Source: a phage
Direction: 5' to 3' (one strand)
Length of the DNA: 64,000 bases
Sequence record: PZ445473.1
Shown here: positions 1-64,000 of the stretch, one piece after another
Position numbering within the stretch: position 1 is the first letter of the stretch
How the letters are laid out: the number at the start of each line of letters is the position of its first letter
Notes under the pieces: generated by a model
Databases searched by the model: none
What the model saw: only the letters and a program-made list of their open reading frames with translations
What the model was told of the DNA's origin: nothing
Translations under genes and position numbers: made by a program

Positions 1-1
1 A

Positions 2-124
2 TTTCGTGTTCAGGATAAAACTTTGGAACTCCAAAAGAAAGAAGCTAATGTAACTAAGAAAGAGCAACAAGCCTCTCTCAAAGATTCACGGATTCCAGGC
101 AAACGTCTTGGAAGTAAAAAGTAA
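2..124 (+). CDS. 3' end of a gene that starts upstream of the window (possibly portal, by position before scaffold/capsid)
   Basis: Open frame from window edge to TAA at 122-124; basic C-terminus; immediately upstream of scaffold-capsid genes. Confidence 0.3.
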   Translation, partial: FRVQDKTLELQKKEANVTKKEQQASLKDSRIPGKRLGSKK

Positions 125-133
125 GGACGTCGA

Positions 134-370
134 ATGAACATTAGGCATCAATTCAATAAAGAGCACGCCGCCGCTTTGGCGGCTCTCAACCTTAACGGCA
201 GTCTTGACGCAGCATTAGAGGCATTGAAAGAGAGACTCATGACAGAAATAGTTCAAACTGAACCTCATGAGAATAAGAAACGCGAAGATTGTTATCAAAA
301 GTATAAAATGGTGGGTAGCTTAAAAGAGGTCATAAAAGCTGCTATCAATAGTGCAGGAGATGTTTCATAA
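134..370 (+). CDS. hypothetical small protein
   Basis: 78-aa ORF; stop overlaps start of next gene (TAATG). Confidence 0.45.
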   Translation: MNIRHQFNKEHAAALAALNLNGSLDAALEALKERLMTEIVQTEPHENKKREDCYQKYKMVGSLKEVIKAAINSAGDVS

Positions 371-1455
371 TGCCACAAGATAATTATATTGACCCGAACG
401 ATTTTAAATCTTTCCTCCAACTGGATGACCTGAAGGGTTCTTTCAAAGAAGAACTTGGTCGATTAGAATCTGAACAAGAACCAGAAGTGGACATTGACGA
501 TGAGTTCCCGGAAAAAGACGGTGACGATTTCGACTTTGATACCGACCTTCTCGGTGAAAGCGATGAGCTTAAGTTCGAAGATGAAGATGGTTGGGAAGAT
601 CGTGACGAGGAAGGCGAAGTCGAACAAGATGAGGAAGAATCTGACGAATCAGACGAAAGTTCTGAAGCAGATGAGGAAGACTCAAGCGATGCAGGATATG
701 GAGATGATTCTGCTGACGGTGAAGGTGAAGTCTTTGATGTAGACTATGAAACCGTTATCACCCTTCCTGATGGACGTGAGATGACTATTGAAGAACTCTC
801 CAATGGCTATCTTACTGGTGCTGATATGGCTGAACGTGAGACTACTCTTCAGCGTCACATGGAAGCATTTGAGGAACGTGTAGTAGGTTTGAAGGATGTA
901 TTAGAATTAGCGTCTTTAGAAGCAGACCGAGTAATTGAAGATTACAACGGTTTTGATTGGGACAAGCTTGCAGTAGAAGATCCTCAAGCATATGTTGAAA
1001 ACAAACGTTTCCTAGAGAAGTATACAGCTCGTCGTAACCAGCTTGAACAGGCTCAGATCCGTATTAAGCAGGAAGCAGCAGCTAAAGAGCAGGAAGCTTT
1101 CCAAGCCAAGAGCATTGAATGTGTTAATATTCTGAAACGTGAGATTCCAAATTGGGATGAAAACTTATATCAAAACTTAATGCAATACGCAATTGACTTA
1201 GGTGCTACTGAAGAAGAAGTATTGAAGGAAAACCGTCCGTCTATTTTCCTAGCCCTTCACAAAGCATACCAATTTGATAAAGGTAAGCAGCAGGTGATGG
1301 CTAAGATTAAACGTCCCGGTGCTCCACGCAAGGTTGTGAAGTCTGATGCTGCAAAGTCTCGCACTTCCAATAAGCCAGACAACGCTAAGGTTGCCAAGGC
1401 ATTCGCAGAGGGTCGCGTTAGTCACGAAGACGCATTCAAATTCCTCGTAGATTAA
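370..1455 (+). CDS. putative scaffolding protein (highly acidic N-terminal half, helical C-terminal half)
   Basis: 361 aa; long Asp/Glu runs (DEEESDESDESSEADEED); sits directly upstream of the capsid gene. Confidence 0.5.
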   Translation: MPQDNYIDPNDFKSFLQLDDLKGSFKEELGRLESEQEPEVDIDDEFPEKDGDDFDFDTDLLGESDELKFEDEDGWEDRDEEGEVEQDEEESDESDESSEADEEDSSDAGYGDDSADGEGEVFDVDYETVITLPDGREMTIEELSNGYLTGADMAERETTLQRHMEAFEERVVGLKDVLELASLEADRVIEDYNGFDWDKLAVEDPQAYVENKRFLEKYTARRNQLEQAQIRIKQEAAAKEQEAFQAKSIECVNILKREIPNWDENLYQNLMQYAIDLGATEEEVLKENRPSIFLALHKAYQFDKGKQQVMAKIKRPGAPRKVVKSDAAKSRTSNKPDNAKVAKAFAEGRVSHEDAFKFLVD

Positions 1456-1496
1456 TCGACAAATTAATTATTTAATAGTATAGGAGCTAACATAAC

Positions 1497-2558
1497 ATGG
1501 CTAATCCAACTTTATTTGTATCGTATGACCAGAATGGTAAAAAACTTTCTTTTGCTAACTGGATTTCTGTTCTGTCCCCTCAGGATACTCCGTTCGTATC
1601 TATGACCGGTAAAGAGTCTATCAACCAGACTATCTTTAGCTGGCAGACCGATGCATTGGCAAGCGTTGACGCTAATAACGCACACGTTGAAGGTTCTCGT
1701 GCGGTTGATGGTGAAATGCAACCTACCGTAATCAAATCCAACGTTACTCAGATTCTGCGTAAGGTTGTTAAAGTTTCTGATACCGCTAACACCACCGCTA
1801 ACTACGGTCGTGGTCGTGAACTGATGTATCAGCTGGAGAAGAAAGGTAAAGAGATCAAGCGTGACCTCGAGAAAATCCTTCTGTCCGGTCAGGCTCGTAC
1901 CGATGTTCTGGCTGACCAATACCTGACTAACTCCGCAACTGATCCTTCAGCTGTTGGTCTGAACGACACCCACGCAGCTCGTAAGACTGGTGCTTTCCAG
2001 TTCCTGTGTGCACACAACGGTGTTTCTGCTGGTGTTGTTAAGAAAGAAAATGGCCCTGCTGATCCGGATACTGGTGCAGTAACTGTTAAAGTTGCACAGA
2101 ATGCTTCTAACCCGACCACTAACGTTGGTTTTGATGAAGCTGATATCTTTGATATGACTCTGCAACTGTACACTGCTGGTTCTGAAGCAGATATCATCAT
2201 GATCAACCCTGCTCATGCTAAGATCTTCGCTGGTCTGCAAGAAAACACTCAGGGTTCACGTAAGCGTATCTTTGAGAACACCAAGCAGTTCATCTACGAA
2301 GTTAACAGCATCACTGACCCGCTGGGCCAGAACTACAAAATCATCGTTAACCGTTGGATGCCTACCGATGCAGTTTACTTCTTCCGTAGCGCTGACTGGA
2401 CTCAGATGGTCCTGCGTGCTCCGAAACGTACTGAACTGGCAAAAGATGGTTCTTATGAGAAGTGGATGATTGAAATGGAAGTTGGTCTGCGTCACCGCAA
2501 CCCTTATGCTTCCGGAGTTCTGTTCACTGCTGCGGGAAAGTTGGATCCGCAACAGTAG
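1497..2558 (+). CDS. major capsid protein (short form)
   Basis: 353 aa ORF after scaffold gene; AGGAG RBS at 1482-1486; followed by an in-register -1 frame Ig-like extension and a terminator. Confidence 0.65.
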   Translation: MANPTLFVSYDQNGKKLSFANWISVLSPQDTPFVSMTGKESINQTIFSWQTDALASVDANNAHVEGSRAVDGEMQPTVIKSNVTQILRKVVKVSDTANTTANYGRGRELMYQLEKKGKEIKRDLEKILLSGQARTDVLADQYLTNSATDPSAVGLNDTHAARKTGAFQFLCAHNGVSAGVVKKENGPADPDTGAVTVKVAQNASNPTTNVGFDEADIFDMTLQLYTAGSEADIIMINPAHAKIFAGLQENTQGSRKRIFENTKQFIYEVNSITDPLGQNYKIIVNRWMPTDAVYFFRSADWTQMVLRAPKRTELAKDGSYEKWMIEMEVGLRHRNPYASGVLFTAAGKLDPQQ

Positions 2559-3076
2559 ACAGTGTGACTGTTAGCCCTGCGTCTGTAGAAAGTCTAGAGA
2601 CAGGGGCTACTCAGCAGTTTACTGCAAGCGCTGAGAAGAGTGACGGCTCTACCGAAACAACTGGCTTTACTTGGTCAGTAACAGGAGGCGGCTCTATCAC
2701 TCAGTCTGGTTTGTATACTGCTCCGAGTGCGGCTCAATCCACTGATGTATCCATTACTGCGACTTTAGAGGGTGTTTCTGGTACAGCAACCATTTCTGAA
2801 ATTGTTGATCCTGCCCCTACTATTGTAGCTAAGGGTCCAATTACAGGTAAAACTGGTGGTTCTTCCACTAACTTCACTACCATGTTTACTGTAACTAATT
2901 CTACTGCTGCGGATTACACGTTTGTTGTAACCCCTGAAGAAGCTGGTACAGTAAGCGCTGCTGGTGCGTTAACCTTAGATGATGCTGCAAGTGGCGAAGT
3001 TACTGTTCAAGCAAGTTTGACAGCTGACCCGTCCATCAATGCAACATGCACTTTTACTGGTGTAACACCTGCTTAA
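1497..3076 (+). CDS. major capsid protein long form with C-terminal Ig-like (Big_2-type) domain, produced by -1 frameshift
   Basis: -1 frame ORF 2474-3076 encodes TVSPASVESLETGATQQFTASAEK...GFTWSVTGGGSITQSGLYTAP, a typical bacterial Ig-like pattern; the ORF track starts it at GTG 2564 but the frame is open back to 2474. Confidence 0.5.
2534..2540 (+). other. candidate -1 programmed ribosomal frameshift slippery heptamer G_GGA_AAG
   Basis: GGGAAAG lies in the capsid zero frame as G GGA AAG, 16 nt before the capsid stop; the -1 frame is open from 2474 to 3076. Confidence 0.5.
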
Positions 3077-3083
3077 AATTAGA

Positions 3084-3110
3084 CCCTGCCTTCGGGCGGG
3101 GTTTTTTCGT
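3084..3110 (+). terminator. rho-independent terminator after capsid genes
   Basis: Hairpin CCCTGCC-TTCG-GGCGGGG followed by TTTTTTCGTTTT. Confidence 0.6.
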
Positions 3111-3135
3111 TTTAAGACCTATACAAGCCAGCGTG

Positions 3136-3145
3136 TAATGTATAT
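3136..3145 (+). promoter_or_regulatory. TAATGTATAT motif (putative phage promoter element)
   Basis: One of at least six intergenic copies of TAATGTATA, here 33 nt upstream of the ATG at 3178. Confidence 0.4.
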
Positions 3146-3177
3146 TCTTTGTCTACATATAACAAGGAGGACAACCT

Positions 3178-3930
3178 ATGGCAATGCCAGATGTTCAATA
3201 CCCCATCAATACCTATGGGTGGCTAAAGAAGGCCGTGGCCCTCTGGGCAGATAGGGACGATGACGAATTTGTTAATCAAATTCCAAACTTTATTAACTTT
3301 GCAGAGAAAGAGATTTATCGTAACTTACGTATCCCTCCTCTGGAAAAAGAAGTGTATTTAGATATTAAAGATGGAGTAGCTTACATTCCTCCTGATTACC
3401 TAGAAGCTCAATGGATGATGAGAGCCAAAGATGGTACAATCTTCCAAGTAACCTCTCCTGAAGAGATTAGCTATCGTAGACAGCATGGAACAATTAATCC
3501 ATCTCATTGGAATAACCAACCTGTTAACTTTGCTCGTTTCGGTAGTCGTTTCATTTTCTACCCTAGCATCGAAGCAGATACTCCGTACTACCCTGATGAT
3601 GGAAGCCCTTTGATTCCAGCAGAAAACTCAGTAATTCTTAGCTATTATGCAGACCCACCGGAATTCCACGAAGATGAAGATACTAGTGCAATCCTCACTA
3701 TCGCACCAGAACTTCTTCTGTATTTCACTCTGCGTCATGCTTGCTTATTTGTTCAAGATGATAACGGAGTTCAGAAATGGTCAGCATTAGGAAAAGCTAT
3801 CCTTGATGAAATGGTAGAACAGAATAAGAAACAAGAGTACTCAGGTTCACCTATCGCAATTCCGAATAACATGACTCGACTTCAGAGCAGCTTGCCTGAT
3901 ATTTATGGTATTCGTACTTCTCGTGTATAA
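3178..3930 (+). CDS. hypothetical virion protein
   Basis: 250 aa ORF with AGGAGG RBS; located between capsid and tail fiber genes. Confidence 0.5.
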   Translation: MAMPDVQYPINTYGWLKKAVALWADRDDDEFVNQIPNFINFAEKEIYRNLRIPPLEKEVYLDIKDGVAYIPPDYLEAQWMMRAKDGTIFQVTSPEEISYRRQHGTINPSHWNNQPVNFARFGSRFIFYPSIEADTPYYPDDGSPLIPAENSVILSYYADPPEFHEDEDTSAILTIAPELLLYFTLRHACLFVQDDNGVQKWSALGKAILDEMVEQNKKQEYSGSPIAIPNNMTRLQSSLPDIYGIRTSRV

Positions 3931-3939
3931 GGAGATAAT

Positions 3940-6588
3940 ATGATCGTTTATAATAACCAAGCACCTGATGCAGTGAATAACGTTGGGCAGTTTGGTGCTA
4001 CTGAAGGTTCTATCGGAGCTTACAAGCAAGCAGCAGAATATGCAGCTGATTCTAAGTATTGGTCACTGTTGGCAGAGGCTAAGTTTGGTACAGTTGATGA
4101 CTTGATTGCTCAGGTTGAGATTCTATACAAACAAGGTGTTCTATTAAAAGAAGATATTGAAGACTTAAAACAAGACTTCATTGCACAAGACTCTCGTTTG
4201 ATGAACCTCATTGCTCAAACTAACGCAGCTGTAGCTGATGCAAATAATGCAGTTGCTCTGATTAATCAGAAACTTGTAGAAGTTCAGAATCAACTCGACG
4301 TTCTGTTGGGAATGTCTGTTGACGTAACTACACTTCCTCCGGGAACTCCGGCTACTGGCTCTTTTAATCCGAACACTGGTGTAATCTCTCTGGGTATCCC
4401 AGAAGGTGATCCCGGAAAGGATGGTTCTGTTACTGACCTATCTGCTGCTCCTACCGGTACACCGGAGCTGGGGGACATCGGTTTCTATGTTGACAAAGAT
4501 GATAACATTGTTCACAAAACAACTCTCGAAGATATTGCAAACCTGATCCCATCTGTTCGTTCTGTTTCAGTTAACGATGGCCCTGCGCTTGATGGTGAAG
4601 TTGCTCTTACACTCAACAAAGAGACGGTAGGTCTTGGGAACGTTTTGAACGTGGCTCAGTACAGCCGCCAAGAGATTAATGATAAGTTTGACAAAACAAC
4701 TAAAACCTACCAATCGAAAGCCGAAGCTGATGCGGATGCTCAATACCGACAGGTAGGAGAAAAGGTTTTGGTGTGGGACTCAACGAAGTATGAATTCTAT
4801 ACTGTTGCAGCGAATAAAACCCTTACTCCGGTTAAAACAGAAGGTCGTATCCTAACTGTTAACTCCCGTGCTCCTGATTCAACTGGTAACATCGATATCG
4901 TAATCCCAACAGGAAACCCATCTTTGTATTTAGGGGAGATGGTAATGTTCCCTTATGACCCAGCTAAAGCTGTCTCCTATCCGGGCATTCTTCCTGCGGA
5001 CGGTCGTTTGGTGTCAAAAGAATCTGCTTTGGATTTAGGCCCATCCCTTATCAGTGGACAACTCCCTGTTGTTTCTGAAACAGAGTGGCAAGCTGGTGCT
5101 AAGCAGTATTTCTCTTGGGGTAAATTAGCCGATGGCATCACTGATGCAGATTCTACTAACTATATCAATATCCGTCTTCCTGATTGGACAGGCGGTGAGG
5201 CTATTCGATCCCCTGATTCTGTAAAAGACAGTGCATATAAAGGTAATGTTCAAAGTCAGGTCCCTTATGTAGTCACTGTAAATAACCAAGCTCCTGATGA
5301 GATTACAGGTAACGTCAATATCTCCAGATCTATCTTAGGTGCTGCTGCTGCTGGTGCAAACTCTGATATAACATCTATGACTGGACTTACGACAGCGCTG
5401 TCTGTTAATCAGGGTGGAACAGGGGCGAAGAATGCCAGTGACGCCAGATCTAACTTAGGACTTGGTTCTGTTTCTACATTAAACAATATTCCAGTAGAAA
5501 ATGGTGGTACAGGTGCTAGTACTGCTGATGGTGCTAAGTCTAATTTAGGCGTAGACAGAATAGAACAAAGCTCTTGGGAGACTAAGATCTTTTCTCCGAA
5601 TAGAGAAACCTACATGTTTGTCGATAATAACGGATGGGGGTGTTACCGTACCACATCTGGATTGGCTGGTGATGTAGCTTTGTCAGTTGAAAGAGGGGGC
5701 ACCGGAGCAACAAATGCTGTAGAGGCTAGATCTAACTTGGGTTTAGGTTCTGTTGCCACTCTTAGTAATGTACCAATCGCTAGTGGTGGTACAGGTGCTA
5801 GTGATGCTGCCGGTGCAAGGTTTAATTTGGGGTTGGGAAATGTTTCTACTCTGGACAACGTACCAGTCGCTAGTGGTGGTACAGGTGCTAGTGATGCTGC
5901 CGGTGCCCGAAGCAACCTCGGAGCGCTGAGTAACACTCCAGCAAACACAGGTGCAGGTAATACTGGTGCGCGAGTCCAACATGCCACCGGAAGAGGTCTG
6001 TTTACTTTAGACATGTTTAACTGCTACTGGTATATGCAGCCAGAGGATACTAACTTCTGGGTTGCCCACGGTGTGTCATATGCAGGGCCTAATGGCGAAG
6101 CCTCAGAGTATGGTCGTATATCTTACGCAATAAAGATTGCAGATGGAACAACAAAATATGTCCATTGTCTTACAAACAAAAACACCATCATTGATACAGG
6201 CGGATTTATCAAAGCGGCATCTCCGGTAGTTAACATTTATGCCAACGGTCGGTATGAAACGAACGATGAGTCTGAGGGGGTTAGTGTCATCCGGCAGGGT
6301 ATTGGTGAATATCTGATTACCGGTTGCCTCGGTCTTAACTCTGATGCAAGATGGGGTGGAGTGGATGGGGGGTTTGAAATCCCAACAGATCGCAACAAGC
6401 AACCTAGGATTTGGCTGGACTATGAGGTTAAAGAAGATGGTTCTATTTTAGTTAAAACCTATCACAGAACTCACCCAACCTCTCCAGTTTTTGCTAGAAA
6501 CGAGATAGAAGGTTTTTCTGATGGGGACCCTATTGATATTCCAAGTGATGCTTTTATCTCAGTTCGTGTAGAGATGCCAGCTGAGTAA
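3940..6588 (+). CDS. tail fiber protein with glycine-rich phage tail-fiber repeats
   Basis: 882 aa; repeated GGTGA..ARSNLGLGSV.TL.NVP.ASGGTGASDAAGAR units matching the phage tail fibre repeat pattern. Confidence 0.65.
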   Translation: MIVYNNQAPDAVNNVGQFGATEGSIGAYKQAAEYAADSKYWSLLAEAKFGTVDDLIAQVEILYKQGVLLKEDIEDLKQDFIAQDSRLMNLIAQTNAAVADANNAVALINQKLVEVQNQLDVLLGMSVDVTTLPPGTPATGSFNPNTGVISLGIPEGDPGKDGSVTDLSAAPTGTPELGDIGFYVDKDDNIVHKTTLEDIANLIPSVRSVSVNDGPALDGEVALTLNKETVGLGNVLNVAQYSRQEINDKFDKTTKTYQSKAEADADAQYRQVGEKVLVWDSTKYEFYTVAANKTLTPVKTEGRILTVNSRAPDSTGNIDIVIPTGNPSLYLGEMVMFPYDPAKAVSYPGILPADGRLVSKESALDLGPSLISGQLPVVSETEWQAGAKQYFSWGKLADGITDADSTNYINIRLPDWTGGEAIRSPDSVKDSAYKGNVQSQVPYVVTVNNQAPDEITGNVNISRSILGAAAAGANSDITSMTGLTTALSVNQGGTGAKNASDARSNLGLGSVSTLNNIPVENGGTGASTADGAKSNLGVDRIEQSSWETKIFSPNRETYMFVDNNGWGCYRTTSGLAGDVALSVERGGTGATNAVEARSNLGLGSVATLSNVPIASGGTGASDAAGARFNLGLGNVSTLDNVPVASGGTGASDAAGARSNLGALSNTPANTGAGNTGARVQHATGRGLFTLDMFNCYWYMQPEDTNFWVAHGVSYAGPNGEASEYGRISYAIKIADGTTKYVHCLTNKNTIIDTGGFIKAASPVVNIYANGRYETNDESEGVSVIRQGIGEYLITGCLGLNSDARWGGVDGGFEIPTDRNKQPRIWLDYEVKEDGSILVKTYHRTHPTSPVFARNEIEGFSDGDPIDIPSDAFISVRVEMPAE
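5401..5925 (+). repeat. tandem coding repeats within tail fiber gene, including an exact 40-bp direct repeat
   Basis: TCGCTAGTGGTGGTACAGGTGCTAGTGATGCTGCCGGTGC occurs identically at 5777-5816 and 5867-5906. Confidence 0.8.
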
Positions 6589-6597
6589 ATAAAACAT

Positions 6598-6618
6598 GCT
6601 CCCTTCGGGGAGCTTTAT
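6598..6618 (+). terminator. terminator-like hairpin
   Basis: GCTCCC-TTCG-GGGAGC then TTTAT, just after the stop at 6588. Confidence 0.45.
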
Positions 6619-6630
6619 GGAGGATTATAA

Positions 6631-8820
6631 ATGTCTAGAGAATTAATGCCCAAATCTGGGATAATGATGCCTCATGTGGTAGTTACTAGAGATGCCGCAG
6701 TTGTGGGTGTGTCTACAGTTGATGGCGTGGCAGGTGCTGTTAATTTAACAGATAAATATCTACAAAAGTCTGATGCTGAAGCAACATATCAAACGAAAGC
6801 AGAAGGGGCTACTAAGCAATATGTAACCGATGTTATTAACCCTATTATGACAAATGCTCTGTTTAAAGATGACCCTTTTGTCAATAATGATACACCTATC
6901 CGCTCTGGTGGTGGTAATGGTGTTGAATCAGTGGATATGATTAAAGTTACTCCCGAGAACTCTATCAAACTAGGGAGTTATGCTTCTTCTGTTCAGGGGG
7001 TTGAGATTCACTCTGCTGGTCGTGTTCAGGTTGTTGATCAGAATGATGGTGGAGTAGAAACTAAGTATCCTGTTTATTCTAAACGTTATCGTCCTGAGAT
7101 TGAGGATTTGCCTTTTGCTGCTATTGGTTCTTATGTTAAAGATTCCAAGGGTCGTACTATTGGGGTTACTCGTACAGGGATTAACTCTGATATCAAACAG
7201 CTTACTCAGAAGGTGACTTTCACTCAACCAGTTACTGTTCCTGATGCAGTTGGAGATTATGATGCGGTTACTTTGAGACAGCTTCGAAACAGTGGTGGTG
7301 GTTCTGGTGGTCCTACCATGAGTGGTATTTCTAACTTTGGTATTGGTGATTTCCACTTACGAGACAGTCGAGCTTTTATCCCAGCTTTTGAAGTGTTTTC
7401 TGATGGGCAGCTTCTAAATCGTGCTGATTATCCAGACCTGTGGGCTTATGCACAGCTGTTATCCCCTATTGAAGACTCTTTGTGGCTAGAAGACCCTTAT
7501 CAAAGAGGCAGATACTCTAAGGGTGATGGCACAACTACTTTCCGTGTTCCAGACCGAAATGGTATTCAGTCTAATTCCCTTCCGGCTCTTTATGGACGAG
7601 GTGATGGTGGTGCTTCCGCAGCTAATGGTCAAGTGTTTGATTCTGCGGCCCCAGACATTATCGGCTCTGTTGCATCATACTCTGCTGGAACTTATGCCCA
7701 GCTTTTTGGAATAGCTACCAATGCATTTGAATCTAACAATGCCTTCTTTCCTGAAGGTGCAGGGGATACAATACCTCCGGGGTCTGGGCCAGTCGATGGT
7801 CGATATAACACTATTGAGTTTAAGGCTTCCAGATATAATGGAATTTACGGTCGCAGTAACTCAGAAATCATGGGTCGTAACTTTGTAGGTGTTTGGACTA
7901 TTCGTGCGCATGGTGGTTTTACTGCTGCTAATACTTCTTGGTCAGTAATCAATAGTGATGCTTCAGAACCACCTACAGGTACTCCTATTACTGGTGGATT
8001 GGTTTCTTCTAAGTATGTAGTCGGAGGTGTTGATAAGTACCGTTCTTCCATACAACTACTAGGTGCTAACGAAGTTGATCTGTCTACGAGAATTACCACC
8101 ATAAATGATAGATATGCAATTGGGGCAGCTACTTGGGATTTTAAACTGGATGGGAAACTACTTTTTAATAAATCACTTACCCCCAATGGGACAGGCTATT
8201 CTCCCGGAAACACCTATCTAACATTAGCCAACACTTGGATGACCTCTCCTTATAGTGGGTATGTTGGGTTTGTTGGGGGCGGCGTTGGTGTTTCTGGTGG
8301 CGGTTGGAGAAACTTCATCTCTTTAGGTTCTTTGATTTTCCCTGATACGAGTCATCCTACTGCTGTTATTTCTCAGGTTTATGATTATGACCTTTCTACA
8401 GGAAACCAACCTAATGGGGATATTGTCAGAAATACCTCTTTCAATGCTGGGAGTTATGATATCACTTTCGGTAACAACTCCGGTACAGTAAACTACCTCT
8501 TCAGTAAGTCCCCTGTGTCTGATGAGAATAAAAAGCATGATATCACCCCCATCAGTACAGAACAAGCCCTTCTTAATATAAACAAGATGAAATACAGCTC
8601 ATTCATCTATAATTATGATGAGAAGAATATTGTTCGCAGAGGCTTTATTGCTCAGCAACTAGAGAAGATTGACAGTCAATATGTACGTAAGTACAAAGAT
8701 GCTACTGGAGGTGAAACACTCTCTTTGGATGAGAACGTTCTGCTTTTGGATGCACTAGCTGCAATCCAAGAACTTACCAAAAAGGTTGAAGTTCTAGAAG
8801 CGAAGTTAGCAGGTAAGTAA
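6631..8820 (+). CDS. tail fiber/tail spike protein with C-terminal intramolecular chaperone (peptidase S74-like) domain
   Basis: 729 aa; C-terminus DENKKHDITPISTEQALLNINKMKYSSFIYNYDE...GFIAQQLEKIDSQYV...LLDALAAIQELTKKVEVLEAKLA resembles auto-cleaving chaperone domains of phage fibers; GGAGG RBS. Confidence 0.65.
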   Translation: MSRELMPKSGIMMPHVVVTRDAAVVGVSTVDGVAGAVNLTDKYLQKSDAEATYQTKAEGATKQYVTDVINPIMTNALFKDDPFVNNDTPIRSGGGNGVESVDMIKVTPENSIKLGSYASSVQGVEIHSAGRVQVVDQNDGGVETKYPVYSKRYRPEIEDLPFAAIGSYVKDSKGRTIGVTRTGINSDIKQLTQKVTFTQPVTVPDAVGDYDAVTLRQLRNSGGGSGGPTMSGISNFGIGDFHLRDSRAFIPAFEVFSDGQLLNRADYPDLWAYAQLLSPIEDSLWLEDPYQRGRYSKGDGTTTFRVPDRNGIQSNSLPALYGRGDGGASAANGQVFDSAAPDIIGSVASYSAGTYAQLFGIATNAFESNNAFFPEGAGDTIPPGSGPVDGRYNTIEFKASRYNGIYGRSNSEIMGRNFVGVWTIRAHGGFTAANTSWSVINSDASEPPTGTPITGGLVSSKYVVGGVDKYRSSIQLLGANEVDLSTRITTINDRYAIGAATWDFKLDGKLLFNKSLTPNGTGYSPGNTYLTLANTWMTSPYSGYVGFVGGGVGVSGGGWRNFISLGSLIFPDTSHPTAVISQVYDYDLSTGNQPNGDIVRNTSFNAGSYDITFGNNSGTVNYLFSKSPVSDENKKHDITPISTEQALLNINKMKYSSFIYNYDEKNIVRRGFIAQQLEKIDSQYVRKYKDATGGETLSLDENVLLLDALAAIQELTKKVEVLEAKLAGK

Positions 8821-8826
8821 TCTAGT

Positions 8827-8845
8827 AGCCCCTTCGGGGGCTTTA
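8827..8845 (+). terminator. terminator-like hairpin
   Basis: AGCCCC-TTCG-GGGGCT downstream of stop at 8820; weak U tract. Confidence 0.4.
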
Positions 8846-8914
8846 GTAGTAAGTACCCTTAGTAAGTAATGAAACTAATATATCCCAAGAGGTTAATATA
8901 TAGGAGACACTCAA

Positions 8915-9133
8915 ATGAAAATGATGAAACAAGCTGCATATGGTTTAGTTTGTTTAGGTGCAGGTGTTGTGGTGTCAACCGCAGTTCCTGTAGGCGCAGT
9001 TCTTCCATTAGTAACTGTCCCTGCTCCAGTAGAGAAACTTAGTTCTCAATGTAAGCAGCGAACCATTCAAAATAATCTAGTTGTTATTTGTCCTGATGCT
9101 GAATCTAACGCTCTGAGAAAGATACTACCTTAA
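8915..9133 (+). CDS. small hydrophobic/signal-peptide protein (possible holin or lysis accessory protein)
   Basis: 72 aa; N-terminal hydrophobic stretch LVCLGAGVVVSTAVPVGAVLPLV; immediately upstream of lysozyme. Confidence 0.45.
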   Translation: MKMMKQAAYGLVCLGAGVVVSTAVPVGAVLPLVTVPAPVEKLSSQCKQRTIQNNLVVICPDAESNALRKILP

Positions 9134-9162
9134 TTTAAAGGGACCACAAAAGGAGGTTAGAA

Positions 9163-9654
9163 ATGGATAACGCCGCATTGCCACCTGTACAACTAAACTT
9201 AAGTCCAGCTGGAATGGAATTCATCATGAAGCATGAGGGTATGAGAACCAAGGCTTATAAAGATTCCGCAGGTATCTGGACGATATGTGTAGGGGCTACG
9301 CGCGATATGAATGGTTATCCGGTTAGACAAGGATTAACGTATTCTATAGAGGATTGTCTAGCTCTGCTAGATAGAGACACACAAGACTCTGTTCGTGCTA
9401 CTCAGAAGAACATAAAGGTTCCTTTACTAGTTCATGAGTTTGATGCACTCACTTCTTTCAGCTTCAATGTTGGCAGTGGTGCTTTGAGCACATCTAAGTT
9501 AAGGAAGGTTATCAATGGAGAGGTCAAAGGTGATGTATACTCAGAGTTTCTTCGTTGGGATAAAATTACGGTGAATGGAGAGAAGCAGAGGAGTCAGGGT
9601 CTTCATAACAGAAGGGTTGCAGAAGCTGATCTTTACACCGAAGGTAAATATTAA
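9163..9654 (+). CDS. T4-type lysozyme (glycoside hydrolase family 24)
   Basis: 163 aa; HEGMRTKAYKDSAGIWTICVGAT matches the T4 lysozyme catalytic region (EG..L..YKD..G..TIG.G). Confidence 0.75.
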   Translation: MDNAALPPVQLNLSPAGMEFIMKHEGMRTKAYKDSAGIWTICVGATRDMNGYPVRQGLTYSIEDCLALLDRDTQDSVRATQKNIKVPLLVHEFDALTSFSFNVGSGALSTSKLRKVINGEVKGDVYSEFLRWDKITVNGEKQRSQGLHNRRVAEADLYTEGKY

Positions 9655-9666
9655 TGGAGGTGCCTT

Positions 9667-10470
9667 TTGGCTATCGAAACTAATGCGGTAGTTGTTACCG
9701 ATTTAAACCCGCTCTATCCTAGAGACAGGGATTACATCTACGAAGGGGCGGCTCAAATCCGCCTCATTAAACAAACATTACAGAACACATTCCCAAATGT
9801 TACAGAGCCAGTTCAGTTGGACTCAGATTCTCTCAATATTCTGGCTAGCAAAGTTACCTTTACTGGTGACTCTATGGATGTTGGTGGGTTGATGATCAAG
9901 AATGCCACTCCGGGTACAGGTGATAGCGATGTTGTCACTAAAGGCCAGATGGAAGCTTTCATGCAGAACTGGATGGCTAATAAACTTTACAGGATTGGCT
10001 CTTACTATATCACTGAAGAAGATATTAACCCCGGTGATAGTTCTTCTCTTGGTTTTGGCTCTTGGGCTAAAGTGACTGGTGTCATTATGGGTACTGGTGT
10101 AGTAAACCCTGATGGCTCTGTCCCTAATGCTCAGAGAGTTGAGTTCCAAGCAGGTGGTACTGGTGGTCGTGTCTTCAATACCATTCGAACAGAGAACGTA
10201 CCTTTGATGACAGTTAATGGCTCCAGCTTCTCCTTATCCAGTAACACCCACAGCCACAATATGGTATTTGGTCGTGGAGATGCTAGTGGTCATAACAGCT
10301 CACCAAACTGGTATAGTCCAGGTGGTGGTTACAGTCAGAGAACTGATAATGACACTCACACTCATACAATCTCTGGTAGTGTAAGTCTTGGTCGTGATGA
10401 TATCTCTCGTCAACCTATTAACACTTTGCCACCATTCAGAGCAGCTCACATTTGGAGACGTATTAGCTAA
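9667..10470 (+). CDS. virion protein, possible tail fiber/adhesin component
   Basis: 267 aa; TTG start with GGAGG RBS 4 nt upstream; Gly/Ser/Thr-rich C-terminal half. Confidence 0.4.
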   Translation: MAIETNAVVVTDLNPLYPRDRDYIYEGAAQIRLIKQTLQNTFPNVTEPVQLDSDSLNILASKVTFTGDSMDVGGLMIKNATPGTGDSDVVTKGQMEAFMQNWMANKLYRIGSYYITEEDINPGDSSSLGFGSWAKVTGVIMGTGVVNPDGSVPNAQRVEFQAGGTGGRVFNTIRTENVPLMTVNGSSFSLSSNTHSHNMVFGRGDASGHNSSPNWYSPGGGYSQRTDNDTHTHTISGSVSLGRDDISRQPINTLPPFRAAHIWRRIS

Positions 10471-10479
10471 GGAGGAATT

Positions 10480-13400
10480 ATGGCGCTGTATCCAATAAAG
10501 TCACTAGGTGCTGTAGGCGTTATCGCTGATCAGGCTCCGACAGACTTAGCTCCTAATGCTTTCACTAATGCTATAAATGCTCGATTTGTTGAGCAGAGAG
10601 TGTTTAAGACGGGGGGCAATGCCCCTCTTTCTTATGTAGATGAAGATAAGGATTTAACCCCTCTGTCTTTCGTGTCTATGCCTTTCGATTATTATAGCGC
10701 AGGTAATAGCTTTCTTGTTGTAGGTACGAATAAGAAGTTATATAAACTGACAGATGAAAGCTTGACTGACATTAGCCGTAAGGTTGCTACAGTCACTAAG
10801 AAGGCTTCTGCCTCAATTAAGATCTATCCAGTTGTTTCTCAAATCGTTCCTAAAGAATCAACTATTTCAATGAACTTCAATCAGACTAAGAATCTAGAAG
10901 TTTCTCTTCTTCCTGCTGATGCTAACAATACCGACCTTGTTTGGGAGGTTAGTAATTCAACCTATGGAAGTATTGCAGTAGACCCTAATGATTCTAAACT
11001 TGCTACTCTAACATCTTTTGAGAGAGAGGGGAATCTTGTAGTAACCATCTCTACTGCTGATGGTTCTGTAGTGGCTCAGATTGCTGTGAACATTATAGAT
11101 GGTGATTCGGGAATCTTCTTGAGTCAGGACACTGTTACTATCCGTAAAGGAGGGACTACCACTCTTACGGCTGTTACTGGTAAAACCCCTGTTACTTGGT
11201 CTAGCAGTAATGCTTCTATTGTATCCGTAACCCCTAACGCTAATTCTCTAACTGCTGTTATTACTGCTAATGGTGAGGGCAACGTAACAATCACTGCCGA
11301 TAATGGAACGAAGACTGCTTCTTGTGAGGTTGTTTCTATACCTCAGATTGATAGCATCTCTTTAAGCCAGTCGGATGTTATTGTAAGCAGAGGTTCTCAG
11401 TACATCTTAACTGCTACCCTTTCTCCTGCTGATGCCCCTAATCAAAACATTACTTGGACCTCTTCTAATCCAAATATTGCAACAGTATCAGGGACTAGTA
11501 CACAAGGGACGATCAATGCCTTACTTGCTGGATTTACTGAGATTACGGCTACCACTGAAGAAGGTAACAGAGTTGCTGTCTGTACTGTACGAGTAGATTT
11601 AGCTGGAAGGGCGATGAGAACAAGTGCTATGGCATTTGCTGCACCTGCATCAGAACCAATTGAATCACAAGAGGAAGAAGTAGTAACTTCTCCTGAAAGT
11701 GAAGAGACGGTTTATTTTGCTGATCCTGTGTCTGGTATCGATACGTCAGGGATGTATGAAGGTAATAACTTCTACGACTACTCTAACGTGAACGACATTG
11801 AAGGTTTTGCAAGAGCTTCTTTACTAGAAACCCCTTTGTCATCCGTAACCTTGGATGTTGTCAGTGCTTCTCTTGATGTTGGTGAGGAAATAGTTATTAC
11901 AGCTACAGCTTCTCCAGAAGGTGAGTATTCCTATCAGTGGTCTGTCGATAAGACTGGTTATGTTTCTACAACTTCAGTTACTGGTAAATCTATCAAACTG
12001 GTTGCTCTTCGTAAAGGAGAGATTAACGTAACATGTACTGTCAGTCAGATGACTCAGAAAGATTACGATGCTTTTGATGACTACCCTTGGTATCACGCTG
12101 TTATCTCTAACTGTGCAGTTGCTACAACTCACTATGAAACTCCTCAGGTAAAAGAGTTCGAATCAGAATACTTTGTAGACCTTCCGGGGTGGGGTGAGCA
12201 AACAGTTGTTGATAGTGATGGAAACCCTTCAGTCAAAAAGTTTAACTGGAAATGTGAGAGAGTAAGATCTTTTAACAACCGTCTTTTTGCTCTGAATATG
12301 AGAGAGGCTAATGCTTCTGGTGTTACCACTAACTACCCTCTTCGTCTTCGTTGGTCTAATTTTGCCAACGAGAACAAAGCTCCTACTTTATGGGATGACT
12401 TTGCCTATGATCGAGTTGTGTCTTCGGACTTGGCTTCTAACATCGTAGGACAGACTCAGGCTTTAGAAAATGGATATGCTGGTTACATCGACTTAGCTGA
12501 CTCTAACGGCAGCTTGATTGATATCCTACCTCTTAAAGATTACTTGTTCGTTTATACAGAGTTTGAAACGTACATTGGTTCTCCAACTAATAACACGTAC
12601 CAACCTCTGATGTTCAAGAAACTCTTTAACGATTCCGGTATCCTTGCTCCTGAGTGTGTAGTAGAAGTTGAAGGTAGTCATTTCGTAGTTACTCAGAACG
12701 ATGTAATCTTACACAATGGTGCAACTAAGAAGTCAATCGCTTCTAACCGTGTTAAGAATATGCTAATTAATGAGATATGTCTGGTTAACCCTTTAGCTAC
12801 TCGAGTACATTTGCATCAGGATAAGAAAGAAGTTTGGATTCTGTACGTAGGTCCGGGAGAACCAAAAGAAAGCTTCGCTTGTACTAAAGCTGCTGTATGG
12901 AACTACGAGTTTGATACTTGGTCCTTCCGTACTATTCCTTATGCTCAGTGTATCGGTCTAGTTGACCCTCCTGTTTTAGAGAGAGGTCCAATCTGGTCTG
13001 ACTTCCAAGAGATCACTTGGGATGACCAATCTATCAAAGAACTCGTTTGGAGAAAGGATGCAACAAACTTTAGACAGAGGGTTACGATAGTAGGTTCGTT
13101 CTTGAGGGGGTTCTATCAAGTGGATGTAGGTGCTCTTGATTATTTCTATGATAGGCTTAATGATAAGATTATAGAAAAACCACTGGAGATGAGGTTAGAG
13201 AGAACTGGCATTGATTTTGATAACATCACTAATGAGTGGAATCAAAAGCATATCAATAGGTTCAGACCTCAGACGACAGGTTCTGGTACGTATACTTTTG
13301 AGGCGGGTGGTAGTCAATTCTCTAACGAGTATGGTCATCCACATACATCCAAGACGTATACGATTGGTGTTGATAGGCATGTCTCGGTGAGACTGAACCA

Positions 13401-13497
13401 TCCATACCTTTTCTATAATGTTATAGATAATGATGTTAACAGCAATGCTGCTATCAATGGATTAACGATAGAGTTTGCTGTTGGCGGGCGGAGATAA
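10480..13497 (+). CDS. large virion protein with tandem Ig-like (Big_2-type) domains
   Basis: 1005 aa; repeated patterns such as LTAVTGKTPVTWSSSNASIVSVTPNANSLTAVITANGEGNVTITA and ITWTSSNPNIATVSGTSTQGTINALLAGFTEITATT. Confidence 0.55.
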   Translation: MALYPIKSLGAVGVIADQAPTDLAPNAFTNAINARFVEQRVFKTGGNAPLSYVDEDKDLTPLSFVSMPFDYYSAGNSFLVVGTNKKLYKLTDESLTDISRKVATVTKKASASIKIYPVVSQIVPKESTISMNFNQTKNLEVSLLPADANNTDLVWEVSNSTYGSIAVDPNDSKLATLTSFEREGNLVVTISTADGSVVAQIAVNIIDGDSGIFLSQDTVTIRKGGTTTLTAVTGKTPVTWSSSNASIVSVTPNANSLTAVITANGEGNVTITADNGTKTASCEVVSIPQIDSISLSQSDVIVSRGSQYILTATLSPADAPNQNITWTSSNPNIATVSGTSTQGTINALLAGFTEITATTEEGNRVAVCTVRVDLAGRAMRTSAMAFAAPASEPIESQEEEVVTSPESEETVYFADPVSGIDTSGMYEGNNFYDYSNVNDIEGFARASLLETPLSSVTLDVVSASLDVGEEIVITATASPEGEYSYQWSVDKTGYVSTTSVTGKSIKLVALRKGEINVTCTVSQMTQKDYDAFDDYPWYHAVISNCAVATTHYETPQVKEFESEYFVDLPGWGEQTVVDSDGNPSVKKFNWKCERVRSFNNRLFALNMREANASGVTTNYPLRLRWSNFANENKAPTLWDDFAYDRVVSSDLASNIVGQTQALENGYAGYIDLADSNGSLIDILPLKDYLFVYTEFETYIGSPTNNTYQPLMFKKLFNDSGILAPECVVEVEGSHFVVTQNDVILHNGATKKSIASNRVKNMLINEICLVNPLATRVHLHQDKKEVWILYVGPGEPKESFACTKAAVWNYEFDTWSFRTIPYAQCIGLVDPPVLERGPIWSDFQEITWDDQSIKELVWRKDATNFRQRVTIVGSFLRGFYQVDVGALDYFYDRLNDKIIEKPLEMRLERTGIDFDNITNEWNQKHINRFRPQTTGSGTYTFEAGGSQFSNEYGHPHTSKTYTIGVDRHVSVRLNHPYLFYNVIDNDVNSNAAINGLTIEFAVGGRR

Positions 13498-13502
13498 CAA
13501 CA

Positions 13503-13530
13503 AGGGGCTTCGTGCCCCTTTTATTGTTTT
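13503..13530 (+). terminator. rho-independent terminator
   Basis: GGGGC-TTCGT-GCCCC followed by TTTTATTGTTTTT. Confidence 0.6.
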
Positions 13531-13541
13531 TGGAGGAACTT

Positions 13542-14510
13542 ATGGGTGCAGGTGGTTTTCGTAAGAACACTGGTCGCAATAACACCACACTCCCGTACAA
13601 CGTTGGGTTTCTCAATAATGTACAGGACACAGAAACTTATAACGTAGCCGTTTATGATGAACTACAGAAAGTCAGCACAGCTACTAACCAAATGTTCCAA
13701 GCTATAGATGAAATTCACGAAGAGATTGATGTTCGTATCAAAGCTCTTCATGCGATGAATCTACAATTTGATGAGCTTGAGAATAGAATTACTACAGAGA
13801 TAGAAACAGCTATTGCAGACATTCAAACACAGATGGGGAACCTCTCCACTGATGATATTTGGGATAACTCTGTTCAACCTCCGGTAAAGCTAGAAAGCAC
13901 AGTATCTGGCTTTAAGACAAGTATTGAAGGTAACACAACTAAAATACAGACTGTCGAAGGTATTGTTAATGATCAAGGTCAAGAGATTGCTTTAGTTCAG
14001 ACAGAGATTCAAAACATTAATGGAAGCCTATCTCAGTATATGAAGCTCTCTGAGTATGAAGCTACGTGGGGTGTTAACTCTTCTGTTAATGGTCAGTACG
14101 CTGGAGTTAAGCTAACTAACAACGGAACAAACAGTCAATTCCAAGTAACCGCTAACAAGTTTGTTGTCGGTGATGGTACGACAGGGAATACACCATTTGT
14201 GTTTGAGAATGGAAGAGCTAGGATGGAGTTCGCTGATATAAAGAACGTCAACATCACAACAGCTCAGGTTGCCAACGCTAGGATTCAGTGGGCACAGATT
14301 GATAACGTATCCATCTCCAACGCCCAAATTCAGAACTTGTCAGCGGATAAAATCACTGCTGGTTCTATGTGGGGTTCTAACTGGAGACTTACTGTTGGGG
14401 GTGACTTTGTTATGGGCGGCACAGGTGGGGCACAATTGTGGATGAATGGGAACAGGATAGACTTCTATGATGGAAGTGGTGCTCTGAGAATTAGGATAGG
14501 GAGTTGGTGA
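13542..14510 (+). CDS. tail fiber-like protein
   Basis: ATG at 13542 with GGAGG RBS; the track start at 13512 lies inside the terminator; coiled-coil N-terminal half and beta-rich C-terminal half. Confidence 0.45.
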   Translation: MGAGGFRKNTGRNNTTLPYNVGFLNNVQDTETYNVAVYDELQKVSTATNQMFQAIDEIHEEIDVRIKALHAMNLQFDELENRITTEIETAIADIQTQMGNLSTDDIWDNSVQPPVKLESTVSGFKTSIEGNTTKIQTVEGIVNDQGQEIALVQTEIQNINGSLSQYMKLSEYEATWGVNSSVNGQYAGVKLTNNGTNSQFQVTANKFVVGDGTTGNTPFVFENGRARMEFADIKNVNITTAQVANARIQWAQIDNVSISNAQIQNLSADKITAGSMWGSNWRLTVGGDFVMGGTGGAQLWMNGNRIDFYDGSGALRIRIGSW

Positions 14511-14511
14511 T

Positions 14512-15531
14512 ATGGCATATGGAATATGGTGTCAACCGGTAGGTCCGGGGCCAGCCGCCCCTGCCTCTCTTTTTATAGATAGTAATTTAACATTTCCACA
14601 ATATCTAGGAGCATACAACATATCTCCTTCGTGGAGTGCTAGAAATGCTTCTTTTAACGTAGGCTCTTTTGATGGTCAAGGTGAGTTATTAATTGTCCCG
14701 ACTAGTAGACTTATTCAAGATTATTATGTAGGGACAGATTTAATGCCTAGTTTTAGTTATGTAACAGGTATAGGGACTTCTGGACAAACAGTAAATATTA
14801 ACATAGAGCCTGCTGGAGCTAGTGGTAACAATAACAGAAACTTCCCAATGTCTTTCCAAGCATATAAACTCTGGCCTAGAGGTAATAGAAGCTACGGAAT
14901 AACTTTCTCAAACTCAGCAGATTTCTTTTCTATCTCTGATAGTGGGGTTGTTGGTCAGTGTGTTTGGGCGTACAGAGGGGCTGTAGGAGACGGTTTTACT
15001 GTCCCTAATGCTGGCCCCAACGCTCTAGTATTTGCCAACTGGAATCAGGGTGGGGTGTGTGCTTCTTACAACGCAAGCAACGGTCAAATGATCATAACCC
15101 ACGATAGATCAAACCAGTCTGGCAGTAACAGAGGTGCAGTAATATATGATATGAGAATTGCTGTTTTTGCTAGTGGTGTGGGTGTACCAGAACATAATGG
15201 AGGTCTGAATATATACTCTCCCGGAACTACAACTTGTGTATTCTCTACTTACAGGACTCCGTTTGCTATCAGCAGGTTCTTCCCATCTAGTGGGGGTTAT
15301 ACAGGTCTAGGCATTCCTATGATGTGTATGAATGTCACTAATGGAGCCATAACAGCGCAAGGTGGTGGATGGATGTGGGTTCATGAAAGATCTCATACAA
15401 TGAGTGGTACGTCAGTAGGAACAGGCTTTGGCCCACTCGTGGCTAACTGGACTGACCGATACCCAATCAACGTTAACATAAACCTAGGATTCAATTACCC
15501 AATGTTGGAAGGTTCTTTAATTTATGCATAA
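14512..15531 (+). CDS. hypothetical virion protein
   Basis: 339 aa ORF tightly packed in the structural operon. Confidence 0.45.
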   Translation: MAYGIWCQPVGPGPAAPASLFIDSNLTFPQYLGAYNISPSWSARNASFNVGSFDGQGELLIVPTSRLIQDYYVGTDLMPSFSYVTGIGTSGQTVNINIEPAGASGNNNRNFPMSFQAYKLWPRGNRSYGITFSNSADFFSISDSGVVGQCVWAYRGAVGDGFTVPNAGPNALVFANWNQGGVCASYNASNGQMIITHDRSNQSGSNRGAVIYDMRIAVFASGVGVPEHNGGLNIYSPGTTTCVFSTYRTPFAISRFFPSSGGYTGLGIPMMCMNVTNGAITAQGGGWMWVHERSHTMSGTSVGTGFGPLVANWTDRYPINVNINLGFNYPMLEGSLIYA

Positions 15532-15540
15532 GGAGATATT

Positions 15541-16323
15541 ATGGCAATTAGAATGGGTATCGAAGAACTAGACCCAATGGTGCAACAGGCTTCAAAGAAG
15601 TATGGAATACCAGCTGCTTTGATTCATGCTGTAATCCAAAGGGAGTCTAGCGGTCGTCCTACGGTGGCCTCCGGAACTGGTCCTGTAGGTTTAATGCAGA
15701 TCAGTAAAGGGGTAGCCAAAGATTATGGTTACAAACTAGAAGATAGACTTGACCCGGCAAAGAACATTGATATGGGTGCTCGTTACATCAGAGACAATCT
15801 GAAAGCTTTTAATGGTGATGTTAAGAAAGCGATGGTTGGTTATTCAGAAGGTATTAGTGGTGCTAAGCAGATGTTCGCTGGTAAAAGAGGTTTTACTTCT
15901 CAGGCTCTTGACTCAATGAATAACAAACACTTTCTCCCTTTCTATGGTGACGCATCTTCTCAGATTGCTAACCCTATTGGAGCTTTACAAGCTGTTCAGC
16001 CCGTCAACCAGTTCAGTTCGGACTATTTAGATAGAGAGAAGGCTGCACAAGCTCCAACTCAGGCAGAGATTGCTGCTTCTAAGACAGGTGCTTTAGGCGG
16101 TAATCCTGTAGGGTTTTACTCTGATGAAGTGCAGGAAGGTGAAGACCAGAAGCCCCAACAGAACTTTGGTAATGCAGTATTAGGGGTGGCTGCTATGCTT
16201 GCTGGTAAACCTCCTACCTCTCAAACAGTTCAGAGGGCAAGTGCACCTCATGCAGCAGGTTCTCAGTACAGCCCACAAACACAAGCAGTGCTTAGACGTC
16301 TGGCTAGCATTGGTGTTAAGTAA
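15541..16323 (+). CDS. lytic transglycosylase (SLT domain) virion protein
   Basis: AALIHAVIQRESSGRP...GLMQISKGVAKDYG matches SLT catalytic Glu-Ser and GLMQ motifs. Confidence 0.7.
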   Translation: MAIRMGIEELDPMVQQASKKYGIPAALIHAVIQRESSGRPTVASGTGPVGLMQISKGVAKDYGYKLEDRLDPAKNIDMGARYIRDNLKAFNGDVKKAMVGYSEGISGAKQMFAGKRGFTSQALDSMNNKHFLPFYGDASSQIANPIGALQAVQPVNQFSSDYLDREKAAQAPTQAEIAASKTGALGGNPVGFYSDEVQEGEDQKPQQNFGNAVLGVAAMLAGKPPTSQTVQRASAPHAAGSQYSPQTQAVLRRLASIGVK

Positions 16324-16342
16324 TAATCGTTAAGGAGGACTT

Positions 16343-17395
16343 ATGTCTTTATTTGGAAAATCAGCTTCTAGCAAAACCTCAGTGGCTCCTTCCTCTCAGG
16401 TTGATGCCCTGCTGAAGCAGATTGTTGCTAATGCTCAGAATATGCAGAACAACGATCAGGGATTCATTTCCCAACAGCTGGCTGGGTTTAATGGCAACCA
16501 ACAAGGTGCTCTGAACAACTTGGCAGCTTCTACTACTCAAAAGCAATTGGCTGATATGTACACACCTCGTACACAGCAAGGGCTAGACCAACTGAATTCT
16601 CTTGCCCAGCAGTATCAGAATATTGTTAATGGTGGTGGCCTGACTGCTGACGGTGTTAATAACTTTAGTAGAGGTTTAAACAACTCAGCTCTTGCTCAAG
16701 CTACCAGTAAAGCAGCTTCCAATGTATCTCTTGGAAATGGTTCTGACTCAGGCTCTCTTCGTAGAGCTGCTGCTCAGGGTGCTGCTCTTAATGGTGCTAA
16801 TACAAATCTCTCTCGTACCATCAATGGTAAGAACATGGGAATTAGTGCTCTTCAACAAGATCAAAACTTCCAGAGAGGTTTGCTTGGTGCTCAGTCTGGT
16901 TTAGCTGGACAGAACCTCAATCTCGGTGCACAAGGTGTTCAGGCAACTCAGCAAGCTATCCAGAATCAACTCATGGCTGGTAATTTACAACAGCAACAAG
17001 CTCAAGCTCAAGCAGATATCAATTGGCAGAATACTATTGGTTCTCGGCAGTATGGGTGGAATCAGCTTAATAATCAGCTTAATGTATTAAACAGTGTAAG
17101 CCCGATGGCTGGATATACGATTAAGAATGCTGCTCCGGGTATTAATACAGGACAACAGCTCCTAGGTGCTGGTATTACTGGTTTAGGTATTGCAGGTCGT
17201 TTGGGTGCTTTCTCTCCTGACCAACAGACTCAGAATGCTTGGAGTTCCTATAACAATTCAGGCGGGCAATCTGGAATGGCTGGTCCTATGATTGGGGGTT
17301 CTAATCTTTCTCAACAGAAAGGTCAGTCTAACTGGTTATCCACAATGGGTAATAATATCTTAGGTGGTGTCTTAGGGGCATTCGGAGCAAACTAA
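16343..17395 (+). CDS. Gln/Asn/Gly-rich low-complexity virion protein
   Basis: 350 aa; compositionally biased; AGGAGG RBS. Confidence 0.45.
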   Translation: MSLFGKSASSKTSVAPSSQVDALLKQIVANAQNMQNNDQGFISQQLAGFNGNQQGALNNLAASTTQKQLADMYTPRTQQGLDQLNSLAQQYQNIVNGGGLTADGVNNFSRGLNNSALAQATSKAASNVSLGNGSDSGSLRRAAAQGAALNGANTNLSRTINGKNMGISALQQDQNFQRGLLGAQSGLAGQNLNLGAQGVQATQQAIQNQLMAGNLQQQQAQAQADINWQNTIGSRQYGWNQLNNQLNVLNSVSPMAGYTIKNAAPGINTGQQLLGAGITGLGIAGRLGAFSPDQQTQNAWSSYNNSGGQSGMAGPMIGGSNLSQQKGQSNWLSTMGNNILGGVLGAFGAN

Positions 17396-17407
17396 AGGAG
17401 ATTTGAT

Positions 17408-18376
17408 ATGGCTTTATTTGGAGGAGGGAATAGTAAAACTACTTCCCAAATGATTCGCCCTGAATACATTCAACAGTATATTGACCAGCTTAACCAACTG
17501 ATTGGTAATACTAGTTCAGGGGATTATGTTTATCGTGACAATGTAGGGTTTAATAATAACCAGATAGAAGCTCTTAACAACTTAGCACAATCTGGTGCTC
17601 TAGGGACTCTCTCGCAGCAATATATGGATGCAGCAGGTCAAGGGTTAGGTTATCTGGATAATGCCTATAAAGGTTATCAGAGCCTTTCTGGACAAGGCGG
17701 AGTTACTGGAGAACAGATTGGTGCTCTTGCTGGTCAACTATATGATGACGATGCTGTGCAAGCAGCTATTACAGCTAATAATGAACAAGTTCAACAAAAC
17801 CTAGCACGTAATGCTCTTCCTCAGCTAGCTCAACAATATGCTGGTCAGCAGGGTTCAGGTGCTCGTATGGCTAAATCTTTTGCTCAAGGCGATGCTCTGA
17901 ATCAGATGCAAGGACAAGCAACAGATATTACCAACAGTGCCTATAATTCGGCTATCAGTCAAGCTGAAAGCATTCTCTCTGGTAATAGACAGAATCAGGC
18001 AGCTGCTCTCTCAGGTCTTTCCAATATTGGTTCTAACCTTTCTAACTTAGGTCAGCAAGGTGCTAATTTGTCTCAACAGCAAATGTTGAATCAATGGAAT
18101 GCAGGGTTGCAGCAACAACAGCAACAACAGAATGAATATGATAATGCCTACCAGAATGCCCAGAATGCAGCTAACTGGGGATGGCAGGATATCAATAACC
18201 AACTCGGTGCAGCAGGTGTACTTAACGGCGCTCTTGGACAAACTACAACTACCAAAACATCTGGTGGTGGCGGTGGTTTCTTAGGTGGAGCTATGAGTGG
18301 TGCAGCGGCAGGTTCTTCCTTTGGACCTTGGGGTGCATTGGCAGGGGGCGTAATCGGTGGGTTGGCTAGTAATTAA
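17408..18376 (+). CDS. Gln/Asn/Gly-rich low-complexity virion protein
   Basis: 322 aa; poly-Q stretch QQQQQQN; Gly-rich C-terminus. Confidence 0.45.
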   Translation: MALFGGGNSKTTSQMIRPEYIQQYIDQLNQLIGNTSSGDYVYRDNVGFNNNQIEALNNLAQSGALGTLSQQYMDAAGQGLGYLDNAYKGYQSLSGQGGVTGEQIGALAGQLYDDDAVQAAITANNEQVQQNLARNALPQLAQQYAGQQGSGARMAKSFAQGDALNQMQGQATDITNSAYNSAISQAESILSGNRQNQAAALSGLSNIGSNLSNLGQQGANLSQQQMLNQWNAGLQQQQQQQNEYDNAYQNAQNAANWGWQDINNQLGAAGVLNGALGQTTTTKTSGGGGGFLGGAMSGAAAGSSFGPWGALAGGVIGGLASN

Positions 18377-18389
18377 TTAGGAGACAAGT

Positions 18390-20063
18390 ATGCAACAGAC
18401 AACTTACGCTCAGGTCAGAAGTCGTGACCCGAGAAATACTTTCTATGGTGTTAATCCGGGAGCGGCTTCGGCCTCTCCTTATATGGCTAGACCTATTCAG
18501 ACAGCAGATATTTCTATGTACCAACGTCCTGCTGTACCTGCTGGACTTTCTCGTCTTGTAGGTCAAACTTCAGTAGATTATCAGAATATGCTGAACCCTG
18601 TTCAGAGTAATGGACTTCCTTCTGATATTCCTAATGACGTACAACCTCAAGCACAACAAGCTGTAACTCTTCCTGAGCCTGACAATAAAGAAACTGTGCA
18701 AGATGCCGGACCTTCTCCTTCTTCTGTTCCTCAAGAATCAGAGCCTCTTCCGGTGACGCCTCCTACTAAACCGCTAGAAGATGGCCCTATGGAGTTTACT
18801 CCTTCTCAAGTGGAACAGGCACAAGGTGTTGTTACTACTCTTGCTCAAGGTCAGGACACTGGAGACGGAATGGCTGGGGCTACTCGTATTAAAGATCAGG
18901 AACGTGTTAATAATGATATCATGCAAATTGCTAAAGCTAAAGACCCTTCCGAAGCTTGGAATAAACTACAGAAAGAACCTTTCTATCAGAACTCTAGTTT
19001 CTACACAGGTTTGATGGGTGTAGGTCTTTCAATCATGTCAGGTAAATCTCCTATTGAAGCATTCCAAATTGGTCAGGGAATGGCTAATCAAGATGAGACT
19101 AAGAAGCAACTAGAAGCTAACCGTGATGCTCTGATTGAACAAGGTTTCTCTCAAGACTCAATTGCAGCTGCTATTGCTAACGGAGATCCATCTCTTCTGA
19201 AGATGAAATCTATAGACCCTGCTCAAAAAGAAGCGTGGTATGCTGAGCGTGAAAGACGTCAGAATGAGGAGTGGGATAGACGTCAAGCTATCAGTGAAGC
19301 TTCTGCTGAAAAAGGTCGTAAGGCTACTTTTGAAAACCAATTAGCTCTGGCTGAAGCTCGTGGTGAGATTACTCGTGACAACCAGTTGTTCAAGAATGAA
19401 CACAGTGTTCGTAAAACATCTCCTAAGTGGGAAAAATCAGAGGAGCTTGGTGGTATTACTCCTAATTTACGAGACAAGTTACAGCAATCTTATCGTCCTG
19501 TTATTAACGTCCTGTCTTCTCGAAACAAGTGGATGGCTCCTACAGAAGCTGCTATTGCTAAACTGGGAACTGGTACAAACTCACAAGAGAGTGCAGCTCA
19601 GCAACGTGCTGCTATTGAGAACTTAACTAAACTTATTCAAGGTGGTTTAGCTTCTATTAATGGCGAAGTTATGAATGAGCTTACAGGCGATCCAGATTGG
19701 GTTAACAACAAGTTGAATAAGATTCAGATGATGGCAGGTCAAGGTCCGACCGAATCTAATATCAAGTGGCTTAAAGCACTTGGTAAAGAGATTCAAGAAA
19801 TTGATAAAGAGGCAACTAAGTATCAAGTAGCACCTCTAGTTGAATCTTTGATACTTGACAGCAAACTCTCTCCTGAGAATGCTATCCGTGCTGCTAACTC
19901 TATCTTTGCTCCGGGTTCTGTTCGACTCACTACTGAAGAGTTTAAAGAATGGTCTCGTGGACATAGCAAAGTTCATGATAAGACATTCCCTGATGACAAG
20001 CCTTCTAAATTGAAGGGTGGTGCTTTATCTGGTTCTTCAGATACTAGCTGGTTCACTGAGTAA
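18390..20063 (+). CDS. putative internal virion protein
   Basis: 557 aa; Pro/Ser-rich N-terminal region; position between SLT protein and large internal protein. Confidence 0.45.
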   Translation: MQQTTYAQVRSRDPRNTFYGVNPGAASASPYMARPIQTADISMYQRPAVPAGLSRLVGQTSVDYQNMLNPVQSNGLPSDIPNDVQPQAQQAVTLPEPDNKETVQDAGPSPSSVPQESEPLPVTPPTKPLEDGPMEFTPSQVEQAQGVVTTLAQGQDTGDGMAGATRIKDQERVNNDIMQIAKAKDPSEAWNKLQKEPFYQNSSFYTGLMGVGLSIMSGKSPIEAFQIGQGMANQDETKKQLEANRDALIEQGFSQDSIAAAIANGDPSLLKMKSIDPAQKEAWYAERERRQNEEWDRRQAISEASAEKGRKATFENQLALAEARGEITRDNQLFKNEHSVRKTSPKWEKSEELGGITPNLRDKLQQSYRPVINVLSSRNKWMAPTEAAIAKLGTGTNSQESAAQQRAAIENLTKLIQGGLASINGEVMNELTGDPDWVNNKLNKIQMMAGQGPTESNIKWLKALGKEIQEIDKEATKYQVAPLVESLILDSKLSPENAIRAANSIFAPGSVRLTTEEFKEWSRGHSKVHDKTFPDDKPSKLKGGALSGSSDTSWFTE

Positions 20064-20083
20064 GACCTAAGTCCTGCCTTCTA

Positions 20084-20094
20084 TAATGTATATA
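20084..20094 (+). promoter_or_regulatory. TAATGTATATA motif (putative phage promoter element)
   Basis: CTATAATGTATATAGGAGG, 37 nt upstream of the ATG at 20131. Confidence 0.4.
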
Positions 20095-20130
20095 GGAGGT
20101 AGGACATTTTTATTTATAAAAGGAGACGTT

Positions 20131-23100
20131 ATGGCTAACATTAAACCGTGGGAAGAAGCTTCCAAAGCTCCTGCGTATCTGAATGCCTCTCCAGAGCGTC
20201 AAGCTCAAATGAGAGAACAATATAAGGCAGCAGGTGGCTTTATTCCTGAGGAACAACCAGTAGCACAACCACAACAAGAAGAACGTGGTGTTATAGGTGA
20301 GTTTGCTCAAGGTGTGTCAAATGCTCTTCAGTCCGGCAGTGCTAATATCTCTGCTAACCTTTCTAGAGGTATTGGCGGTTTAGTTGAGATTGGTGAAGAC
20401 CTAGTTGGAGCACAAACCGGCTATGGTAAACGTATGCAAGAGAACGCCCAGAATCTTCTTAAAGAACGTATGGATAAGATCGAGGATGGGATTGGTAAGA
20501 CAGCTGGGCAGTATGCTGGGGTGGTTGCTGATGTAGGTTTGACGGTTGCTAACCCAGCTTTGGCTGCTGCTGTCATTGCTGGACGTGAAGCAGGTCGTGC
20601 TTATGCTGACCAAACCCCAGAAGAGGGGGAAGACAAGTCAGTGTTAGATGCTGCTCTTGTTGGTGGTGCTAACTTTGTAGCTCAGAAGATTCTTCCGGGT
20701 GCCGTTGGTACAGCTGAATCCACACTTGGTCGTATCGGTCAGAACGTTGCTAGTAACGCAGTGGCTGGTGCTAAGGGTGGTGCTATTGTTGGTGCTGCTG
20801 AAGCTCAAAACAAATATGGGGATGATAACAATCTAGCTAGGACATTAGAAGGTGTTATCGAAGAAGGGGGCATAGGTGCTGCATTCGGTGGTGCAGTTGG
20901 TGGTGTTCATGGTTTGATTAGCCGTCCGGATTCTGCTGTCTTCAAGAATACTCCAGAATATGCAAAGACTGACATTGCTGCTGACGATGAGCTGATTCGT
21001 AGTGCTAAGACTGTTGATGAACTGAAAGAAGCCTACTCTAAAGCTGAAACTGCTAACGCCGCTTCCGCTCTTAATCTTCTGGATGAGAATGGATTCCGTA
21101 TTACTGATGCTGTTGCTTTAGATTCTCCTGCTGCTCAGCGTATTCTTAATACAGACCAAGCCAGTGCTGAGAAAGCTGCTTCTGCTCAGAAAGAGCATTC
21201 TAACATTCCGGGCCTCAATCCTTTGGCTCCTCCTGCTAAGACTCGTGGTAAAGCATTCGCTGATAACGAGCACAACCAGAAGAAAGCTGTCGCTATGAAA
21301 GATGCAATGGCTGACTACACCAAGGATAACACGAAAGCTCTTACAGATGTTCTAGATAACCTAGACCGTGAATTAACTGCTTACCGAGCTGCTGATGATT
21401 TTACTGGCAATCCACTTGATGTCAAGAATCGCACACAAGCTGACCGTGACTTCGTTGATGCTTATAAGACTTTCTATAATGAAGCAAATCGATTCAAAGC
21501 TCGTGATGGTGAAGACTTTAACAACTTTGTAGAGAAAGCTACTGAGCTACGGAAGATGGCTGATAACGTTTCTCCAGAGATGAAGAAAGCTATTAGTGGG
21601 TTGAAGAAACTGAAAGGTATGCCTGAAGGTTTTAACCCTATTCAAGATGCTTATACTCTGAACAATGCAGCTAAGTTCATGAGCAACCAAGACCGTGGTT
21701 GGACTTCCCTGACCGATGATGGATTCCGTGAGGCTTCTTCTCCTAGTCTGGTTATGAACACACTCGGTGCTGCTAAGTATGCTCTGAATCGCTTCTCTTC
21801 TCAGCGTGCTCGCTCTCAACGTGTTAAGCAACAAGAAGCTAACAGCGAAGCTATCCGCTCTCTGGCTCGTGGTGATTTGGAAGTTGCTCGTGCTAAATCT
21901 ACTGCTGATGAAGCTCGTGCTAAAATGGAAGAAGAACCAGTTGTTGATGACATTAAATTTAAGACGCAAAATGACGTGGAAACCGAACCGGTTCGGGAGC
22001 CTTCTTCTAGTACTGTGACGGAAGAAAATCTTCCTTCTTCCACTCCTCAAGAAGCCCCTCTTACAGCTCGCGATTTAGTTGCTCAAAGACGTGCAGTTAA
22101 GCAGGCAGAACAGCGTCGTGCTCAAGAAGAGGCCGCACAGGCTCCAGAACCCACTGTAGAGGAACCAACAGTCAAAGCCGAGCCATTACCTGCCCGTGCT
22201 CCTAAAGCTCCTAAGGAGTCTATACAGGACGTTAAACCGGCAAGTGGTGTAGAACGTTTAGCTGCCATGTCTAGTGCTGCTCGTCAGGCTACTATAGATC
22301 GTGCAGAACGTTTTGCTCGTTCTCTGTACTCTCAGACTGCTAAGGCTAAGGCCACTGCTGAAAACTTCTTGGCTTACAAGGGAAGTTATAGGGAGTTGAT
22401 GCGTCGGATTCGTCAGGAAGATAATGCTATCAACACTGAGCGTCATGAAGAGATGGCTCGTAATCAGCTAGCTTCTCAGCAAGGTATTGCTACTGCTAAG
22501 AACAACACTGTACGAACTAACTTTGCTGAATGGGTTAAGGAACGTGGTCTGCCAGAAGACATTGCTACTAAGGCATTACGTGCTGAAGAGAAGGGTTTAG
22601 ATGGGAACGTGACTAACTTAGATAGTCTGAAACGTCGTGCTGAAAGGTTGTATCAGAAGCAGCGTGAGGACGAGTTTGATAGACTGTATCAACAGGCTCT
22701 GGAAGAGAATAAAGCTTTTGATAAGAAGAATGCTCCTAAACTGGCTGACCAGAAGAAAGAGCTTCAATCTGAGATTGACACTTTGATTGATTCAGAACCT
22801 TTACGTCCTGCTCAGAAAGATGCTATGCGTAAACTAATGAATGACTTTGTAGATGAGAAGTTTAAATCTTCAGAGAAGGCTGGTAGGGAAGAAGCTTTGG
22901 AAGTAGGTCAGATGAAGGATATTTGGGATGGGTTTATTAACACCTATAACAGAGAAGTGAATGCCTTCAACAAAGCTAACAAGAACTCTCAGTATGAGGC
23001 TGCTGCTAAACACTTGCAGGCTCGTGAGGAGCGTCTTATCTCTTTACGTAACAGAGCAGAAGCTCGTGCTCAAGCGAAAGCTACAGCAGAAGCTGAACGT

Positions 23101-24438
23101 CAGTTACTCGAAGCTATTGCTGGTCAGAAGACTGAGATAGAGAAGATGTTTGATGAGTTACCTAAACCTGTCCGCGAGGCTCAGGAAAGCCGTACTCTGA
23201 AACAGCTTGCAGCTCACCATGATAAGAACTCCCCTGTTCCTCCAGAACGTTTCCGTAGTATTATCGAACGTATCCACAACGCCGAGTCAGATTACCTTGA
23301 TCGTCAGCGTCGTTTAACTGATGCAGAAGAAGATGCTCGTCAGGCTAAGTGGAACAAAATGTATGAGCAAGCGGAAGAGATGGACCGTAAGTTTGAGATA
23401 GACAAAAGGGTTAAGCGCAGTGAAGAGCTTAAAGCGGCTCAGAAGCGTGAGAATGACCTTATGGCGGTACAACGTCAACGTGACGACATCCATCGTCGCC
23501 TGATGCATACTTTGGAGGATAGGGGAATATCTAAAGAGGATGCTGAAGCATTTGCTGGTTCCTACATGGATAACCGTTATGCACTTCTTGATAAGCCTAT
23601 GACTCCTACTGAACATCAGAATGCTCGTTCTCGTATTGAGGCTGATGTTGAGAAGTTTGCTAAGAAGTACGAATCAATGACTCCTATTGAGAAAGAGATT
23701 GTTAAGGTTACTGGAGATACTGAAGGTAAGCTTGATAACTTGGATGCGGATACTAGGAAGGCTATTGAGGAGGCTCAGAAGGTAGACTCTGATATTAAGA
23801 AACTGCAAGAGGAAGAGATGGAGATGGAGAAGATTCGTTCTGCTCTGCCTGATGATGAAAGATCTCAAGCAAATTCTGATATCTTGGAAAGCATTAAACA
23901 GCAGGAAGAAGCCTTTGCTGATAAAGCAGAGAAAGCTTTCTTGAATGGGAAGAGCTTGGATGAGTTGGCTAGTGTGGCTGAAGTTTTAGACAGGGTTCAT
24001 GGTGCAGACAAGGCTGGTAACAACCGTCGCTTTGTACGTGCATTGCAGACTGCTGCTGAAAACAAGAAGAAGTATGGTGATAATCCGGTAGCTTGGTTTA
24101 GTGCTGATGATTATTCTGCTATTGCTAAACTTGGTGCTTCTTCCGCAGGTGGTAACAAATCTAGAGCACTGGAGAAAATCTTTGGTTCTACAGCTGAACA
24201 GGCTAAGAGTAAGTTGCTTGGCAGGGATGATGTAGCGAAGATGAGACGTGTAATTGAAGAGAACCCTGATATTAAGATTCCTTCTTACAAGACAACGAAT
24301 CGTACTGAGTACTTGCAGTTCTTGGAGAAGTTTAATGACGAAGGGAAGCCGAAGATTAAACGTGGCTCATTGTCAGAGAAGCTTGAACGCAGTAAGCGTC
24401 AATCGAGACTCCGTGTAAGAGTTCGATCTAAGGAGTGA
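20131..24438 (+). CDS. large internal virion/ejection-type protein (highly charged, helical)
   Basis: ATG at 20131 with AAAGGAG RBS; the track start at 20086 is upstream of the RBS; 1,436 aa rich in Ala/Glu/Lys/Arg. Confidence 0.5.
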   Translation: MANIKPWEEASKAPAYLNASPERQAQMREQYKAAGGFIPEEQPVAQPQQEERGVIGEFAQGVSNALQSGSANISANLSRGIGGLVEIGEDLVGAQTGYGKRMQENAQNLLKERMDKIEDGIGKTAGQYAGVVADVGLTVANPALAAAVIAGREAGRAYADQTPEEGEDKSVLDAALVGGANFVAQKILPGAVGTAESTLGRIGQNVASNAVAGAKGGAIVGAAEAQNKYGDDNNLARTLEGVIEEGGIGAAFGGAVGGVHGLISRPDSAVFKNTPEYAKTDIAADDELIRSAKTVDELKEAYSKAETANAASALNLLDENGFRITDAVALDSPAAQRILNTDQASAEKAASAQKEHSNIPGLNPLAPPAKTRGKAFADNEHNQKKAVAMKDAMADYTKDNTKALTDVLDNLDRELTAYRAADDFTGNPLDVKNRTQADRDFVDAYKTFYNEANRFKARDGEDFNNFVEKATELRKMADNVSPEMKKAISGLKKLKGMPEGFNPIQDAYTLNNAAKFMSNQDRGWTSLTDDGFREASSPSLVMNTLGAAKYALNRFSSQRARSQRVKQQEANSEAIRSLARGDLEVARAKSTADEARAKMEEEPVVDDIKFKTQNDVETEPVREPSSSTVTEENLPSSTPQEAPLTARDLVAQRRAVKQAEQRRAQEEAAQAPEPTVEEPTVKAEPLPARAPKAPKESIQDVKPASGVERLAAMSSAARQATIDRAERFARSLYSQTAKAKATAENFLAYKGSYRELMRRIRQEDNAINTERHEEMARNQLASQQGIATAKNNTVRTNFAEWVKERGLPEDIATKALRAEEKGLDGNVTNLDSLKRRAERLYQKQREDEFDRLYQQALEENKAFDKKNAPKLADQKKELQSEIDTLIDSEPLRPAQKDAMRKLMNDFVDEKFKSSEKAGREEALEVGQMKDIWDGFINTYNREVNAFNKANKNSQYEAAAKHLQAREERLISLRNRAEARAQAKATAEAERQLLEAIAGQKTEIEKMFDELPKPVREAQESRTLKQLAAHHDKNSPVPPERFRSIIERIHNAESDYLDRQRRLTDAEEDARQAKWNKMYEQAEEMDRKFEIDKRVKRSEELKAAQKRENDLMAVQRQRDDIHRRLMHTLEDRGISKEDAEAFAGSYMDNRYALLDKPMTPTEHQNARSRIEADVEKFAKKYESMTPIEKEIVKVTGDTEGKLDNLDADTRKAIEEAQKVDSDIKKLQEEEMEMEKIRSALPDDERSQANSDILESIKQQEEAFADKAEKAFLNGKSLDELASVAEVLDRVHGADKAGNNRRFVRALQTAAENKKKYGDNPVAWFSADDYSAIAKLGASSAGGNKSRALEKIFGSTAEQAKSKLLGRDDVAKMRRVIEENPDIKIPSYKTTNRTEYLQFLEKFNDEGKPKIKRGSLSEKLERSKRQSRLRVRVRSKE

Positions 24439-24447
24439 TAAAAGAAA

Positions 24448-24484
24448 AGCCCTCAACCGAAAGGAAGAGGGCTTTATTGTTTCT
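24448..24484. terminator. bidirectional terminator at the convergence point of the two arms
   Basis: AGCCCTC-12 nt loop-GAGGGCT flanked by an A-run upstream and a T-run downstream. Confidence 0.6.
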
Positions 24485-24652
24485 AGAGGTTATTGATGAA
24501 ATTAATCAGACGTTCTTCACTATCATCAAAAGCTTTTCCAGCTGCTTCCATGTCCCAAGTATTGGCATTGTCAATAAAGCTCTGAGCTTCTAATAGATCG
24601 TGGATTAAGTCGAAGAGTTTATTTTTATCTGATTGTGTGATCATGTAAGTTC

Positions 24653-24880
24653 CTAGATTAAATCGTAATATTGAATAATGTCAGAGAGTTTGAACTCTCG
24701 AATCTCGTCTTTCTCTACATCTATCGCTGTCATAATCCAACAAGGTTTGCCACAGTTATGAAAACGGGAGCTAGCAACGGAGGTTCGGAGTGGAATAACG
24801 GACCGGTCAGCAACCTCGCCTCTCCAATTGCGATAGCGAAAGCGAAGCACTTGTTGCGTAGATTTTTGATCATCACTCAT
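24653..24880 (-). CDS. hypothetical small protein
   Basis: Internal ATG at 24880 preceded by AAGGAA RBS; the longer track ORF overlaps the HNH gene. Confidence 0.35.
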   Translation of the reverse strand: MSDDQKSTQQVLRFRYRNWRGEVADRSVIPLRTSVASSRFHNCGKPCWIMTAIDVEKDEIREFKLSDIIQYYDLI

Positions 24881-25274
24881 TTCCTTTTTTGAATTGTTTT
24901 CTTGCATCATTCTCTTCTTTTGTTTTAATCTTATGACAAGGATCTTTACACAGAACCTGAAAACCTTCTTTCTCACACAGAGCACGAGAGATGATTTCAT
25001 CCCAAGTAGCTTCATGGTCAAGAGGTACTATAGGCTCTATGTGGTCAATAGCCATATCCTTTACAGGGTGGTCAGAACCACACATGGCACACCTAAAGTG
25101 CATTGCCAGTCTACCTGTCTTTGGATTAATCTTCTGCTCTGTCTTGGCTTCTGCTAGTGCATCGAACATGGGCTTCCACTTTCTAGTCAGAGAACGAATC
25201 CCTGACTTAATGAAAGAGTTGTAACGAGCTTCAGTCCAAGTTCCACTACAGCGTGTCTTCTCAGACTTCGCCAT
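24873..25274 (-). CDS. HNH endonuclease
   Basis: CAMCGSDHPVKDMAIDHIEPI...LCKDPCHKIK matches the HNH Cys-box and His-Asn-His pattern. Confidence 0.65.
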   Translation of the reverse strand: MAKSEKTRCSGTWTEARYNSFIKSGIRSLTRKWKPMFDALAEAKTEQKINPKTGRLAMHFRCAMCGSDHPVKDMAIDHIEPIVPLDHEATWDEIISRALCEKEGFQVLCKDPCHKIKTKEENDARKQFKKGNE

Positions 25275-25440
25275 AATCAGCTTCTTCCCAAACTCGTTTG
25301 TTTACACGATGACTCACTTTGCCCTCACGAGGAATACGACCTGTCCGCTGATCAAACAGTTGATGTTTAATCTTTTGATCTTTACGAGATTCACGATTGG
25401 AGGAGTTTTCATCATATGAACGATAATCAAATTTACCCAT
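25261..25440 (-). CDS. hypothetical small protein (below track size cutoff)
   Basis: 59-aa ORF with AAGGAT RBS; overlaps the HNH start. Confidence 0.3.
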   Translation of the reverse strand: MGKFDYRSYDENSSNRESRKDQKIKHQLFDQRTGRIPREGKVSHRVNKRVWEEADYGEV

Positions 25441-25453
25441 TATAATATCCTTA

Positions 25454-26272
25454 TTACCAAGATTTATCTAACCATGTCCAGTCGAACAGGTCTTCCGGAG
25501 CCTGACCAACAAAGAGAAGCCGAGCATTCTCAAGCATTTTCTCTTCATCTTCAGTATCGAACTTCTTATAATATTCCATTCGTACTATATGATACATGGT
25601 CCACTTATCTGTAACCCCAGCCAACAACTTAGCTGCTGCTTTCTTCCCTATCCCTTGACGTCGAAGCTGGAGCTTACCGCCCCACATCACTTCTTTACGT
25701 TCACCACATCCGGGAATATTATCTGTTCCATCTCCAATCAGCATCTGATAGAAGAAATTTTGCCATGAAACTAAATCAGATACGTAGTGAGGAGGAACCT
25801 CTTTTTGTCTTTCTCCACAAGCCCAACGGTAATGCCATCCGGGAGTTATTAACAAATCTTTGTCTCTAGTACAGATGATAGTGTTCTTATCTCTACGTTG
25901 CCTTTCAGCTAGTGCATCATCAGCCTCTCTCCCAAATACATCTATGTATTCATACTTACCTTTAATATAATCACCGACATTTTGCCAGTGAAAAGGTCTT
26001 TCTCCGGGAGGTCTGTTTGCTTTGTAGTCTTGCTGCTTAGCAACATCGAAACGGAAGTTACCGCCTTCGCTGAAGTAGAACACAACCTTGCTGCAACCTG
26101 AGCGAGCAATGATAGTATCTATCTTGTACTGAAGTCGTTCAATCATGAAATTATAATCAACTGGAACACGTCCTGTGTCAAGAAAGGGATGCTCCTGAGT
26201 AAGAGCACCCACTTCATATCGAAGAACGTCAGCATCCACTATAGCTATTTCAGGGAGCTTAACGTCTTCCAT
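25454..26272 (-). CDS. 5'-3' exonuclease / flap endonuclease
   Basis: LIGDGTDNIPGCGERKEV...GIGKKAAAKLLAG matches the GD.SDNIPG...GIG..A..LL helix-3-turn-helix motif of the FEN family. Confidence 0.7.
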   Translation of the reverse strand: MEDVKLPEIAIVDADVLRYEVGALTQEHPFLDTGRVPVDYNFMIERLQYKIDTIIARSGCSKVVFYFSEGGNFRFDVAKQQDYKANRPPGERPFHWQNVGDYIKGKYEYIDVFGREADDALAERQRRDKNTIICTRDKDLLITPGWHYRWACGERQKEVPPHYVSDLVSWQNFFYQMLIGDGTDNIPGCGERKEVMWGGKLQLRRQGIGKKAAAKLLAGVTDKWTMYHIVRMEYYKKFDTEDEEKMLENARLLFVGQAPEDLFDWTWLDKSW

Positions 26273-26273
26273 A

Positions 26274-27444
<1,171 letters not shown>

Positions 27445-27692
27445 AATGCATCTCTTTATAAATAGTTTCCGTGTTCTTCTTCCAGTTAGATAAACCGGTA
27501 AGAACCCTCTGAGCAACTTCATCAGCTGCCTTACTTCTTTCAATCTCTAACTCTTGTTGATGCTTTTCTTTATCCAGATTGTTACTATCTGTTCTGTACT
27601 CATTAAACTTCATTCCGCCAAAGAACACCAGAGCAGAGAAGATAACAAATCCTAGATTATCACTTAAAGTGCTTTGCATATTGACCCCAACG

Positions 27693-27716
27693 AAAAAAGC
27701 CACCCGAAGGTGGCTA
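27693..27716 (-). terminator. rho-independent terminator (minus strand)
   Basis: Minus-strand AGCCACC-TTCG-GGTGGCT followed by TTTTTT. Confidence 0.55.
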
Positions 27717-27736
27717 AGCTATAACAAGGAGAGTTA

Positions 27737-28483
27737 TTAGAATGGGCTGTCGTTGTCGTCTTCGTAGGTAGAAGCAGGCTCTTTATCAATCGTAGGGATT
27801 GAAGGGGTAGCTTCTTTCTGTTCTGTTTCAGAAGCACGAGTAATTTCACGACCAGCCAGAGGAATGTTCTTAGCGTCATTAGCTTGAGTAAGCAGGTTGC
27901 GCTGGAACGGGAACATCAGTTGATAAGATGCTACGTTCTCATCGGTTTCCGCATACGGTTCGAAGAATACCAGAGGACTACGAGCTTCACCAACTGCTGC
28001 ACGATATTTGGTTGGGATTGGAGAAATGGTTTTGATGGAGTTTTTAACTTCACCAGCTTTGTTAGTGTAGGAGTTAACCAGAATGTTAACAGGCTGACCT
28101 AACAGCACATCCTTAAACCAAGACAGATCACCTTTCAGTGCTTGAATGCTTGGGTCAATCATCTTGCAAAGATCAAGGATACCAGAGTTCTTAGCTCGTG
28201 GGTTTACATCATAACTCTTGAACTGGCAAGCAGGACGTGGTTCTAATGCCTTACCATCGGAATCTTTACCCGTAGCATCAACACCAATCAGCTCGAAAGC
28301 CAAATCCATACGGAAAGCTGGATTCTTAGGAGTTACTGCTTTGGTCTTCGGGTCAATCCAAGGGTCACGATTGTGAACACCCAAACCTACTACACGAACA
28401 ATACGTGCTTCGTATTCACCATCAGGGATTACATCGTAGTTGGATTTACGAGAAGAAGTTGCGATAGTTGGAATCATAGACAT
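27737..28483 (-). CDS. ssDNA-binding protein-like (acidic C-terminal tail ending in Phe)
   Basis: 248 aa ending YEDDNDSPF, resembling the acidic C-terminal tail of SSB proteins. Confidence 0.45.
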   Translation of the reverse strand: MSMIPTIATSSRKSNYDVIPDGEYEARIVRVVGLGVHNRDPWIDPKTKAVTPKNPAFRMDLAFELIGVDATGKDSDGKALEPRPACQFKSYDVNPRAKNSGILDLCKMIDPSIQALKGDLSWFKDVLLGQPVNILVNSYTNKAGEVKNSIKTISPIPTKYRAAVGEARSPLVFFEPYAETDENVASYQLMFPFQRNLLTQANDAKNIPLAGREITRASETEQKEATPSIPTIDKEPASTYEDDNDSPF

Positions 28484-28541
28484 ATTTTAATTTCCTTATT
28501 TAATTTGAAAGATTGTTGCTCTCTTTGAGCGGTTATGTATA

Positions 28542-28551
28542 GTATACATTA
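28542..28551 (-). promoter_or_regulatory. TAATGTATAC motif (minus strand), about 58 nt upstream of the SSB-like gene
   Basis: Plus GTATACATTA = minus TAATGTATAC; part of the perfect palindrome ATGTATAGTATACAT. Confidence 0.4.
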
Positions 28552-28614
28552 CGCTTATACCGATAAGAGTACTATATAATATAAGTATCTTTGGTAGTAG
28601 ATATAACACACTAG

Positions 28615-28626
28615 TAATGTATATAT
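28615..28626 (+). promoter_or_regulatory. TAATGTATATAT motif on plus strand inside a 420-nt gene-free region
   Basis: CTAGTAATGTATATATTG; oriented away from the SSB gene. Confidence 0.3.
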
Positions 28627-28905
28627 TGTATAGCTGATAAAGTTATTGCAGGCTTGTATATTGGGCAATTCATAGAATCCCTTGCAAGTACCGAAGGGCA
28701 GGAGCCACCTGCGAGATAAAAAATAGAGAATTAAGGAATCCTTGATTTAGGTTGTAGGGACTCCTAGGGACTTTGATTCTCTATTTAAAAGAATAAATAA
28801 TTACTATATCTAATACTAAACAGACTGAAACAAAGATAAGAAACTTCTTATAAATACTCATTACTTATCATCTAAATAGTTAACTAATCTCTGATATAAA
28901 GAAGT

Positions 28906-29094
28906 TTAAATCAAGCATCCATCACAAACATAGTCTCCACTAAGAGACTCTTGTAACAAACGATTTTGTTCCTCTGAATATAGAGAATTTACTAATTCTT
29001 TTAACTCTGAAAGAGTGATGAAATCAATAGTATTTCCATTATCTAAAATAGAAGAGTTAAGTAAATATTCATTGTCTTTAATTTTATTAATCAT
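28906..29094 (-). CDS. hypothetical small protein
   Basis: 62-aa ORF. Confidence 0.35.
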   Translation of the reverse strand: MINKIKDNEYLLNSSILDNGNTIDFITLSELKELVNSLYSEEQNRLLQESLSGDYVCDGCLI

Positions 29095-29391
29095 TCTTCA
29101 TTTCCTTTTACTTCAGCGTAGACTTTGATAATGCCCTTAAGAACTTCCTTAGAAGCAATAGCACTTTCTTCAGAGGTGTGAATAGTAGAAAACTCTTTCT
29201 TTCCAATCTTGTAAGTGTGAACCCAAATCATACTTATTCCTCGTATTCCCAATTTCTTTCATAATATCCAGAGTTATAATTTAGAGCGCATCTCTCAGCC
29301 TCTTCTATGTCATCAGTGTTTAGGATATTTACCCACCCACCAACTTCATCAAAACCTTCTTCCTCTTCGTTAAACCATACACTATACTTTT

Positions 29392-29784
29392 TCATCGAAT
29401 CACCAAAGGCTCTTCAGAGTACACAGGAGCGGCTATTTCTACAGGAGGTGCTGCCCTAAGGTCATTAAGTCTTACTCCCTTCAGCATCCCATCTAGGTGG
29501 TCCTTTTTGGGTATTCCAACAGGGAAGTCGTCAATCCAGATATCTACAAAGAAACCTAACTGGCGACATACGTCATCTTTCTGAACACCATTGCAAAAGA
29601 TGATAGGAATCTGCAAACGCTCTGCATCAATCTTAATGTCATGATTATCATACCCATTAGGCTCTGCAAAGCGATAAGTTACAAAACGTACATCATAACC
29701 TTTGGCTTGCATTAATGCCACCACAGATCGCCACAGCTCTTTATCTGAGGTGTAAGTATCATCGTAATCTAAACCAATATTCAT
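29392..29784 (-). CDS. hypothetical protein
   Basis: 130-aa ORF. Confidence 0.45.
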   Translation of the reverse strand: MNIGLDYDDTYTSDKELWRSVVALMQAKGYDVRFVTYRFAEPNGYDNHDIKIDAERLQIPIIFCNGVQKDDVCRQLGFFVDIWIDDFPVGIPKKDHLDGMLKGVRLNDLRAAPPVEIAAPVYSEEPLVIR

Positions 29785-30022
29785 GTTGAATCCTTTTAGA
29801 CAAGAAAAGCCGCCCTAAGGCAGCTTCTTATTTAACTATTCACTTTAGCTTCAAGTGTTTCATTTTCAATACTCAAGTCAATCACTACGCCAGTAAGCTC
29901 AACGACTGCTTGGCGAAGGGCGTCTTTACCCATAGAATGTACTTGAGATAAGAAGAAAGCTTTACCTTCTTCCGTGGATAGGGTTTCTTTTAATTCAGAA
30001 GCAGTCATTGATATTCCTTATT

Positions 30023-30214
30023 TTACATTGTATAAATTCGCATGATTGTACCACCATCAGCTTCAATAGCAGAAACAACTTCATCTCGTTCTTCATCCGT
30101 GTACACTAGTACGCTTTTAAACGAGCCAGTCACATCTGTGTACAAAATGTTGTACTTGGGAGGTGGTTTACGGTAAATACCTTCCATCATTCTTTCTCCT
30201 CTCGTTCTTTCCAC
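30023..30214 (-). CDS. hypothetical small protein
   Basis: 63-aa ORF. Confidence 0.35.
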   Translation of the reverse strand: MERTRGERMMEGIYRKPPPKYNILYTDVTGSFKSVLVYTDEERDEVVSAIEADGGTIMRIYTM

Positions 30215-30384
30215 AGTTCAGCAAGCTCTAGGTAGAACTCAGCTTCATCAGGACGTCCTTGTTCATTACAGATGGCGCTTTGACGATAACACCAATCTGA
30301 TGGCATCTCTTCCACTTCAATCTCCTTATTATGAACTAATCAATAAGACTAGTTCATTTGTATTTCAATCTTTCAGTTCTGAAT

Positions 30385-32229
30385 TTAGTGTGTATGCATC
30401 CAGTTTAACCCAATCTGACAATCAGAAGCCAGAGGACATTCCATGTTCAAGTACTCACCAGCCTTCTTAACACAAAGCTCGGTGTACTCTTTGAGTTTCT
30501 GTACATCATTACGGTTCACTGAGAACTGGCCCTCATCGTGCATATCAATTACCTTAGCACAACGAACTCCATCTTTCTCAATCCACTTGTTAAGGAACAT
30601 CATAGCATATTTCATAACAACAGCACCAGCACATTGCAGGAGTGTGTTAAGGGCTTTATGAACCATAACCTTACCAGTGGCATCCCGTCTCATTGTAATC
30701 TTACGACCATCAACGCCAATCAAATACCCTTGAGCAGCTTTCTCTGTCATACGATCAATGAGGATTGCAATACATGGGTTCTCTGCCAAGAAGCGTGCTC
30801 GCATCACTGAACCTTCGTCAGCTCCACCACCTACGATTGAACCAAGCTTAGCATCACCAGCACCATAGTTAAACGCGTAGATAAACGTTTTAGCGTTGTC
30901 ACGAGTAGGAAGACCAGCAAGTTTCTGGTTGTGGGAGTGGATATCACCTTCAAGAAGGATATCACGATACATAATAGCAGAAGCTAAACCACGTTCTGCC
31001 AGAGCTTTCTTAGCTGGATTATTCTCTTCGATTGCTTCAGCAAGCATATCCCTACACTCTTTAATGAGGTAGTGAGCGAGCATACGAAGTTCAAGTCCAG
31101 AACCATCATACCCTAAGAATACTTCTTTACCAGCGGGTATGTAATATTTGTAAGCACCTACAGGCTTATCTTTCTTCCCCGGCTTACCTTTCTCGTAAAT
31201 TACGTTAGTACCTTTTCGTATATAACAACCATCAGGAACAACGTTAGTAATAACGAAAGGACGAGAGTGATCACTGTCTGAATTATAGTCAGACTCAAAC
31301 AAACTGCGACACTCATGACCAAACAAACCACGGGAGGGAATATTAACCACGATACGATGTTTGAATCGAAAAGTTGGCGTAGCGCAGCTGTTAGCTTCTG
31401 CCGAAAGTTTACCATCTTCGCGTTCCTTTGCTATGAGTCCACTGATAAGACCTAGCCTGTGAGCCGCTACAACGCGCCTCTTAAGCAAACTTCCAACACT
31501 CCCTAGCTCGCCCCCTAACCCTTCTTCAAGAGTCTCCTCGAGGTTTGTAGGAGCTGTAGGCCACTTGTTTGAGGTAGCTAGTGCTATCTTAATCTCATCA
31601 AACGTGATAGGTCTACTTCGGTTAGGGTTTAAACCTAAACCAAACACATAAGCCTTCATATAGTTCTTAGTCTTAAACCTAAAATGCTTCTCTAAGAACC
31701 TCCTAATATCTGCGTCAACCATCTCGGCTGTCTGCTTCTGTTTAGCATTACCTCGCATCCAAGCTGAATACCATGCTTGGTATGTCCCATACTTTCGAAT
31801 ATCTTTCTTGATTTCAAAAGTATTCCAAGGTTTCTTTGATACGTTAAACTCTGGAGGAAGAAAACCCTCATCCATAAGGGCTTCTTTAACTCGTGCATCT
31901 TTCGATGGGTCAAAGTCTACATACTCAACACAGGTGAATGCTCCACCAATGTCTTCTCTCTTAAGGCCAACTCTATCACAGTAGGCTTGAGGCCACTTCT
32001 GTAAAGCTCCAGACTTCTTAAATGGCTTCATATAAGTAGAGCCATCTAATCTCATCTTAGGTAAGAGAGGGATCAGTTCTTTGTCGATATTAACAATAAT
32101 CTCTTTAAGGAGGTGAACATACCACCGAGCATTTCTTCGGTTGAAACTCACTCCGTGCTTCGCTTGCTTAGAGATTATATCAGCGACAGTCATCTCTGTC
32201 AAAAATGGGAGAGCGTCCGGGTTGCTCAC
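30385..32229 (-). CDS. DNA polymerase, family A (polymerase domain only)
   Basis: Motif A LGYDGSGLELRMLAHY, motif B RDNAKTFIYAFNYGAGDAKLG, motif C VIDMHDEGQF. Confidence 0.85.
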   Translation of the reverse strand: MSNPDALPFLTEMTVADIISKQAKHGVSFNRRNARWYVHLLKEIIVNIDKELIPLLPKMRLDGSTYMKPFKKSGALQKWPQAYCDRVGLKREDIGGAFTCVEYVDFDPSKDARVKEALMDEGFLPPEFNVSKKPWNTFEIKKDIRKYGTYQAWYSAWMRGNAKQKQTAEMVDADIRRFLEKHFRFKTKNYMKAYVFGLGLNPNRSRPITFDEIKIALATSNKWPTAPTNLEETLEEGLGGELGSVGSLLKRRVVAAHRLGLISGLIAKEREDGKLSAEANSCATPTFRFKHRIVVNIPSRGLFGHECRSLFESDYNSDSDHSRPFVITNVVPDGCYIRKGTNVIYEKGKPGKKDKPVGAYKYYIPAGKEVFLGYDGSGLELRMLAHYLIKECRDMLAEAIEENNPAKKALAERGLASAIMYRDILLEGDIHSHNQKLAGLPTRDNAKTFIYAFNYGAGDAKLGSIVGGGADEGSVMRARFLAENPCIAILIDRMTEKAAQGYLIGVDGRKITMRRDATGKVMVHKALNTLLQCAGAVVMKYAMMFLNKWIEKDGVRCAKVIDMHDEGQFSVNRNDVQKLKEYTELCVKKAGEYLNMECPLASDCQIGLNWMHTH

Positions 32230-32245
32230 TTTATACTCCTTTAAA

Positions 32246-32668
32246 TTATTGGTAAAGTAAATCTGTAAATGCTTGGTTGTCTTCTACTACATCTAGCAAG
32301 GTTGCTTCGTTACTATAAGACCTAACCGTCCCGTTGACAACTGTCCGAGTAGGAGAGGGAGGTGGTGTATGGTTAGCTCTAGCTTCGCGAGGTTGCTCTC
32401 GTACTAAATGAGCCATAGCCATTTGGTTAGCGACTTCTTCTCTTTCTCGAATAGCTCTCTGAATATAAGCTAGCTTCATGCCCCAAGCTTCTTCAAATTC
32501 TTGAGGATGTTTGTCACTGATAACCACATATTGACGTTCAGGGATACCAGAGCGAATCTCTGATAAGAGTTCACAGAACAAATCCAGTTCGTGTTCAGTG
32601 AGATTCATTTCGATATCATCCCACTTGAGAACTAGGAAACGGTTTTGATATCTAGTCGGTAATGGCAT
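32246..32668 (-). CDS. hypothetical protein
   Basis: 140-aa ORF. Confidence 0.45.
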   Translation of the reverse strand: MPLPTRYQNRFLVLKWDDIEMNLTEHELDLFCELLSEIRSGIPERQYVVISDKHPQEFEEAWGMKLAYIQRAIREREEVANQMAMAHLVREQPREARANHTPPPSPTRTVVNGTVRSYSNEATLLDVVEDNQAFTDLLYQ

Positions 32669-32671
32669 AGC

Positions 32672-32926
32672 TTAACCTTTAGGGAATGGGATGAGGTTTT
32701 CTACTGCAACACGGAATTCTTTCTCTACATCTTTATTCTTATAAGAAATAAATTTCCCATCAGCACCACGGAGGATTACGTTAGTACGAGCTGTTTTTGG
32801 GTTATGACTGATTTGGTTTGCAATGAGACTAATGTTGAGTTTAGTGTTGTGGTTATTGGTGAATTTCCACTTAGCCAGACGATTAGTCATTACATCAATG
32901 ATAGTTACAGTTTTTACAATAGACAT
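32672..32926 (-). CDS. hypothetical protein
   Basis: 84-aa ORF. Confidence 0.45.
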   Translation of the reverse strand: MSIVKTVTIIDVMTNRLAKWKFTNNHNTKLNISLIANQISHNPKTARTNVILRGADGKFISYKNKDVEKEFRVAVENLIPFPKG

Positions 32927-32960
32927 AGTTATTACCTAAGAAGTTTAGTTTGGTTTATAT

Positions 32961-32990
32961 AAAAGAAAAGGCCACCCATTTGGGTAGCCT
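32961..32990 (-). terminator. rho-independent terminator (minus strand)
   Basis: Minus-strand AGGCTACCCA-AA-TGGGTGGCC followed by TTTTCTTTT. Confidence 0.55.
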
Positions 32991-32994
32991 CATA

Positions 32995-33312
32995 TTACGA
33001 TGAGCTTAAAGCTCCTTTGCGTGCTCCAGCTGCCTTCCCAGTTCGATCTCCACTTTTGCCGCCAGCTGAACGATTTCCGCTGACTGTTTCAACACGTAAG
33101 TTGCTTGACGCATTAGAGCCTCCTGACTTGATAGCTCGTTTGTGTCCAACGTCTTTACCTCTGACAGCAGCTTTTCCATCGCGCTTTTCAACGATGCGAC
33201 GTGCACGGTGGCGCTGAGCATCTCCGCTCTTGCTACCAATTCCCGTTTCACCCCTTGCGATGGCGGTACGTCTTTCTTGTGCATAATCTCTCTTTCCTAC
33301 ATGGTCTGCCAT
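32995..33312 (-). CDS. basic Gly/Arg/Lys-rich protein
   Basis: 105 aa; strong AAGGAG RBS; chosen over the overlapping frame 33006-33284. Confidence 0.5.
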   Translation of the reverse strand: MADHVGKRDYAQERRTAIARGETGIGSKSGDAQRHRARRIVEKRDGKAAVRGKDVGHKRAIKSGGSNASSNLRVETVSGNRSAGGKSGDRTGKAAGARKGALSSS

Positions 33313-33347
33313 TTAGAACTCCTTAATATATCAGTGTACACTAAGGA

Positions 33348-33357
33348 GTATACATTA
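33348..33357 (-). promoter_or_regulatory. TAATGTATAC motif (minus strand), 36 nt upstream of the ATG at 33312
   Basis: Plus GTATACATTA = minus TAATGTATAC. Confidence 0.4.
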
Positions 33358-33729
33358 TGAATGATGTTAAAACTCTGCTAAGTATTTAATATCAGAGGCA
33401 TATACCTCATCAAAGGAAATAATTTCTCCATTGTAAAGAAGTTCTATCTTCAATATACCAGAGCATTTGGTGTCTTTAGAATCAACCCTGATAGAGAGCT
33501 TATCAACTATCTGAGCTTTAATCTCTTCTATCATTAACTCTTGAGTGTTATTCACTCCACCCTCCCGGTGGTACAAAATCATCAGGAACGTCAATGATAG
33601 TAGGTTCTCCATTATTCATGCAGGTGTCTTCATTGAACTCTTCACACTCAAAGCATGCTCGTTCGATATTTTTGTAGAAGTCGATGGTTGCTGAACCATC
33701 ACCACAATCTCGGATAACTAGAGCTACTT

Positions 33730-34473
33730 TCATTTCTCTTGTCCTTTTTCCATTGCTTTAACAATAGCTTTACAGAAACCAGAACGAACAATGTCATCTG
33801 ATTCACCATCTACAATCTCAGCGAACTCATACAGATCATGTTCATCAATAAAGTTAGTAGCCCAAGTAAGACCACTCTCACGACCACGCATGTCATGCTG
33901 GTTAGTATCACCCATGCAGAACAGTTGAGAGGTTTCTCCCAATCGAGTCATGATTGAGAAGGCTTCATCTTTAGTGGTGTTCTGGAATTCATCAACAATA
34001 ACAACAGCATCATTGAAAGAACGACCACGGAGATATTCCAGAGGTACGAACTCAATATTACTGTTACCAAGCTGGCATTCATAGAACCCCTTACCATATC
34101 GCTGAGTAATAACATCGATGATAGGCATCAGGTATGGTTCAAACTTCTCACGCATCCCTCCCGGAAGTAACCCAAGAGAGTTGCCCATACCAACTGAAGG
34201 ACGGCTAAGAATGATCTTCTGAATCTTACCACTCTTCAGAGCATCGATAACTGTAGAAGTGATTACATAGGTCTTACCACAGCCCGCAGGAGCGTCTGTG
34301 AACACCACTTGTTTAGTCTTGATAGCATTGAGTAGCTCAGATTGAAACTGATTCTGAGGAACCACTGGCTTCGCTAAAACAACCTCTTCATACTCACGCT
34401 TACCTTTCTTAGTGACCAAGGCTTCACGACGTAAATCTTTACGAGATTCTCTACGGGACTGTCTACGGCTCAT
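33730..34473 (-). CDS. phoH: PhoH-like ATPase
   Basis: Walker A PAGCGKTY; LSRPSVGMGNSLGLLPG and VIVDEFQNTT match PhoH family motifs. Confidence 0.8.
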   Translation of the reverse strand: MSRRQSRRESRKDLRREALVTKKGKREYEEVVLAKPVVPQNQFQSELLNAIKTKQVVFTDAPAGCGKTYVITSTVIDALKSGKIQKIILSRPSVGMGNSLGLLPGGMREKFEPYLMPIIDVITQRYGKGFYECQLGNSNIEFVPLEYLRGRSFNDAVVIVDEFQNTTKDEAFSIMTRLGETSQLFCMGDTNQHDMRGRESGLTWATNFIDEHDLYEFAEIVDGESDDIVRSGFCKAIVKAMEKGQEK

Positions 34474-34655
34474 TTGCGCTCTCCTAGCTCTTCGTAATTA
34501 AATACAGAGGTTCGACAATCTTTACATGTTGTTGTATAGACTCGAACATTAATGTACTTCTTGTTCTTCCCTTTGGTTGGAGAGCCTTTAGCAAGCTCTC
34601 TGATAACCTTGTTACTTAAGTGAAGGTTTGTGCCTTCGCATTTAGAGCACTTCAC
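34470..34655 (-). CDS. small zinc-ribbon protein
   Basis: CSKCEG ... CKDCRT paired Cys motifs in 61 aa. Confidence 0.45.
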   Translation of the reverse strand: MKCSKCEGTNLHLSNKVIRELAKGSPTKGKNKKYINVRVYTTTCKDCRTSVFNYEELGERK

Positions 34656-34876
34656 TCAGGCTCACCAACAGTAACTTCCCATACAACTTGAGAGATGATA
34701 TTGTTGATCTGTTTGATTTGCTCGTAAGTCAGTTGCATACCTTTCATCTTCCGAGAGGCATTGCTTCGTGCTCTTCGCTGACGGTAGAAGTTATTCTTTT
34801 TAGTAGAGTGTAATCTACTCATTTCACAAGCTCCACTTCTTCAATACTGTACCCTTCAAAATACTCACCATCTTGA

Positions 34877-35233
34877 TCATACTGGTTGATTGCTCTTGTT
34901 AGTACCCACACTTTCATTATTCTTCTCTTTATGAAGTCTATAAACAGCTGTCGCCATGCAAGCAACAGCTTCATTGTGTGGGAGATGCATCCCTGTAGAA
35001 CCATCCCAATCTTTGAACTCATTGTCAAAGACTCCGGTAGGCTCTGGATACAGAGCTTGCAGCTCAACCAAATCATTAGCAACTTGTTGCCATTTATCAT
35101 CAGACCAGATAGGGTCATCCAACCAGTAATACAAATAGGAATGGATGATTAATTGCCTTCTGTGCCGATTAATTACTTCAGCGGGACTTATCTCACTTCC
35201 ATTTGAAGTCCTAAATGTATTACTGTCAATCAT
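34877..35233 (-). CDS. hypothetical protein
   Basis: 118-aa ORF. Confidence 0.4.
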   Translation of the reverse strand: MIDSNTFRTSNGSEISPAEVINRHRRQLIIHSYLYYWLDDPIWSDDKWQQVANDLVELQALYPEPTGVFDNEFKDWDGSTGMHLPHNEAVACMATAVYRLHKEKNNESVGTNKSNQPV

Positions 35234-35235
35234 GA

Positions 35236-35892
35236 TTAATTATTCCAAGTAGTTGATAAGGCTTTCCAAGAGATAGGATAAAGTTTCTTCATTTCTTCAT
35301 CAATAGTTTGTGCAAACAGTCGGACCTCATACTGAGCGTGCTCTGACAGACGTTGACGGCACACATCTGACCAGCCATATAGAGAGCCAGTCCACACCCA
35401 CTCAGTGATCATCCCCTGAGGAAGAACAAATCGAGCTTGCTCTGGTGCAACAAATTCAATCAACTTATCATATGCTGCTAGAGAGGATTCATATGCATCG
35501 TTAATCAGCATTAATGCTTCAGCTCGTTCTCCATCGATGAGTTGAATCCCTGAACCTGCATGGAGGTCCGAAGGTCTCGCAAAAATCTCTTTAGGGATGA
35601 AGACTTCAACTGCTCCATCTTTATACCGACGGGACATTTCGTTCCACGAGAATCCAACCTGATGCTTGCCCAGCTGTCTCGCAATTGCGATAGGTGCTTT
35701 GCATCGGAAACTGACTTGTGGGTGTCGGAATGGAGTAACATGCTTTTCTCTTGCGAGGAAGTTGATGAGACGTTCATCACGTTCATTTAAATCACCTTCA
35801 CGGGTTACGCCAAAGGAAACTCGAGCTGCGTTTACTACGCTACGATCGCTTCCCATAGCTTCGATTAATGTTGCTTGTAGTTGTTCATTCAT
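35236..35892 (-). CDS. thyX: flavin-dependent thymidylate synthase (ThyX)-like
   Basis: AARVSFG, HVTPFRHPQVSFRC, MSRRY and HAQYEVRLFAQ follow the ThyX motif order; the canonical RHR is replaced by KHQ. Confidence 0.55.
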   Translation of the reverse strand: MNEQLQATLIEAMGSDRSVVNAARVSFGVTREGDLNERDERLINFLAREKHVTPFRHPQVSFRCKAPIAIARQLGKHQVGFSWNEMSRRYKDGAVEVFIPKEIFARPSDLHAGSGIQLIDGERAEALMLINDAYESSLAAYDKLIEFVAPEQARFVLPQGMITEWVWTGSLYGWSDVCRQRLSEHAQYEVRLFAQTIDEEMKKLYPISWKALSTTWNN

Positions 35893-35907
35893 CCGTGAAT
35901 ATCCTTA

Positions 35908-36183
35908 TTATTTATTGCTCAGTGCTGTGTCCAAAAATGCTTTCAGGTTTGCTTCAGTCTGCATACCAGAGAGGCTGTAATGTGCGCCACTATTCCGGTC
36001 AGGCACAACGAAAGCAGGAATGCTTCGTACACCATACTTAACAGCTTGTTCACGACCGTCACCCTCAAGGATATTAATCTCTTCCACTTCTACATCGAAC
36101 TCCTTAACAACCTTCTCAAAGATAGGAGCCATTGCTTTACATGGAGCACACTGATCACTATAAAACTTAATTACTTTAGACAT
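35908..36183 (-). CDS. thioredoxin/glutaredoxin-fold protein
   Basis: 91 aa with CAPC redox motif in thioredoxin-like context. Confidence 0.55.
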   Translation of the reverse strand: MSKVIKFYSDQCAPCKAMAPIFEKVVKEFDVEVEEINILEGDGREQAVKYGVRSIPAFVVPDRNSGAHYSLSGMQTEANLKAFLDTALSNK

Positions 36184-36191
36184 GTAAATCC

Positions 36192-36371
36192 TTATGCAGT
36201 CAGGAGGTGAAGCAGGAATGGGATAACAACAGCTACGACAACCATGATAGTTGATGCTGTTTGAATCTCACCTTTCTTGTCAGGGGTTTCTTCGATAAGC
36301 TTACCAGAAGCCCAATAGATACCACCACCAATAAAGATAGCCCAAATACCCCATACAATAGCTGATAACAT
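36192..36371 (-). CDS. small two-TM membrane protein (below track size cutoff)
   Basis: 59 aa MLSAIVWGIWAIFIGGGIYWASGK...IMVVVAVVIPFLLHLL; AAGGA RBS. Confidence 0.4.
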   Translation of the reverse strand: MLSAIVWGIWAIFIGGGIYWASGKLIEETPDKKGEIQTASTIMVVVAVVIPFLLHLLTA

Positions 36372-36384
36372 ATATTCATATCCT

Positions 36385-36419
36385 TATAAATAGAAAACCC
36401 CGTCTATTCCTAGACAGGG
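36385..36419 (-). terminator. terminator-like hairpin (minus strand)
   Basis: Imperfect 9-bp stem CCCCGTCTA/TAGACAGGG followed on minus strand by TTTTCTATTT. Confidence 0.4.
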
Positions 36420-36428
36420 CTTGAGTTT

Positions 36429-36992
36429 TTAGTAAGACACATCACCACTTGAGTGGGACATGTTGCTCTTGACGAAGTAGCAATACTTGCCAAGACCTTC
36501 ATTGATTTCTTGAAGCATACTTTGATCGACTGGATAAGTGGCTAAATCGCCATCAAACTCATCCATCTTCTCAATAATACACATCAAGGTCATGCACATA
36601 TCAGAGAGCATACCGTCCATGTCTAGATCAGCGTTACCCTCTGAGAACCAAGCATGAGAGAGGTAGTTAGCTGCTGTAGCATCCACTTTAACACAGTGGT
36701 AACGCATACGTTCAGCAATACGATCTCCTACTTGTCGTGCGTAATCTTCCAGCTCGTCAAACATACCATGAACACCCTGAAATCCTGCACCAGAGACGTT
36801 CCAGTGGTAGTTTTTAGCTTTGATGTGCAAGAGTTCCATATTAGCTTGTAAGCAGCTCAGGATGTGTTCTAGGCTGTTTCCGCTAATCATGCCTTGCATT
36901 GTTTCAAGGCGAGAGATTGAAAGCTCAGACCGGTCTAACATGCTGTAGCTGTCACGACCAATCTCAGGTAAATCAAAGACATTCTTATGCAT
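36429..36992 (-). CDS. Dps/ferritin-like protein
   Basis: HIKAKNYHWNVSGAGFQGVHGMFDELEDYARQVGDRIAERM matches the Dps ferroxidase-region pattern; start taken at ATG 36992. Confidence 0.5.
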   Translation of the reverse strand: MHKNVFDLPEIGRDSYSMLDRSELSISRLETMQGMISGNSLEHILSCLQANMELLHIKAKNYHWNVSGAGFQGVHGMFDELEDYARQVGDRIAERMRYHCVKVDATAANYLSHAWFSEGNADLDMDGMLSDMCMTLMCIIEKMDEFDGDLATYPVDQSMLQEINEGLGKYCYFVKSNMSHSSGDVSY

Positions 36993-37314
36993 TTGGGTTT
37001 TCTCCATCAAGTTCAACTGAGTTAGCAACGTTACGTGCAATATTGTCCATTACCTGCTGGGTAATTACGATGCAGTTCTGTGGGTCTACTGACTTAGAAC
37101 GCCCCATTTCTGGGTCATACACCTTAACACGCTTAGCAGTTGAACCTGTAACCTGAAGAACCTTCAACAGATATCCCTGATTACCGATAGACCAAGCAAC
37201 AACATCACGATTCTTGATAAAGCGACCAAGCATATCACGATGATAAAACTGTTGCATCACCTTGGATTTTGTAATCTCTTCAGTGGGCGGGGCCACTTTA
37301 CTCAAATCTAACAT
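36985..37314 (-). CDS. hypothetical protein
   Basis: 109-aa ORF. Confidence 0.4.
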   Translation of the reverse strand: MLDLSKVAPPTEEITKSKVMQQFYHRDMLGRFIKNRDVVAWSIGNQGYLLKVLQVTGSTAKRVKVYDPEMGRSKSVDPQNCIVITQQVMDNIARNVANSVELDGENPNA

Positions 37315-37596
37315 AACTCTCTCCTGTAAAATACAAACTCTTATTGTACTCTATATACATTTGAGAGTTACCATATCTACTACCAATCAGTAGTGAACTT
37401 TTCCGCTAATATAAACACGACCAGAGGAATACTCTTTGGCCTTATGGATACTGATACTCTTAGTTAAATCTGTATTGAACATAGACTTTTTAAAATCTCG
37501 AGCCTGTTGACGAGTAGGAAGTGCAGTCATGGTCATACCACCTGATGCCCACTTAATCTTTGCTAACCAAAACTGTCTCATAATGATTGGCCTCAT

Positions 37597-38130
37597 TTAC
37601 ACACCTTTAGATGCAACTACACCTTCAGAGTTATTATAACGACCCTTCACTGCATAGGAATGCTCCCCTGCATGAGAGTGCTCAAACATGACCATCTGAC
37701 CAACACGCATACCAGCACGAACTCGTAAGCTGTGGTGCTTTGTTACGTTATGAAATTCAAATGTCAGCTTACTGCTATTAAATCCAGCGTCTGCCCACCC
37801 AGCGTGGAGGTGGTTCAAACCACAACGAGCCATAGATGAACGCAGGACAAACAGGCTTGAAATGTTATCTGGAAGGTTAAACTCCTCCATAGAGTGAGCC
37901 AAGAAGAACTGACCCGGAGTGATAACCAAACCCTCTTCAGGAATTTTTACTTCCTTCCACTGAAGATTCTCTTTCGCATCAATATCAACGATGCCATCAG
38001 CCTGTTCTTCAACAAGGATAGTATCACCAATACGGATATCCACACTAGCAGCGTTAACATACTTATGCTCCGCATCCAGATAGCCATTGTCAATTACATC
38101 ATGCAGTTCAATACTTCCTAGTAAACTCAT
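37597..38130 (-). CDS. dCTP deaminase/dUTPase-family protein
   Basis: RSSMARCGL, AGWADAGF and GMRVGQMVMF match dCTP deaminase family motifs. Confidence 0.6.
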   Translation of the reverse strand: MSLLGSIELHDVIDNGYLDAEHKYVNAASVDIRIGDTILVEEQADGIVDIDAKENLQWKEVKIPEEGLVITPGQFFLAHSMEEFNLPDNISSLFVLRSSMARCGLNHLHAGWADAGFNSSKLTFEFHNVTKHHSLRVRAGMRVGQMVMFEHSHAGEHSYAVKGRYNNSEGVVASKGV

Positions 38131-38139
38131 TCTTATTCC

Positions 38140-39384
38140 TTAGTTGTTTGTTTCTATGTCAAAAGAGAATCCACGACCCGCTTCATCGGCAAACCGAGCT
38201 GTATGGGTTTGAGGCTCTAATACTTCAGGGTTGTTAGCAATAAAGCGAGCGGCGAGATTATCTTCCACATCTTGACTAGAGGGCTGACGTGCACTAACGT
38301 TGAAGCCATTCGGTCGACCACGAGAAGGACTAGACATCCATCTTTCCATAGAATCACTTGTAACACCAAGAGCTTCTTCAAAAGATGTTCTACGGGTAGA
38401 GCTTAGATTTCGTGCTTCATGTGCCACTCTTGCAGGGGTTACAAATAACCCTTCAATTGCATTATGTCGATTAGGTTCATCTTCCCGACCAAGGAGATCA
38501 CCTCCTGCATTAGTTGTTAAGTTTGTCAACCCTTCAGACCAATACGCACGAATCTGGCTAGAGCCATAAATGCCTGACATTAACTGAATCTCTTCATAAG
38601 GTATATCAAAGAATCGACTCATGTCTCGGTTAACACAATACTGAGCACTTGTTGTATCCTCAATAAGAGCAACCTGACCCCGTTCGTTGACCAGATGACT
38701 AACCGGCTGAGGTGTGGGAAGGTGTCGAGTTTGGGCCATGTATTGATATGCAGCTGCTGGATAGGAAAATCTCAACACTTGCGAGTTAGGCCACTTCTTG
38801 TGAACATACCTGATTTCACGACTAGAAACAACCACTGGACAAGGGGCGGTCATAGCCAAGTATCCATGAGGGGTCATGAATAAGTTATCAAGAGTCATCG
38901 CACCACGGCACATCATAGGAAAATTATCCAATACCTCTTCAATAGAAGTAGGATAATTAAACATGAATTGGATACGAACACCATTCCACTGAAACTCAAT
39001 AATATCAGTGAATGTTAATTGAGAACCCCCAGCATATGGCTCATCTGTAGCTTCAACAAGAAGAGATGAATACTCAATATCTTGTGATTCAAGCCATTCC
39101 TTCACATTACTTTCAATCTCCCGCCCAAGCATTTGCCACTGCTCGGTTGGGATAAAGGTGTTTCGAGTTCTTGGTGTTTGTCCTCTGACAATAAAGATAT
39201 CGATGTCATGTGGAGCTGTGTTATTAAGAACAGCATCACGAATAGCCCCACCAGTAATGATAGGGCAAATACCATCTGGAATCAAGTTGTTGTTAATCAA
39301 CTGTTCAATGAAGTGACGACCAACAGTGATATCAGGTTGTTGAGCAACCTTATCTTCAATTCGGTTAATCGGGATAACAATCAT
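38140..39384 (-). CDS. nucleotidyltransferase of the CCA-adding/poly(A) polymerase type
   Basis: ITGGAIRDAVLNNTAPHDIDIF matches the GG.VRD...DiDi head-domain motif; ATG at 39384 is adjacent to the upstream stop. Confidence 0.45.
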   Translation of the reverse strand: MIVIPINRIEDKVAQQPDITVGRHFIEQLINNNLIPDGICPIITGGAIRDAVLNNTAPHDIDIFIVRGQTPRTRNTFIPTEQWQMLGREIESNVKEWLESQDIEYSSLLVEATDEPYAGGSQLTFTDIIEFQWNGVRIQFMFNYPTSIEEVLDNFPMMCRGAMTLDNLFMTPHGYLAMTAPCPVVVSSREIRYVHKKWPNSQVLRFSYPAAAYQYMAQTRHLPTPQPVSHLVNERGQVALIEDTTSAQYCVNRDMSRFFDIPYEEIQLMSGIYGSSQIRAYWSEGLTNLTTNAGGDLLGREDEPNRHNAIEGLFVTPARVAHEARNLSSTRRTSFEEALGVTSDSMERWMSSPSRGRPNGFNVSARQPSSQDVEDNLAARFIANNPEVLEPQTHTARFADEAGRGFSFDIETNN

Positions 39385-39385
39385 T

Positions 39386-39940
39386 TTACATTTTCCAATA
39401 TAATGAAGGTGGGTCATAAGGATCAAATCCTGTGTGTTCACACAAGTATTTATAAACCTTAACAGTTAAGTTAACGTCCTGTTCACAGTAAGTAAACATA
39501 TCTTCAGTGAAAGCATCCCATGCTTCCTCCTGCTCACCGTAATCTCCTTTAAGTTCCCCTAAGAACTCACCCCATTGCTTCAAACCGTGACCTCTTGGGC
39601 CATGTCTAGGGTCGCCTTTCGGATACTCAGGACTGTCACCAATACGGTCAGGTTTAAGATATCGACTAAGACACAGAGTGTCGAAGACGTTAAAACGATA
39701 TTTAATCAGATTGGGATATATTTTCTTCAGAGCACAAAGGTCGAAGTCAATAATGTTATGGCCCACGAGCACATCAGCTTCTGTAAGTTTACGAATCCCA
39801 TCTTCAATTTGGTGAGGCCTGTAGCCCCACCTTTCACCAGTTTCAACATCGAAAATGTAAATACACCATACTTTAGTTATATCATCGTACAGTGCGTTAC
39901 TTTCGATATCAAATGCAAACACTTTCTTTTTCTTTACCAC
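39386..39940 (-). CDS. 3'-5' exonuclease (DEDD family), stand-alone
   Basis: Exo I FAFDIESN, Exo [10 protein letters not shown], Exo III YCEQDV. Confidence 0.7.
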
Positions 39941-41724
39941 GGTGAAGCTCCATCTGCTTGGTTAACGAGAGAAGCTGCATCCTCTCCGTTAGTTAAAACG
40001 AATGGATTATCTTCATCAACTTCAAAGTCTTCCCTTTCTACAAGTCTACCGGTTTCACTGATATACTTAGTATAACAGACACCAGTCTGACCGTAGTTAC
40101 GTTCTTTCAGTAATCGAATGACCGAGAGGTTCTTAGCTAAGCCATCAGCTTGCTTGTCACGTTCAAAGCCAATGATGCACTGACACCAACGCATAAGGGA
40201 ACGAGAACCAGTGAACTGCACTTCACGTACCTGTCCACCTTCTTCGTGAGGAGCACCACCTGCCGGGGCATTAAGGTGAGATAACACGAAAGCTGTAAAG
40301 TCTAATTCTTTACACATACCAGCAAGCTCGGAAGCAATCTTACTGATTTCAGTGTTAATCTCTGAAGGTGTTAAATGAGATACCAGAGCGGTAATGTTAT
40401 CAAGGATGATGAACTTACACTGGTTTTCAACTACCCAGAAACGTATACACTGTTTAATGTCTTCCCATTCATTCTGTCCGAAGTTGTCATACAAGAAGAA
40501 TTTATCTGCATAACGAAGTGCTTCATTACGCAAATCTTCCTCGTCATATTCAACATCAGGTCGGTGGAAAGGGATTGATGCTGACTTACCAGCAATATTC
40601 TTAACAGACATGCCTACCTTCTCTTCCAAGAAGAAGCCACCCCCATTAAAACCATGCTCTAAGCACAGATGAGCAACCAGTTCGTGAGCAATTAGTGTTT
40701 TACCACTGCCTACACCACCACCTATTGCTACCACCTCTCCCCATCGAATACCGAAGGTCATCTCATTCAGAGTTTTCCACGGATAGGGAATACCCCACTC
40801 CGCTTTCTTCAGAGCATCATCAAGGCAATCAAAGATTGTTACAGCGCCAGCAGGAGATTCCCGCTTTGCTGAATACTTGAGAATGTTGAATAACTCTTGA
40901 CCACGACCAGACAGAAGCATGTCATTCGCATCCTTAATCTCTTTCTCCACACCGTTGTATGGGAAGGTTCCTTTAGGGATACGAGCAAATTTGACATGAG
41001 GGAATAAAGAACGACCTTTTGTTAAAGCTATCTCACCTGCATCGTCATTGTCCATGCAGAGCACAACCTCCTCAAAACCATTTACGAAGTCCCGATTACG
41101 AGACAACACAGAAGAGATTGAACCTGCACCGAACGGTAAAGAAACACATGCTGGTTTAATGTTTGTTGCATTTGTAAAAGCTGTAAGGACGTGGAAACCA
41201 GACATACAAGATAGCGGGTCTTCAAAAATGAATAGCTTCTTGTTGTACACATCCCCACGTTGAGCTTGTGCCATACCAAAAAGATCTGCTTCTTTTACAC
41301 TACCTACGTAATAGAACTTCTTACTATCTAGCAGCTTAACCTCGTAACCAACAATGTTTCCATCACGTTCACGAGGAAAGAAGTAGCTGTCCGGAGTCTG
41401 TCCATCAGTCTGACTTAGACCGATGCGACACTCAAAACGCTCTGATACAGCTTTAGGGATTAGACGTCGAGTGAGTTCACCCTGAGGAAGTTCTAAGCAA
41501 TCATCTAAGACTTCTCTTAACTCTTCAGGGGATAACTCTTTCTTCTCATTTGGAGTAGGTGCAGTGCCCTTTTCGAACACTTCGTAATTCCCACAACGGT
41601 TACAACTTCCCCACTCCTCACCTGTCTCTTCGTTACGGAAGAGAATCATGTGGTTGTGGGTTTTATCACGACCATGAGAGATACATTCTTTACAACCTGT
41701 GTCTCCCAAAATGATCTTTGACAT
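39934..41724 (-). CDS. bifunctional primase-helicase
   Basis: N-terminal Cys-rich zinc motif (CKECISHG...CNRCG), central acidic MDNDDAGE, C-terminal Walker [10 protein letters not shown]. Confidence 0.8.
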
Positions 41725-41943
41725 GCTCTTCCTCCTTGGAATCCTTGAGCTTAGTAGAACGAACGAATTTCATCCCACACTTGTTCCTGTTCTTTCCTAT
41801 AAAAAGAAAGTTGGGTCTTGAACATCTCCACTGATGATTCAAAGTTTTTAGATTGTGCAGCTTCAACGAAACGTTCATGTCGGTTGATTTTGCACCGTAG
41901 CATTAAATACTTGGCTTCAAGTCTCCGAAGAGCCTGTCTTTTC

Positions 41944-42363
41944 TCAAGATTCACTTTTCAGATACTCTGACCAGTCGCCAGATTCAACCAGAACGTCTTG
42001 TTCTTCGTCGATGTGATAAATCCAAGCGATAACAGTTTCACCTGAGTCCATCTTAACTGGAATCTGAGTGCGTTGATAGAAACTATCTTCAGGGCTACGT
42101 TTGTTGTAACCTTCCAGTCGGTCATATGGACCTTCCAGACCTTCTTTGTCAGTAGCAAACACTTCTACACGAACAGGCTTATTGTTATTGCTGTGTGCGA
42201 GAGAGATGCTTGGGAAGTAGGAACCACCATAACGGAACAGATCAAAGTTGTCTTCAGTCCAACCTTCACCAATTGACTTAGCACCAGCTCGGTCATTAAC
42301 TAAATAGTTAGCTTGACCACGACGAAGAGAACCATAAGTTGCTACGTAAATTACTTCTGACAT
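41944..42363 (-). CDS. gamma-glutamyl cyclotransferase-like (GGCT/AIG2 fold) protein
   Basis: ATYGSLRRGQANY ... GSYFP ... YDRLEGY follows the GGCT-like YGS...G.YP...E pattern. Confidence 0.5.
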   Translation of the reverse strand: MSEVIYVATYGSLRRGQANYLVNDRAGAKSIGEGWTEDNFDLFRYGGSYFPSISLAHSNNNKPVRVEVFATDKEGLEGPYDRLEGYNKRSPEDSFYQRTQIPVKMDSGETVIAWIYHIDEEQDVLVESGDWSEYLKSES

Positions 42364-42869
42364 TATTTATACCTTTGTTGGTTTGTTTGGTTTATCCGAA
42401 CTAGCCTCCTCTTTCGAAGAGGCTAAAGCAGATTACTCTGTAATAAAGATTTTGATTACACCGCAGATTGCCGCACTTTCAAATACTGCAACAGCTTCAC
42501 TCCCTTGAAAAAAGGCCACCTTGCCATCAGAGAAGTTAAACATGTCGGCATCTAGGTCCATTGCTCGCATTTCACCAGCTGCATTGGTATCTTTAAACAG
42601 AACTTTATACTTATTCACAGATATGTTACTCCCTTGTCTTGTTGTGCTTCAGTGATGATACGTTCTACACATTCCATAGAATATTTATCACCACGTTTCA
42701 GAAAAGTTACAATTGCAGAGAACTGGTTGCCAATCATTCGCTGATTAGTGATACCCCATTCTTCACACAATTTACGCAACTCTTTACGAGAGCCTACAAT
42801 CAGAGGCTCTTTTTGTTCCATCATTCCATTTTGTACTAGATCTTCCAATGAAAACATATCCATATATCC

Positions 42870-44063
42870 TTAGTAGTTTACAACAGTACCATCATTCAGG
42901 GTAATGCTATTAATCTGCAACACACGACCAAGCTGACGATTACTGATTGGTGCGTTCCATCCAGAACGGTAGAAGTTACGACCGCAGAAGAACAAGATCA
43001 CATTACTTGCTACAATTGAACCATTCTCAGGGTGCTTAATGTTAGCGATATAATAACCACGACGAAGATTGCGACGGGTGATTGGAGTGATCTCTAACCC
43101 TTGCTCTTCAACTTGCATTGTTTCAGGAACAGGTTCCGAAGACTCTTCAGCAACTGGCTCAGCTGTCAATGCAGAGTTCTCATCACCTGCCGATTCAGCA
43201 GATTCTTCCACTTCTTCAACAGGCAGTTCGTAAGCAACACGGTAGTTAGGCTCAACTCCAGAGAAGCTCTTAACAAATTCAACGATGTTATGAGTGTAAG
43301 TTTCCAGAGTTGTACCAGTCAGGCCCGGAGCTGTATTGACTTCCAGAACCCAAGCGTTAGTTCCTTTACTGATCAGGTCAACAGCACCGAAGTTTAAACC
43401 TAGAGCAGATACAGCTTTGTGAGCTTGAATCAGAACTTGATCAGGAGGAGCTTCAGTGAATGCGTTAGAGTAAACCCAACCAGTGTGATGGTTACGAATA
43501 TCTTCACGATAGCTTTCCAGTTCACGATAACCGTTACGACGGATTTTCTTCTGAACGTAAGTGATAACGCCTTCGAACACATGAACACGCCACTCACGAC
43601 GTGGGCCTTGAATACCACGGGTATAGAGAGGGGCGGGAGCTATACCTTCACCTGGAAGACGAACAGTGATACCTTCTCCAGAATGACCATTCAAAATAGC
43701 ACGTTCATAAACAATACTATCCAGATTCCATTCTGACGCCTGAGCAGCACGGATTGAGTACTCTACAGTGGATACCCCAGCAGCTTCCAGAGTTTGAAAT
43801 GCTGTGATTTTGTTAGCCGCTCGGTTCAGAGCTTCAACAGGATTCAGTACAGTTGCACCACCAAAGAAAGAAGCATCATAACGACGGTTGCCATAGTTTA
43901 TAACAATATCACCAGTACGAGAACGATAACGAGAACCCTCTGATACCAGAGACATTACGTTAGCATTTAAGCGAAGTTCCTGAACCTTAGTATTGATTGC
44001 AGAAGTAAGTTCACGAACTGAATCAGAAGGGCCATAAGGAAGAACACGGATACGAGTAGTCAT
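42870..44063 (-). CDS. ATP-grasp fold enzyme
   Basis: GAVDLISKGTNAWVLEVNTAPGL matches the ATP-grasp C-terminal G.D.....VLEVN..PG motif. Confidence 0.55.
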   Translation of the reverse strand: MTTRIRVLPYGPSDSVRELTSAINTKVQELRLNANVMSLVSEGSRYRSRTGDIVINYGNRRYDASFFGGATVLNPVEALNRAANKITAFQTLEAAGVSTVEYSIRAAQASEWNLDSIVYERAILNGHSGEGITVRLPGEGIAPAPLYTRGIQGPRREWRVHVFEGVITYVQKKIRRNGYRELESYREDIRNHHTGWVYSNAFTEAPPDQVLIQAHKAVSALGLNFGAVDLISKGTNAWVLEVNTAPGLTGTTLETYTHNIVEFVKSFSGVEPNYRVAYELPVEEVEESAESAGDENSALTAEPVAEESSEPVPETMQVEEQGLEITPITRRNLRRGYYIANIKHPENGSIVASNVILFFCGRNFYRSGWNAPISNRQLGRVLQINSITLNDGTVVNY

Positions 44064-44508
44064 TGTTAGATACCTTTAAGTTTAAGAATTTCGTTACGAG
44101 TTTTTTGAATCTGAGCTTCAATTTCGAAGTAGTCATTGAACGCATCGTTCTCTACTTCATCGGATGGTGCATCAATCAGACCGAAAGCAAACGGATACAG
44201 CTTTCGCTGCTCCGTTACTAATTCGATATGAACTCCTATGTAATACTGTAGGAGAGTAATCTTCGGTTTCTTAGGAACCAGACTTAACATGAGGTTCTAC
44301 CTTAATGCCTTTAATTTTTACATAATCAGCAAGTACGTTATTGATCACCGTTGGGAATGGAACCTCAACTTGTGTCTCAAGTACTTGACCAATACCAGCT
44401 TGCATCCACTTCTGGATTGCACGAAGGTTATCACATCCTGTGCTCGTCATCGGGATACGTCGAGTAGTTACAACGTTATCCAACATCATTTTTCTGATTT
44501 CCATAAAC

Positions 44509-46539
44509 TTAACCTCTATTCAATGAACATTTAGGAGAATTACAATAAACTTGATTCATAGAACCAAGCGTACAACTTTCAGCATCGCGCCACGGAATCT
44601 GCTTAAAACACCCTGAGCAGTAGCCGAGGGTTGACCACATTGCTTTGGTGAAGTCAGTGCTTCGGTTTCCGTCGAAGCTGACAACAGTTTTTCGGAGAGC
44701 TGTTCGTGATTCAGGAAACACACCTGCTTTCTCAGCAGGTTCCTCCTTTTTTGGCTTAGTTGAGATTGCAAAAATACTGTTGCTACGTTTCTCAACATAA
44801 GCATCAACAACATCCTCCAGAGTAATGCCTGTCTGTTTCGCTGAGGAAGGTAATATAGTCATACGACCAATCATATCTTCAGTTACACGTAAAGCAAATT
44901 CAGGACGACGGGAGTTTGTTGTATCTGTTGCTTTAATCCAGACATAACCATCTTTGATCGTAGCATTAGATACTTTCTTCTTTATATCTACAGCGCAGAC
45001 TTTACAGATATCTTCACCACGAAGACGACTGAGTTCATCATCAAACTCGTTCTCTGTTTTAACTTCACCACAGATTTCACAAACACCAATAGGAGTTTCC
45101 TCCTCTTCTTCATCTTTAGGCTTAGTCAAACCTTCCAGACATTCAGGGTGCCAGTAGCATTGATATGCGAAGACTGCTTTAGGTGCATCCTTCCAATCAA
45201 TGTGTTTATCACAACCGCCACAATCACCATGAGAATGTGCTTCCCAGAATTTACGAGTGATAGTAACGCCATTCTTGTTGACGAAACTATCATTCATATC
45301 AAAAGGGATATCATCATCAAAGTCAGCAGTAGTTGACTCAGGCTCCTTTTTCTCCAGAGATGGGTCAACAAAACGACCTGCTGTGATCACTAAACGAACC
45401 ATAGCATTAACTTCGGAGATACAGGATACTGTCCCACGGTAAACAATTTTAGGGTCTTTCAGGGCATCCTGATAAGCCTTAATGTCTACGTTATGAACAT
45501 CACCTTCGATATACTCTTGAGATTTCTCATCGTAGATATAACCAATCATCTTACCACGAGAAGGAACAGCACCAGCAGTTGCATAAGGGACAAACTCATG
45601 TGGTGTGATCTCCACAGTCATGTCGCGGCGAATGTCAATGTTTCGATCGCTTGCGATTTTGTTTTGACTTACCACTGCGTTTCTTCGACGAACGTCTGCC
45701 GCTGTCACTCCCGGCTTCGTGTCGTAAGGATTGCTTGTACTGCTTTTTGAGGAACTTTGATAGTTGCTTTGGCTGTAGTTGTTCGAGTAGTAATTGCCCC
45801 AACGATTGATTACCGTAAAAACCGGAAGCTCGTGGGCGACCTCTTCAACTAGAGTCATGCTGTTGTTTGACACATCAAAGATGTATTCTGTACCAACTTT
45901 ACATTCAAAGTGCTCATCAATGCGATTCTTGTGAGACCTAGAACGCTTCAGAATCCACATCAACATATCTTCTTCAGAAGCACCAAACCAATCTCTGTTA
46001 CAACGTGCAAGATGGAAAGGACGCTCTTCATTACGGATGATATGAAGACGATTATCAGAAGCATCATGCCAGATTAAGGTGAAAGCACCATCCAGCTTTT
46101 GAATAGTCTCTGCTGCACCAATAGTGTTAATAGAGTGGCAGATGTTTTCACTGTCTACCTCGAAGTTTTTACTGTCAGGTAACAGGTCTTGGTTCATCAA
46201 GGTTCCGTTATGAACCAGAGTGATGTTACCGTGTTGGAAAGGATGGGCGTTCTTGGCGTTAACTGCACCTTTCGTTGCATGACGGCTGTGACCAACAATC
46301 CATGAAGGTGCTACAGTGTAAGCTGTTTCACCAGTGGTGTGCTTCTTGTACTCATCTTGAAGGATGAATGCGAAAGAAGGAAGTGCCTCTTTATAAGTGA
46401 AGACTTCTTTAGTGCTTTTACGCTGACCAAAGATACCAGAGGAGTGCTGTCCTCGGAATACTCCAGCATAAAAGAGTTGGTTAAATATATCTAAATCAGT
46501 GCTTGACAGATTACCGCCAGCTAATACGATGCCACAAAT
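44509..46539 (-). CDS. class II (Ntn) glutamine amidotransferase-domain protein with Cys-rich C-terminal region; apparent AUU start
   Basis: Frame is open upstream of the track start to 46539; encodes (I)CGIVLAGG...RGQHSSGIFG...GHSRHATKG...NAHPF...LVHNGT; Cys codon 46534-46536 is preceded by ATT and a TAG stop, with AGGTGG 8 nt upstream. Confidence 0.55.
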   Translation of the reverse strand: MCGIVLAGGNLSSTDLDIFNQLFYAGVFRGQHSSGIFGQRKSTKEVFTYKEALPSFAFILQDEYKKHTTGETAYTVAPSWIVGHSRHATKGAVNAKNAHPFQHGNITLVHNGTLMNQDLLPDSKNFEVDSENICHSINTIGAAETIQKLDGAFTLIWHDASDNRLHIIRNEERPFHLARCNRDWFGASEEDMLMWILKRSRSHKNRIDEHFECKVGTEYIFDVSNNSMTLVEEVAHELPVFTVINRWGNYYSNNYSQSNYQSSSKSSTSNPYDTKPGVTAADVRRRNAVVSQNKIASDRNIDIRRDMTVEITPHEFVPYATAGAVPSRGKMIGYIYDEKSQEYIEGDVHNVDIKAYQDALKDPKIVYRGTVSCISEVNAMVRLVITAGRFVDPSLEKKEPESTTADFDDDIPFDMNDSFVNKNGVTITRKFWEAHSHGDCGGCDKHIDWKDAPKAVFAYQCYWHPECLEGLTKPKDEEEEETPIGVCEICGEVKTENEFDDELSRLRGEDICKVCAVDIKKKVSNATIKDGYVWIKATDTTNSRRPEFALRVTEDMIGRMTILPSSAKQTGITLEDVVDAYVEKRSNSIFAISTKPKKEEPAEKAGVFPESRTALRKTVVSFDGNRSTDFTKAMWSTLGYCSGCFKQIPWRDAESCTLGSMNQVYCNSPKCSLNRG

Positions 46540-46618
46540 TTTCTAATCCACCTGAAGGGTAAACCCTTTCATCTAATTAACCTTTAAATTGTGCCCCTTC
46601 GTCAGAGGCACCCATTGA

Positions 46619-47722
46619 TTACAGCGCTTGCTCTAACTGATTTTCCAGATGATCTGGAATATATCCTGTGATGTTGTTATCACTGTGTCCTGACTCACGT
46701 AGCAAGTCAAAAATAGCACGGATACGCTGTTCTGATGCAGATCGTACAGTAGATAGGTCAGTTGTACGAAGCATAACCAGAATTTCTTGGTACAAGTTGT
46801 TAGCGTTCCCTCGAATATACCCAAGGAACCCATAGAAGTCTGGAATAAGACGTAAGTCAACAAGAACTTCTCCGTTGGAGTCGGTTCGACGTAAACGAAT
46901 ACGACCAGACTGCTCTACTTCATGAGAACGACAATACAAAACATCACGGGCCATACAATACCCTGAATGCAAATCCGATTCGTCCAGATTGTAATCCAGA
47001 GGAAGATAAGGAAGCATTGGGGCAAATCGTACAGTATTTAAATGCTCAATAAACTGGTCATTGCTCATCTCTGCGTTATCTAAAGCCAGCTTCTTCAACA
47101 TTAAGAAGCGGTTAACCAGATTGAGAAGTTGACCACGTTTCCACTTAGGCTCGCTGATACGAAACTCAATTGAGCCGTATTGGGCAAGTGGCAGAAGGTT
47201 CAGAGATGTATACTTATCCCATGAACGAACCAGACGGTTGAAGAACTCTTCACCGTCGTAGTTAAATGCGTCAGAGGCGTTCATTACCTGTGCTTGTACC
47301 ACTGCGAAAGCAGGGCAGAAGTTGCTACGGTAACGATGATAGCCTGAACACTTGAACAACATTTTTTCATAGAAGGTCCAAGCGAGGATGGTTTTCTTGA
47401 GGATATTACTATCAGCATCCCTCATATCCATATGAACGTGAGTAGAGCAACGCCAAGTCCCCTCGGCGTGCGATTCAGCTACTGCTTCACTCAGGTTGTT
47501 GATAGCGTCTAACAACTCCTGTCCATTGTAAGGTCGTGAACATACCATTTCACAACCATTACGCAGGGAACCATCCTCTGTACAATCCCACATATCTGCT
47601 TCAATATGGTCGGAACCTTCGAGTTCTAGTTCGATACCGATACCGCACTGAAGTGCAATTGAACTATGCGCCTCAGTTAAACGACCTTCTCGGTATCCAA
47701 AAGTTTGCGCTACAGTTGTCAT
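46619..47722 (-). CDS. glutamine synthetase-like amidoligase (Amidoligase_2-like)
   Basis: GIGIELELEG...EDGSL..GCEMVCSRP and THVHMD resemble amidoligase family motifs. Confidence 0.4.
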   Translation of the reverse strand: MTTVAQTFGYREGRLTEAHSSIALQCGIGIELELEGSDHIEADMWDCTEDGSLRNGCEMVCSRPYNGQELLDAINNLSEAVAESHAEGTWRCSTHVHMDMRDADSNILKKTILAWTFYEKMLFKCSGYHRYRSNFCPAFAVVQAQVMNASDAFNYDGEEFFNRLVRSWDKYTSLNLLPLAQYGSIEFRISEPKWKRGQLLNLVNRFLMLKKLALDNAEMSNDQFIEHLNTVRFAPMLPYLPLDYNLDESDLHSGYCMARDVLYCRSHEVEQSGRIRLRRTDSNGEVLVDLRLIPDFYGFLGYIRGNANNLYQEILVMLRTTDLSTVRSASEQRIRAIFDLLRESGHSDNNITGYIPDHLENQLEQAL

Positions 47723-48336
47723 AACGAATCCACCAACGTAATATTATAATTGCTAAGATTTTCAGAGATGTGATGAAAATGTTCCAGAAGTCGCATCGGT
47801 TGCTGACCATAAGAGTCACGAGGTGCTTCTAGATCTACTTGTCCTACCAGTGCACCTTTATAATGCACTTTACCATCTGTAGGGTTGATGTAAATGTAAC
47901 GAGTGACCAATCCATCAAACTCTGGATTGAACAAACTGTAAACCATCTCCCCAGAGATAGAACGACCAATCCCAGGAGCATTTCGAATCTTATTACCCAT
48001 TAAACCCTTTGCTCTCTGACGAACAGGGTTAATATGAGTCCAGCTCACAGTGTTACCGTTATGGAACAGATAACCAACATCAGGTGATTCAAGAATCAAG
48101 GTTGGGTCGAACACTGGAATATTCATCACAGTGTTTCGAAGATTCCCATGCTCGTTCTTGTACCACTGCTCTACAACAAAATACAGAGCCTGCTCTGCTT
48201 CGTGAGAGAAGTCATCGCTGCGGAAGTTACCGCTCTGCTCAACACCAATCACAAAACATGGAAGGTTGATATTACCTGCTCGTTTAGCAATCCATGTACC
48301 GTTATAGTAATGAGAAAAATCAGATACTAAGCTCAC
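47719..48336 (-). CDS. hypothetical protein (amidoligase cluster)
   Basis: 205-aa ORF; start overlaps the upstream stop. Confidence 0.45.
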   Translation of the reverse strand: MSLVSDFSHYYNGTWIAKRAGNINLPCFVIGVEQSGNFRSDDFSHEAEQALYFVVEQWYKNEHGNLRNTVMNIPVFDPTLILESPDVGYLFHNGNTVSWTHINPVRQRAKGLMGNKIRNAPGIGRSISGEMVYSLFNPEFDGLVTRYIYINPTDGKVHYKGALVGQVDLEAPRDSYGQQPMRLLEHFHHISENLSNYNITLVDSL

Positions 48337-48345
48337 GATAACCTC

Positions 48346-49152
48346 TTATGCTACCTGAAGGCGTTTAATCTGCTGGTCCGCTTCTTTAACGTTATTACCG
48401 TTAATGATTTCATGAAGCTTCTCAATCGGAAGGCGAGAGTGCAATGCCATCAGAGTGGACATGTCACACTGCTGAACAACCTTGTCAACCTGATCATAAA
48501 CAAACTTACGGTTTTCACGATCACTAATCCAGAAGTTAGACAGGGAACGATATTCAATACCATAGTCCTTGTAGCGGATTGCAGATGCTTTACCGTAGAG
48601 TTCTTTACGGCGAGTGTCTTTATCCATAATAACTGCTGGGAGGGATAGGAAGTAGTCACACAGCACACCCAGCATCATCTGAGTTTGCAGGGTGATATCC
48701 AAAGCACCAACTACGCCAAGATGTACGTGACCACCGGCAGTACGAAGCCCCTTATTTTGAGAAGTCGGGGATGGGTTCTTCTGACCAGTGAAAGCGTTGA
48801 AATCAGGAGTACATCCAAAGATGAACGCTGATTCATTGAAAGTCTTCATCTCTTCTTCAGTGAAGATGTGAGAGCTAACACCCGGAGCTGTTTCCATGTC
48901 CAGTTTGTTCAGGACATTATTGGTGAGATCGATACCACGTTGCATGTTGTCATTAAACGCTTCAAAACCACTCTGTGGGTCAATATCAAACTCAGCCAGT
49001 ACGTTGTCCTCTTGAAGACGAACATCCTTAGCCAGAGCGATCTTATCGTCCTTAGAACAACCTAACAGACCAGCTACAGAAGTGATGATTCCTTTGCTGG
49101 TACGAACGAACATTTCCGGATCCGATCCTATTAAGAATTTGCGCTTAGTCAT
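48346..49152 (-). CDS. hypothetical protein, possible second COOH-NH2 ligase-type enzyme
   Basis: FLIGSDPEMFV and GGHVHLGV loosely resemble ligase E..E/H.H motifs. Confidence 0.35.
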   Translation of the reverse strand: MTKRKFLIGSDPEMFVRTSKGIITSVAGLLGCSKDDKIALAKDVRLQEDNVLAEFDIDPQSGFEAFNDNMQRGIDLTNNVLNKLDMETAPGVSSHIFTEEEMKTFNESAFIFGCTPDFNAFTGQKNPSPTSQNKGLRTAGGHVHLGVVGALDITLQTQMMLGVLCDYFLSLPAVIMDKDTRRKELYGKASAIRYKDYGIEYRSLSNFWISDRENRKFVYDQVDKVVQQCDMSTLMALHSRLPIEKLHEIINGNNVKEADQQIKRLQVA

Positions 49153-50116
49153 TGTAATACTCCACTAGTTCAGAAAAGAGAGATGAGATTGTGTTACCGA
49201 TTTCTTCAGGATTAAGACCAGAATCTATTCCAGTACGCTGAATTATTCGTGCTGTAAAGTTTTGTACTGTAATGTTTTCCAACTTATTATCTATTGCTTC
49301 ACGTTTGTGACCATAACAGTTGGACCAGAGTTTTAACCACTCTGACATTGTTTCATACTCATCTGGATCTTGATCTTTAGCACGAGCAAATCTTCGTAAG
49401 ACATCTGTGTTGTGGTTACGAACATAACCATTCTCGTTGTCACCAACACCGAAGGGGTTTTGAACCCATACTTGCTTCGTGTATTCATCAGAGTCAACAA
49501 CCAAAGGAAGGAATGCTGCTGCTGACATATTGTTGTCAATAACAACAGACGTGCTTTCACTACTCCCATTGGAAGCTCCTCGTTGAGACCACCTACCAAA
49601 GAAGTCACGACCCAACCCAGCTAACAACAGAGCGATGCCAATGCGTTTACGCTTCAGCCACTCTTCCCTGTCTTCAATTCCTTCTGCTAGGAAATCCATT
49701 CCACGATACTGCCCTTCCAAAATGCTACGGAAGAGCATAAGTCCTGTGAAGATTTGATCTGCTGGATGCTCACGGAGGTTGACAGCTACGCTATTCGCTG
49801 AAGTGATTGTGAATACATCGCGATAGCAAGACATGGAGTTCATAATATCTGCTGTTTCAACCAAGTTCTTTTCAATATAAGATGCATCATGACCGTGAAA
49901 AGAGTGAGTCCAGTAATTCAGCATCTCCAGTTGCAAGTTGATATCACGGTTGAAGCGTCTATAACGCCCCTCTTCCATGATAACTTCGCCATTAATATCG
50001 CTTACACATTGGCCTTGCATGTAGTTGTGAATACCGAAGCACCCACGACCTAAGAACTTCTGTTCCCCTAAATCTTGTTGAAGATTCAGAGGTACGATCG
50101 TTGTGGAGATTGACAT
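49145..50116 (-). CDS. hypothetical protein (amidoligase cluster)
   Basis: 323-aa ORF. Confidence 0.45.
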   Translation of the reverse strand: MSISTTIVPLNLQQDLGEQKFLGRGCFGIHNYMQGQCVSDINGEVIMEEGRYRRFNRDINLQLEMLNYWTHSFHGHDASYIEKNLVETADIMNSMSCYRDVFTITSANSVAVNLREHPADQIFTGLMLFRSILEGQYRGMDFLAEGIEDREEWLKRKRIGIALLLAGLGRDFFGRWSQRGASNGSSESTSVVIDNNMSAAAFLPLVVDSDEYTKQVWVQNPFGVGDNENGYVRNHNTDVLRRFARAKDQDPDEYETMSEWLKLWSNCYGHKREAIDNKLENITVQNFTARIIQRTGIDSGLNPEEIGNTISSLFSELVEYYND

Positions 50117-50126
50117 AACTAACCTT

Positions 50127-51323
50127 TTATTTTCCTAAAAATAATCCGCTCATAATACCATCCCACTCAGAGGATGGAATCACTGAATACTCCGAACTTT
50201 GGTCCAGAGTTCCACTACTAAATCTCTGAACAATGTTATAGATGTTGAACAGGTCTTTAGCCTCAGTACGGATACCGTAGACTAATTTATCAGATGTTCT
50301 TTCATCTTTAGATACCCGACGAGCAAAATTAACCAGAAGGTTGTCACATTTAAGCGTTTCTGACCCACTCTCTACCAAATCAGGGTGCATCACAGGCAAG
50401 AACATCGAGTTATTGACTCGCAACTCTGCTGTTTCGTCATTCTCATAATGAATCCACTTAAAGTCTTCATCACGGAAGTGACCACAACCGTCTCTGTACG
50501 ACTGCTGACGCCAAGGCACTTTAAATGCTTTAGCATACTTATCAGCCATGCCAACTGTAAACAACGACGCTGGGAAGATGCAAGCATCCCAATCATTACC
50601 GACCAGAGTTGCTTTCGTTTCACCCAAGAGGTTAGTATAAGTGCTAATCATTCGGGAATAAATATAAGCCTGAAGGATTGTCCAACCTTCAATCAACCAT
50701 TTATGAAGGAAGGTTTCAACTTGACTCTCTTCGTCTTCGCAATAGAAGGTTCGGTCTAGCATTAAATAGAACAGACAACGATCAGCAGGGATGTTCTCAG
50801 TTGCTACACCCATAAAACCTTTCTCGTGCCAGCGTAAACAGGAGGGACGATCTTTGTCCACAAATGCTTCCATAGCTTCCAGTACAGCACGAGGTGAGGT
50901 TTGGTATTCAGGGTTTTTACTATTCCAACGATCAATGTTGTTCTTAGGAGGTGTGTCTTCATCTTCATACGAACACCAACTTAAAGCTTCAGATACGTGC
51001 TTTTCATCACACCAATGCCTAAAACCTAACATCTTCATGTGAGTTCCGGAGTTCCAGATATGCTTGATTTTACACATATCCATCTCTCGGCTTAACAGGA
51101 ACTCTTCCCCATCAGCGCTACGAACGTTAGCTTCTTCATTCCACACTCGAACGTGCATATTCCACCCATAAGTTGCCTCATACGTGTTAGGGTCGAAGTA
51201 TTCATATTCGTCATCATCTTCATCAACGCCACCGTTATAGTTGCGGAGCTGAAGGAATCCATAGCAAGGAGGATAGACCGTTAAAACTCTACCTTCAATA
51301 TCTTCTAATGTTACTGGAAACAT
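50127..51323 (-). CDS. hypothetical protein (amidoligase cluster)
   Basis: 398-aa ORF. Confidence 0.45.
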   Translation of the reverse strand: MFPVTLEDIEGRVLTVYPPCYGFLQLRNYNGGVDEDDDEYEYFDPNTYEATYGWNMHVRVWNEEANVRSADGEEFLLSREMDMCKIKHIWNSGTHMKMLGFRHWCDEKHVSEALSWCSYEDEDTPPKNNIDRWNSKNPEYQTSPRAVLEAMEAFVDKDRPSCLRWHEKGFMGVATENIPADRCLFYLMLDRTFYCEDEESQVETFLHKWLIEGWTILQAYIYSRMISTYTNLLGETKATLVGNDWDACIFPASLFTVGMADKYAKAFKVPWRQQSYRDGCGHFRDEDFKWIHYENDETAELRVNNSMFLPVMHPDLVESGSETLKCDNLLVNFARRVSKDERTSDKLVYGIRTEAKDLFNIYNIVQRFSSGTLDQSSEYSVIPSSEWDGIMSGLFLGK

Positions 51324-51334
51324 TATACCAACCT

Positions 51335-51697
51335 CTATTGGTTTTTAATCAACTCAATAGACTTACGGATATAAAGAATATCTCGGAAGTTTCTGTAGTT
51401 GTTCATAAATTGATGCTTCTGGAACTCAGCTTCTTCCAGAGCTTTCTTTGCGTCTGCATAGCCCTTACGAGCAAGATATACAACACGCTCTGGTAACATG
51501 TTTGCACGATGGATTAGATACTTGTGAGCTTTCATGTTGCTTTGCTCACGAGCAATCTTACCTTTAGCAACTTTGATACCATTTGCAATCCAAGCAAGTT
51601 CTTGCTCAAGCTCATCGTTGGACATTCCACCGAGGTTTGATGCAACCTTGTTCAGAGTTTCAATATTAACGTTGCCCTTGATGGGACGTGTATTCAT
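51335..51697 (-). CDS. hypothetical protein
   Basis: 120-aa ORF. Confidence 0.4.
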   Translation of the reverse strand: MNTRPIKGNVNIETLNKVASNLGGMSNDELEQELAWIANGIKVAKGKIAREQSNMKAHKYLIHRANMLPERVVYLARKGYADAKKALEEAEFQKHQFMNNYRNFRDILYIRKSIELIKNQ

Positions 51698-51699
51698 AC

Positions 51700-51852
51700 T
51701 TACTCCTGTTGTTTACACTCGTCAATAACCCACTGATAAGTGGATTGCCCAGAAAAGAAACACTGAATAAATCCAGACGTTCTCTGCGTTACCAGTGCTA
51801 GTGCACAAATCACTACCGCTGCTGCTAGCAGTTTTAAATCTAATTTAGACAT
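51700..51852 (-). CDS. small signal-peptide protein
   Basis: Internal ATG at 51852 with GAGAGG RBS; MSKLDLKLLAAAVVICALALV. Confidence 0.35.
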   Translation of the reverse strand: MSKLDLKLLAAAVVICALALVTQRTSGFIQCFFSGQSTYQWVIDECKQQE

Positions 51853-52052
51853 ATTTCCTCTCTTTGAATTTAAAAAAGGACTCTCCGAAAAGAGCCAAGC
51901 TTTAAATCCAAAAAAGATATTACCCAATATCTGTGGATAACCTGCTCTTAAAATATCTATCCGACGGATGTTTGAGGAACACTCCTCGCCCTAGCATCGG
52001 CCCCATACGGGAAATAAATTAAGATTAGGTTAGTTGAGTCAGAATAACTCAC

Positions 52053-52078
52053 ATAGCCTTCTCCGGAAGAAGGCTATA
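52053..52078 (-). promoter_or_regulatory. conserved hairpin element at gene 3' end (copy 1)
   Basis: CTCACATAGCCTTCTCCGGAAGAAGGCTATA; shares an 11-mer and stem with the copy at 55278-55303; no U tract. Confidence 0.4.
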
Positions 52079-52082
52079 GATG

Positions 52083-52316
52083 TTACTCGCCTTTCTTAGC
52101 ACGATCTTTGGCAGTTTTGCCAGTGCGGATGCGGTGTGAAACGTTAACCAGAGTGCCGCCATCAACTACGGTAACGCTCTTGTTTTTAGCCAGATCAAAC
52201 ACAGCCTTCTCTGTGCCACCCAAGCGAATTTGCTTAGGCTCACTGAAGGTTTGGGTTGATTTGGATTGGAACTGGAACGGTTGACGGATTGCATCAATTG
52301 CACTTACTTTAGACAT
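52083..52316 (-). CDS. hypothetical protein
   Basis: 77-aa ORF. Confidence 0.4.
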   Translation of the reverse strand: MSKVSAIDAIRQPFQFQSKSTQTFSEPKQIRLGGTEKAVFDLAKNKSVTVVDGGTLVNVSHRIRTGKTAKDRAKKGE

Positions 52317-52388
52317 AGGGGAAATTCCTTAAAAATTCATGGCTGCGTAGAGGGAATTCCCTACGCAAATTGGGCCGCCTAAAAAGAG

Positions 52389-52410
52389 GCGTCATAGTAC
52401 TAAAAGGAGG
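52389..52410. promoter_or_regulatory. conserved 22-nt element GCGTCATAGTACTAAAAGRRGG (copy 1)
   Basis: 18-nt core identical to the copy at 57932-57949; contains the palindrome TAGTACTA. Confidence 0.4.
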
Positions 52411-52616
52411 AGAGAAGAGGGCTTATTTAGCTACCTTTTTCTGACCATTTACGAACCAGATAATTGTGCCATCAGGCTGCCGTTGACCGAAGCCTTTAAT
52501 AGTTAGCATGTCTTCCGAAAACTCTTTAAAAGTAATCATTTACTTATCCTTACATTAGAGTTAATATGATCTCTGCTTTGGCAAACTTCTCACCAACTTC
52601 GAGAGTATCAGCAATC

Positions 52617-52862
52617 CTACTCCTGAACCACAGACATACGAATCATTTCCACCGGAGTGTCACCCTTCATAACACCCAGCACACCAGACATAAGGTTAAC
52701 TGTGGTAATCCAGTCTTTTTCTACAGAGATTTTGCTGGACACATTGGCAACACGCATATAATACTGAGGTGATGCTGAACCTCGCTGGACTACGAAAGGA
52801 TTTCCGGGGATGATAGTATCCAGCGGATGTGTGTTATCTTTAATCTTAGGGATAATTTTCAT
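52617..52862 (-). CDS. hypothetical protein
   Basis: 81-aa ORF. Confidence 0.4.
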   Translation of the reverse strand: MKIIPKIKDNTHPLDTIIPGNPFVVQRGSASPQYYMRVANVSSKISVEKDWITTVNLMSGVLGVMKGDTPVEMIRMSVVQE

Positions 52863-52870
52863 CTTGATTC

Positions 52871-53182
52871 CTATTTAAGTTTGAGGCTGATATTAAGGTG
52901 CATACACGCCCTGTTCTGTACAGCGGCATAACTTCTGCCGAGCATGTCTGCCATTCTCTGAATAGGCATGAACCCAGCATTACGAATAACAAACTGATCT
53001 TCTTCTTCCGTCCACTTGACACGAAGAGTAGCTCTGGAAATTTTGAACTTGGTACAGGCTGTGTTAACAGCATTCTCTGTAACATTCATAATCTGAGCAA
53101 CCTCTTGAACCGAGTACTCTTTGATCAGTCTCCGAAGATTTTCAATCTGCATCGGAGTCCATATAGTTCTTCGTGCTTTCAT
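52871..53182 (-). CDS. putative transcriptional regulator with two HTH-like segments
   Basis: SVQEVAQIMNVTENAVNTA and IQRMADMLGRSYAAVQNRA; GGAGGG RBS; first gene of the leftward arm. Confidence 0.4.
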   Translation of the reverse strand: MKARRTIWTPMQIENLRRLIKEYSVQEVAQIMNVTENAVNTACTKFKISRATLRVKWTEEEDQFVIRNAGFMPIQRMADMLGRSYAAVQNRACMHLNISLKLK

Positions 53183-53676
53183 ATACCCTCCAATTAAACA
53201 TTTATATAAGACTTGCTTAGATAAAGATTCAATAAAATAGGGGGAGGGGACGAATCCTCCCTTATCCTATTAATTAGTATTGCATGTAAGACCTAACAAT
53301 CGGTTTCCTTTGTAGGAATAAGCGTTATGCTCATCCAGCACTAAACTCCCGCCCCCTTAGTGGGCTGGGTTATTAAAGGGTAACGCCCTTATGGGCTAGT
53401 TACGTGAATGTTAGTTTGATAGGAGATCTGAAGTCCTATCTCAAAGGACTCTCGTAAGAATCCTTCACGATAAGCTCTTAATATACTAATCCGTGTAAGA
53501 GAAACACTCTCTTAGTTAACTCTGCTTTAGCTCTGTAATAAGCCGTAGAACCTAACAGGCGGCTCTTAACAAAGAACTTGATGTCATTGCTTACGTCTTG
53601 TATTAAACGCTCCTGTACAGCTTCTGAGGAGCTATTAATTGAATCAATTAACACCTTTGTAGATGTGTAATTCACA

Positions 53677-53958
53677 TCACCACTCCTTACCGGTTGTAGT
53701 TGTAGAGCCACCACACCACTGTGCATTAGATAAGGTTTTAGTCTCCTCATCCATTGCTGCACCATTCATGCATGAGATACCATTGTAACGCATATCAATT
53801 TCGCCAGAAGGAACCTTCTCACCTTTATGCCAGCGAGATACACAAATACCTTCCACTGCTACTGCACACCATCCATCAGGACGGCTCTGTACGCAGCCTG
53901 TAAGGGCCACACAGACAATGAAGATACAGATTAAGGATATTACACCACCCCAACTCAT
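53677..53958 (-). CDS. lipoprotein
   Basis: Signal peptide with lipobox LTGC (MSWGGVISLICIFIVCVALTGC); AGGAG RBS. Confidence 0.5.
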   Translation of the reverse strand: MSWGGVISLICIFIVCVALTGCVQSRPDGWCAVAVEGICVSRWHKGEKVPSGEIDMRYNGISCMNGAAMDEETKTLSNAQWCGGSTTTTGKEW

Positions 53959-53977
53959 AACTATCTCCTAATTGATT

Positions 53978-54022
53978 TGGTGCGCCCTACAGGATTTGAA
54001 CCTGTAACCAATAGCTTAGAAG
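53978..54022 (-). pseudogene. tRNA 3'-half remnant (anticodon loop, T-arm, acceptor 3' strand, CCA) lacking a foldable 5' half
   Basis: Minus-strand CTTCTAA GCTAT TGGTT ACAGG TTCAAAT CCTGT AGGGCGC A CCA; no complementary 5' acceptor or anticodon strand upstream. Confidence 0.4.
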
Positions 54023-54056
54023 TAAAACTTCTATCCTTGTAATGAAGTTTTCATTG

Positions 54057-54131
54057 TGGCGTTCCCTCGTGGAATCGAACCACGAATAAGAGCTTAGAAG
54101 GCTCCAGTTATATCCGTTTAACTAAGGGAAC
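54057..54131 (-). tRNA. tRNA-Arg (anticodon UCU)
   Basis: Hand-folded cloverleaf: acceptor GTTCCCT/AGGGAAC, D stem GTTA/TAAC, anticodon stem GGAGC/GCTCT, loop CTTCTAA, T arm CGTGG-TTCGATT-CCACG, discriminator G, CCA. Confidence 0.8.
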
Positions 54132-54137
54132 ATTACA

Positions 54138-54488
54138 ATGAAAACTTGCACAACCTGTCACACCCAAAAGGAAGATTCAGATTTTTACAAGAAAGGAGAT
54201 CGACTTCATTCTATGTGTAAACAATGTTTCAATGCCTACTGTATTGAACGTTGGAGGCAAAGAAAGACTCAAGCGGTTAAAGATTTCGGAGGTAAATGTC
54301 ATGACTGCAATCAAGAATACCCCGATGCAGTCTTTGATTTCCACCACCTAGACCCCTCTGAAAAAGATTTTGATTGGAATAAACTTAGACTCCGATCTAT
54401 TGACTCTATCAGAGAAGAGTTAAGCAAGTGCGTAATGCTCTGTGCTAACTGCCACCGTATTCGTCACATTGATTACCCTATCCATTGA
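54138..54488 (+). CDS. HNH endonuclease-like protein
   Basis: CTTCH...CKQCF zinc motifs, FDFHHLDP and LCANCHRIRH; lone plus-strand gene next to the tRNA. Confidence 0.55.
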   Translation: MKTCTTCHTQKEDSDFYKKGDRLHSMCKQCFNAYCIERWRQRKTQAVKDFGGKCHDCNQEYPDAVFDFHHLDPSEKDFDWNKLRLRSIDSIREELSKCVMLCANCHRIRHIDYPIH

Positions 54489-54562
54489 GCTAAGAGCGCT
54501 TAATTTATTTAGATCATATCTCGCTTGGTGATAGGACCACACACTTTACATTCATACCAACC

Positions 54563-54814
54563 TTAAGCACATGCAGGGAGTGTGATGATTTCAGGTTTAC
54601 CTTCGAACTCTTCAAACAAACCCAAGAATGTAGGGCTATACGTACCAGTACAAACAAACTCATCAAAGAGTTCATTGTATGAGGGCTTAATCTTCCAAGC
54701 CCACACATAGCCCATCTTATCAATTGCAATGTAACGAGTGTTTAGAGGAACAGTCATCATCACACCATCAACTTCGACCACTTTAGTGATTGGTGCAGCT
54801 TGGAAGTTTTTCAT
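54563..54814 (-). CDS. hypothetical protein
   Basis: 83-aa ORF. Confidence 0.4.
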   Translation of the reverse strand: MKNFQAAPITKVVEVDGVMMTVPLNTRYIAIDKMGYVWAWKIKPSYNELFDEFVCTGTYSPTFLGLFEEFEGKPEIITLPACA

Positions 54815-55277
54815 ACTTTACCCTTAATTAAAACAACAAAGGCCACCCGATTGGGCAGCCTTTTTTATTTGTTAACTGTTATAGATCCAATTACCTTGCT
54901 TGTTACGGATAGTGGACATTGCATGAACCCAGAAGCCTTCCAGTTTCAGAGCACCATTAGTTACTGCATCCATACGTTCAGGGCGGTTCATACGTTTGGT
55001 TGATACTTTCATACCTATCTCTCTCTTTGTTAGTGGAGGCATTATTGCCAGTTGATATAGCAGATAACCCTATTAAAAGGACTACCGACTATCTAAACTG
55101 GTGAAGACTCCCTACCCCTAGAGAGTCTCCTGAATCCCAAACCAATATGTACCCCTACATATCGGAAAGTCTACCGAAAATTAACAGGTTTTAGTCTAAC
55201 ACCGGATGTTCGAGCAAGCTCTCCCTAGCGGTGTGGCATATGCCTGATTTAATAAGTTAATGAGGAACACCCTCACA

Positions 55278-55303
55278 TAGCCCTCTGATAAGCACAAGGG
55301 CTA
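55278..55303 (-). promoter_or_regulatory. conserved hairpin element at gene 3' end (copy 2)
   Basis: CTCACATAGCCCTCT-N-AGGGCTATA, 11 nt past the stop of 55314-55610. Confidence 0.4.
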
Positions 55304-55313
55304 TAAGTCGGTG

Positions 55314-55610
55314 TTACTTGTCGGCTTCAATCTCTTGATGCTTAGCTATAGCTACTCTCAAGTCCTCATTAGCACGAGTAAGGCGTAATACTTCATGGTT
55401 GAGATTCTGAAGACGCTTGTTTCTATCTTCAACTTGCGTAATAAGATCATTAAGAGTTTCTTTAACTTTCTCACTATACATCTCATCCACTCGGACTAGA
55501 GATTTGTACATTCTCTCCCAGCTTGCTGCTTTGTTCCTAAGGATAATAAATCCTATAACGCTGATAGTTAAACAGCTTACAAAAAGGAATTTATATATCT
55601 CTAAAGTCAT
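55314..55610 (-). CDS. membrane-anchored coiled-coil protein (i-spanin-like architecture)
   Basis: N-terminal TM FLFVSCLTISVIGFIIL then charged helical region. Confidence 0.4.
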   Translation of the reverse strand: MTLEIYKFLFVSCLTISVIGFIILRNKAASWERMYKSLVRVDEMYSEKVKETLNDLITQVEDRNKRLQNLNHEVLRLTRANEDLRVAIAKHQEIEADK

Positions 55611-55809
55611 ATTATTTACCCTTTATCAGAGATTAAAAGTAATATTATTTAAGTAAGTTATATTTAGTAAACTTATTTTCTAAGAAATTTTCAAAGGGTC
55701 TATATACAGAGCATTACCCATAGTCCCAGAACACTACCATCTTTTTCAATAAATTTACTAAGTGGTTGGTTTATAAAGGAATTTAGTTTGTCAAATCTGG
55801 CACTAGAGA

Positions 55810-56199
55810 TTATTCCCTAGAGCTATTATCGAACACTAAATCACCACAATACATAGGATTGGCATACCATTTTGGCACCCCTTCGCTCTTACTCTGAAAG
55901 TAAGTCCCACTATACAGCGGAACATAATTCTTCTTAAGGGCACGTTTAGCAAGTCGCTCGCTTTCTCCAATGGCTTGCTTAGTCATCGGATTTTTATCAC
56001 GAATCAGCTTTACATAACGTTTATAAGGTTTCTCCTGTTTTAATAGTACCGGAATCCACTCAAACTGGTTCTTTTGTCTTATCACCTGTTCAGCGGTCAG
56101 TTTTCGTTGGGCCATTCTATTTATCACGGTATCCGCAACTAAAGCCTTACATGCGGTTGGCTGATTCCCTGCCTCATAATAAATAGTCAATGTCAACAT
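55810..56199 (-). CDS. cell wall hydrolase (SleB/Hydrolase_2-like)
   Basis: TIYYEAGNQPTACKALVADTVINRMA ... NQFEW resembles the SleB-type hydrolase N-terminal motif. Confidence 0.5.
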   Translation of the reverse strand: MLTLTIYYEAGNQPTACKALVADTVINRMAQRKLTAEQVIRQKNQFEWIPVLLKQEKPYKRYVKLIRDKNPMTKQAIGESERLAKRALKKNYVPLYSGTYFQSKSEGVPKWYANPMYCGDLVFDNSSRE

Positions 56200-56453
56200 T
56201 AGCTGGGCCGTTGTTATCAGAACTTGCTACCTCCTCTCAGGATAAAACACCTTTCATGTATGCCTTACTCGAAGCCCTCCTTGTGGCTTTTAGTATGGAT
56301 TGCTTAGCCTTAGTCTTAGCTTCTTCTGTCATTCCATCAAAAACACCGAGCTTAGTTAGCTCCTTACTAGGAGGCTTATAGGAAGGGTTTAAAGCATTAG
56401 ATAAATTATGACCATAGGCATGACCACGGCACAATAAAGAAGAAAGATTAAGC

Positions 56454-56819
56454 CTATGGATTTACACATTGACCGTTACCGGATGCGATTTCATTCATTG
56501 ACTCATCAAACAAGGTTAGGGATGAGCGCATCAAGTGATCGACCGTGATTTGTTTACCGGTAGTTTCATTTACCAGTTGAATAGTTTTATCATATGATTG
56601 CACATGATCGAAATCATTTACATGCAAAATAATAACTTTAGGTGACTTTTTACCAGTCGAATAGTTTTCTATCAAATAGGTGCACTGTAAACCTTCCACC
56701 GTATCAGGGGAAAATGTTGCAGCCTTTACACTACCCATAGCCGATAGGAGAACGCCCAGCAGGAGAACGACCAGAAAAAAACCTACAACCATTTTAATGA
56801 TGAATTTAATAAACCACAT
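56454..56819 (-). CDS. membrane-anchored periplasmic protein
   Basis: N-terminal TM FFLVVLLLGVLLSAMG then soluble domain with two Cys. Confidence 0.4.
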   Translation of the reverse strand: MWFIKFIIKMVVGFFLVVLLLGVLLSAMGSVKAATFSPDTVEGLQCTYLIENYSTGKKSPKVIILHVNDFDHVQSYDKTIQLVNETTGKQITVDHLMRSSLTLFDESMNEIASGNGQCVNP

Positions 56820-56922
56820 AACTATAAACCTTTTAATCAGAGGATGTAAGAATAAAGCATATCAGCGACGAATAACGCCACTGTAACGACGAATAAGCAA
56901 CGCCAGAAAAAATCATTAAGCA

Positions 56923-57168
56923 TCATTTTAATCCGTGATTCAGTAGGTTCGCCAGTGATAGCCCACCGTCAAAATAAATTGAACGGAAGTCATCGCGGGT
57001 AATTTCAATCCCTACAGCAGATAACCAATCTTTGGCCTTTTTAAAATCCATGACGCAGAAAGTAACGGTCGGGATTATTACATCACCAGCTTGCAAGCTA
57101 AACGCAATAAAAGTATCACACACAAAACAAGAAAATCCGCTAGACAATTTAACTTCTTTGATAGCCAT
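56923..57168 (-). CDS. hypothetical protein
   Basis: 81-aa ORF. Confidence 0.35.
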   Translation of the reverse strand: MAIKEVKLSSGFSCFVCDTFIAFSLQAGDVIIPTVTFCVMDFKKAKDWLSAVGIEITRDDFRSIYFDGGLSLANLLNHGLK

Positions 57169-57182
57169 AATTTTAACCCTTA

Positions 57183-57671
57183 TTATTTAGCACTGATGCA
57201 ATTAGCTAGGTTGATGTGTACGGTATAAACCGCATTATTCTCACTATTGTAAACCGTGGTGGCAAGCATTGATTCGTTTATCGGGCCATAACTGACTAGA
57301 TTTGTAACAGCTTTCGCATGTTTGTAACGTTGTACAGTGCCAAATGTAACTAGTTCGGGATCGTTATCAGTGCGCTTTAATAGCAAATCATCATTGCCCT
57401 GATTATCTAGTGTTTTGGTACTAACGACCAGACCATCACGGGAAACGTTACTAAATTTAACCTTTAAGACGATTTGATTGGTGTCACTATCCGCACCGTT
57501 ACAGATTAACCATTTGTTAGGTGCATCCTTCACGAACAAACTAGCGGCATTATTAGCAGAAGCAGAACTAGCGATAGCGTTGTCAGAAAAAGAAGTTACC
57601 AGTGCACTGACACCGATGGCTGTAACCAGTGCATAACTTGCCAGATTAATAGTCTGCATTACTTTCGCCAT
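57183..57671 (-). CDS. secreted protein with signal peptide
   Basis: Cleavable-looking signal MAKVMQTINLASYALVTAIGVSALVTSFS. Confidence 0.45.
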   Translation of the reverse strand: MAKVMQTINLASYALVTAIGVSALVTSFSDNAIASSASANNAASLFVKDAPNKWLICNGADSDTNQIVLKVKFSNVSRDGLVVSTKTLDNQGNDDLLLKRTDNDPELVTFGTVQRYKHAKAVTNLVSYGPINESMLATTVYNSENNAVYTVHINLANCISAK

Positions 57672-57775
57672 TTTTGCTACTCCTTAGATAGAATCAATTA
57701 ACTATTGCCACTTCTATAATACAAAGACGGTATTCAAGGTTACTACTCATACTTATACCTCCTGTTTTACGGGCA

Positions 57776-57801
57776 TAAAAAGCCCCAGCCGTAGCCGGGG
57801 C
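57776..57801 (-). terminator. rho-independent terminator (minus strand)
   Basis: Minus-strand GCCCCGGC-TAC-GCTGGGGC followed by TTTTTAT. Confidence 0.6.
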
Positions 57802-57865
57802 AAACCTGAAAGCAACGCATGACCGTTGCTATAAATACACTCGCAAATGCACTTACAGCAACGCA

Positions 57866-57886
57866 AAAAGCCGCTCAAAGGCGGCT
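57866..57886 (-). terminator. rho-independent terminator (minus strand), in tandem with the previous one
   Basis: Minus-strand GCCGCC-TTTGA-GCGGC followed by TTTTTG. Confidence 0.6.
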
Positions 57887-57931
57887 ATGTGGAAGCTTCA
57901 AATGGGGAGAGGGCACGACGCGGCAGAAAGA

Positions 57932-57955
57932 GCGTCATAGTACTAAAAGAGGGGG
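57932..57955. promoter_or_regulatory. conserved element GCGTCATAGTACTAAAAGAGGGG (copy 2)
   Basis: 18-nt core identical to 52389-52406. Confidence 0.4.
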
Positions 57956-57967
57956 GCTGCATTCCTA

Positions 57968-58411
57968 CTACTTAACCCTTGCTTCTTTGATGGGGTCAAT
58001 GTATTTTTCAACTCCCCACTTGCGTTTACTGTCAGCGTAGAAAACATCAGGTGCACACTGGCTTGTCTTAGGAAATGCTTGCGGGTCTTTCGTGCTACCT
58101 TTAAACTTCTGTTTACCACGGGTGCGACCATTACAGAAGATCTCTAACTTCTTCTCTTCTTCTGTTTTAGCGCCACCGCTCCGTAATAAAGAGCGTTTAT
58201 GATCGGCTAACAATAACGCATCAGCACGATGGACACGATGACCTAAACGTTTTGCCACACTGGAAGGAATATGAGATTCAGCTTCAGCCTTTGCAGCACG
58301 ACGCTTTAAACTACGCTTGCTAACGTGATTGGTTGCCTTTGGTTTCTCTTTCTCCAATTCAGAAATAGAAAAACAACGCCCGCCCTTCATGCTGATTTTA
58401 GATTTAGCCAC
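57968..58411 (-). CDS. hypothetical basic protein
   Basis: 147-aa ORF. Confidence 0.4.
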   Translation of the reverse strand: MAKSKISMKGGRCFSISELEKEKPKATNHVSKRSLKRRAAKAEAESHIPSSVAKRLGHRVHRADALLLADHKRSLLRSGGAKTEEEKKLEIFCNGRTRGKQKFKGSTKDPQAFPKTSQCAPDVFYADSKRKWGVEKYIDPIKEARVK

Positions 58412-58480
58412 TATCTTATTCCTTTCAGTGATAAGTTATATCGGGCAAGCCCATCAAGGCGATAGGCTTGAACAAATAAC

Positions 58481-58690
58481 TCAACCAAGTAAACCAAATG
58501 ATTTCCAACTACGCAGTAAGATCGTACCATCATCCATAGTTACGCATAATTTTAGTAGTCGCTTACTGGTACTGCTCACCGTTGTGATTCGTCCGGTTGT
58601 GCATTTACCTTTATTGCTATAAAGATATATAACACGATGGCCTAACAAACGAGATGGCGCTTTCTTAAATTCTGAGATGTTAGTGATCAT
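58481..58690 (-). CDS. hypothetical small protein
   Basis: 69-aa ORF abutting the next gene. Confidence 0.35.
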   Translation of the reverse strand: MITNISEFKKAPSRLLGHRVIYLYSNKGKCTTGRITTVSSTSKRLLKLCVTMDDGTILLRSWKSFGLLG

Positions 58691-58908
58691 TATCCATATA
58701 CCTTAACATGATTGATTCGACGTGAATGATGATAAGAAGACTCAACAGCCATTGCCTTTAATTCTTCTTTTCGTTGGTTAGTGTGTACAATATCCCAATG
58801 ATTATGATCGTGTTGGCGCTGTAATATCTTACTACATTTGCGATGGTTTCCCGTGCTGCGACGTTTCTCACAAATAGGACACTTGCCAAAATTATTACTG
58901 AATATCAT
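58690..58908 (-). CDS. small Cys/His-rich protein
   Basis: GKCPICEKRR...HDHNHWD. Confidence 0.35.
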   Translation of the reverse strand: MIFSNNFGKCPICEKRRSTGNHRKCSKILQRQHDHNHWDIVHTNQRKEELKAMAVESSYHHSRRINHVKVYG

Positions 58909-59132
58909 TTTCTCAATCCTAACTTTCTTAAGACACGGCCTAACGTTGTTTCTTGGGTGATAATATACCTGACCGCTTCACGTTCCAACGTTTCAATCTT
59001 CATTGGCGACGGATACCATTCACCGGTAAGCATACACCTATACTCAACGCCATACTTTTTAGATAGGCGGTAATGTTGACCGTTGATAAGGTTCCTATAA
59101 ATCGTGGTATGCGTCGTTAACATAATCGTCAC
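58905..59132 (-). CDS. hypothetical small protein
   Basis: 75-aa ORF with overlapping stop/start. Confidence 0.35.
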   Translation of the reverse strand: MTIMLTTHTTIYRNLINGQHYRLSKKYGVEYRCMLTGEWYPSPMKIETLEREAVRYIITQETTLGRVLRKLGLRK

Positions 59133-59235
59133 CTTTGATTAGATTCTTTGATTAGTACACTGAATCAATGCACTGATAAAAGAAAAGGCGCTACCCGTTA
59201 AAGATAGCGCCTCATGTTTATTTAGATTGTCTTAC

Positions 59236-60144
59236 TTATGCCGCCTGACGTGCCGCCATAATTTCAGCCGCTTTACGCAATACTTCTTCCTCTTCTGCTT
59301 TCGCCGCTTGTTCGGTACGGGTAGCAACCGTTGAAGAGATACGACCGCGCAGACTTTCTAACTTCTCTTGCATAGCTGCGATGGTCTTTTCCATTTCATC
59401 AGCGTATGAATCCAGTGATTCCAATTCCTTGCTTGATGCGTTCATCAGATAATCATCCGAGATCGCTACCGTTGAGGCCGTCACTTTCTTGATGAGTGAG
59501 TCGAATGACTTCTTAACCTTGCCGACTTCTTCACTTAAGGCAATAGTGTTATCACTGGTAGCGCCGTTGCGCTCATCGGCCAACAATTTTGCTTCAATAC
59601 GGATTGCATTCAAGCGTTCAACTAAAGCGTAAATATCCTGATTAAAATCTTCCTTGTTTTTCGCCGGGATTTGCAGATGGGCCGCCACGTTGTCATTGCA
59701 ACCTTTATAAAAGTTAGGATTATCCACTTCAATTGCACGACCTAAAGCAAAATTCTCGAAAGCATTCGACCAGCGAGCGCGGTTTTGTTCCATTTTGGCC
59801 TTAATTTGCGCTTCTTTCGCATCTTCTTTCGCTTTCGCCTCGCCTTCCAGATTAATCCATTTTTTACGACCGTTCGCCGCCTCGGTGTTAAACTTGATTG
59901 GAGTTAAGAAAGTAATTGCAGTGGCAATAACATCCATATCGCGGAAACGTTCAGTTAACAGAAAATCGACCGCCGCTTGCAATACATCTAACTTTTTACC
60001 GTTGCTGCGAAAGTGCTGCAAATGCCCTAAAAGGAAGTTAGAAACATCTTGTTTAATCGCCGCGTTATTTTTGCGGATGTTGTTTGCCAGCGCGTTAAAA
60101 CCGGATTCTTTTACCAGATTAAAAACTTTAGCCATGATATTCAC
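59236..60144 (-). CDS. hypothetical helical protein
   Basis: 302-aa ORF; GC- and CpG-rich by eye. Confidence 0.45.
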   Translation of the reverse strand: MNIMAKVFNLVKESGFNALANNIRKNNAAIKQDVSNFLLGHLQHFRSNGKKLDVLQAAVDFLLTERFRDMDVIATAITFLTPIKFNTEAANGRKKWINLEGEAKAKEDAKEAQIKAKMEQNRARWSNAFENFALGRAIEVDNPNFYKGCNDNVAAHLQIPAKNKEDFNQDIYALVERLNAIRIEAKLLADERNGATSDNTIALSEEVGKVKKSFDSLIKKVTASTVAISDDYLMNASSKELESLDSYADEMEKTIAAMQEKLESLRGRISSTVATRTEQAAKAEEEEVLRKAAEIMAARQAA

Positions 60145-61062
60145 CTTTCAATTATAAGGGCACTATTGCCCCGCTCGCTATGAGCTTTTAAGCCATTATT
60201 GACTTAGCTATAGTCACTCACTAATAAATAACTATAGGTAAGCGGAGCGGTCTTATCAGGAGTTAACCTTGCCGCTCCCTTATCCGTGGTCTTTCATCTG
60301 GTGGATTCAATTAATCGCTATAAAGAAAGCCGATTTGCCAGCGATGATCAATCACCACAATAAGGCTAGTGTGTCCGACCCTAATTAGTTACAATAATGC
60401 AACCGTCGGCAATATCGTTTACTTTGCTTTCGCTCCCGCCTATCCTTTTATATCAGCTCTTTATCGCTAGTCATCGCCCACTACGGGATACTATTGCGAA
60501 AAAGTCACTAACCGCCTATTATTCCGGCGTTTTATATCTTTCAACGGGTTTACTACATTACCCGACTATGTACTTTCATCATCAGACGAATCTCAAGCCG
60601 TTCGCATCGTAAACGTTCACACTGACACCTTATTGTTAAATAGCAATTCGCTACTCTTTAACCGTTCGCCGCCGCTCTCAATTGAGCGTTAATTCGTCGG
60701 GATTGCCTACCCTGATCAACTTCTTTCACCGTAGCGCCTTTTTAGCTAGGCCGCCGCTACCCATTAACCGTGGGCGATTAGTTTTAGCCTTGCGTGCACT
60801 CGATGAATCCGCTTATCAGTGGTGACGTTTCCAGTTAAGGGATTGTAAAGCTGTTTACCCTGATAATTTAGGGAGCTTTACGCCGTTTTATCTGGTATGT
60901 TTTCCGATGGTCATTATCATCCAACATATGCAACCGATATAGGGGAACGTTTAAATTATTAAAGAGCGGTAAATCTGTCAGTGTGCTTTCTCACACTACG
61001 CAACTGTTAGCCGTTGTGTCGCTTTTTCACTGAAGCGGTGATTTGCTTAGTGACTTGTGCTC

Positions 61063-61091
61063 ATTATGAACCATGTTGTTTTAGTTGTCAA
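61063..61091 (-). promoter_or_regulatory. sigma-70-type promoter (minus strand): -35 TTGACA, 17-bp spacer, -10 CATAAT
   Basis: Plus TGTCAA 61086-61091 and ATTATG 61063-61068; A-rich tract upstream on minus strand. Confidence 0.5.
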
Positions 61092-61372
61092 TCACTTTTT
61101 TAATCTTTTTTCGTCGCTCCCCTTATTGGGAGGATATATCAATCAGCTATATTTGATTGAAGATTAAGCGATGAATGCTTAAACTTATGATTCATATTTT
61201 TAAAGAGCGGTGGAGCATTTACAGCTTAACACGTCGTGTTAGCTTGTCAATCTCTTTTTTTATCGTCTTCTTTGATTCTCTTCCCTTATCTCGCTTGATT
61301 CTATGCGAAAGGGCAAGACGATAATTTTTTAAAGAGCGAGATGTTTTAAGTCATCGCTGACCTTGTACACTC

Positions 61373-61400
61373 ATTATAGGTTAGGCTTTTCAGTTGTCAA
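61373..61400 (-). promoter_or_regulatory. sigma-70-type promoter (minus strand): -35 TTGACA, 16-bp spacer, -10 TATAAT
   Basis: Plus TGTCAA 61395-61400 and ATTATA 61373-61378; A-rich tract upstream on minus strand. Confidence 0.55.
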
Positions 61401-62052
61401 ATACTTTTTCAAGTATTTTTTCACTTTCTAGCCTGATTTTTAAAGAGCGGGGCAATTTCTTGCCTTGTATGTTTTACATCGTACCCGATGGAAATGAGTA
61501 TACGCGAGCCTTTAGAAAGTGCAATAGGGGAAAGCAAATTATTTTAAACTTTTTCACTGTAGGGAAGATAGAAGAGCGGGCTGACGTGGTACACCATAGA
61601 AAACGGCTTGTAAAGCGATAAGAAACGGCCTTGAACGCGCTACAGTGAGCTAAAAGGGAGTAAGGAATACAACCCCCTTAGAAAAGAGAAAAGCCTCATG
61701 GTGAGGCTTATGGGAATGATTTAAAGCATCAGATAGATTATGACCGCAGAACAGACCACGGGAAACGTGCCAGATAATGCGGTAGTAATATTCCACTTAA
61801 ATAATCATCAACTCATAAAAGAAAAGAATAAAAGAAACGCTGAAAAAGAAAAGAATAAAAGAAATAATCATCCACTTTATTAATATATACATCATTATTG
61901 CACTCATAATTATCACCATTGAAACTATTATCAACGTAACTATGGGGATGGCGATAGTTGCTATCCGGTATTAATAGCCTCGATATAATCAAGCCTTTAC
62001 TAGTTCGTTATCAGTGCTAGCCTTTCCCATACTCTTTAAGGGGGCACTAAAT

Positions 62053-62122
62053 AAACGGGTATTAAATGTATAGGATGGTATACACGGGGCAATAACTGCA
62101 CGGGATAGGGCACGGGAAAAGT
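62053..62122. repeat. clustered ACGGG-core repeats
   Basis: AAACGGGTA, ACACGGGGCA, GCACGGGATA, GCACGGGAAAA within 70 bp; TACACGGG recurs at about 62483 and 62622. Confidence 0.4.
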
Positions 62123-62256
62123 GGAACGTTGAAAAAGAAGGTAAAGGCATTGCCAATATCCCTTTTTTAAATGAGGACTCCCCCTTTTTAACAATTCGCC
62201 GCGGAGTGCCTAGCCCCACTCGGTCAAATCAGAATTTTAAACTCTTATATATAAGG

Positions 62257-62409
62257 ATGAGTATGAATCTGGACACTAAAGAGTTCATTGAGATTGCAAT
62301 AGAAAACAACTTAAAGAAAGTATCAAATCCCTCTCTTCCAGATGGTGAACGGGTAGAAGCAGTCTCTTTAGTATTAATGCTAACTAAGGCTTTACGGGAG
62401 ATGGAATGA
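62257..62409 (+). CDS. hypothetical small protein (first gene of the rightward arm)
   Basis: ATG at 62257 or 62263 after AAGGA; track start 62206 has no RBS. Confidence 0.4.
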   Translation: MSMNLDTKEFIEIAIENNLKKVSNPSLPDGERVEAVSLVLMLTKALREME

Positions 62410-62567
62410 ATCTAATTAAAGTATTTAGACGAATGAAATGTAAGCACAATTACTATCTTCTTCGTAAAGCTTACGGGGATGAAAGAATACACGGGCTATA
62501 CTTATCAACATGGAAATGTAAGGAATGTGGTAAGCTTAAACACAGCACATGGATGGATAGGCCTTAA
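62406..62567 (+). CDS. small zinc-ribbon-like protein (below track size cutoff)
   Basis: 53 aa with CKHN...CKECG; start overlaps the upstream stop (ATGGAATGA). Confidence 0.35.
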   Translation: MNLIKVFRRMKCKHNYYLLRKAYGDERIHGLYLSTWKCKECGKLKHSTWMDRP

Positions 62568-62706
62568 CGTGACTAGGCCTTAACATGATGTCCCCTTTAT
62601 GACATGCCCTTTACTTCAGCGTACACGGGTTATTGGTATGAGGGTAGTCATCAGAGATGACATGGCCTTTACGGGTAGGTCTTATGATGTGCCCTTTATA
62701 CTTCAG
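62558..62706. repeat. iteron-like direct repeat cluster
   Basis: GGCCTTAAC twice; ATGATGTCCCCTTTAT, GACATGCCCTTTAC, GACATGGCCTTTAC, ATGATGTGCCCTTTAT. Confidence 0.5.
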
Positions 62707-62747
62707 AGACAGCTACTACGTAGCGTCGTATTCAGAGGAGAAGAATT

Positions 62748-62969
62748 ATGAATTTAGTATTAGACTTTTTATCAGAGGTTGTGCCTCGCTTTCGTACGGA
62801 GACTTGTGCCTTCGTTAAAATATCCCCTGAAGAATTAGAATGCATTGGTCGTCTGGTTGACTTGGATGACGATGAAGAATTTGATGCAACGATGGAAGTT
62901 AGTAGCCTAGGATGGTTATTCTTCCGAGCGTTCACCACTATCAAACCACACACTTATAAGGAATACTAA
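62748..62969 (+). CDS. hypothetical protein
   Basis: 73-aa ORF with GAGGAG RBS. Confidence 0.45.
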   Translation: MNLVLDFLSEVVPRFRTETCAFVKISPEELECIGRLVDLDDDEEFDATMEVSSLGWLFFRAFTTIKPHTYKEY

Positions 62970-62972
62970 TTT

Positions 62973-63404
62973 ATGTTAGATTGTAAATATCAAGGAGATG
63001 ATATGTTAGATTTAATCCACACTACTCGCCCTAATTCTAAAACTAAAACACAACCATCTACTCTGGAAGTAATTGAATACGAATCTACTAAACATGATCA
63101 CCTCCCTGACTATGCTCGTGCAATGATTGAGATGATTGAAGAAGCTGAATATGAAATGCTCCATGATTACATCACCTCCAAAGATGAATGGCATCGTGAT
63201 GTTCGAATCGAAGAAGATGGTACAGAAATAATTACGTGGGTTCACAAGAGCGAGTTAGTAGACGACGCACTGCGAGACTACGAAAAATTTTTGGTCGACG
63301 GCTCTATTCTTTTAGAGGAAGAGAAGGGTGTAGAACTTCCGTGGGAGGGTGAGACAGTTGCTTTAGGTAAGATGTTTAACCTGTCCGTTGGTGATTGTAA
63401 GTAA
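62973..63404 (+). CDS. hypothetical acidic protein
   Basis: ORF from 62973; a better RBS (AAGGAG) precedes the internal ATG at 63003. Confidence 0.45.
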   Translation: MLDCKYQGDDMLDLIHTTRPNSKTKTQPSTLEVIEYESTKHDHLPDYARAMIEMIEEAEYEMLHDYITSKDEWHRDVRIEEDGTEIITWVHKSELVDDALRDYEKFLVDGSILLEEEKGVELPWEGETVALGKMFNLSVGDCK

Positions 63405-63409
63405 TGTTT

Positions 63410-63431
63410 GCCTCTTTTGGGAGGCTTTTTG
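63410..63431 (+). terminator. rho-independent terminator
   Basis: GCCTC-TTTTGG-GAGGC followed by TTTTT. Confidence 0.55.
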
Positions 63432-63440
63432 TGTTGTTGA

Positions 63441-63454
63441 TAATGTAGAAGGAG
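63441..63454 (+). promoter_or_regulatory. TAATGTAGAAGGAG motif (TAATGTA promoter-like element plus RBS)
   Basis: GATAATGTAGAAGGAG immediately upstream of the ATG at 63461. Confidence 0.35.
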
Positions 63455-63460
63455 TATAAA

Positions 63461-63931
63461 ATGTTTGGAGAAAACGGAGAACTCACACCTGCACAGGTAG
63501 CTGAGATTACAGGAAGATTACCCGGAGTAACGGAAGAACTTGAATCCAAGGGTATGAACCCAAGCAATGGGAAGTTTCAAAAGGGAAATAAATTCGGACG
63601 ACCCAAAGGTAGTAGAGGTAAACTGACACAATTAATGTTGGACCGTGTTGCTGCAAGTCATTTGTCTCCTGATGAAGTGTTAATTCAAATTTACGAAGAT
63701 CCTAATATTCCACCTGATCTTAGATTCAAGGCTGCATCAAAAGTTGCAGATCTGGTATATCCTAAGGCGGCCTCTGTTGAAGTTAAGATTGAGGAAGAGA
63801 ATGTAGTCAACGAAGAATCACTGAATGCACAAATCAAGGACTTCTTGACTGGAGCACTTGGTATCGACGTTATGCCTCCAGAAGACAACTCCGAGGACGC
63901 TGAAAAGGGGGAGGAAGCGGACGAGAGTTAA
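63461..63931 (+). CDS. hypothetical protein, possible DNA-binding/packaging protein
   Basis: 156 aa; basic N-terminal region GRPKGSRGK then acidic C-terminus; terminase role is a guess from position. Confidence 0.4.
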   Translation: MFGENGELTPAQVAEITGRLPGVTEELESKGMNPSNGKFQKGNKFGRPKGSRGKLTQLMLDRVAASHLSPDEVLIQIYEDPNIPPDLRFKAASKVADLVYPKAASVEVKIEEENVVNEESLNAQIKDFLTGALGIDVMPPEDNSEDAEKGEEADES

Positions 63932-64000
63932 GTAAAGGAAAGAAGGGGAGGTTCTTTGACGAAGGGACTTTCCCTTTTCTATTTTTAAACTGGAGGAAGT

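Follow-up and report, generated by a model that had tools for sequence, protein, structure and literature searches.

A probable programmed −1 frameshift fuses the major capsid protein to two tandem Ig-like domains in a Kuravirus-like phage identical at this locus to Escherichia phage Bas92

According to reviews, the addition of Ig-like domains to phage structural proteins through frameshifting forms a general class. Surface Ig-like domains on virion proteins, often added by frameshifting, comprise the class of Fraser et al. 2006 and include those of T5 pb6 and T4 Hoc; in pb6 and Hoc, unlike in the recoded extension described here, the domains are encoded in frame or occur as separate proteins. 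At gene 10A/10B of T3 and T7 a −1 shift near the end of the capsid gene likewise yields a minor, C-terminally extended capsid protein, which bears out the parallel to a T7-like capsid long form drawn when the present DNA was first read from its letters alone (henceforth the sequence-only reading). The T3 extension is Ig-like, whereas that of T7, unlike the one here, is not, and T3/T7 gene 10 differs from the phage studied here in its slip site and in the sequence family of its capsid. The lambda G/GT heptamer is the identical G_GGA_AAG. There, the same type of −1 heptamer slip keeps the long product at a fixed, low proportion of the short one, but the product is a tail chaperone and no Ig domain is displayed. 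Shift efficiencies are given as ~3.5% for lambda G/GT and ~10% for T3/T7 gene 10 (PMC9965538).

Recoding at the capsid gene itself is already known from close relatives of the phage studied here, having been described in phiEco32 in 2008, in SU10 in 2014, in Privateer in 2021 and in YF01 in 2023. The primary phiEco32 paper is said to be that of Savalia in 2008, and its evidence reaches us second-hand through papers that cite it. As those papers relate it (PMC4281155, PMC7881722), a frameshifted capsid product was reported for phiEco32. In the SU10 genome paper (PMC4281155), GGGAAAG was located in the major head gene, a fusion to the Ig-like CDS10 was predicted ‘as in phage phiEco32’ and capsid forms of 38.5 and 55.4 kDa were recorded by mass spectrometry. 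The same signal was described for Privateer (PMC7881722), with two gel bands and mass-spectrometry detection, in a paper which says that phiEco32 and SU10 also showed the frameshifted product. For YF01 (PMC9965538) the heptamer and an extended capsid isoform were described group-wide, the isoform having ~500-550 aa in most Kuravirus-like members and 892 aa in YF01 itself; the same paper states that the SU10 −1 frame has a premature stop. We confirmed this stop: a 1-nt insertion in the deposited SU10 sequence truncates the extension after 11 codons. The insertion does not fit the 55.4 kDa form described in 2014; the SU10 head solved by cryo-EM has a uniform capsid protein and no extra density, and according to a later paper SDS-PAGE gave no long-form band for SU10. 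The capsid CDS is annotated as a two-part join in the GenBank record of YF01, and the Bas92 record still lists two separate genes.

The window analysed here is a stretch of 64,000 nucleotides from a phage (PZ445473.1). Its positions 1400-3200 are 100% identical to Escherichia phage JacquesWildberger_Bas92 (PQ850610.1), a member of the BASEL collection, which covers Gordonclarkvirinae; the BASEL paper describing Bas92 mentions neither the frameshift nor the Ig domains. The same segment is 99.4% identical to phage LAMP and ~95% identical at the nucleotide level to phiEco32, SU10 and many Kuravirus-like podophages. Genes follow one another in the order scaffolding protein (370-1455), major capsid protein (1497-2558), Ig ORF, adaptor (3178-3930, Pfam SU10_adaptor) and tail fibres, and the order of scaffold, capsid, Ig and adaptor genes agrees with that in Kuravirus-like relatives. 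Two features delimit the region of interest:

1497-2558, plus strand: major capsid protein gene, read in the zero frame from ATG 1497 to TAG 2556-2558 (353 aa, 38.9 kDa)
3081-3114, plus strand: intrinsic terminator, a hairpin followed by a T-run, closing the capsid and Ig transcription unit

The capsid protein matches Pfam SU10_MCP (E 4e-78) and the solved SU10 major head protein 7Z45 (E 2e-224), its GenBank label in Bas92 (Bas92_0005) is ‘major head protein’, and its start has a Shine-Dalgarno duplex energy of −6.5 kcal/mol. The terminator at which the Ig ORF had been said to end is indeed there, as a T-run hairpin with a 10-pair stem (6 G-C) at 3081-3104, and one is annotated at the equivalent place in the SU10 record. 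Neither a terminator nor a plus-strand promoter was found between the capsid and Ig ORFs. On the opposite strand we saw a 49-aa ORF (2734-2883) and one weak promoter-like match, and nothing else of note. The phages phiEco32 (gp11/gp12), SU10, YF01 and Paul have the orthologous site at ~95% nucleotide identity, with GGGAAAG and a SU10_MCP capsid as here, and the long forms of the phiEco32 group likewise have a Big_2-first extension followed by a terminator.

The end of the capsid gene contains the following elements:

2534-2540, plus strand: slippery heptamer G_GGA_AAG, in which position 2535 begins a codon of the capsid frame set by ATG 1497
2541-2558, plus strand: zero-frame tail, encoding LDPQQ and the stop; the −1 reading of the same bases is the linker VGSATV
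2540-3076, plus strand: −1 frame extension of 178 codons plus TAA 3074-3076

A phase check against ATG 1497 confirmed the heptamer in the capsid frame, where the sequence-only reading had placed it; its position ahead of the capsid stop also stood, with the distance to the TAG being 15 nt rather than the 16 nt claimed. The heptamer puts GGA in the P site and AAG in the A site, and both tRNAs could re-pair on GGG_AAA. The last upstream stop of the −1 frame lies at 2471-2473, so the frame is open from 2474 to the TAA ending at 3076, precisely as described earlier. A slip would produce a computed protein of 526 aa and 55.7 kDa (353 aa and 38.9 kDa without the shift); the fusion had been predicted correctly, at a length of about 527 aa that is one residue too long. 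The computed junction, ...LFTAAGK followed directly by VGSATVDSVTVSPASV..., is exactly the one proposed. Transcriptional slippage needs long homopolymers, and was rejected as the source of the shift, the runs here being only three bases long. In E. coli, G_GGA_AAG is highly shift-prone according to a review (PMC5009743).

To see how this site behaves in relatives, sequences were gathered from GenBank phage records and, with the capsid protein as query, from IMG/VR viral contigs, and further metagenome and viral contigs were retrieved by a DNA pattern upstream of the heptamer, so that retrieval was independent of the heptamer itself. GGGAAAG is invariant and in phase in all of the 19 distinct Kuravirus-like sequences aligned (alignment A1; ES17 and LAMP were checked separately), and its Gly and Lys codons are without synonymous variation, whereas the neighbouring codons vary. 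Every Kuravirus-like sequence has its capsid stop 9-15 nt after the heptamer, and, with the sole exception of SU10, each has a −1 frame that runs on from the heptamer for 178-545 codons without a stop, Bas92 having the short, two-domain version. Bas92 and LAMP stand apart in having the zero-frame stop 15 nt past the heptamer, compared to 9-12 nt in the group, and the linker VGSATV, compared to GGGV or GSGGV in other Kuravirus-like phages; over the relatives as a whole the spacer from heptamer to stop measures 0-15 nt and its −1 reading is GGGV, GSGGV or GGSV. GGGAAAG is also kept in Proteus phage J3S and Cronobacter phage 009 (Privateervirus), with a capsid only ~57% identical. Privateer shares the frameshift signal found here, as seen in these two relatives, but there the heptamer directly abuts the TAA stop and the 169-codon extension, an I-set and a Big_2 domain, is not homologous in order to the Bas92 domains. 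In Salmonella phage pSal-SNUABM-01 a second capsid paralogue of 597 aa has Big_2 domains fused in frame. Since both this in-frame fusion and the Privateervirus extensions exist, covalent attachment of Ig domains at this capsid C-terminus recurs across the family. The locus has the in-phase site, the open −1 ORF lacking an initiation signal of its own and the conservation expected of a programmed −1 frameshift, together with the orthologous capsid, the shared site and the matching gene order that characterize the Kuravirus-like long forms.

The length of the −1 frame bears on whether heptamer and open frame could coincide by accident, or be an inactive relic that yields no long form. We counted 50 in-phase X_XXY_YYZ heptamers in the window's 63 proxy genes, and the −1 frame stays open for long after this one alone (178 codons, compared to 30 for the runner-up); a random in-gene codon is followed by a −1 run of at least 178 codons with P ~0.003 (~0.3%); because the run is unique among the 50 and this improbable, the combination is more than chance. 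An accident or relic is further at odds with the invariance of the heptamer, with conservation of the extension at the protein level and its confident folding as Ig domains, and with the reports of two capsid forms in relatives. What speaks for it is that SU10 survives with its extension truncated, from which it follows that growth in the laboratory does not require the long form; the long form is accessory, not essential, and we regard the absence of any long form as scarcely credible.

Whether the Ig ORF is reached by a frameshift or from a start of its own depends on its annotated start:

2564-2566, plus strand: GTG, annotated start of the ‘Ig domain containing protein’ Bas92_0006, probably not the real start

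If real, this start would make 2564-3076 an independent gene for a free, non-covalent decoration protein of 170 aa, like Hoc or the phi29 head fibre. Such a gene is what the records of Bas92, LAMP, phiEco32 and most other phages annotate, and the SU10 structure paper considers that gp10 may be a minor capsid protein in its own right. Translation of 2564-3076 from its own start had been named at the outset as one of the findings that would overturn the frameshift, and no such start was recognized: the GTG has no Shine-Dalgarno sequence, its duplex energy of −0.5 kcal/mol being the weakest of the 63 proxy genes (median −6.5) and weaker even than that of the median random position, and it is not conserved. 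It is absent from the NJ01-like and ECBP2-like phages, 172-1, Bas89 and SGF2, where the first start is codon 34 or 47; across orthologues the first ATG, GTG or TTG of the −1 frame is codon 9, 16, 17, 34, 47 or 61, and initiation at codon 34, 47 or 61 would remove part of Ig domain 1. Shine-Dalgarno-like matches precede only late candidates (a weak AAGG before codon 94 in YF01 and AGGAG before codon 146 in Bas89), which are too far inside the ORF for these matches to serve the Ig domains. Despite the missing GTG, residues upstream of the candidate starts are conserved as protein: the peptide TVDSVTVSP (TVD(S/T)(V/I)TVSP), which begins upstream of them, forms the first strand of Ig domain 1. Public gene calls of the Ig ORF range from 110 to 254 aa, the outcome expected when a frameshift is missing from the annotation. 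We thus found no translation start of the Ig ORF's own, as the gene for a free decoration protein would need. We prefer the frameshift over an independent gene because the heptamer is invariant, its nucleotides being conserved over ~43% capsid divergence, because no start or Shine-Dalgarno sequence is conserved, because the upstream peptide is, and because a relative carries capsid and Ig domains in one frame; free translation from the GTG as the sole source of the Ig protein is, on this evidence, highly improbable. The two routes might also operate side by side, the frameshift producing the fusion and leaky, Shine-Dalgarno-independent or coupled initiation producing some free Ig protein. With the GTG 6 nt past the capsid stop in this clade, termination-reinitiation is conceivable, but the GTG is not conserved, and nothing requires a second route; we think such a mixture quite improbable.

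The programmed frameshift, to which we assign a probability of roughly 85% as the way in which this phage makes a capsid-Ig fusion, is supported both by this comparative evidence and by the reports from phiEco32, SU10 and Privateer, in line with what had been proposed from the letters alone. Most ribosomes would halt at TAG 2556 and release the 353-aa capsid protein; in a minority, the tRNAs on GGA and AAG would slip in tandem by −1 onto GGG_AAA (2534-2540), and these ribosomes would read the −1 frame to TAA 3074, giving the 526-aa protein. The two routes of translation can be told apart by their peptides. A tryptic peptide VGSATVDSVTVSPASVESLETGATQQFTASAEK is predicted to begin at the shift point and to include eight residues encoded upstream of the annotated GTG, and a GluC or chymotrypsin digest is predicted to contain the junction-spanning sequence ...TAAGKVGSATVD...; independent initiation predicts instead an N-terminal fMet-TVSPASVESLETGATQQFTASAEK, i.e. 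(f)MTVSPASVESLETGATQQFTASAEK.

The extension had been described as a single Big_2-like Ig domain of a surface-adhesion type. We divide it into two domains:

2555-2794, plus strand: Ig-like domain 1, Big_2-like (extension residues ~6-85)
2813-3073, plus strand: Ig-like domain 2 (extension residues ~92-178)

The fold and the orthologues (28-37 bits) uphold the Big_2-like assignment, but the number of domains is two instead of one, and against Pfam Big_2 (PF02368) the sequence of the window itself reaches 20.5 bits, short of the gathering score (22.8). For orthologues the scores are 28.3, 36.9 and 55.4 bits, and domain 1 is best called Big_2-like by orthology. With a profile of nine orthologues, the first half of the extension matched the Big_2-type repeats of a teneurin-like protein (E 1.4e-9) and the second half a C-terminal stretch of the phage T5 tail tube protein pb6 (residues 379-460, E 4e-5). 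AlphaFold2, run with a 30-sequence alignment, modelled the extension as two beta-sandwich domains at pLDDT 96.8 (domain 1 >95). In a Foldseek search with the two-domain model the best match was the tandem Ig-like segment of Leptospira LigA (8gyr, E 2.7e-11), followed by invasin, NCAM, titin and S-layer Ig-like arrays. The model thus confidently predicts two tandem Ig-like domains, closest to the Big_2 repeats of LigA, and these results bear out the Ig-like, adhesion-type description. The long form would consist of an HK97-fold body, a short Gly/Ser-type linker and the two Ig-like domains. As a minor component it may enter the prolate head alongside the short form and expose the Ig domains on the head surface, where, judging from the fold and the literature on phage Ig domains, they would probably serve weak adhesion to carbohydrate or cell surfaces.

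For a site of this type the expected stimulator is an RNA structure 5-9 nt away on the downstream side or a Shine-Dalgarno-like element upstream, and a downstream stimulatory structure had been suggested as something to look for. Two candidate hairpins were seen:

2551-2572, plus strand: candidate hairpin A (RNAfold), stem AACAGT/ACTGTT with a 10-nt loop
2573-2609, plus strand: candidate hairpin B, extended by RNAalifold to 2564-2622

Hairpin A (2551-2556 paired with 2567-2572) lies 9-12 nt 3′ of the heptamer (10 nt here), and all six of its pairs are invariant in the 19 sequences, so that there is no covariation for or against it. Hairpin B has an inner-stem pair that is UA in 10 sequences, GC in five and AU in four and broken in none, with the free third base of a Ser codon tracking an opposite base that changes the amino acid; an adjoining pair is GC in 12 and UG in six, and 95% of cells are paired compared to 30-55% in slid controls. 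This covariation is suggestive only, as just two pairs change on both sides, among closely related sequences, and the hairpin lies >30 nt from the site. Synonymous variation just 3′ of the heptamer is marginally lower (0.28-0.34) than further on (0.37-0.45), a drop too marginal to give support to an overlapping RNA element, and no Rfam family was found in the region at gathering thresholds. Upstream, a GGAG at 2513-2516, 17 nt before the heptamer, was rejected as a stimulator, since it is GGCG or GGTG in relatives, and no Shine-Dalgarno-like element is conserved upstream among the relatives compared. The published SU10 stem-loop has the heptamer itself as its loop (PMC4281155); we rejected it as a downstream stimulator because a ribosome on the site would have melted it.

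The present analysis adds two small points to what was described before: probable non-canonical shift sites in Aeromonas-phage relatives and the weakly supported downstream hairpin. In a wider reading, which as a whole is possible but doubtful, Ig addition by recoding would be an ancestral, family-wide trait of SU10-type capsid genes, brought about by interchangeable signals: G_GGA_AAG in Kuravirus and Privateervirus, A_AAA_AAG in another lineage, an in-frame fusion in 7-11-like phages and, in Lahexavirus-like Aeromonas phages, an unannotated non-canonical G_GTA_AAG followed after 6 nt by a hairpin. In the same tentative reading the Kuravirus group would adjust its balance of long and short capsid protein through the covarying hairpin at 2573-2609, and the Ig arrays might contribute to the mucus or glycan adherence reported for Kuravirus ES17.

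The value of these results lies mainly in annotation, the Bas92 result being a correction of the record that raises no new biological question. In Bas92, LAMP, phiEco32, ES17 and most of the ~100 related records the Ig ORF appears either as a gene of its own or as a ‘hypothetical protein’, its start differing from record to record, and the joined capsid product is annotated in YF01 only. The probable display of Ig domains bears on therapeutic Kuraviruses with regard to mucus adherence, immunogenicity and pharmacokinetics, and, as a further use of such display, the capsid C-terminus may serve as a display site.

The G_GGA_AAG heptamer and the complete 178-codon Ig-like capsid extension that follows it are retained in phage ES17, the Kuravirus for which tail-fibre binding to mucin and heparan sulfate has been reported:

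L048 2241-2783: heptamer and Ig-like capsid extension, phage ES17 (MN508615)

The ES17 record labels the extension 'hypothetical protein', and none of the passages of the ES17 paper in which 'Ig-like', 'capsid' or 'phiEco32' occurs makes mention of capsid Ig domains. In public protein databases the entries for the Ig ORF (P0001-P0020) form clusters of 110-254 aa, indicating that its start has been called inconsistently.

As found by comparison with its relatives, phage SU10 differs by a 1-nt insertion and two substitutions at hairpin A, the candidate stem 3' of the heptamer:

L003 2138-2180: sequence differences in the hairpin A region, SU10 (KM044272)

With these changes hairpin A becomes a perfect 11-bp inverted repeat, and the -1 frame closes after 11 codons. 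This fits the cryo-EM result for the SU10 head but is at odds with the 2014 report of a 55.4 kDa form; the changes could represent either a true mutation or a sequence error. The Bas92/LAMP clade, to which the window belongs, is distinguished by the linker GTTGGATCCGCAACA (window 2541-2558), which includes a GGATCC site and carries CAA in place of the usual TAA, so that the capsid stop (TAG) is shifted 6 nt downstream. The sole Rfam or ARAGORN match in the window is a single tRNA gene:

Window 54057-54131, - strand: tRNA-Arg, anticodon TCT

Several relatives carry tandem paralogues of the capsid gene, numbering two in 7-11-like phages, two in A24 and three in APT65:

L015 3001-4794: tandem capsid paralogues, Salmonella phage pSal-SNUABM-01
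L018 2992-5096: tandem capsid paralogues, Cronobacter phage A24
L019 1069-3927: tandem capsid paralogues, Aeromonas phage APT65

The second pSal-SNUABM-01 copy (597 aa) is a capsid protein fused in frame to Big_2. Another lineage, a 125-kb relative, has A_AAA_AAG located 3 nt 5' of the capsid stop, after which the -1 frame continues for only 42 more codons, rich in Pro, Val and Lys:

L014 4421-4555: A_AAA_AAG and short -1 extension, IMG/VR UViG_3300033688_000038

The canonical heptamer is absent from the Aeromonas-type relatives (L009-L011 and LAh_8), whose capsid proteins are 58-66% identical to that of the window, and here a G_GTA_AAG is the point from which the -1 frame stays open past the end of the capsid ORF:

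L009 4408-4924, and the equivalent place in L010 and L011: open -1 frame past the capsid stop
L050 1438-1704: open -1 frame past the capsid stop, Aeromonas phage LAh_8 (= L012)

These extensions of 90-171 codons encode Ig-like domains, either two Big_2 (119 bits) or I-set, and no start with a Shine-Dalgarno sequence was seen near their N-terminus. In L009-L011 a 6-pair hairpin begins 6 nt 3' of G_GTA_AAG, and the GenBank annotation of LAh_8 has only a 75-aa 'tail protein'. The Aeromonas-type relatives thus probably use a non-canonical -1 frameshift at G_GTA_AAG that the annotations lack.

Follow-up and report, generated by a model that had tools for sequence, protein, structure and literature searches.

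A probable pair of divergent gp36-type promoters and a candidate structured RNA in the intergenic gap upstream of gene 40 of a phiEco32-like phage

Does the long gap next to an SSB-like gene of this phage serve as a replication origin, as a divergent promoter node or in some other way? The question arose from a preliminary description of the window (the whole 64,000-nt stretch of phage DNA analysed here, sequence record PZ445473.1), which singled out a long, AT-rich and gene-free region carrying a palindrome and promoter-like motifs in both orientations. The window belongs to a phiEco32-like Kuravirus and is 99.9% identical to Bas92 across 801 bases (28300-29100) that include the gap. The gap itself (28484-28905) measures 422 nt and is bounded by the gene 40 homologue, at its start codon, and by a minus-strand ORF (28906-29094), at its stop codon. 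Its GC content is 29.9%, compared with 42.3% for the whole window, in which 0.3% of 422-nt segments are equally AT-rich, and is unevenly distributed, with 26% at 28484-28629, 39% at 28630-28790 and 22% at 28791-28905. No ORF conserved in frame or extent fills the gap among 21 distinct relatives, and one relative has no ORF of 25 aa or longer in it. Thus, the region is indeed long, AT-rich and gene-free, as first described. In every genome record inspected, the block of ~300 nt considered here is either unannotated or overlaid by spurious ORFs.

The gene 40 homologue (27737-28483, minus strand; 248 aa) matches phrog_6599 (E = 6e-119), is homologous to phi32_40 and is served by promoter P40. Its C-terminus (...EDDNDSPF) is of the SSB-like, acidic-tail kind, and its AlphaFold model (pLDDT 82) yields weak structural matches to OB-fold SSB-type proteins, the best being PrgE (8s4s, E = 9e-4), ahead of bacterial SSBs, RPA and PriB. 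Sequence searches against Pfam and PDB, on the other hand, returned no match for this protein, and the SSB-like label given to it earlier is weakly supported. Two further genes lie nearby, namely, that of the phage sigma factor gp36 (26540-27184) and the DNA polymerase gene, ~2 kb from the gap.

The promoter-like motif of the gap, TAATGTATA, is the published promoter element of gp36 (PMC4331800, PMC8948821). In the published work, 6 gp36 promoters of phiEco32, including P40, are listed (PMC4331800; PMC8948821 Table S3) on the basis of macroarray and primer-extension experiments, and the start site is predicted by a rule whereby AATGTA is centred at -11.5 and transcription starts 6-8 nt past the element. 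No Kuravirus RNA-seq was found in the literature searched. As resolved by cryo-EM for gp36 holoenzyme bound to the P68 promoter, the N-terminal domain of gp36 reads -14A, -13A, -12T and -11G, and its C-terminal domain contacts -37G and -34A, mutation of which abolishes activity (PMC12276001). The window contains 5 exact copies of TAATGTATA, compared with 0.70 expected, a number reached in 0 of 100 shuffles. Scans for sigma-70 promoters and for terminators yielded no more hits than shuffled sequence did. The 2 copies located in the gap lie in opposite orientations, as had been noted, although their exact positions (28543-28551 on the minus strand and 28615-28623 on the plus strand) are 1-3 nt away from where they had been placed.

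The minus-strand copy is the -10-type element of P40, a published gp36-dependent middle promoter, with the predicted start at 28536. The element is invariant across all aligned relatives, and its upstream contact region (tAGTAc) is found at 28569-28574. In the predicted 5' untranslated region of the P40 transcript (28484-28536, minus strand), the start of which is placed by the published spacing rule, the ribosome-binding site is AAGGA (28493-28497), a small hairpin is formed by GCUC-AAAGA-GAGC (28518-28530), and relatives are 90-100% identical over the whole block. The P40 element also accounts for the reported perfect 15-nt palindrome, ATGTATAGTATACAT. The palindrome is present at 28535-28549, but the frequency of such palindromes is that of chance: inverted repeats with 7-nt arms and spacers of 0-3 nt number 16 in the window versus 18.8 +/- 4.5 in Markov simulations. 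It is not an independent feature, because it consists of the P40 -10 element overlapping a partial inverted copy of itself (TTATGTATA, 28533-28541, plus strand, one mismatch). Its arms (TGTATA/TATACA) are retained in close relatives around a centre of 1 or 3 nt and are absent in 2 sequences (L043 and L047). In more distant relatives, the palindrome decays and the promoter element persists. The spacer between the 2 promoters (28553-28590) is variable, and in ES17-type phages this place is occupied by an insert of ~145 nt with a 47-aa ORF.

The plus-strand copy (28615-28623), also an exact match, is absent from the list of 6 promoters as given in the above sources. It is preceded by an upstream (-35 region) element, TTGGTAGTAGATAT (28591-28604, plus strand), a 14-mer that is identical in P68 (37373-37386, minus strand) and separated from the -10-type element by the same 10 nt. 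Taking position 28630 as +1, this block supplies both -37G (G28593) and -34A (A28596), and AATG occupies positions -14 to -11, such that all bases read by gp36 on P68 are in place. AATG is retained in 29 of the 30 distinct carriers, the exception being a metagenome contig (L025) with TAATATATA, in which the critical -11G is mutated. Distant carriers have TAATGAATA or GAATGTATT and show AATGAA in place of AATGTA, and the TGGTAGT core of the -35 block is invariant in all carriers. Both promoter blocks are kept in ~30 distinct sequences, whereas the flanks and the spacers between them diverge. The distance from the element to the first hairpin downstream is likewise fixed, at 6 nt in nearly all carriers and 8 nt in HC-25922; the covarying hairpin thereby begins exactly 7 nt past the element in nearly all of them, which lends indirect support to the predicted start. 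This candidate promoter, the predicted start of which lies 94 bp from that of P40, faces against all neighbouring genes, which are on the minus strand, and all plus-strand ORFs downstream of it are spurious. Because no gene follows in its orientation, the element is better described as a promoter for a non-coding RNA. Of the original alternatives, origin or divergent promoter node, the latter is supported by the published P40 and by the gp36 determinants and conservation of the plus-strand copy, whereas the former has found no positive support.

Following the suggestion to search for a non-coding RNA driven by the plus-strand motif, we found a conserved, covarying and non-coding unit immediately downstream of it. 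The candidate RNA (28630-28790, plus strand) would be ~157-161 nt long in this phage and 145-188 nt in relatives. Homology between the phages ends at ~28790, and the boundaries of the unit coincide with the ends of homology; the AT-rich spacer that follows (28791-28905) is lineage-specific, lies outside the conserved unit and forms the minus-strand 3' untranslated region of ORF 28906-29094. In 29 of 30 sequences, the plus strand is predicted to fold more stably than its complement, with mean energies of -44.8 (plus) and -38.5 kcal/mol (minus); the window z-scores are -2.5 and -1.5, respectively. On the plus strand, the terminal stem is followed by UUUAAAA rather than by a canonical terminator.

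The unit opens with a hairpin, P1 (AUAGCU-GAUAA-AGUUAU, 28630-28646), that begins at the predicted first transcribed base. In the alignment, 98% of the P1 cells are paired, compensatory changes occur in 4 of the 6 pairs, and P1 scores 0.548 for covariation versus 0.149 in shuffles, with 0 of 500 shuffles reaching the observed value. The 8 distinct stem sequences all pair, and the 2 that contain G.U do so on the plus strand only. All 4 polymorphic one-sided changes give a G.U on the plus strand, which corresponds to C.A on the minus strand. Next comes a variable middle module, of type A in this phage (28651-28692), held between the conserved flanks TGCA and GAAGGGC and exchanged in other phages for the unrelated modules B, C or D, giving at least 4 types. 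Module A itself contains a compensatory change, from CUUG/CAAG to CUUA/UAAG, in one relative (L046). A long-range pairing predicted for type A RNAs (UUGCAGG/CCUGCGA) was rejected, since in L041 a local hairpin is compensated (GCUGG/CCAGC) and the long-range partner is lost.

The remainder of the unit is a near-invariant 3' block of ~95 nt (28693-28790), which shows 94-99% identity, compared with 83-86% for the first 394 nt of gene 40, and is almost unchanged in carriers in which the gp40 protein identity is just 71-72%. It comprises hairpin H3 (GCAGG-AGCCA-CCUGC, 28698-28712), which has undergone a compensatory flip in L041, an A-run (28718-28723) and a 12-bp outer stem (28721-28732 with 28775-28786) enclosing hairpins H4 (AAGG-AAU-CCUU, 28733-28743) and H5 (UAGG-GACU-CCUA, 28755-28766). 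The short direct repeat reported near 28750 is also located here, as 2 copies of TAGGGACT (28755-28762 and 28765-28772). Variation within the block clusters in the hairpin loops, including changes of loop length, and comprises 1- and 2-nt indels and 2 one-sided changes, each producing a plus-strand G.U. Because the domain barely varies, covariation lends it weak support, with the observed values being reached by 28 of 500 shuffles. The UCC/GGA pairing proposed by RNAalifold for this domain fits the variation less well than the plain AAGG/CCUU hairpin and was not adopted. On the minus strand, the same stretch would give a 66-nt compound hairpin with an A/U-rich base, followed by U5-6 and situated immediately past the stop codon of the gene upstream. 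In addition, the block contains 3 AGGA..TCCT dyads (GCAGGAgccaCCTGC, AAGGAaTCCTT and TAGGGAcTCCTA) and a half-site, with dyad centres ~32 and 22 bp apart.

A cmscan of positions 27000-30500 against Rfam 15 (E <= 10) gave no match within 28484-28905, and ARAGORN predicted no tRNA or tmRNA in the gap. No similar sequence was found in 5,426 Escherichia coli genomes, none of 185,579 species genomes contained the exact pattern, and a search of 72,556 plasmids produced a single chance-level match (Ligilactobacillus, E = 0.1), whereas scans of viral and metagenome sequences recovered Kuravirus-like contigs only. Complementarity searches within the phage genome identified no RNA target above chance, the sole better-than-chance match being the -35 block common to P68; a 16-nt near-match at 34077, located mid-ORF, was discarded.

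The conserved sequence features, the covarying stems and the agreement with promoter determinants established by experiment are, in our judgement, probably best explained by divergent gp36 promoters, of which the plus-strand one would drive an unannotated structured RNA, a candidate absent from Rfam. E. coli RNA polymerase carrying gp36 would read the back-to-back pair, transcribing gene 40 leftward from ~28536 and, rightward from ~28630, producing an RNA of ~160 nt antisense to the surrounding gene cluster; both the firing of this second promoter and the 3' end of its product are predictions. The hairpin at the first base probably shields the 5' end, the middle module appears to be exchangeable between phages, and the 3' domain, with its 3 short hairpins, 2 of which would sit within the 12-bp stem, is probably a barrier to 3' exonucleases that also marks the end of the RNA. 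Since the primary sequence and unpaired linkers of the 3' domain are conserved while stems elsewhere in the RNA covary, the domain is likely to be recognised sequence-specifically. Its partner would most likely be a protein, and the RNA would act in trans from mid-infection onward. The compound hairpin may also attenuate read-through into gene 40, because U5-6 follows it on the minus strand and it is positioned after the upstream stop codon.

A more specific version, which we put forward tentatively and regard as doubtful, is that the 3' domain is a sequence-specific ligand, by means of which an abundant small RNA, transcribed from a seventh gp36 promoter, would bind a protein and titrate or recruit it. 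The candidate partners would be a host RNA-binding regulator or defence factor, or the replication or transcription machinery of the phage, and the exchangeable middle module could tune specificity between phage lineages. A host factor might be drawn by the 4 conserved GGA/AGGA motifs at the hairpin stem-loop junctions, compared with ~1.2 expected by our own estimate. Pairing is predicted for the GG bases, and hence the possibility of a CsrA sponge is left as speculation.

The same DNA could be viewed as carrying minus-strand cis signals only, in which case the compound hairpin would end the upstream operon, as a terminator or processing site, ahead of P40, and the plus-strand motif would be non-productive, would couple the promoters by delivering negative supercoils to P40 or would yield a cis-antisense RNA acting on read-through transcripts in the manner of lambda OOP. 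The minus-strand hairpin followed by U5-6 does lie 6-30 nt past the upstream stop codon in several lineages, its position between an A-run and a U-run is like that of bidirectional terminators, and the promoter starts are 94 bp apart. However, a terminator needs neither an invariant 38-nt interior nor invariant linkers, its stem should covary as P1 does, and the A/U-rich stem base next to the U-run, where 2 of 12 pairs are G-C, would make a poor intrinsic terminator. Moreover, both the polarity of G.U pairs and the folding energy point to the plus strand, the covarying P1 keeps a fixed position relative to the start site on that strand, and expression of the ORF in the ES17-type insert requires read-through of the hairpin. 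Nor is close promoter coupling required, because in these phages 145 nt and an ORF separate the promoters. We therefore consider it unlikely that cis signals are all that the region contains. The idea of a transcript-primed origin, in which the plus-strand promoter would make a primer RNA and replication would begin in the AT-rich stretch that follows, draws on precedents: the primary origin of T7 consists of promoters phi1.1A/B followed by an AT-rich stretch, T4 oriF and oriG combine a middle promoter with an unwinding element, and RNA II of ColE1 is a primer RNA for replication. The arrangement in our phage is of this kind, with a phage-specific promoter, a structured RNA and then 115 nt at 22% GC, adjoining the SSB-like gene and ~2 kb from the DNA polymerase gene, and the DNA past the RNA unit is AT-rich in all lineages. 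Yet the sequence of this DNA is not conserved and is coding in some phages, and cumulative GC skew has no extremum at 28.5 kb but follows gene orientation, with extrema at ~24-25 kb and ~61-62 kb. Iterons and DnaA-box-like repeats are lacking, TAGGGACT being the only 8-nt repeat, in 2 copies, and the other repeats being chance-level 2-copy matches. Rightward primed synthesis would also meet ~30 kb of minus-strand transcription head-on, and more distant relatives with the same replication genes do without the element, having short unrelated gaps in its place (75-150 nt where measured). We consequently regard an origin at this site as quite unlikely.

The AGGA/TCCT half-sites suggest yet another possibility, namely, that the 3' block is a double-stranded array of binding sites for a phage DNA-binding protein, be it at an operator, at an enhancer or for a replication factor. 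The half-sites recur in helical phase, at roughly 3 and 2 turns, primary sequence is conserved, and dyad symmetry, like RNA pairing, survives the compensatory flip in H3. This reading is nonetheless highly improbable in our estimate: the centre of H4 is 1, 2 or 3 nt long and H5 loses bases, which a hairpin loop tolerates and a rigid dimer site does not; the one-sided changes disrupt dyad symmetry but retain G.U pairing; and the block belongs to a unit tied in position to a promoter and to a 5' hairpin that covaries. As for a missed small protein-coding gene, short ORFs are annotated here in some GenBank records (4E8 g037c, 101114UKE3_039), and the gap contains two 37-aa minus-strand ORFs with non-ATG starts. 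These low-complexity ORFs, however, use TTG or GTG as start codons and overlap the promoters, no ORF is maintained across the 21 relatives, and the conserved block accommodates 1- and 2-nt indels, leaving this explanation with almost no credibility.

A structured RNA from its own gp36 promoter would have several implications. phiEco32 is the model phage for the redirection of host RNA polymerase by a minimal, phage-encoded sigma factor, and its promoter set has so far been treated as 6 promoters, all for protein genes. If our reading is correct, a seventh promoter, of full consensus and dedicated to a conserved non-coding RNA, would bring an RNA into the gp36 programme and provide a clean in vitro template for studies of gp36 and gp79. 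Kuraviruses are, furthermore, widely isolated for phage therapy, and a block more conserved than the adjacent protein gene is usually a sign of something indispensable to the phage.

Among the closest known systems are the gp36 middle promoters of phiEco32 itself (P40, P58 and P68; Pavlova et al. 2012 via PMC8948821, PMC4331800; RPo structure, PMC12276001), which have tAATGTAtA in common with the plus-strand copy. The resemblance to P68 extends to the 14-nt upstream block, the spacing and -37G/-34A, and the plus-strand copy is conserved across the phiEco32 subgroup. Unlike the published 6, the plus-strand promoter, the activity of which is predicted from sequence, is directed against its neighbours and has no ORF downstream.

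Phage lambda offers a parallel in OOP RNA, a transcript of 77 nt made from promoter Po in the direction opposite to the rightward operon next to ori, which extends over the 3' end of cII, is terminated by a strong intrinsic terminator and was once suspected to be a replication primer. Like OOP, the candidate would be a short structured RNA with a promoter of its own, of opposite sense within a one-directional operon and close to replication genes. The Kuravirus unit differs in that the sequence it overlaps is exclusively non-coding in most phages, no canonical terminator follows it on the plus strand, it is twice as long and it includes an invariant domain that cis-antisense action would not need. 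With the T7 primary origin and T4 oriF/oriG, it has in common a promoter specific to a phage polymerase or phage sigma factor, located near replication genes and with AT-rich DNA behind it, but those origins need no long conserved structured RNA, and here there is no skew signal and the AT-rich part is not conserved. Finally, the candidate would resemble stable structured RNAs of other phages, such as the pRNA of phi29 (Rfam RF00044), in being a discrete structured RNA of ~120-190 nt with a defined promoter in a podovirus with a prolate head. However, pRNA conserves structure, whereas the 3' domain of the Kuravirus unit conserves sequence and matches no Rfam family, and Kuraviruses, unlike phi29, package their DNA by a conventional terminase.

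Over the 801 bases around the gap (28484-28905), the window shares 99.9% identity with Escherichia phage JacquesWildberger_Bas92 and 99.6% with phage LAMP; phiEco32 and dozens of additional Kuravirus records match the first 506 bases of this query at ~98% identity. The flanking genes are homologues of phiEco32 gene 40 (27737-28483, minus strand), of the gene for the phage sigma factor gp36 (26540-27184, minus strand) and of those for a 5'-3' exonuclease and a DNA polymerase. Based on this homology and the sequence identity, the gap is assigned to the region between genes 40 and 41 of a phiEco32-like phage. For the gene 40 homologue, neither Pfam nor the PDB returned any match by sequence. Its AlphaFold model, built from 30 homologues (pLDDT 82), gave weak matches to OB-fold single-strand-binding proteins, with PrgE (E = 9e-4) ranking ahead of bacterial SSBs, RPA and PriB. 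SSBs typically end in an acidic C-terminus with a terminal Phe, and the C-terminus of the gene 40 product is acidic, with Phe as the last residue; an SSB-like identity is plausible. The DNA polymerase ORF (30385-32229, minus strand; 614 aa) covers only the C-terminal polymerase part, and the gene is thus split or recoded; in the LAMP record (MG673519, 36462-38574), the DNA polymerase is annotated as a CDS joined from 2 pieces. The sole tRNA gene of the window, tRNA-Arg(TCT), is located at 54057-54131 (minus strand).

All features named in the preliminary description are present in the gap, which is 422 nt long and AT-rich (29.9% GC), only 0.3% of same-size segments being equally so; the AT-richness is uneven, with 39% GC in the central 160 nt. 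The palindrome ATGTATAGTATACAT occupies 28535-28549, and such palindromes occur in the window at chance frequency (16 observed vs 18.8 expected). Exact copies of TAATGTATA are found in both orientations, at 28543-28551 (minus strand) and 28615-28623 (plus strand), and this 9-mer is far above chance in the window (5 exact copies vs 0.70 expected; none of 100 shuffles reached 5). The direct repeat TAGGGACT was confirmed at 28755-28762 and 28765-28772. A conserved protein-coding gene filling the region in relatives had been named as the observation that would refute an origin or regulatory hub; no ORF across the gap is conserved among 21 distinct relatives, so this objection does not apply.

The gap is a node of divergent promoters, half of it already in the literature; new here are a predicted seventh consensus gp36 promoter and a conserved, unannotated and apparently non-coding unit downstream of it. 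According to the published work (PMC8948821, PMC4331800, PMC4281155), tAATGTAtA is a single-element promoter read by E. coli RNA polymerase with phiEco32 gp36, the start site lying 6-8 nt downstream, and 6 such promoters are known from experiment (main text and Table S3 of PMC8948821, and the other 2 papers), namely, late P6, P13 and P26 and middle P40, P58 and P68. All 6 could be placed in the window: P6 at 63441 (TAATGTAgA), P13 at 3136 and P26 at 20084 on the plus strand, and P40 at 28543, P58 at 33349 and P68 at 37354 (aAATGTATA) on the minus strand. Thus, the minus-strand copy of TAATGTATA in the gap is the known gene 40 promoter, P40; from its predicted start (~28536), the leader would be 53 nt long and include a ribosome-binding site. 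In the palindrome, the P40 element overlaps its one-mismatch inverted copy. Close relatives keep the arms of the palindrome with a 1- or 3-nt centre; in more distant carriers, the arms have decayed and the promoter element is retained.

The plus-strand element (28615-28623) is an exact consensus match, not listed in the accessible papers on gp36 promoters. The motif and the upstream block TGGTAGTAGAT are invariant in an initial 11 and then in 21 distinct Kuravirus, Suseptimavirus and Nieuwekanaalvirus sequences, with variable DNA between the blocks and on either side, where ES17-type phages carry a 145-nt insertion. The validated promoter P68 carries the same upstream block, TTGGTAGTAGATAT (28591-28604 in the gap), at the same distance of 10 nt from the element. 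P68 is the promoter in the cryo-EM structure of the gp36 holoenzyme with gp79, in which the N-terminal domain of gp36 reads -14A, -13A, -12T and -11G and the C-terminal domain contacts -37G and -34A, mutation of which abolishes transcription (PMC12276001). With AATGTA centred at -11.5, the plus-strand promoter has +1 at 28630, G28593 at -37 and A28596 at -34. Given the conservation, the match to P68 and the structural contacts, we predict that the plus-strand copy is a seventh, unlisted gp36 promoter.

One carrier, the metagenomic sequence L025 (~8913-9140, contig ERZ1034915 NODE-75), has the critical -11G of this element mutated (TAATATATA), with the downstream unit intact. The ES17-type insert between the 2 promoters (~145 nt; 682-825 in ES17, also in related sequences L012, L025-L029 and L034; equivalent to window ~28553-28590) contains a minus-strand, lysine/arginine-rich ATG ORF of 47 aa; the start codon of this ORF shares sequence with the -35 block of the plus-strand promoter, and its expression would require transcription to read through the conserved hairpin. 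Just right of the conserved unit, the minus strand holds a copy of the -35 block with 2 mismatches (TTAGTATTAGATAT; 28806-28819), seen only in LAMP-like phages; no gp36 -10 element follows it, and it is probably a chance occurrence or a remnant. Elsewhere, one-mismatch elements keeping AATGTA occur at 62064-62072 (plus), 5473-5481 (minus), 13616-13624 (plus) and 17080-17088 (plus), the first of which (AAATGTATA), near the strand-switch region at ~61-62 kb and ahead of the late genes, might be another promoter. Upstream of the element, at about -38 to -30, both late promoters P13 and P26 carry the block TAAGACCTA (3101-3135 and 20049-20083, plus strand), and tnG(T/C)A(G/C) at -37 to -33 is common to P40 (28569-28574), P58 (33375-33383), P68 (37373-37386; all minus strand) and the plus-strand promoter; the middle and late classes may be distinguished by their -35 region. 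In 4 of the 6 known promoters (28536-28543, 33335-33349, 37340-37354 and 3145-3160), TACA, the inverted TGTA of the element, is located near the start site, no more than 15 nt downstream of the element, which we estimate to be commoner than chance.

The discrete conserved unit downstream of the plus-strand promoter (28630-28790, plus strand) has no coding capacity, and comparative evidence suggests that it is apparently a phage-encoded small RNA. Its 5' hairpin, P1 (28630-28646; AUAGCU-GAUAA-AGUUAU), begins exactly at the predicted +1. All 8 stem sequences among carriers are paired (ATAGCT/AGCTAT, ATAGCT/AGTTAT, ATAGA/TCTAT, ATAGTT/AACTAT, AGAGTT/AACTCT, ATCTCT/AGAGAT, ATCTCT/AGAGGT and ACATC/GATGT). 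In the alignment, 98% of cells are paired, with compensatory changes in 4 of 6 pairs and a covariation score of 0.548 vs 0.149 in shuffles (0 of 500 reached 0.548); sliding the partner column destroyed the pairing. In the 2 variants with a wobble pair, this pair is G.U on the plus strand; read on the minus strand, it would be A.C. A conserved TGCA separates P1 from the middle module, which has at least 4 unrelated or barely related forms: A (window), B (MN05, ECBP2, ES17), C (relatives L041, L043, L047) and D (L050). Module type assorts independently of the P1 variant, an indication that the conserved flanks have served as sites of recombination. Module A has one compensatory change (CUUG/CAAG to CUUA/UAAG, in L046).

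The 3' block (28693-28790, plus strand) is nearly invariant, with 94-99% identity vs 83-86% for the first 394 nt of gene 40 in the same lineages, and is nearly unchanged even in metagenomic relatives with 71-72% identical gp40 proteins. Hairpin H3 (GCAGG-AGCCA-CCUGC), part of this block, has one compensatory change in L041, from A-U to U-A. An A-run follows, and then a 12-bp stem that encloses hairpins AAGG-AAU-CCUU and UAGG-GACU-CCUA, with the second TAGGGACT copy after them. Variation is limited to the hairpin loops (including their length), 2 bases after H3, A-run length and 2 one-sided transitions, both preserving G.U on the plus strand only. Because the block hardly varies, its covariation statistics alone are weak (observed values reached by 28 of 500 shuffles). 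In 29 of 30 distinct sequences, the fold of the plus strand is the more stable one (mean -44.8 kcal/mol, vs -38.5 kcal/mol for the minus strand), the window z-scores being -2.5 and -1.5, respectively.

Homology between phages ends at ~28790, beyond which lies, depending on the lineage, gene 41, a phosphoesterase gene or, in the window, an AT-rich spacer and ORF 28906-29094. An exact 22-nt pattern of the invariant block was absent from 185,579 species genomes and was found exclusively in Kuravirus-like viral and metagenome contigs; E. coli genomes contained no similar sequence, plasmids a single chance-level match, and no Rfam family matched at E <= 10. Upstream of the gene 40 homologue, relatives with 66-70% identical gp40, as well as the Grimontviridae phages 7-11 and Privateer, carry short gaps of unrelated sequence (75-150 nt), and L054 (gp40 65%) likewise lacks the element, on a contig ending ~200 nt upstream. 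By this distribution, the unit is an innovation of the phiEco32 subgroup, and it co-occurs with AATGTA-type promoter specificity. Five relatives without the unit (L017-L019, L052 and L053; gp40 66-70% identical) share another conserved block, GGAAGCATCTAGCAAAGCTAGCATATCAAAGCTAAGCTAAGCTATATGCTT, rich in GCTAGC/AAGCT repeats and located ~60-130 nt upstream of their gene 40 homologues, which may act as promoter or terminator region where the sigma factor has another specificity.

From the sequence, we infer a working model with 2 independent gp36 promoters arranged back to back, their starts separated by 94 bp. P40 would produce the gene 40 mRNA, and the plus-strand promoter would produce an RNA of ~160 nt that begins directly with a hairpin and has a large hairpin domain on its 3' side, the usual architecture of stable small RNAs. 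The 3' domain is invariant including its unpaired linkers, whereas the P1 and module stems drift freely in the same molecule, which suggests sequence-specific recognition of this domain by a partner; we favour a trans-acting, protein-binding RNA. Read on the minus strand, the 3' hairpin lies directly past the upstream stop codon and is followed by U5-6, so it may also attenuate read-through into gene 40, although its A/U-rich stem base would make it a poor canonical terminator; in ES17-type phages, the ORF downstream of the hairpin would need read-through. On the plus strand, the stem is followed by UUUAAAA and no terminator is found within 1.4 kb in phiEco32; the 3' end could arise by non-canonical termination or by exonuclease trimming back to the hairpin.

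The preliminary description had proposed an origin or a divergent promoter node. The latter is borne out by the published P40 and by the conserved consensus copy on the plus strand, whereas a transcript-primed replication origin appears quite unlikely: cumulative GC skew tracks gene orientation and has no extremum at the gap, no array of iterons is present, the AT-rich part lacks conservation, the element is missing in more distant relatives, and rightward synthesis would oppose ~30 kb of transcription. What speaks for an origin is the layout, with a phage-specific promoter followed by AT-rich DNA near an SSB-like gene and a polymerase gene. Transcript-primed origins of T7 and T4 likewise have a phage-specific promoter followed by AT-rich DNA, an arrangement similar to that of the gap.

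Follow-up and report, generated by a model that had tools for sequence, protein, structure and literature searches.

The DNA polymerase of phage T7, gp5, whose partners are E. coli thioredoxin and gp4, is a single chain of 704 aa. In E. coli Pol III (alpha-epsilon) and archaeal PolD (DP1-DP2), polymerase and proofreading activities are found on separate polypeptides that assemble non-covalently. These enzymes belong to families C and D and their folds are unrelated to that of the polymerase described here, so the likeness is functional only; the analogy to PolD has already been drawn in the literature on split polymerases. Within family A, the GenBank record of phage phiEco32 (2008) notes that gp53, the polymerase, ‘lacks 5'-3' and 3'-5' exonuclease domains’ and that gp74 ‘contains 3'-5' exonuclease domain’. 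The LUZ24-like phages (LUZ24, PaP3, tf, and UFV-P2) have a ‘DNA polymerase part I’ and ‘part II’, and the exonuclease/polymerase split is a shared trait of the LUZ24-like and the Kuravirus-like phages (PMC3517423, PMC9965538). A related split polymerase has been analysed structurally (PMC10201439). In this S-SBP1-type of T7-like cyanophages, a T7-like family A polymerase likewise has its exonuclease and polymerase domains on two genes, and an AlphaFold complex of the two superposes on an unsplit relative (PMC10201439).

The window analysed here is a stretch of 64,000 nt (sequence record PZ445473.1) that matches, at 100% identity, Escherichia phage JacquesWildberger_Bas92, a phiEco32-like podophage with an E. 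coli host. Its DNA is about 92% identical to that of phiEco32. Coordinates are those of the window and every feature discussed is on the minus strand.

The split replicase genes and their neighbours

The polymerase gene (30385..32229, 614 aa) and the exonuclease gene (39386..39940, 184 aa) lie exactly where a first-pass annotation of the window had placed them and correspond to Bas92_0038 and Bas92_0056 among the GenBank CDSs. Both genes are orthologous to phiEco32 gp53 and gp74 and to their counterparts in Kuravirus/Gordonclarkvirinae-like phages, with the same order and the same primase-helicase neighbour. Only the cargo between the halves differs from phiEco32, measuring 7,156 nt here (32230..39385) and 7,991 nt there. 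This gap, given as 7 kb in the annotation, holds about 18 genes on the same strand according to ORFs, Pfam, PHROG, and GenBank. They include genes for a PhoH-like ATPase, a stand-alone Nlig-Ia domain protein, ThyX, thioredoxin, a Dps/ferritin-like protein, dCTP deaminase, and a nucleotidyltransferase, and those with an assigned function belong mostly to nucleotide metabolism. The spacer is 2,098 nt in UFV-P2, 8,877 nt in IMEP8, and 9,620 nt in APT65. Two terminator-like hairpins are present on the coding strand between the exonuclease and polymerase genes, and the two may therefore be expressed from different transcripts at different levels.

Directly upstream of the exonuclease gene is a gene for a T7 gp4-like primase-helicase (39934..41724, 596 aa; Pfam DnaB_C and Toprim_2; phrog_239, 6e-176) with an acidic C-terminal tail and a terminal Trp. 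The exonuclease start codon, a GTG at 39940, and the primase-helicase stop codon (39934-39936) share a 7-nt overlap, GTGGTAA (39934..39940), as read from the sequence. The overlap suggests translational coupling of the exonuclease to the primase-helicase. phiEco32 and IMEP8 share the 7-nt overlap; in UFV-P2 the overlap measures 26 nt, and in APT65 a gap of 12 nt separates the two genes. The order ATP-grasp, GGACT, primase-helicase, exonuclease, variable cargo, and polymerase is kept in phiEco32-like, LUZ24-like, and Aeromonas phages, in line with the comparison of gene order that the annotation had proposed. T7, where gene 5 follows gene 4, and a single-chain relative show a collinear order.

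LUZ24-like phages have the same layout of primase-helicase, exonuclease, spacer, and polymerase, and their polymerase is 39–43% identical to that of the window over its full length. They differ in having a spacer of about 2.1 kb with other small genes and a polymerase of about 545 aa. A full-length homologue of the exo-less polymerase is present in about 241 of 50,697 deposited phage genomes, and the split is fixed in phiEco32/Kuravirus-like phages, 7-11, Privateer, Aeromonas and Vibrio relatives, and LUZ24-like phages. It is not a chance pattern because it is kept in about 100 phiEco32-like genomes and in other genera. The annotation had called such a split uncommon in family A. This holds in comparison with textbook family A polymerases only; the arrangement is fixed in whole phage lineages and has been annotated since 2008. 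The split in phiEco32-like and LUZ24-like phages is thus real and already documented, and it carries little weight as a discovery given the phiEco32 record and several papers. Its practical value is that the clade offers a natural, putative two-subunit family A replicase for work on assembly, fidelity, and regulation. Bas92 is a member of the BASEL phage collection, and experimental work should therefore be practical.

The polymerase ORF is T7-like and lacks an exonuclease domain

The only Pfam domain of the 614-aa polymerase is DNA_pol_A (PF00476; residues 361-611, 4.7e-23, 82 bits against a cut-off of 34.3). T7 DNA polymerase is its best PDB sequence match in phmmer (3e-33, compared to 4e-6 for Klenow). 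The AlphaFold2 model, with thumb, palm, and fingers, has a pLDDT of 90.3, and its top Foldseek matches are T7 DNA polymerase at E=3e-26 as compared to about 1e-16 for Bst and Mycobacterium Pol I. By sequence and predicted fold, the protein is a T7-like member of family A, nearer to T7 gp5 than to bacterial Pol I, and would be the catalytic subunit.

Motif A, DGSGLELR (D375-R382, 31084..31107), and motif C, H564-D565-E566 (HDE, 30532..30540), were found by regex match. Motif B, RDNAKTFIYAFNYG (R443-G456, 30862..30903), was read in the sequence and aligned to T7 RDNAKTFIYGFLYG; it has the T7-type Tyr within an FIY triplet. Residues D375, L379, E380, L381, and R382 of motif A, R443, A446, K447, Y451, Y455, and G456 of motif B, and all of motif C are invariant across 46 homologues. 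The three motifs fit the T7-like patterns D..G.ELR, R..AK...Y...YG, and HDE, and the catalytic carboxylates are present.

A motif scan of the 614-aa polymerase found neither D.E[TSAG] nor N...[FY]D exonuclease motifs, and a Pfam profile search of residues 1-360 found no exonuclease family at E<=1. Residue 72 already aligns to T7 gp5 residue 293, and the insertions in the model are helical or beta-hairpin and not RNase H-like. A complete exonuclease domain inside this ORF, which would have contradicted the first-pass description of a polymerase with motifs A, B, and C and without Exo motifs, was not detected by Pfam, motif scan, T7 alignment, or AlphaFold model, and the four approaches agree on that description.

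The 184-aa ORF encodes a DEDDy 3'-5' exonuclease

Pfam, PHROG, and T7 alignment identify the 184-aa protein as a stand-alone DEDDy (DnaQ-like) 3'-5' exonuclease, presumed to be the proofreading subunit. It matches DNA_pol_A_exo1 (PF01612, E=3.8e-9, 37 bits against a cut-off of 23.6) as well as phrog_403 and phrog_38876. Both of these PHROGs families are named “DNA polymerase exonuclease subunit”, which is also the GenBank product of Bas92_0056. In alignments with T7 gp5 the protein pairs with residues 1-193 or 3-185. T7 alignment and motif scan place Exo I at D11-I-E13 (39902..39910), Exo II at N62-IIDF-D67 (39740..39757), and Exo III at Y151-CEQ-D155 (39476..39490), so that Exo I–III do reside in a separate gene beside the primase-helicase as annotated. 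The motifs fit the DEDDy patterns DxE, Nx3[FY]D, and Yx3D, and their six catalytic residues (D11, E13, N62, D67, Y151, and D155) do not vary across 41 homologues, T7 among them. The invariance of the catalytic residues in both proteins indicates at the sequence level that the active sites are intact and under selection.

Probable origin of the two genes by fission

The two proteins correspond to complementary parts of one enzyme. T7 gp5 is the best solved-structure match for both and shares their motifs, the motif B tyrosine among them; the polymerase aligns to about residues 293-704 of gp5 and the exonuclease to its N-terminal part. Against phrog_17, the exonuclease matches profile positions 668-826, ending 10 positions ahead of the polymerase match (836-1233). 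When joined end to end, exonuclease and polymerase give a full-length collinear alignment with seven single-chain homologues (44–47% identity) and with T7 gp5 (32%), interrupted solely by about 15 additional residues where the two are joined. The break lies in the interdomain linker, which argues for gene fission. Identity to the single-chain relatives is 38–46% for the exonuclease and 45–49% for the polymerase, and identity to T7 is 34% and 33%, respectively. These similar rates of divergence from the single-chain relatives indicate, as judged from the alignments, a shared history of the halves. Among the 150 best 50%-identity cluster representatives of the exonuclease, 86 have a length of 550 aa or more and are single-chain polymerases; among the matches listed, those of the exonuclease begin at the N-terminus of the single-chain polymerases.

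These observations are best explained if the phiEco32-like replicase arose from a T7 gp5-type single chain by an old fission in the linker, with halves that most likely rejoin non-covalently, and we consider this explanation as a whole to be probable. The ancestral enzyme would have split between its 3'-5' exonuclease and polymerase domains. The exonuclease half would have stayed at the ancestral site, just downstream of the primase-helicase gene and translationally coupled to it, and genes that accumulated between the two would account for the present position of the polymerase half, on the same strand but 7.2 kb further downstream. The split in S-SBP1-type phages differs in that it came from a recent +1 frameshift and left adjacent, overlapping genes, whereas the halves in the window are kilobases apart and the split extends across several phage genera. 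In a neighbour-joining tree (without support values and rooted on the long T7 branch), the single-chain clade stands beside one exo-less clade, and a single fission event is therefore not established.

Proposed assembly of the exonuclease and polymerase

Most likely, the exonuclease binds the polymerase non-covalently at the interface that the two domains share in T7 gp5. The docked pair would restore a proofreading replicase of two subunits that works together with the gp4-like primase-helicase. A model of the two proteins joined in one chain has the architecture of T7 gp5, and its confidence is low at the junction (residues 177-185) only. The target-normalised TM-score to T7 gp5 is 0.49–0.54 for the polymerase alone and 0.71–0.78 for the joined model, which is a covalent end-to-end fusion with natural single-chain enzymes in its alignment; its domain placement is therefore biased to the T7 arrangement and is no independent test of binding in trans. 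Assembly in trans, which the annotation had read from the split, is plausible on the basis of this modelling and of analogy. For the S-SBP1-type split polymerases, a heterodimer has likewise been inferred (Czernecki et al. 2023, PMC10201439).

The exonuclease could instead be recruited to the fork via the primase-helicase and edit in trans as a loose replisome factor without docking on the polymerase. Its gene directly follows that of the primase-helicase in every group examined, and its distance to the polymerase gene varies from 2.1 to 9.6 kb, as such recruitment would allow. However, retention of the ancestral order, gene 4 then gene 5, explains the adjacency equally well. The exonuclease is also orthologous to the T7 gp5 domain that packs on the polymerase palm and thumb, and the fused model shows the same packing. 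Recruitment via the primase-helicase is thus unlikely.

We regard as less probable still that the polymerase acts alone without proofreading and that the exonuclease serves recombination, repair, or host DNA degradation. Taq and Pol theta are exo-less family A polymerases that function alone, and the 7 kb and possible terminators between the genes also fit a polymerase independent of the exonuclease. Against this, both genes are present in all five split genomes examined, the halves diverge at similar rates, and none of the six exonuclease catalytic residues varies. Both genes are also reported to be common to the Kuravirus-like group (PMC7881722), and a structural requirement for the exonuclease domain, namely for stability, has been reported for family A polymerases (PMC10201439).

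That the two ORFs are ‘exons’, as worded in the UFV-P2 paper, rejoined to one chain by RNA or protein trans-splicing is very improbable. Polymerase genes in the clade do carry introns and homing endonucleases, such as an intron reported in LUZ24 (PMC3517423) and the HNH gene inside the PE006 polymerase. However, about 18 conserved protein-coding genes occupy the spacer, both halves possess a start codon and a GGAG Shine-Dalgarno sequence of their own, the exonuclease has its own stop codon, and the extra residues at the junction (about 15) do not suffice for split-intein halves. That the split reflects an artefact of assembly or sequencing, or else a recent pseudogenising frameshift, has next to no probability and is refuted by the same arrangement in about 100 independently sequenced relatives and in other genera and by 7 kb of functional genes between the halves; nothing was found in its favour.

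Insertions in the polymerase, thioredoxin, and a third nuclease gene

Three insertions are seen in the polymerase alignments. Insertion 1 (about residues 133-235, 31525..31833) is an ordered, mostly helical thumb subdomain of about 100 aa that is missing from the single-chain relatives. Its helices in the model span 137-147, 150-158, 162-182, 188-197, 210-218, and 230-237, with pLDDT mostly 87–96. It measures 72–103 aa in all 39 exo-less homologues sampled (103 here), compared to 10–17 aa at the same site in seven single-chain homologues and 43 aa in T7. Insertion 2 (about residues 318-368, 31126..31278) is beta-rich, about 50 aa long, and directly precedes motif A, with strands in the model at 325-364; this site has 0 aa in single-chain homologues and 8 aa in T7. 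Both insertions also occur in the LUZ24-like polymerase. Insertion 3 (about residues 389-421, 30967..31065) is helical, 33 aa long, and located after motif A. It is restricted to the phiEco32/Aeromonas-like branch, is lacking in LUZ24-like phages, and corresponds to 8 aa in T7.

The thumb insertion, perhaps with the beta insertion, may be an adaptation that accompanied loss of the covalent exonuclease-polymerase link, either as a docking clamp for the free exonuclease or as a processivity element replacing a shortened thioredoxin-binding loop. We offer this as a speculative proposal that is, on balance, doubtful. If it were true, the split state and the thumb insertion together would mark one ancient fission common to phiEco32-like, Aeromonas/Vibrio-like, and LUZ24-like phages. 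The link between split state and thumb insertion is a small new lead. Polymerase residues 72-145 align to T7 293-373 (E=3e-5), the region of the thioredoxin-binding loop, which is longer in T7 by roughly 20 residues that are absent here. A phage thioredoxin of 91 aa with a CAPC active site (35908..36183; Pfam Thioredoxin, 3.5e-13) is a possible processivity partner of the polymerase, although its membership is uncertain. A processivity role for thioredoxin has been raised as a hypothesis for the relative Privateer (PMC7881722).

A separate gene (25454..26272) encodes a 5'-3' (FEN-like) exonuclease of 272 aa, with weak Pfam matches to 5_3_exonuc_N and 5_3_exonuc, an NCBIfam match to the Pol I N-terminal region, and the GenBank product ‘exonuclease’. 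This enzyme would process Okazaki fragments. A separately encoded 5'-3' exonuclease has been described for relatives (PMC9965538), and it represents a third nuclease/polymerase activity on a gene of its own, comparable to gp6 in T7.

Polymerase and proofreading motifs are located in separate genes

The first-pass annotation had claimed that this phage encodes a split family A DNA polymerase. The 614-aa polymerase ORF (30385-32229, minus strand) coincides with the GenBank CDS Bas92_0038, "DNA polymerase", and carries the motifs attributed to it: a motif scan recovered A (DGSGLELR, residues 375-382) and C (HDE, residues 564-566), and the T7 alignment shows B (RDNAKTFIYAFNYG, residues 443-456). 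The active site is intact and conserved, the sole Pfam match is DNA_pol_A (residues 361-611), and the gene is preceded by its own AAGGAG Shine-Dalgarno sequence. A complete exonuclease domain within this ORF, the observation that the first-pass annotation had named as refuting, was looked for and is absent. Pfam returned no exonuclease family for the whole protein, nor for residues 1-360 at E<=1, and the motif scan detected neither an Exo I nor an Exo II pattern. In the alignment, residue 72 pairs with residue 293 of T7 gp5, which leaves no room for an N-terminal domain of ~185 aa. A concealed domain is likewise ruled out by the AlphaFold2 model (pLDDT 90.3), which gave T7 DNA polymerase for every top PDB match (E about 3e-26).

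The Exo motifs were found where the first-pass annotation had placed them, in a separate 184-aa ORF (39386-39940, minus strand) that corresponds to CDS Bas92_0056, "DNA polymerase exonuclease subunit", and matches Pfam DNA_pol_A_exo1. The motif scan assigned D11/E13 to Exo I, N62/D67 to Exo II and Y151/D155 to Exo III; these six catalytic residues are invariant in 41 homologues, T7 gp5 included, down to 33% identity. The ORF does adjoin the primase-helicase gene, with its start codon overlapping the primase-helicase stop codon by 7 nt (GTGGTAA), an arrangement that suggests translational coupling. The "DNA polymerase (x2)" labels in relatives are a naming difference only, the exonuclease gene there being called "DNA polymerase".

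Comparison with single-chain polymerases

The two proteins were compared with natural polymerases in which the exonuclease and polymerase domains are fused. The exonuclease matches positions 668-826 of phrog_17, a PHROG profile for DNA polymerase, and the polymerase matches positions 836-1233; on T7 gp5 they span residues 1-193 and about 293-704, respectively. Placed end to end, they are collinear with seven single-chain metagenome homologues (44-47% identity) and with T7 gp5 (32% identity). The alignment is disturbed only at the junction, where ~15 additional residues lie between the final helix of the exonuclease and the opening helix of the polymerase. Identity to the single-chain relatives is 38-46% for the exonuclease and 45-49% for the polymerase, and identity to T7 is 34% and 33%. 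This similar divergence of both halves indicates a shared single history rather than separate acquisition of the exonuclease. An exhaustive HMMER search was performed with the exonuclease; among the best 150 cluster representatives at 50% identity, 86 were at least 550 aa long, with the listed matches beginning at the protein N-terminus, and 30 were stand-alone proteins of at most 240 aa. Judged from these alignments, the polymerase and exonuclease are complementary parts of one T7-type enzyme. The complementarity, collinearity, similar divergence and HMMER matches together point to fission of a gp5-like polymerase gene.

The split of the two activities is confirmed and the first interpretation of it supported. 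The 2008 GenBank record of phiEco32 (EU330206) already described gp53 as having neither exonuclease domain, and assigned the 3'-5' exonuclease domain to gp74, listed as a type I DNA polymerase. All LUZ24-group phages carry the two activities as separate genes, according to a 2012 report that refers to a similar, previously reported organisation in phiEco32 (PMC3517423), and PHROGs families bear the name "DNA polymerase exonuclease subunit"; PMC4331800 has no polymerase content. The split polymerase was thus already known, and such a split is usual in this phage group.

Gene order and the intervening genes

The exonuclease and polymerase genes, described as 7 kb apart, are separated by 7,156 nt in this phiEco32-like phage. 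Gene order in relatives, a comparison proposed in the first-pass annotation, proved to be the same in five genomes: ATP-grasp, gamma-glutamyl cyclotransferase, primase-helicase, exonuclease, variable cargo, polymerase. The spacer measures 7,991 nt in phiEco32 and 8,877 nt in IMEP8 (both Kuravirus), 2,098 nt in the LUZ24-like UFV-P2 and 9,620 nt in Aeromonas phage APT65. The order is collinear with that of T7, in which gene 4 is followed by gene 5, and with that of a single-chain metagenomic relative, in which the fused polymerase comes after the primase-helicase, with a small ligase-like gene between them. On the simplest reading, the exonuclease half would have kept the ancestral site while the gap was filled by accumulating genes. 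The cargo in the window includes PhoH, a stand-alone Nlig-Ia domain protein, ThyX, thioredoxin, a Dps-like protein, a dCTP deaminase and a nucleotidyltransferase, among others.

Several of these genes merit comment. The 118-aa protein encoded at 34877-35233 (minus strand) corresponds to the N-terminal Ia (NAD+-binding) domain of an NAD-dependent DNA ligase alone (Pfam Nlig-Ia, 2.5e-35) and is labelled "DNA ligase", yet has neither an adenylation nor an OB domain. The 425-aa nucleotidyltransferase (38140-39417, minus strand; phrog_12715, with a weak PolyA_pol head domain match) shares 32 nt with the 3' end of the exonuclease gene. The phiEco32-like phages have it immediately downstream of that gene; APT65 and UFV-P2 do not. 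The Dps/ferritin-like "DNA binding protein" at 36429-36992 (minus strand), also found at 7552-8115 of L003, a stretch of related-phage DNA, is called "integrase" in IMEP8, KM01 and PE006. This is a naming difference, the gene being an orthologue of the Dps-family DNA-binding protein by the Bas92 and phiEco32 annotation, and the "integrase" label looks like an annotation error copied between records.

Proposed assembly of the two subunits and possible partners

We infer that the exonuclease would dock non-covalently on the polymerase at the interface between the two domains of the ancestral enzyme, so that the two subunits would form a proofreading replicase. The pair was modeled by AlphaFold2 as a covalent exonuclease-polymerase fusion from an unpaired alignment, which had natural fusions among its rows and from which exonuclease-only homologues were left out. 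The fused model has a pLDDT of 87.5, with low confidence only at the junction (177-185) and in one exonuclease loop. Normalised to T7 gp5, the TM-score is 0.49-0.54 for the polymerase alone and 0.71-0.78 for the fusion, an increase which indicates that the exonuclease occupies its T7 position in the fused model. With the chains covalently joined, the model speaks for compatibility with a heterodimer and is not a demonstration of binding. The same conclusion was reached from a true two-chain prediction for the split polymerases of S-SBP1-type cyanophages, in a study that also states that the stability of family A polymerases depends on the exonuclease domain (Czernecki et al. 2023, PMC10201439). 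No biochemical test of an exonuclease-polymerase complex was found in the literature.

The exonuclease could instead be recruited through the primase-helicase. The conserved adjacency of the two genes fits such recruitment, but ancestral gene order accounts for it equally well. It could also be that the exonuclease has an unrelated role and that the polymerase works without proofreading; arguments to the contrary are that each of the five split genomes examined has both genes, that the two halves diverge at similar rates, and that the catalytic residues are invariant. Rejoining of the two halves by RNA or protein trans-splicing (a split intein), at which the "two exons" wording of the UFV-P2 paper hints, is rejected: both ORFs begin at a start codon of their own, the exonuclease ORF also ends at its own stop codon, the halves are ~18 genes apart, and a junction with only ~15 extra residues cannot accommodate intein halves. 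Conservation of the arrangement in ~100 genomes excludes an artefact.

A separate 5'-3' exonuclease (25454-26272) completes the enzyme set. A phage thioredoxin with a CAPC active site is encoded between the two genes (35908-36183, minus strand). In this polymerase the counterpart of the T7 thioredoxin-binding loop is shorter than in T7, and the annotation of the split phages UFV-P2 and APT65 shows no thioredoxin in the matching region, so a processivity role for thioredoxin is uncertain. Acidic C-terminal tails are present in the primase-helicase (39934-41724, minus strand; last residue Trp) and in a 248-aa protein of no known function (27737-28483, minus strand; ...TYEDDNDSPF), and presumably resemble those of T7 gp4 and gp2.5. 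The T7 tails bind gp5. Assignment of the 248-aa protein as a gp2.5-like single-strand DNA-binding protein is a tentative guess from its acidic tail; it has no PDB sequence match, and matches weakly an NCBIfam phage replication initiation family.

Insertions in the exonuclease-less polymerase

The polymerase is longer than the corresponding part of its single-chain relatives because of three insertions, at residues ~133-235, ~318-368 and ~389-421, which the AlphaFold2 model shows as a helical bundle, a beta-rich element and a helix, none with an RNase H-like fold. Insertion 1 (window 31525-31833, minus strand) measures 72-103 aa in 39 of the 39 exonuclease-less polymerases sampled. Insertion 2 (31126-31278, minus strand) was found in nearly all of the 39 and measures 21-56 aa in most. 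At these two sites the seven single-chain homologues carry 10-17 aa and 0 aa, respectively; T7 has 43 and 8 aa. Within this sample of 39 and seven, insertions 1 and 2 track the split state, and the association is a small new lead. Insertion 1 is located in the thumb and could help to hold the free exonuclease or serve processivity. In a tentative T7-rooted neighbour-joining tree without support values, the phiEco32-like and LUZ24-like polymerases cluster, and the single-chain clade adjoins another exonuclease-less clade. The split may therefore have arisen by one fission or by several.

Expression signals and distribution

Two strong terminator-like hairpins with T-rich tails are located on the coding strand in intergenic sequence between the exonuclease and polymerase genes, at 36395-36422 (12-bp stem) and 32968-32991 (10-bp stem), both minus strand. 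The two genes may therefore be separately expressed, possibly from different transcription units. A perfect extended sigma-70 consensus, TTGACA-N17-TGaTATAAT, was observed at 32174-32202 (minus strand), within polymerase codons 10-19; only one other perfect -35/-10 match occurs in the 64-kb window (61373-61400, minus strand). A transcript from this predicted promoter would not contain the polymerase start codon. The site is kept in phiEco32 and IMEP8, phages that are at least 92% identical anyway.

By megablast, the stretch 30385-39940 is 100% identical over its full length to Escherichia phage JacquesWildberger_Bas92 (PQ850610.1). Identity is 97-99% for three close relatives and ~92% for phiEco32 and further Kuravirus/Gordonclarkvirinae podophages, with ~100 records matched in total. 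A full-length homologue of the exonuclease-less polymerase is present in ~241 of 50,697 phage records; the 372 matching records are mostly from Pseudomonas and Escherichia phages, the rest coming in part from Aeromonas, Salmonella, Proteus and Vibrio phages. In the relative PE006 (L004, 497-2912) an HNH homing endonuclease gene interrupts the polymerase gene close to the 3' end of the latter, and several metagenomic relatives have polymerase fragments of ~450 aa. An intron is reported in the LUZ24 polymerase gene (PMC3517423). At ~28718-28723, inside a ~420-nt non-coding stretch (28484-28905), an intergenic homopolymer reads A6 in the window versus A5 in the deposited Bas92 record, one extra A, and record-to-window coordinates are offset by 1.

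Follow-up and report, generated by a model that had tools for sequence, protein, structure and literature searches.

Why an E. coli phage should carry, directly beside a stand-alone exonuclease of its DNA polymerase, a gene with the signature of a CCA-adding nucleotidyltransferase, and whether the product of this gene really takes part in tRNA repair, is the question raised by the replication region of Escherichia phage JacquesWildberger_Bas92 (Kuravirus), a phiEco32-like E. coli phage. We addressed it in a window of 64,000 nucleotides (the whole stretch of DNA analyzed, sequence record PZ445473.1), in which a first-pass annotation had read a GGAIRD...DIDIF motif as the mark of a tRNA nucleotidyltransferase or poly(A) polymerase head domain and had considered a tRNA-repair role plausible in view of a phage tRNA nearby. 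The gene had been annotated before, and databases label its product as a CCA-adding enzyme; indeed, earlier annotators assigned to it a class II CCA-adding enzyme domain, and its SU10 orthologue was seen by mass spectrometry (PMC4281155). The name of the orthologue record P0026 likewise refers to this domain, and PF26128 is given in precomputed annotations of the orthologues; searches with the nucleotidyltransferase against NCBIfam, PADLOC and (by phmmer) the PDB gave no match.

The open reading frame as listed occupies positions 38140-39441 of the minus strand. Since all homologues start with MI.IP, we set the start at the ATG at 39382-39384, which gives a protein of 414 amino acids beginning with MIVIPIN (38140..39384, minus strand); the same homologue N-termini rule out both the GTG at 39441 and the GenBank start, the ATG at 39417. 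The protein belongs to PHROG 12715 (full-length profile match with E=2.9e-221, over residues 20-392 of the long reading frame), a family also matched by distant members such as P0077 and P0062 (~1e-33). This family is small and specific to the phiEco32-like lineage, and it comprises only 32 clusters among 1.84 billion representatives; roughly 75 orthologues were retrieved from Kuravirus.

The motif on which the functional label was built is real and does not appear by chance. Motif A (G45 G46 A I R49 D50 ... P58 H D60 I D62 I F64; 39193..39252, minus strand, with GGAIRD encoded at 39235-39252 and DIDIF at 39193-39207) holds the start of the NTP-binding helix and two metal-binding carboxylates, D60 and D62, and is invariant in the 32 family members. 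At identities of 24-40%, these sequences share without exception not only G45, G46, R49, D50, D60 and D62, so that the second catalytic carboxylate, whose loss would have spoken against the assignment, is retained, but also D/E127, Q139, P156, D/E190, Y193 and K197. The Pfam PolyA_pol head (PF01743) is recognized with E=0.002, at 18.9 bits against a cut-off of 23, and the gathering score was reached by none of the members tested, the seven others giving 13.7-21.5 bits or no match. The family profile matches solved CCA-adding enzymes with E=0.002 over 27 residues of motif A, profile comparison revealing no significant sequence similarity to them outside this motif; similarly, motif A alone was aligned in the direct profile comparison of the family with the E. 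coli CCA enzyme and poly(A) polymerase I. The third line of evidence is structural. An AlphaFold2 model of the conserved head and neck-like core (residues 1-215; 38740..39384, minus strand), built from 32 diverse sequences, reached a pLDDT of 88.7, compared with 42 for an earlier full-length prediction from 11 near-identical sequences, and the best structural matches of the predicted fold are class II tRNA nucleotidyltransferases and poly(A) polymerase. Thus, according to the model, the protein has a Pol-beta-type head fold nearest to that of class II (CCA-adding/poly(A) polymerase) enzymes.

A second group of proteins helps in placing this core. The short nucleotidyltransferases of phiKMV/T7-like podoviruses (Autographiviridae; PHROG 1614), which are distant relatives present in the replication modules of many podoviruses, were matched with E=5e-8 over residues 34-216, and hhalign gave a probability of 89% for the comparison between the two families; their members include phiKMV/LKD16 ORF16, Pectobacterium PP2 gp18 and gh-1, as well as, by description, Klebsiella fHe-Kpn01 Gp22. 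Like the protein studied here, they are acidic, class II-like, composed of head and neck only and encoded in a podovirus DNA replication module, where they lie between helicase, ligase and polymerase genes, and they also evolve fast (36% identity between LKD16 and phiKMV). They differ in being 167-254 amino acids long without a long tail, in keeping the Asp of a VDL motif and a remnant of motif B (FD.T.NQ) where Gln139 and Pro156 stand here, and in not being tied to a split polymerase or a dCTP deaminase. We regard PHROG 1614 as a sister family rather than as the protein's own family, because its invariant D120 and D137 correspond to Q139 and P156. The distribution of PHROG 1614 is host-linked, and one short phage nucleotidyltransferase was found to be toxic to E. 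coli (PMC7291057). A word-indexed protein search with LKD16 ORF16 retrieved two proteins only, and the profile version of this search added few distant members.

The comparison with class II CCA enzymes (Bacillus 1MIV, T. maritima 3H37) and E. coli PcnB (3AQL) shows where the resemblance stops. The proteins are alike in the head fold, in the GGxVRD ... DxD motif A and in a neck-like helix bearing a conserved acidic residue at the EDxxR site. However, conserved residues number about 215 in the phage family, compared with about 400, and the family adds a strand and helices at the N-terminus (residues 1-31) as well as a long helix spanning residues 80-100; its conserved and confidently modeled part stops at about residue 215, and the tRNA-binding body and tail that a true CCA-adding enzyme would be expected to have are absent, the sequence beyond that point being variable and without a domain match. 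Since the direct comparison aligned motif A alone, motifs B and D were mapped through the short phage enzymes as a bridge, in alignments at about 20% identity combined with the order of secondary-structure elements. In the alignment, RRD-FTIN of E. coli poly(A) polymerase I stands opposite the FD.T.NQ segment of the short enzymes, and hhalign sets P156 against the invariant D137 of their FD motif; hence, at the motif B position (F155-P156; 38917..38922, minus strand), residue 155 is F or M, and an invariant Pro stands in place of the Asp. In CCA-adding enzymes, RRD is the sensor of the 2'-OH. The helix resembling motif D (R189-[D/E]190-x-x-Y193-x-x-K196-K197-x-P199; 38788..38820, minus strand) was placed by MAFFT, in agreement with the secondary-structure order: D/E190 aligns with the Asp of the canonical EDxxR, and Y193, at i+3, takes the place of the templating Arg. 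On these alignments, motif B (RRD) appears to be lost and the templating Arg of motif D appears to be replaced by Tyr.

A further difference may concern the active site itself. The Pol-beta superfamily pattern is hG[GS], [DE]h[DE]h, h[DE]h (Kuchta et al. 2009, quoted in PMC7291057), and the Asp of VDL in the short podovirus enzymes was proposed as the third carboxylate (PMC7291057). In the phage protein, a beta-hairpin (residues 125-146; 38947..39012, minus strand) carries I128, an acidic residue (D/E) in every member at position 127, and Q139 and M141, both invariant; hhalign aligns Q139 with D120 of VDL, so that an invariant Gln is aligned with the proposed third carboxylate, with D/E127 and a mostly acidic residue 130 on the paired strand. 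Owing to this Gln, two-metal catalysis may be impaired or rearranged. This substitution, together with the acidity of the whole protein (pI ~5) and with the fact that domain search recognized no nucleic-acid-binding module in it, counts against the transfer of nucleotides to RNA ends that we favor below. Net charge was dropped as an indicator of RNA binding, since the E. coli CCA enzyme is equally acidic in its head and neck.

The genomic context is constant. The exonuclease (184 amino acids; 39386..39940, minus strand) indeed stands alone, as first annotated: it shows DEDDy motifs (DIE at residues 11-13, NIIDFD at 62-67, YCEQD at 151-155), matches Pfam DNA_pol_A_exo1 with E=3.8e-9 and, in PHROG, the DNA polymerase exonuclease subunit, and represents the 3'-5' exonuclease subunit of a split family A DNA polymerase whose polymerase subunit (614 amino acids; 30385..32229, minus strand) starts 7.2 kb downstream of the exonuclease stop. 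In the split T7-like family A polymerases of S-SBP1-like cyanophages, the exonuclease is likewise a detached proofreading domain, whereas the two halves are adjacent (PMC10201439). The stop codon of the T7 gp4-like primase-helicase (39934..41724, minus strand) overlaps the exonuclease start by 7 nt; the exonuclease stop and the nucleotidyltransferase start form the junction TAA-A-ATG (39382..39388, minus strand, with TAA at 39386-39388), with a one-base spacer; and the dCTP deaminase (37597..38130, minus strand; Pfam DCD, E=3.6e-34) starts 9 nt past the nucleotidyltransferase stop. The succession primase-helicase, exonuclease, nucleotidyltransferase, dCTP deaminase is kept in every relative examined, and in all of them, even at 27-40% identity, the spacer between exonuclease and nucleotidyltransferase is 0-18 nt. 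No terminator was found within the operon, and promoter-like sites were not above chance. The gene is therefore transcribed within a replication and nucleotide-metabolism operon, and its translation is probably coupled to that of the exonuclease subunit, as had been suggested from the adjacency of the two genes. The nucleotidyltransferase opens the block lying between the polymerase halves, which also contains dCTP deaminase, ThyX, thioredoxin, PhoH and others; it occurs in 12 of the 12 distinct genomic arrangements examined with a split polymerase and is absent beside the 12 unsplit outgroup polymerases. In outgroup contigs, the exonuclease domain is fused to the polymerase directly after the primase-helicase.

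This fixed place in the replication module fits a DNA-related role as well as it fits the reading we favor, and it raises the possibility that the enzyme acts on DNA or dNTPs, either in a so far unnoticed covalent DNA modification pathway underlying the broad restriction resistance of these phages or through an untemplated 3'-end activity exerted with the split polymerase. The neighborhood of helicase, ligase and polymerase genes around the short relatives points in the same direction, and the loss of RRD could admit dNTPs. The authors of the BASEL collection raised a modification role and described a strong resistance to restriction for which no mechanism is known (PMC11990801). The window keeps 29 EcoRV, 6 EcoKI and 87 EcoP1 sites and, as none of these is depleted, site avoidance does not explain the resistance and was ruled out as its cause for the three enzymes. 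On the other hand, synteny within a lineage may be plain inheritance, no DNA-binding domain was found in the nucleotidyltransferase, and we know of no class II-type nucleotidyltransferase acting on DNA, nor of any report of modified DNA in phiKMV/T7-like phages harboring the short enzyme. The ThyX encoded in the same operon argues against dU-containing DNA, as suggested by the BASEL authors (PMC11990801), which we consider unlikely. In our opinion a role on DNA is, on the whole, unlikely. A bolder form of it, in which the enzyme, having lost the ribose-sensing RRD together with the Asp/Arg base template, would have been retargeted from RNA to DNA or dNTPs and would give, with the split polymerase and the dCTP deaminase, an undetected DNA modification or end structure, appears quite improbable; if true, it would explain the broad restriction resistance of phiEco32-like phages.

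The evolutionary rate of the gene is at variance with that of its surroundings. In KBNP1711 and ECBP2, the nucleotidyltransferase core shows 36-39% identity, compared with 94-96% for the helicase and the dCTP deaminase; hence, it diverges far faster than its neighbors. Its dS is about twice that of the flanks, which suggests that recombinational allele exchange explains part of the divergence, besides a faster amino-acid change. The dN/dS ratio is about 0.10 in the core and 0.31-0.45 in the C-terminal region; the former value indicates that the nucleotidyltransferase is functional, and the gene is under purifying selection. Positive selection did not emerge, as pairwise dN/dS values are below 1 throughout and distant pairs are saturated. 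The variable C-terminal region (residues 216-414; 38143..38739, minus strand) is acidic, has no domain match and is missing or different in the family members of 278-340 amino acids; its conserved islands include YWSEGL and the end RFIANNPEVLEPQ...FADEAGRG. The low pLDDT of this region in the full-length model is only a weak sign of disorder, the alignment being shallow.

Such a long acidic tail with short conserved motifs, of the kind involved in protein contacts, might belong to a non-polymerizing, nucleotide-binding pseudoenzyme or regulator, which could for instance be a partner of the exonuclease or the helicase, sense nucleotides or act as a sponge for them, or else to a protein that makes or modifies a small nucleotide product. 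The tight coupling of the gene to that of the exonuclease would be in agreement with this idea, as would the replacement of the invariant Asp pair of the sister family by the invariant Gln139 and Pro156 and the presence of the pseudo-nucleotidyltransferases MiD49, Utp22 and NOL6 among the weaker fold matches. However, the matches at the top are active RNA nucleotidyltransferases, GG.RD and D.D show no exception in the family, a constancy that pseudoenzymes with the Pol-beta fold do not usually display, and D/E127 and, in most members, E/D130 beside the active-site hairpin could substitute for the lost carboxylate. Moreover, PADLOC gave no match to known defense or signaling families. We consider this explanation unlikely.

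There remains the role first proposed, namely a genuine repair of the CCA 3'-end of tRNAs against host nucleases or toxins hitting the acceptor end. Motif A of CCA-enzyme type, the nearest structural neighbors and the earlier annotation agree with it, an arms race would be in keeping with a fast-evolving gene whose relatives spread in a host-linked manner, and for jumbo phages it has been proposed that CCA-adding enzymes serve in tRNA repair (PMC7824862). The window contains a single tRNA, a tRNA-Arg(TCT) (54057..54131, minus strand), to which a search with Rfam added nothing: the phage tRNA invoked in support of repair thus exists, yet it lies 14.7 kb from the nucleotidyltransferase gene and has its own genome-encoded 3' CCA. 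No tRNA gene occurs in the phiKMV-type replication modules examined that harbor the short enzyme, and the E. coli host has a CCA enzyme of its own. The latter falls in PHROG 2244 (E=1.9e-132), which the PHROG 12715 family does not match. With body, tail, RRD and templating Arg gone, with Pfam scores below threshold in every member tested, and with a relative whose toxicity would not suit a repair enzyme, the class II head stands and the assignment as a CCA-adding enzyme does not: the protein probably does not serve in tRNA repair as a true CCA-adding enzyme, and we judge such a role improbable.

The explanation that we tentatively prefer is that the protein represents a minimal, lineage-specific class II offshoot, made of head, neck and acidic tail, which would transfer nucleotides to RNA ends other than by CCA addition and may play a role in the interaction with the host. 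The intact motif A (GGxxRD ... DxD) would still bind NTP-Mg2+, and the nucleotide would be transferred, in an untemplated manner, to a 3'-OH, most likely that of an RNA end. Canonical CCA building would be absent, because the protein lacks a body and tail to measure the tRNA, an RRD to sense the ribose and the Asp/Arg pair that serves as base template. The rate pattern, the fact that the short relatives are distributed in a host-linked manner and the toxic effect of one such relative suggest that it might be an accessory enzyme of host interaction or takeover, rather than one of housekeeping tRNA maturation.

The Gordonclarkvirinae infect E. coli with a broad host range, are common and have been used in therapy studies, and they are reported to be resistant to nearly all the defense systems tested, by a mechanism that is not known (PMC11990801). 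Within their early operon, the nucleotidyltransferase is among the few enzymes to which no role has been assigned, and it forms a hypervariable island in a replication operon otherwise conserved at 94-96%. Recognizing that it fails the tests defining a CCA enzyme prevents a wrong functional transfer and reveals a compact natural variant of the class II enzymes, reduced to head and neck. Those BASEL phages that are able to infect E. coli K-12 render the system experimentally tractable. Taken together, the failed CCA tests, the hypervariability and the toxic podovirus relative make this protein a reasonable candidate for a host-interaction or counter-defense enzyme of these phages.

Escherichia phage JacquesWildberger_Bas92 (PQ850610), a phiEco32-like podovirus (genus Kuravirus, subfamily Gordonclarkvirinae) of the second BASEL collection, matches the region 38140-39940 at 100% identity, and 74 further E. 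coli and Shigella phage records match it at 80-97%; GenBank labels the two genes of the region 'nucleotidyltransferase' and 'DNA polymerase exonuclease subunit'. ORF calling placed the exonuclease (184 aa; Pfam DNA_pol_A_exo1, E=3.8e-9; DEDDy motifs DIE, NIIDFD and YCEQD) at 39386-39940 and the maximal nucleotidyltransferase ORF at 38140-39441, both on the minus strand. Since all nucleotidyltransferase homologues, down to 25% identity, begin with MI.IP, the start was assigned to the ATG at 39382-39384, yielding a protein of 414 aa, rather than to the ATG at 39417 used in GenBank (PQ850610, Bas92_0055), which overlaps the exonuclease by 32 nt. A single A separates this ATG from the exonuclease stop TAA (39386-39388). 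The first-pass annotation had already placed the two adjacent to each other, and its observations are correct, save for where translation starts and for describing a phage tRNA as "nearby".

The motifs GGAIRD (residues 45-50) and DIDIF (residues 60-64), on which that annotation was based, are real, and it is via motif A only that sequence searches tie the protein to class II nucleotidyltransferases. The Pfam PolyA_pol head scored below threshold (E=0.002, 18.9 bits vs the 23-bit cut-off), and seven other family members were likewise below the cut-off or gave no hit; a profile of 32 family sequences matched solved CCA-adding enzymes over 27 residues (E=0.002), and hhalign aligned just 23-27 residues with the E. 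coli CCA enzyme and poly(A) polymerase I. A confident model of residues 1-240, built from a diverse alignment (pLDDT 88.7, pTM 0.83), was searched with Foldseek against the PDB, and the top 40 matches were all class II CCA-, CC- or A-adding enzymes, with alignments spanning only 141-165 residues and a high global rmsd, as is usual when head and neck are joined by a hinge. Predicted fold and motif A mark the protein as a class II-type nucleotidyltransferase, as had been proposed; it falls outside the CCA-adding enzyme family as defined, because its score is below threshold and it lacks RRD, the Asp/Arg template and the tRNA-binding body and tail, neither of which was recovered by the domain search.

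The protein belongs to PHROG 12715 (E=2.9e-221), a small family, for which HMMER, run exhaustively over 1.84 billion representative proteins, returned only 32 clusters, and also matches PHROG 1614 (E=5e-8), which comprises 'nucleotidyltransferase / poly(A) polymerase head' proteins of 167-254 aa from phiKMV-, T7-, PP2- and phiAS7-like podoviruses. These short proteins are its best viral structural neighbours, and the two families align over residues 35-156 (hhalign, 89% probability, E=2.5e-6); no biochemical characterisation of either was found in the literature. PHROG 12715 members (278-482 aa) share residues 1 to ~215, a short helix and, further on, a W-[ST]-x-G motif, the C-terminal region not being conserved. 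In the 63-kb viral contig L020 (3965-6060) a weak relative of the nucleotidyltransferase (motif A region, E=3e-5) sits directly upstream of a distant primase-helicase, an arrangement differing from that of the phiEco32 lineage.

Within the family, G45, G46, R49, D50, D60, D62, F64, I128, Q139, P156, Y193 and K197 are invariant, and only Asp or Glu occurs at positions 127 and 190; the second catalytic carboxylate, whose loss would have spoken against the original assignment, is thus kept, D60 and D62 being both invariant. The remaining motifs were mapped onto canonical enzymes by way of the short phage ones, through low-identity alignments. The invariant F-D-[YF]-T-[LI]-N-Q of PHROG 1614 aligns with motif B of poly(A) polymerase I (R-R-D-F-T-I-N), and its Asp appears to correspond, by hhalign, to Pro156 in the Bas92 family. 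Similarly, the invariant Asp of V-D-L in the short enzymes, which fits the h[DE]h pattern of a third carboxylate described in fHe-Kpn01 Gp22 (PMC7291057), seems to be replaced by Gln139. The helix R189-[DE]190-x-x-Y193-x-x-K-K197-x-P aligns with the canonical motif D (G-E-D-P-x-R-x-x-R-x-x-R-F); the acidic residue would be retained, and Tyr193 would stand at i+3, where canonical enzymes have the templating Arg. Past motif B, the predicted succession of elements (strand, strand, helix, strand, helix) is consistent with the mapping. Replacement by Gln and Pro would fit a protein that binds nucleotides but does not polymerise them, a reading that we consider improbable.

In every family member examined (twelve distinct genomic arrangements, 27-91% identity) the gene order is primase-helicase, exonuclease (171-201 aa), nucleotidyltransferase and dCTP deaminase, with a 0-18 nt spacer between the second and the third, and no terminator-like site of convincing quality was found from the helicase to the dCTP deaminase. 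In the phiEco32 lineage the polymerase subunit of the split family A DNA polymerase (30385-32229) lies 7.2 kb downstream of the exonuclease gene; thus, the nucleotidyltransferase is the first gene of the block parting the polymerase halves, which in published split family A polymerases (S-SBP1-like, PMC10201439) are adjacent. This block also includes dCTP deaminase, a ferritin/Dps-like protein, thioredoxin, ThyX, PhoH and small ORFs. Conversely, 12 more distant podoviral contigs (L036-L047; 38-48 kb) carry an unsplit polymerase right after the primase-helicase, with both domains in a single ORF of 591-659 aa where the contig is complete, and in none of the 12 does a nucleotidyltransferase gene lie next to it. 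The short relatives are likewise found in replication modules: helicase, nucleotidyltransferase, ligase, polymerase in phiKMV and LKD16; ligase, nucleotidyltransferase, polymerase in PP2; lysozyme, nucleotidyltransferase, HNH, primase-helicase in gh-1.

Other features of this locus deserve mention. The phage encodes its own thioredoxin and ferritin/Dps-like protein between the polymerase halves (35908-36183 and 36429-37040); T7 polymerase borrows thioredoxin from its host as processivity factor, and by analogy the phage thioredoxin could serve the phage polymerase in this way. Upstream of the primase-helicase (~41944-52000, minus strand) lies a cluster typical of phiEco32-like phages, conserved also in the distant relative L002 and encoding a gamma-glutamyl cyclotransferase-like protein, a RimK-like ATP-grasp enzyme, a glutamine amidotransferase, an amidoligase and a COOH-NH2 ligase. 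In the Kuravirus contig L013 (1038-3448) the primase-helicase is interrupted, the two matching ORFs being ~590 bp apart, probably by a homing endonuclease or intein-type insertion of the sort that the BASEL authors refer to at this locus (PMC11990801).

The same authors noted the conserved dCTP deaminase and nucleotidyltransferase locus and speculated on DNA modification, since the phages withstand restriction systems by no known mechanism (PMC11990801). For the nucleotidyltransferase, a DNA- or dNTP-directed role tied to this unexplained resistance is in our opinion unlikely; the window (1-64000) shows no depletion of EcoRV (29), EcoKI (6) or EcoP1 (87) sites. As for other sites, CCWGG (Dcm/EcoRII) is almost missing from the window (4 observed vs ~74 expected given the base composition), GATC is reduced about 2-fold (129 vs 238-299 expected), and twelve palindromic hexamers, including the PstI and KpnI sites, are absent. 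Genuine tRNA CCA repair, suggested earlier, is doubtful too: the sole tRNA of the window, tRNA-Arg(TCT) at 54057-54131, sits 14.7 kb from the nucleotidyltransferase gene and already carries CCA at its end. An opposite-strand HNH endonuclease gene flanks this tRNA (53700-54131; GenBank annotation).

The nucleotidyltransferase differs strongly from its neighbours in evolutionary rate. Compared with Bas92, KBNP1711 and ECBP2 (sister genera also infecting E. coli) show 94% identity in the primase-helicase, 95-96% in the dCTP deaminase and 80-87% in the exonuclease, whereas in the nucleotidyltransferase the identity falls to 36-39% for the core and the tails cannot be aligned; by megablast the flanks align at about 87% and this gene does not. 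Comparison of close Kuraviruses gave dN/dS values of 0.10 for the core, 0.31-0.45 for the tail and 0.01-0.09 for the flanks. Together with the identity contrast, these values indicate that the gene is functional, yet far less constrained than its neighbours. Core dS is roughly double the value in the flanks, suggesting that alleles were exchanged in addition to faster change. The short enzymes also diverge quickly (LKD16 vs phiKMV, 36% identical; Q19 vs PP47, 48%, PMC7693777); genes of this kind occur in 37 of 46 Autographiviridae genomes of Pectobacterium phages vs 60 of >500 elsewhere (PMC7693777), and the 182-aa class II-like fHe-Kpn01 Gp22 is toxic in E. coli (PMC7291057). In the otherwise near-identical Kuravirus contig L013, the dCTP deaminase (5333-5887) is only 59% identical vs 99% in the sibling contigs, with saturated dS, indicating single-gene replacement by recombination.

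The gene and its fold assignment already stand in databases and literature; what is new here is that the protein tests negative for membership in the CCA-adding enzyme family, that its active-site signature is altered, that its gene sits at the polymerase split and that it evolves at a rate in strong contrast to that of the flanking genes. As the likeliest of the readings considered, we tentatively propose that the protein binds NTP-Mg and transfers nucleotides without a template onto a 3'-OH, the acceptor most probably being RNA; it would be expressed together with the replication genes and serve an accessory function in the interaction with the host.
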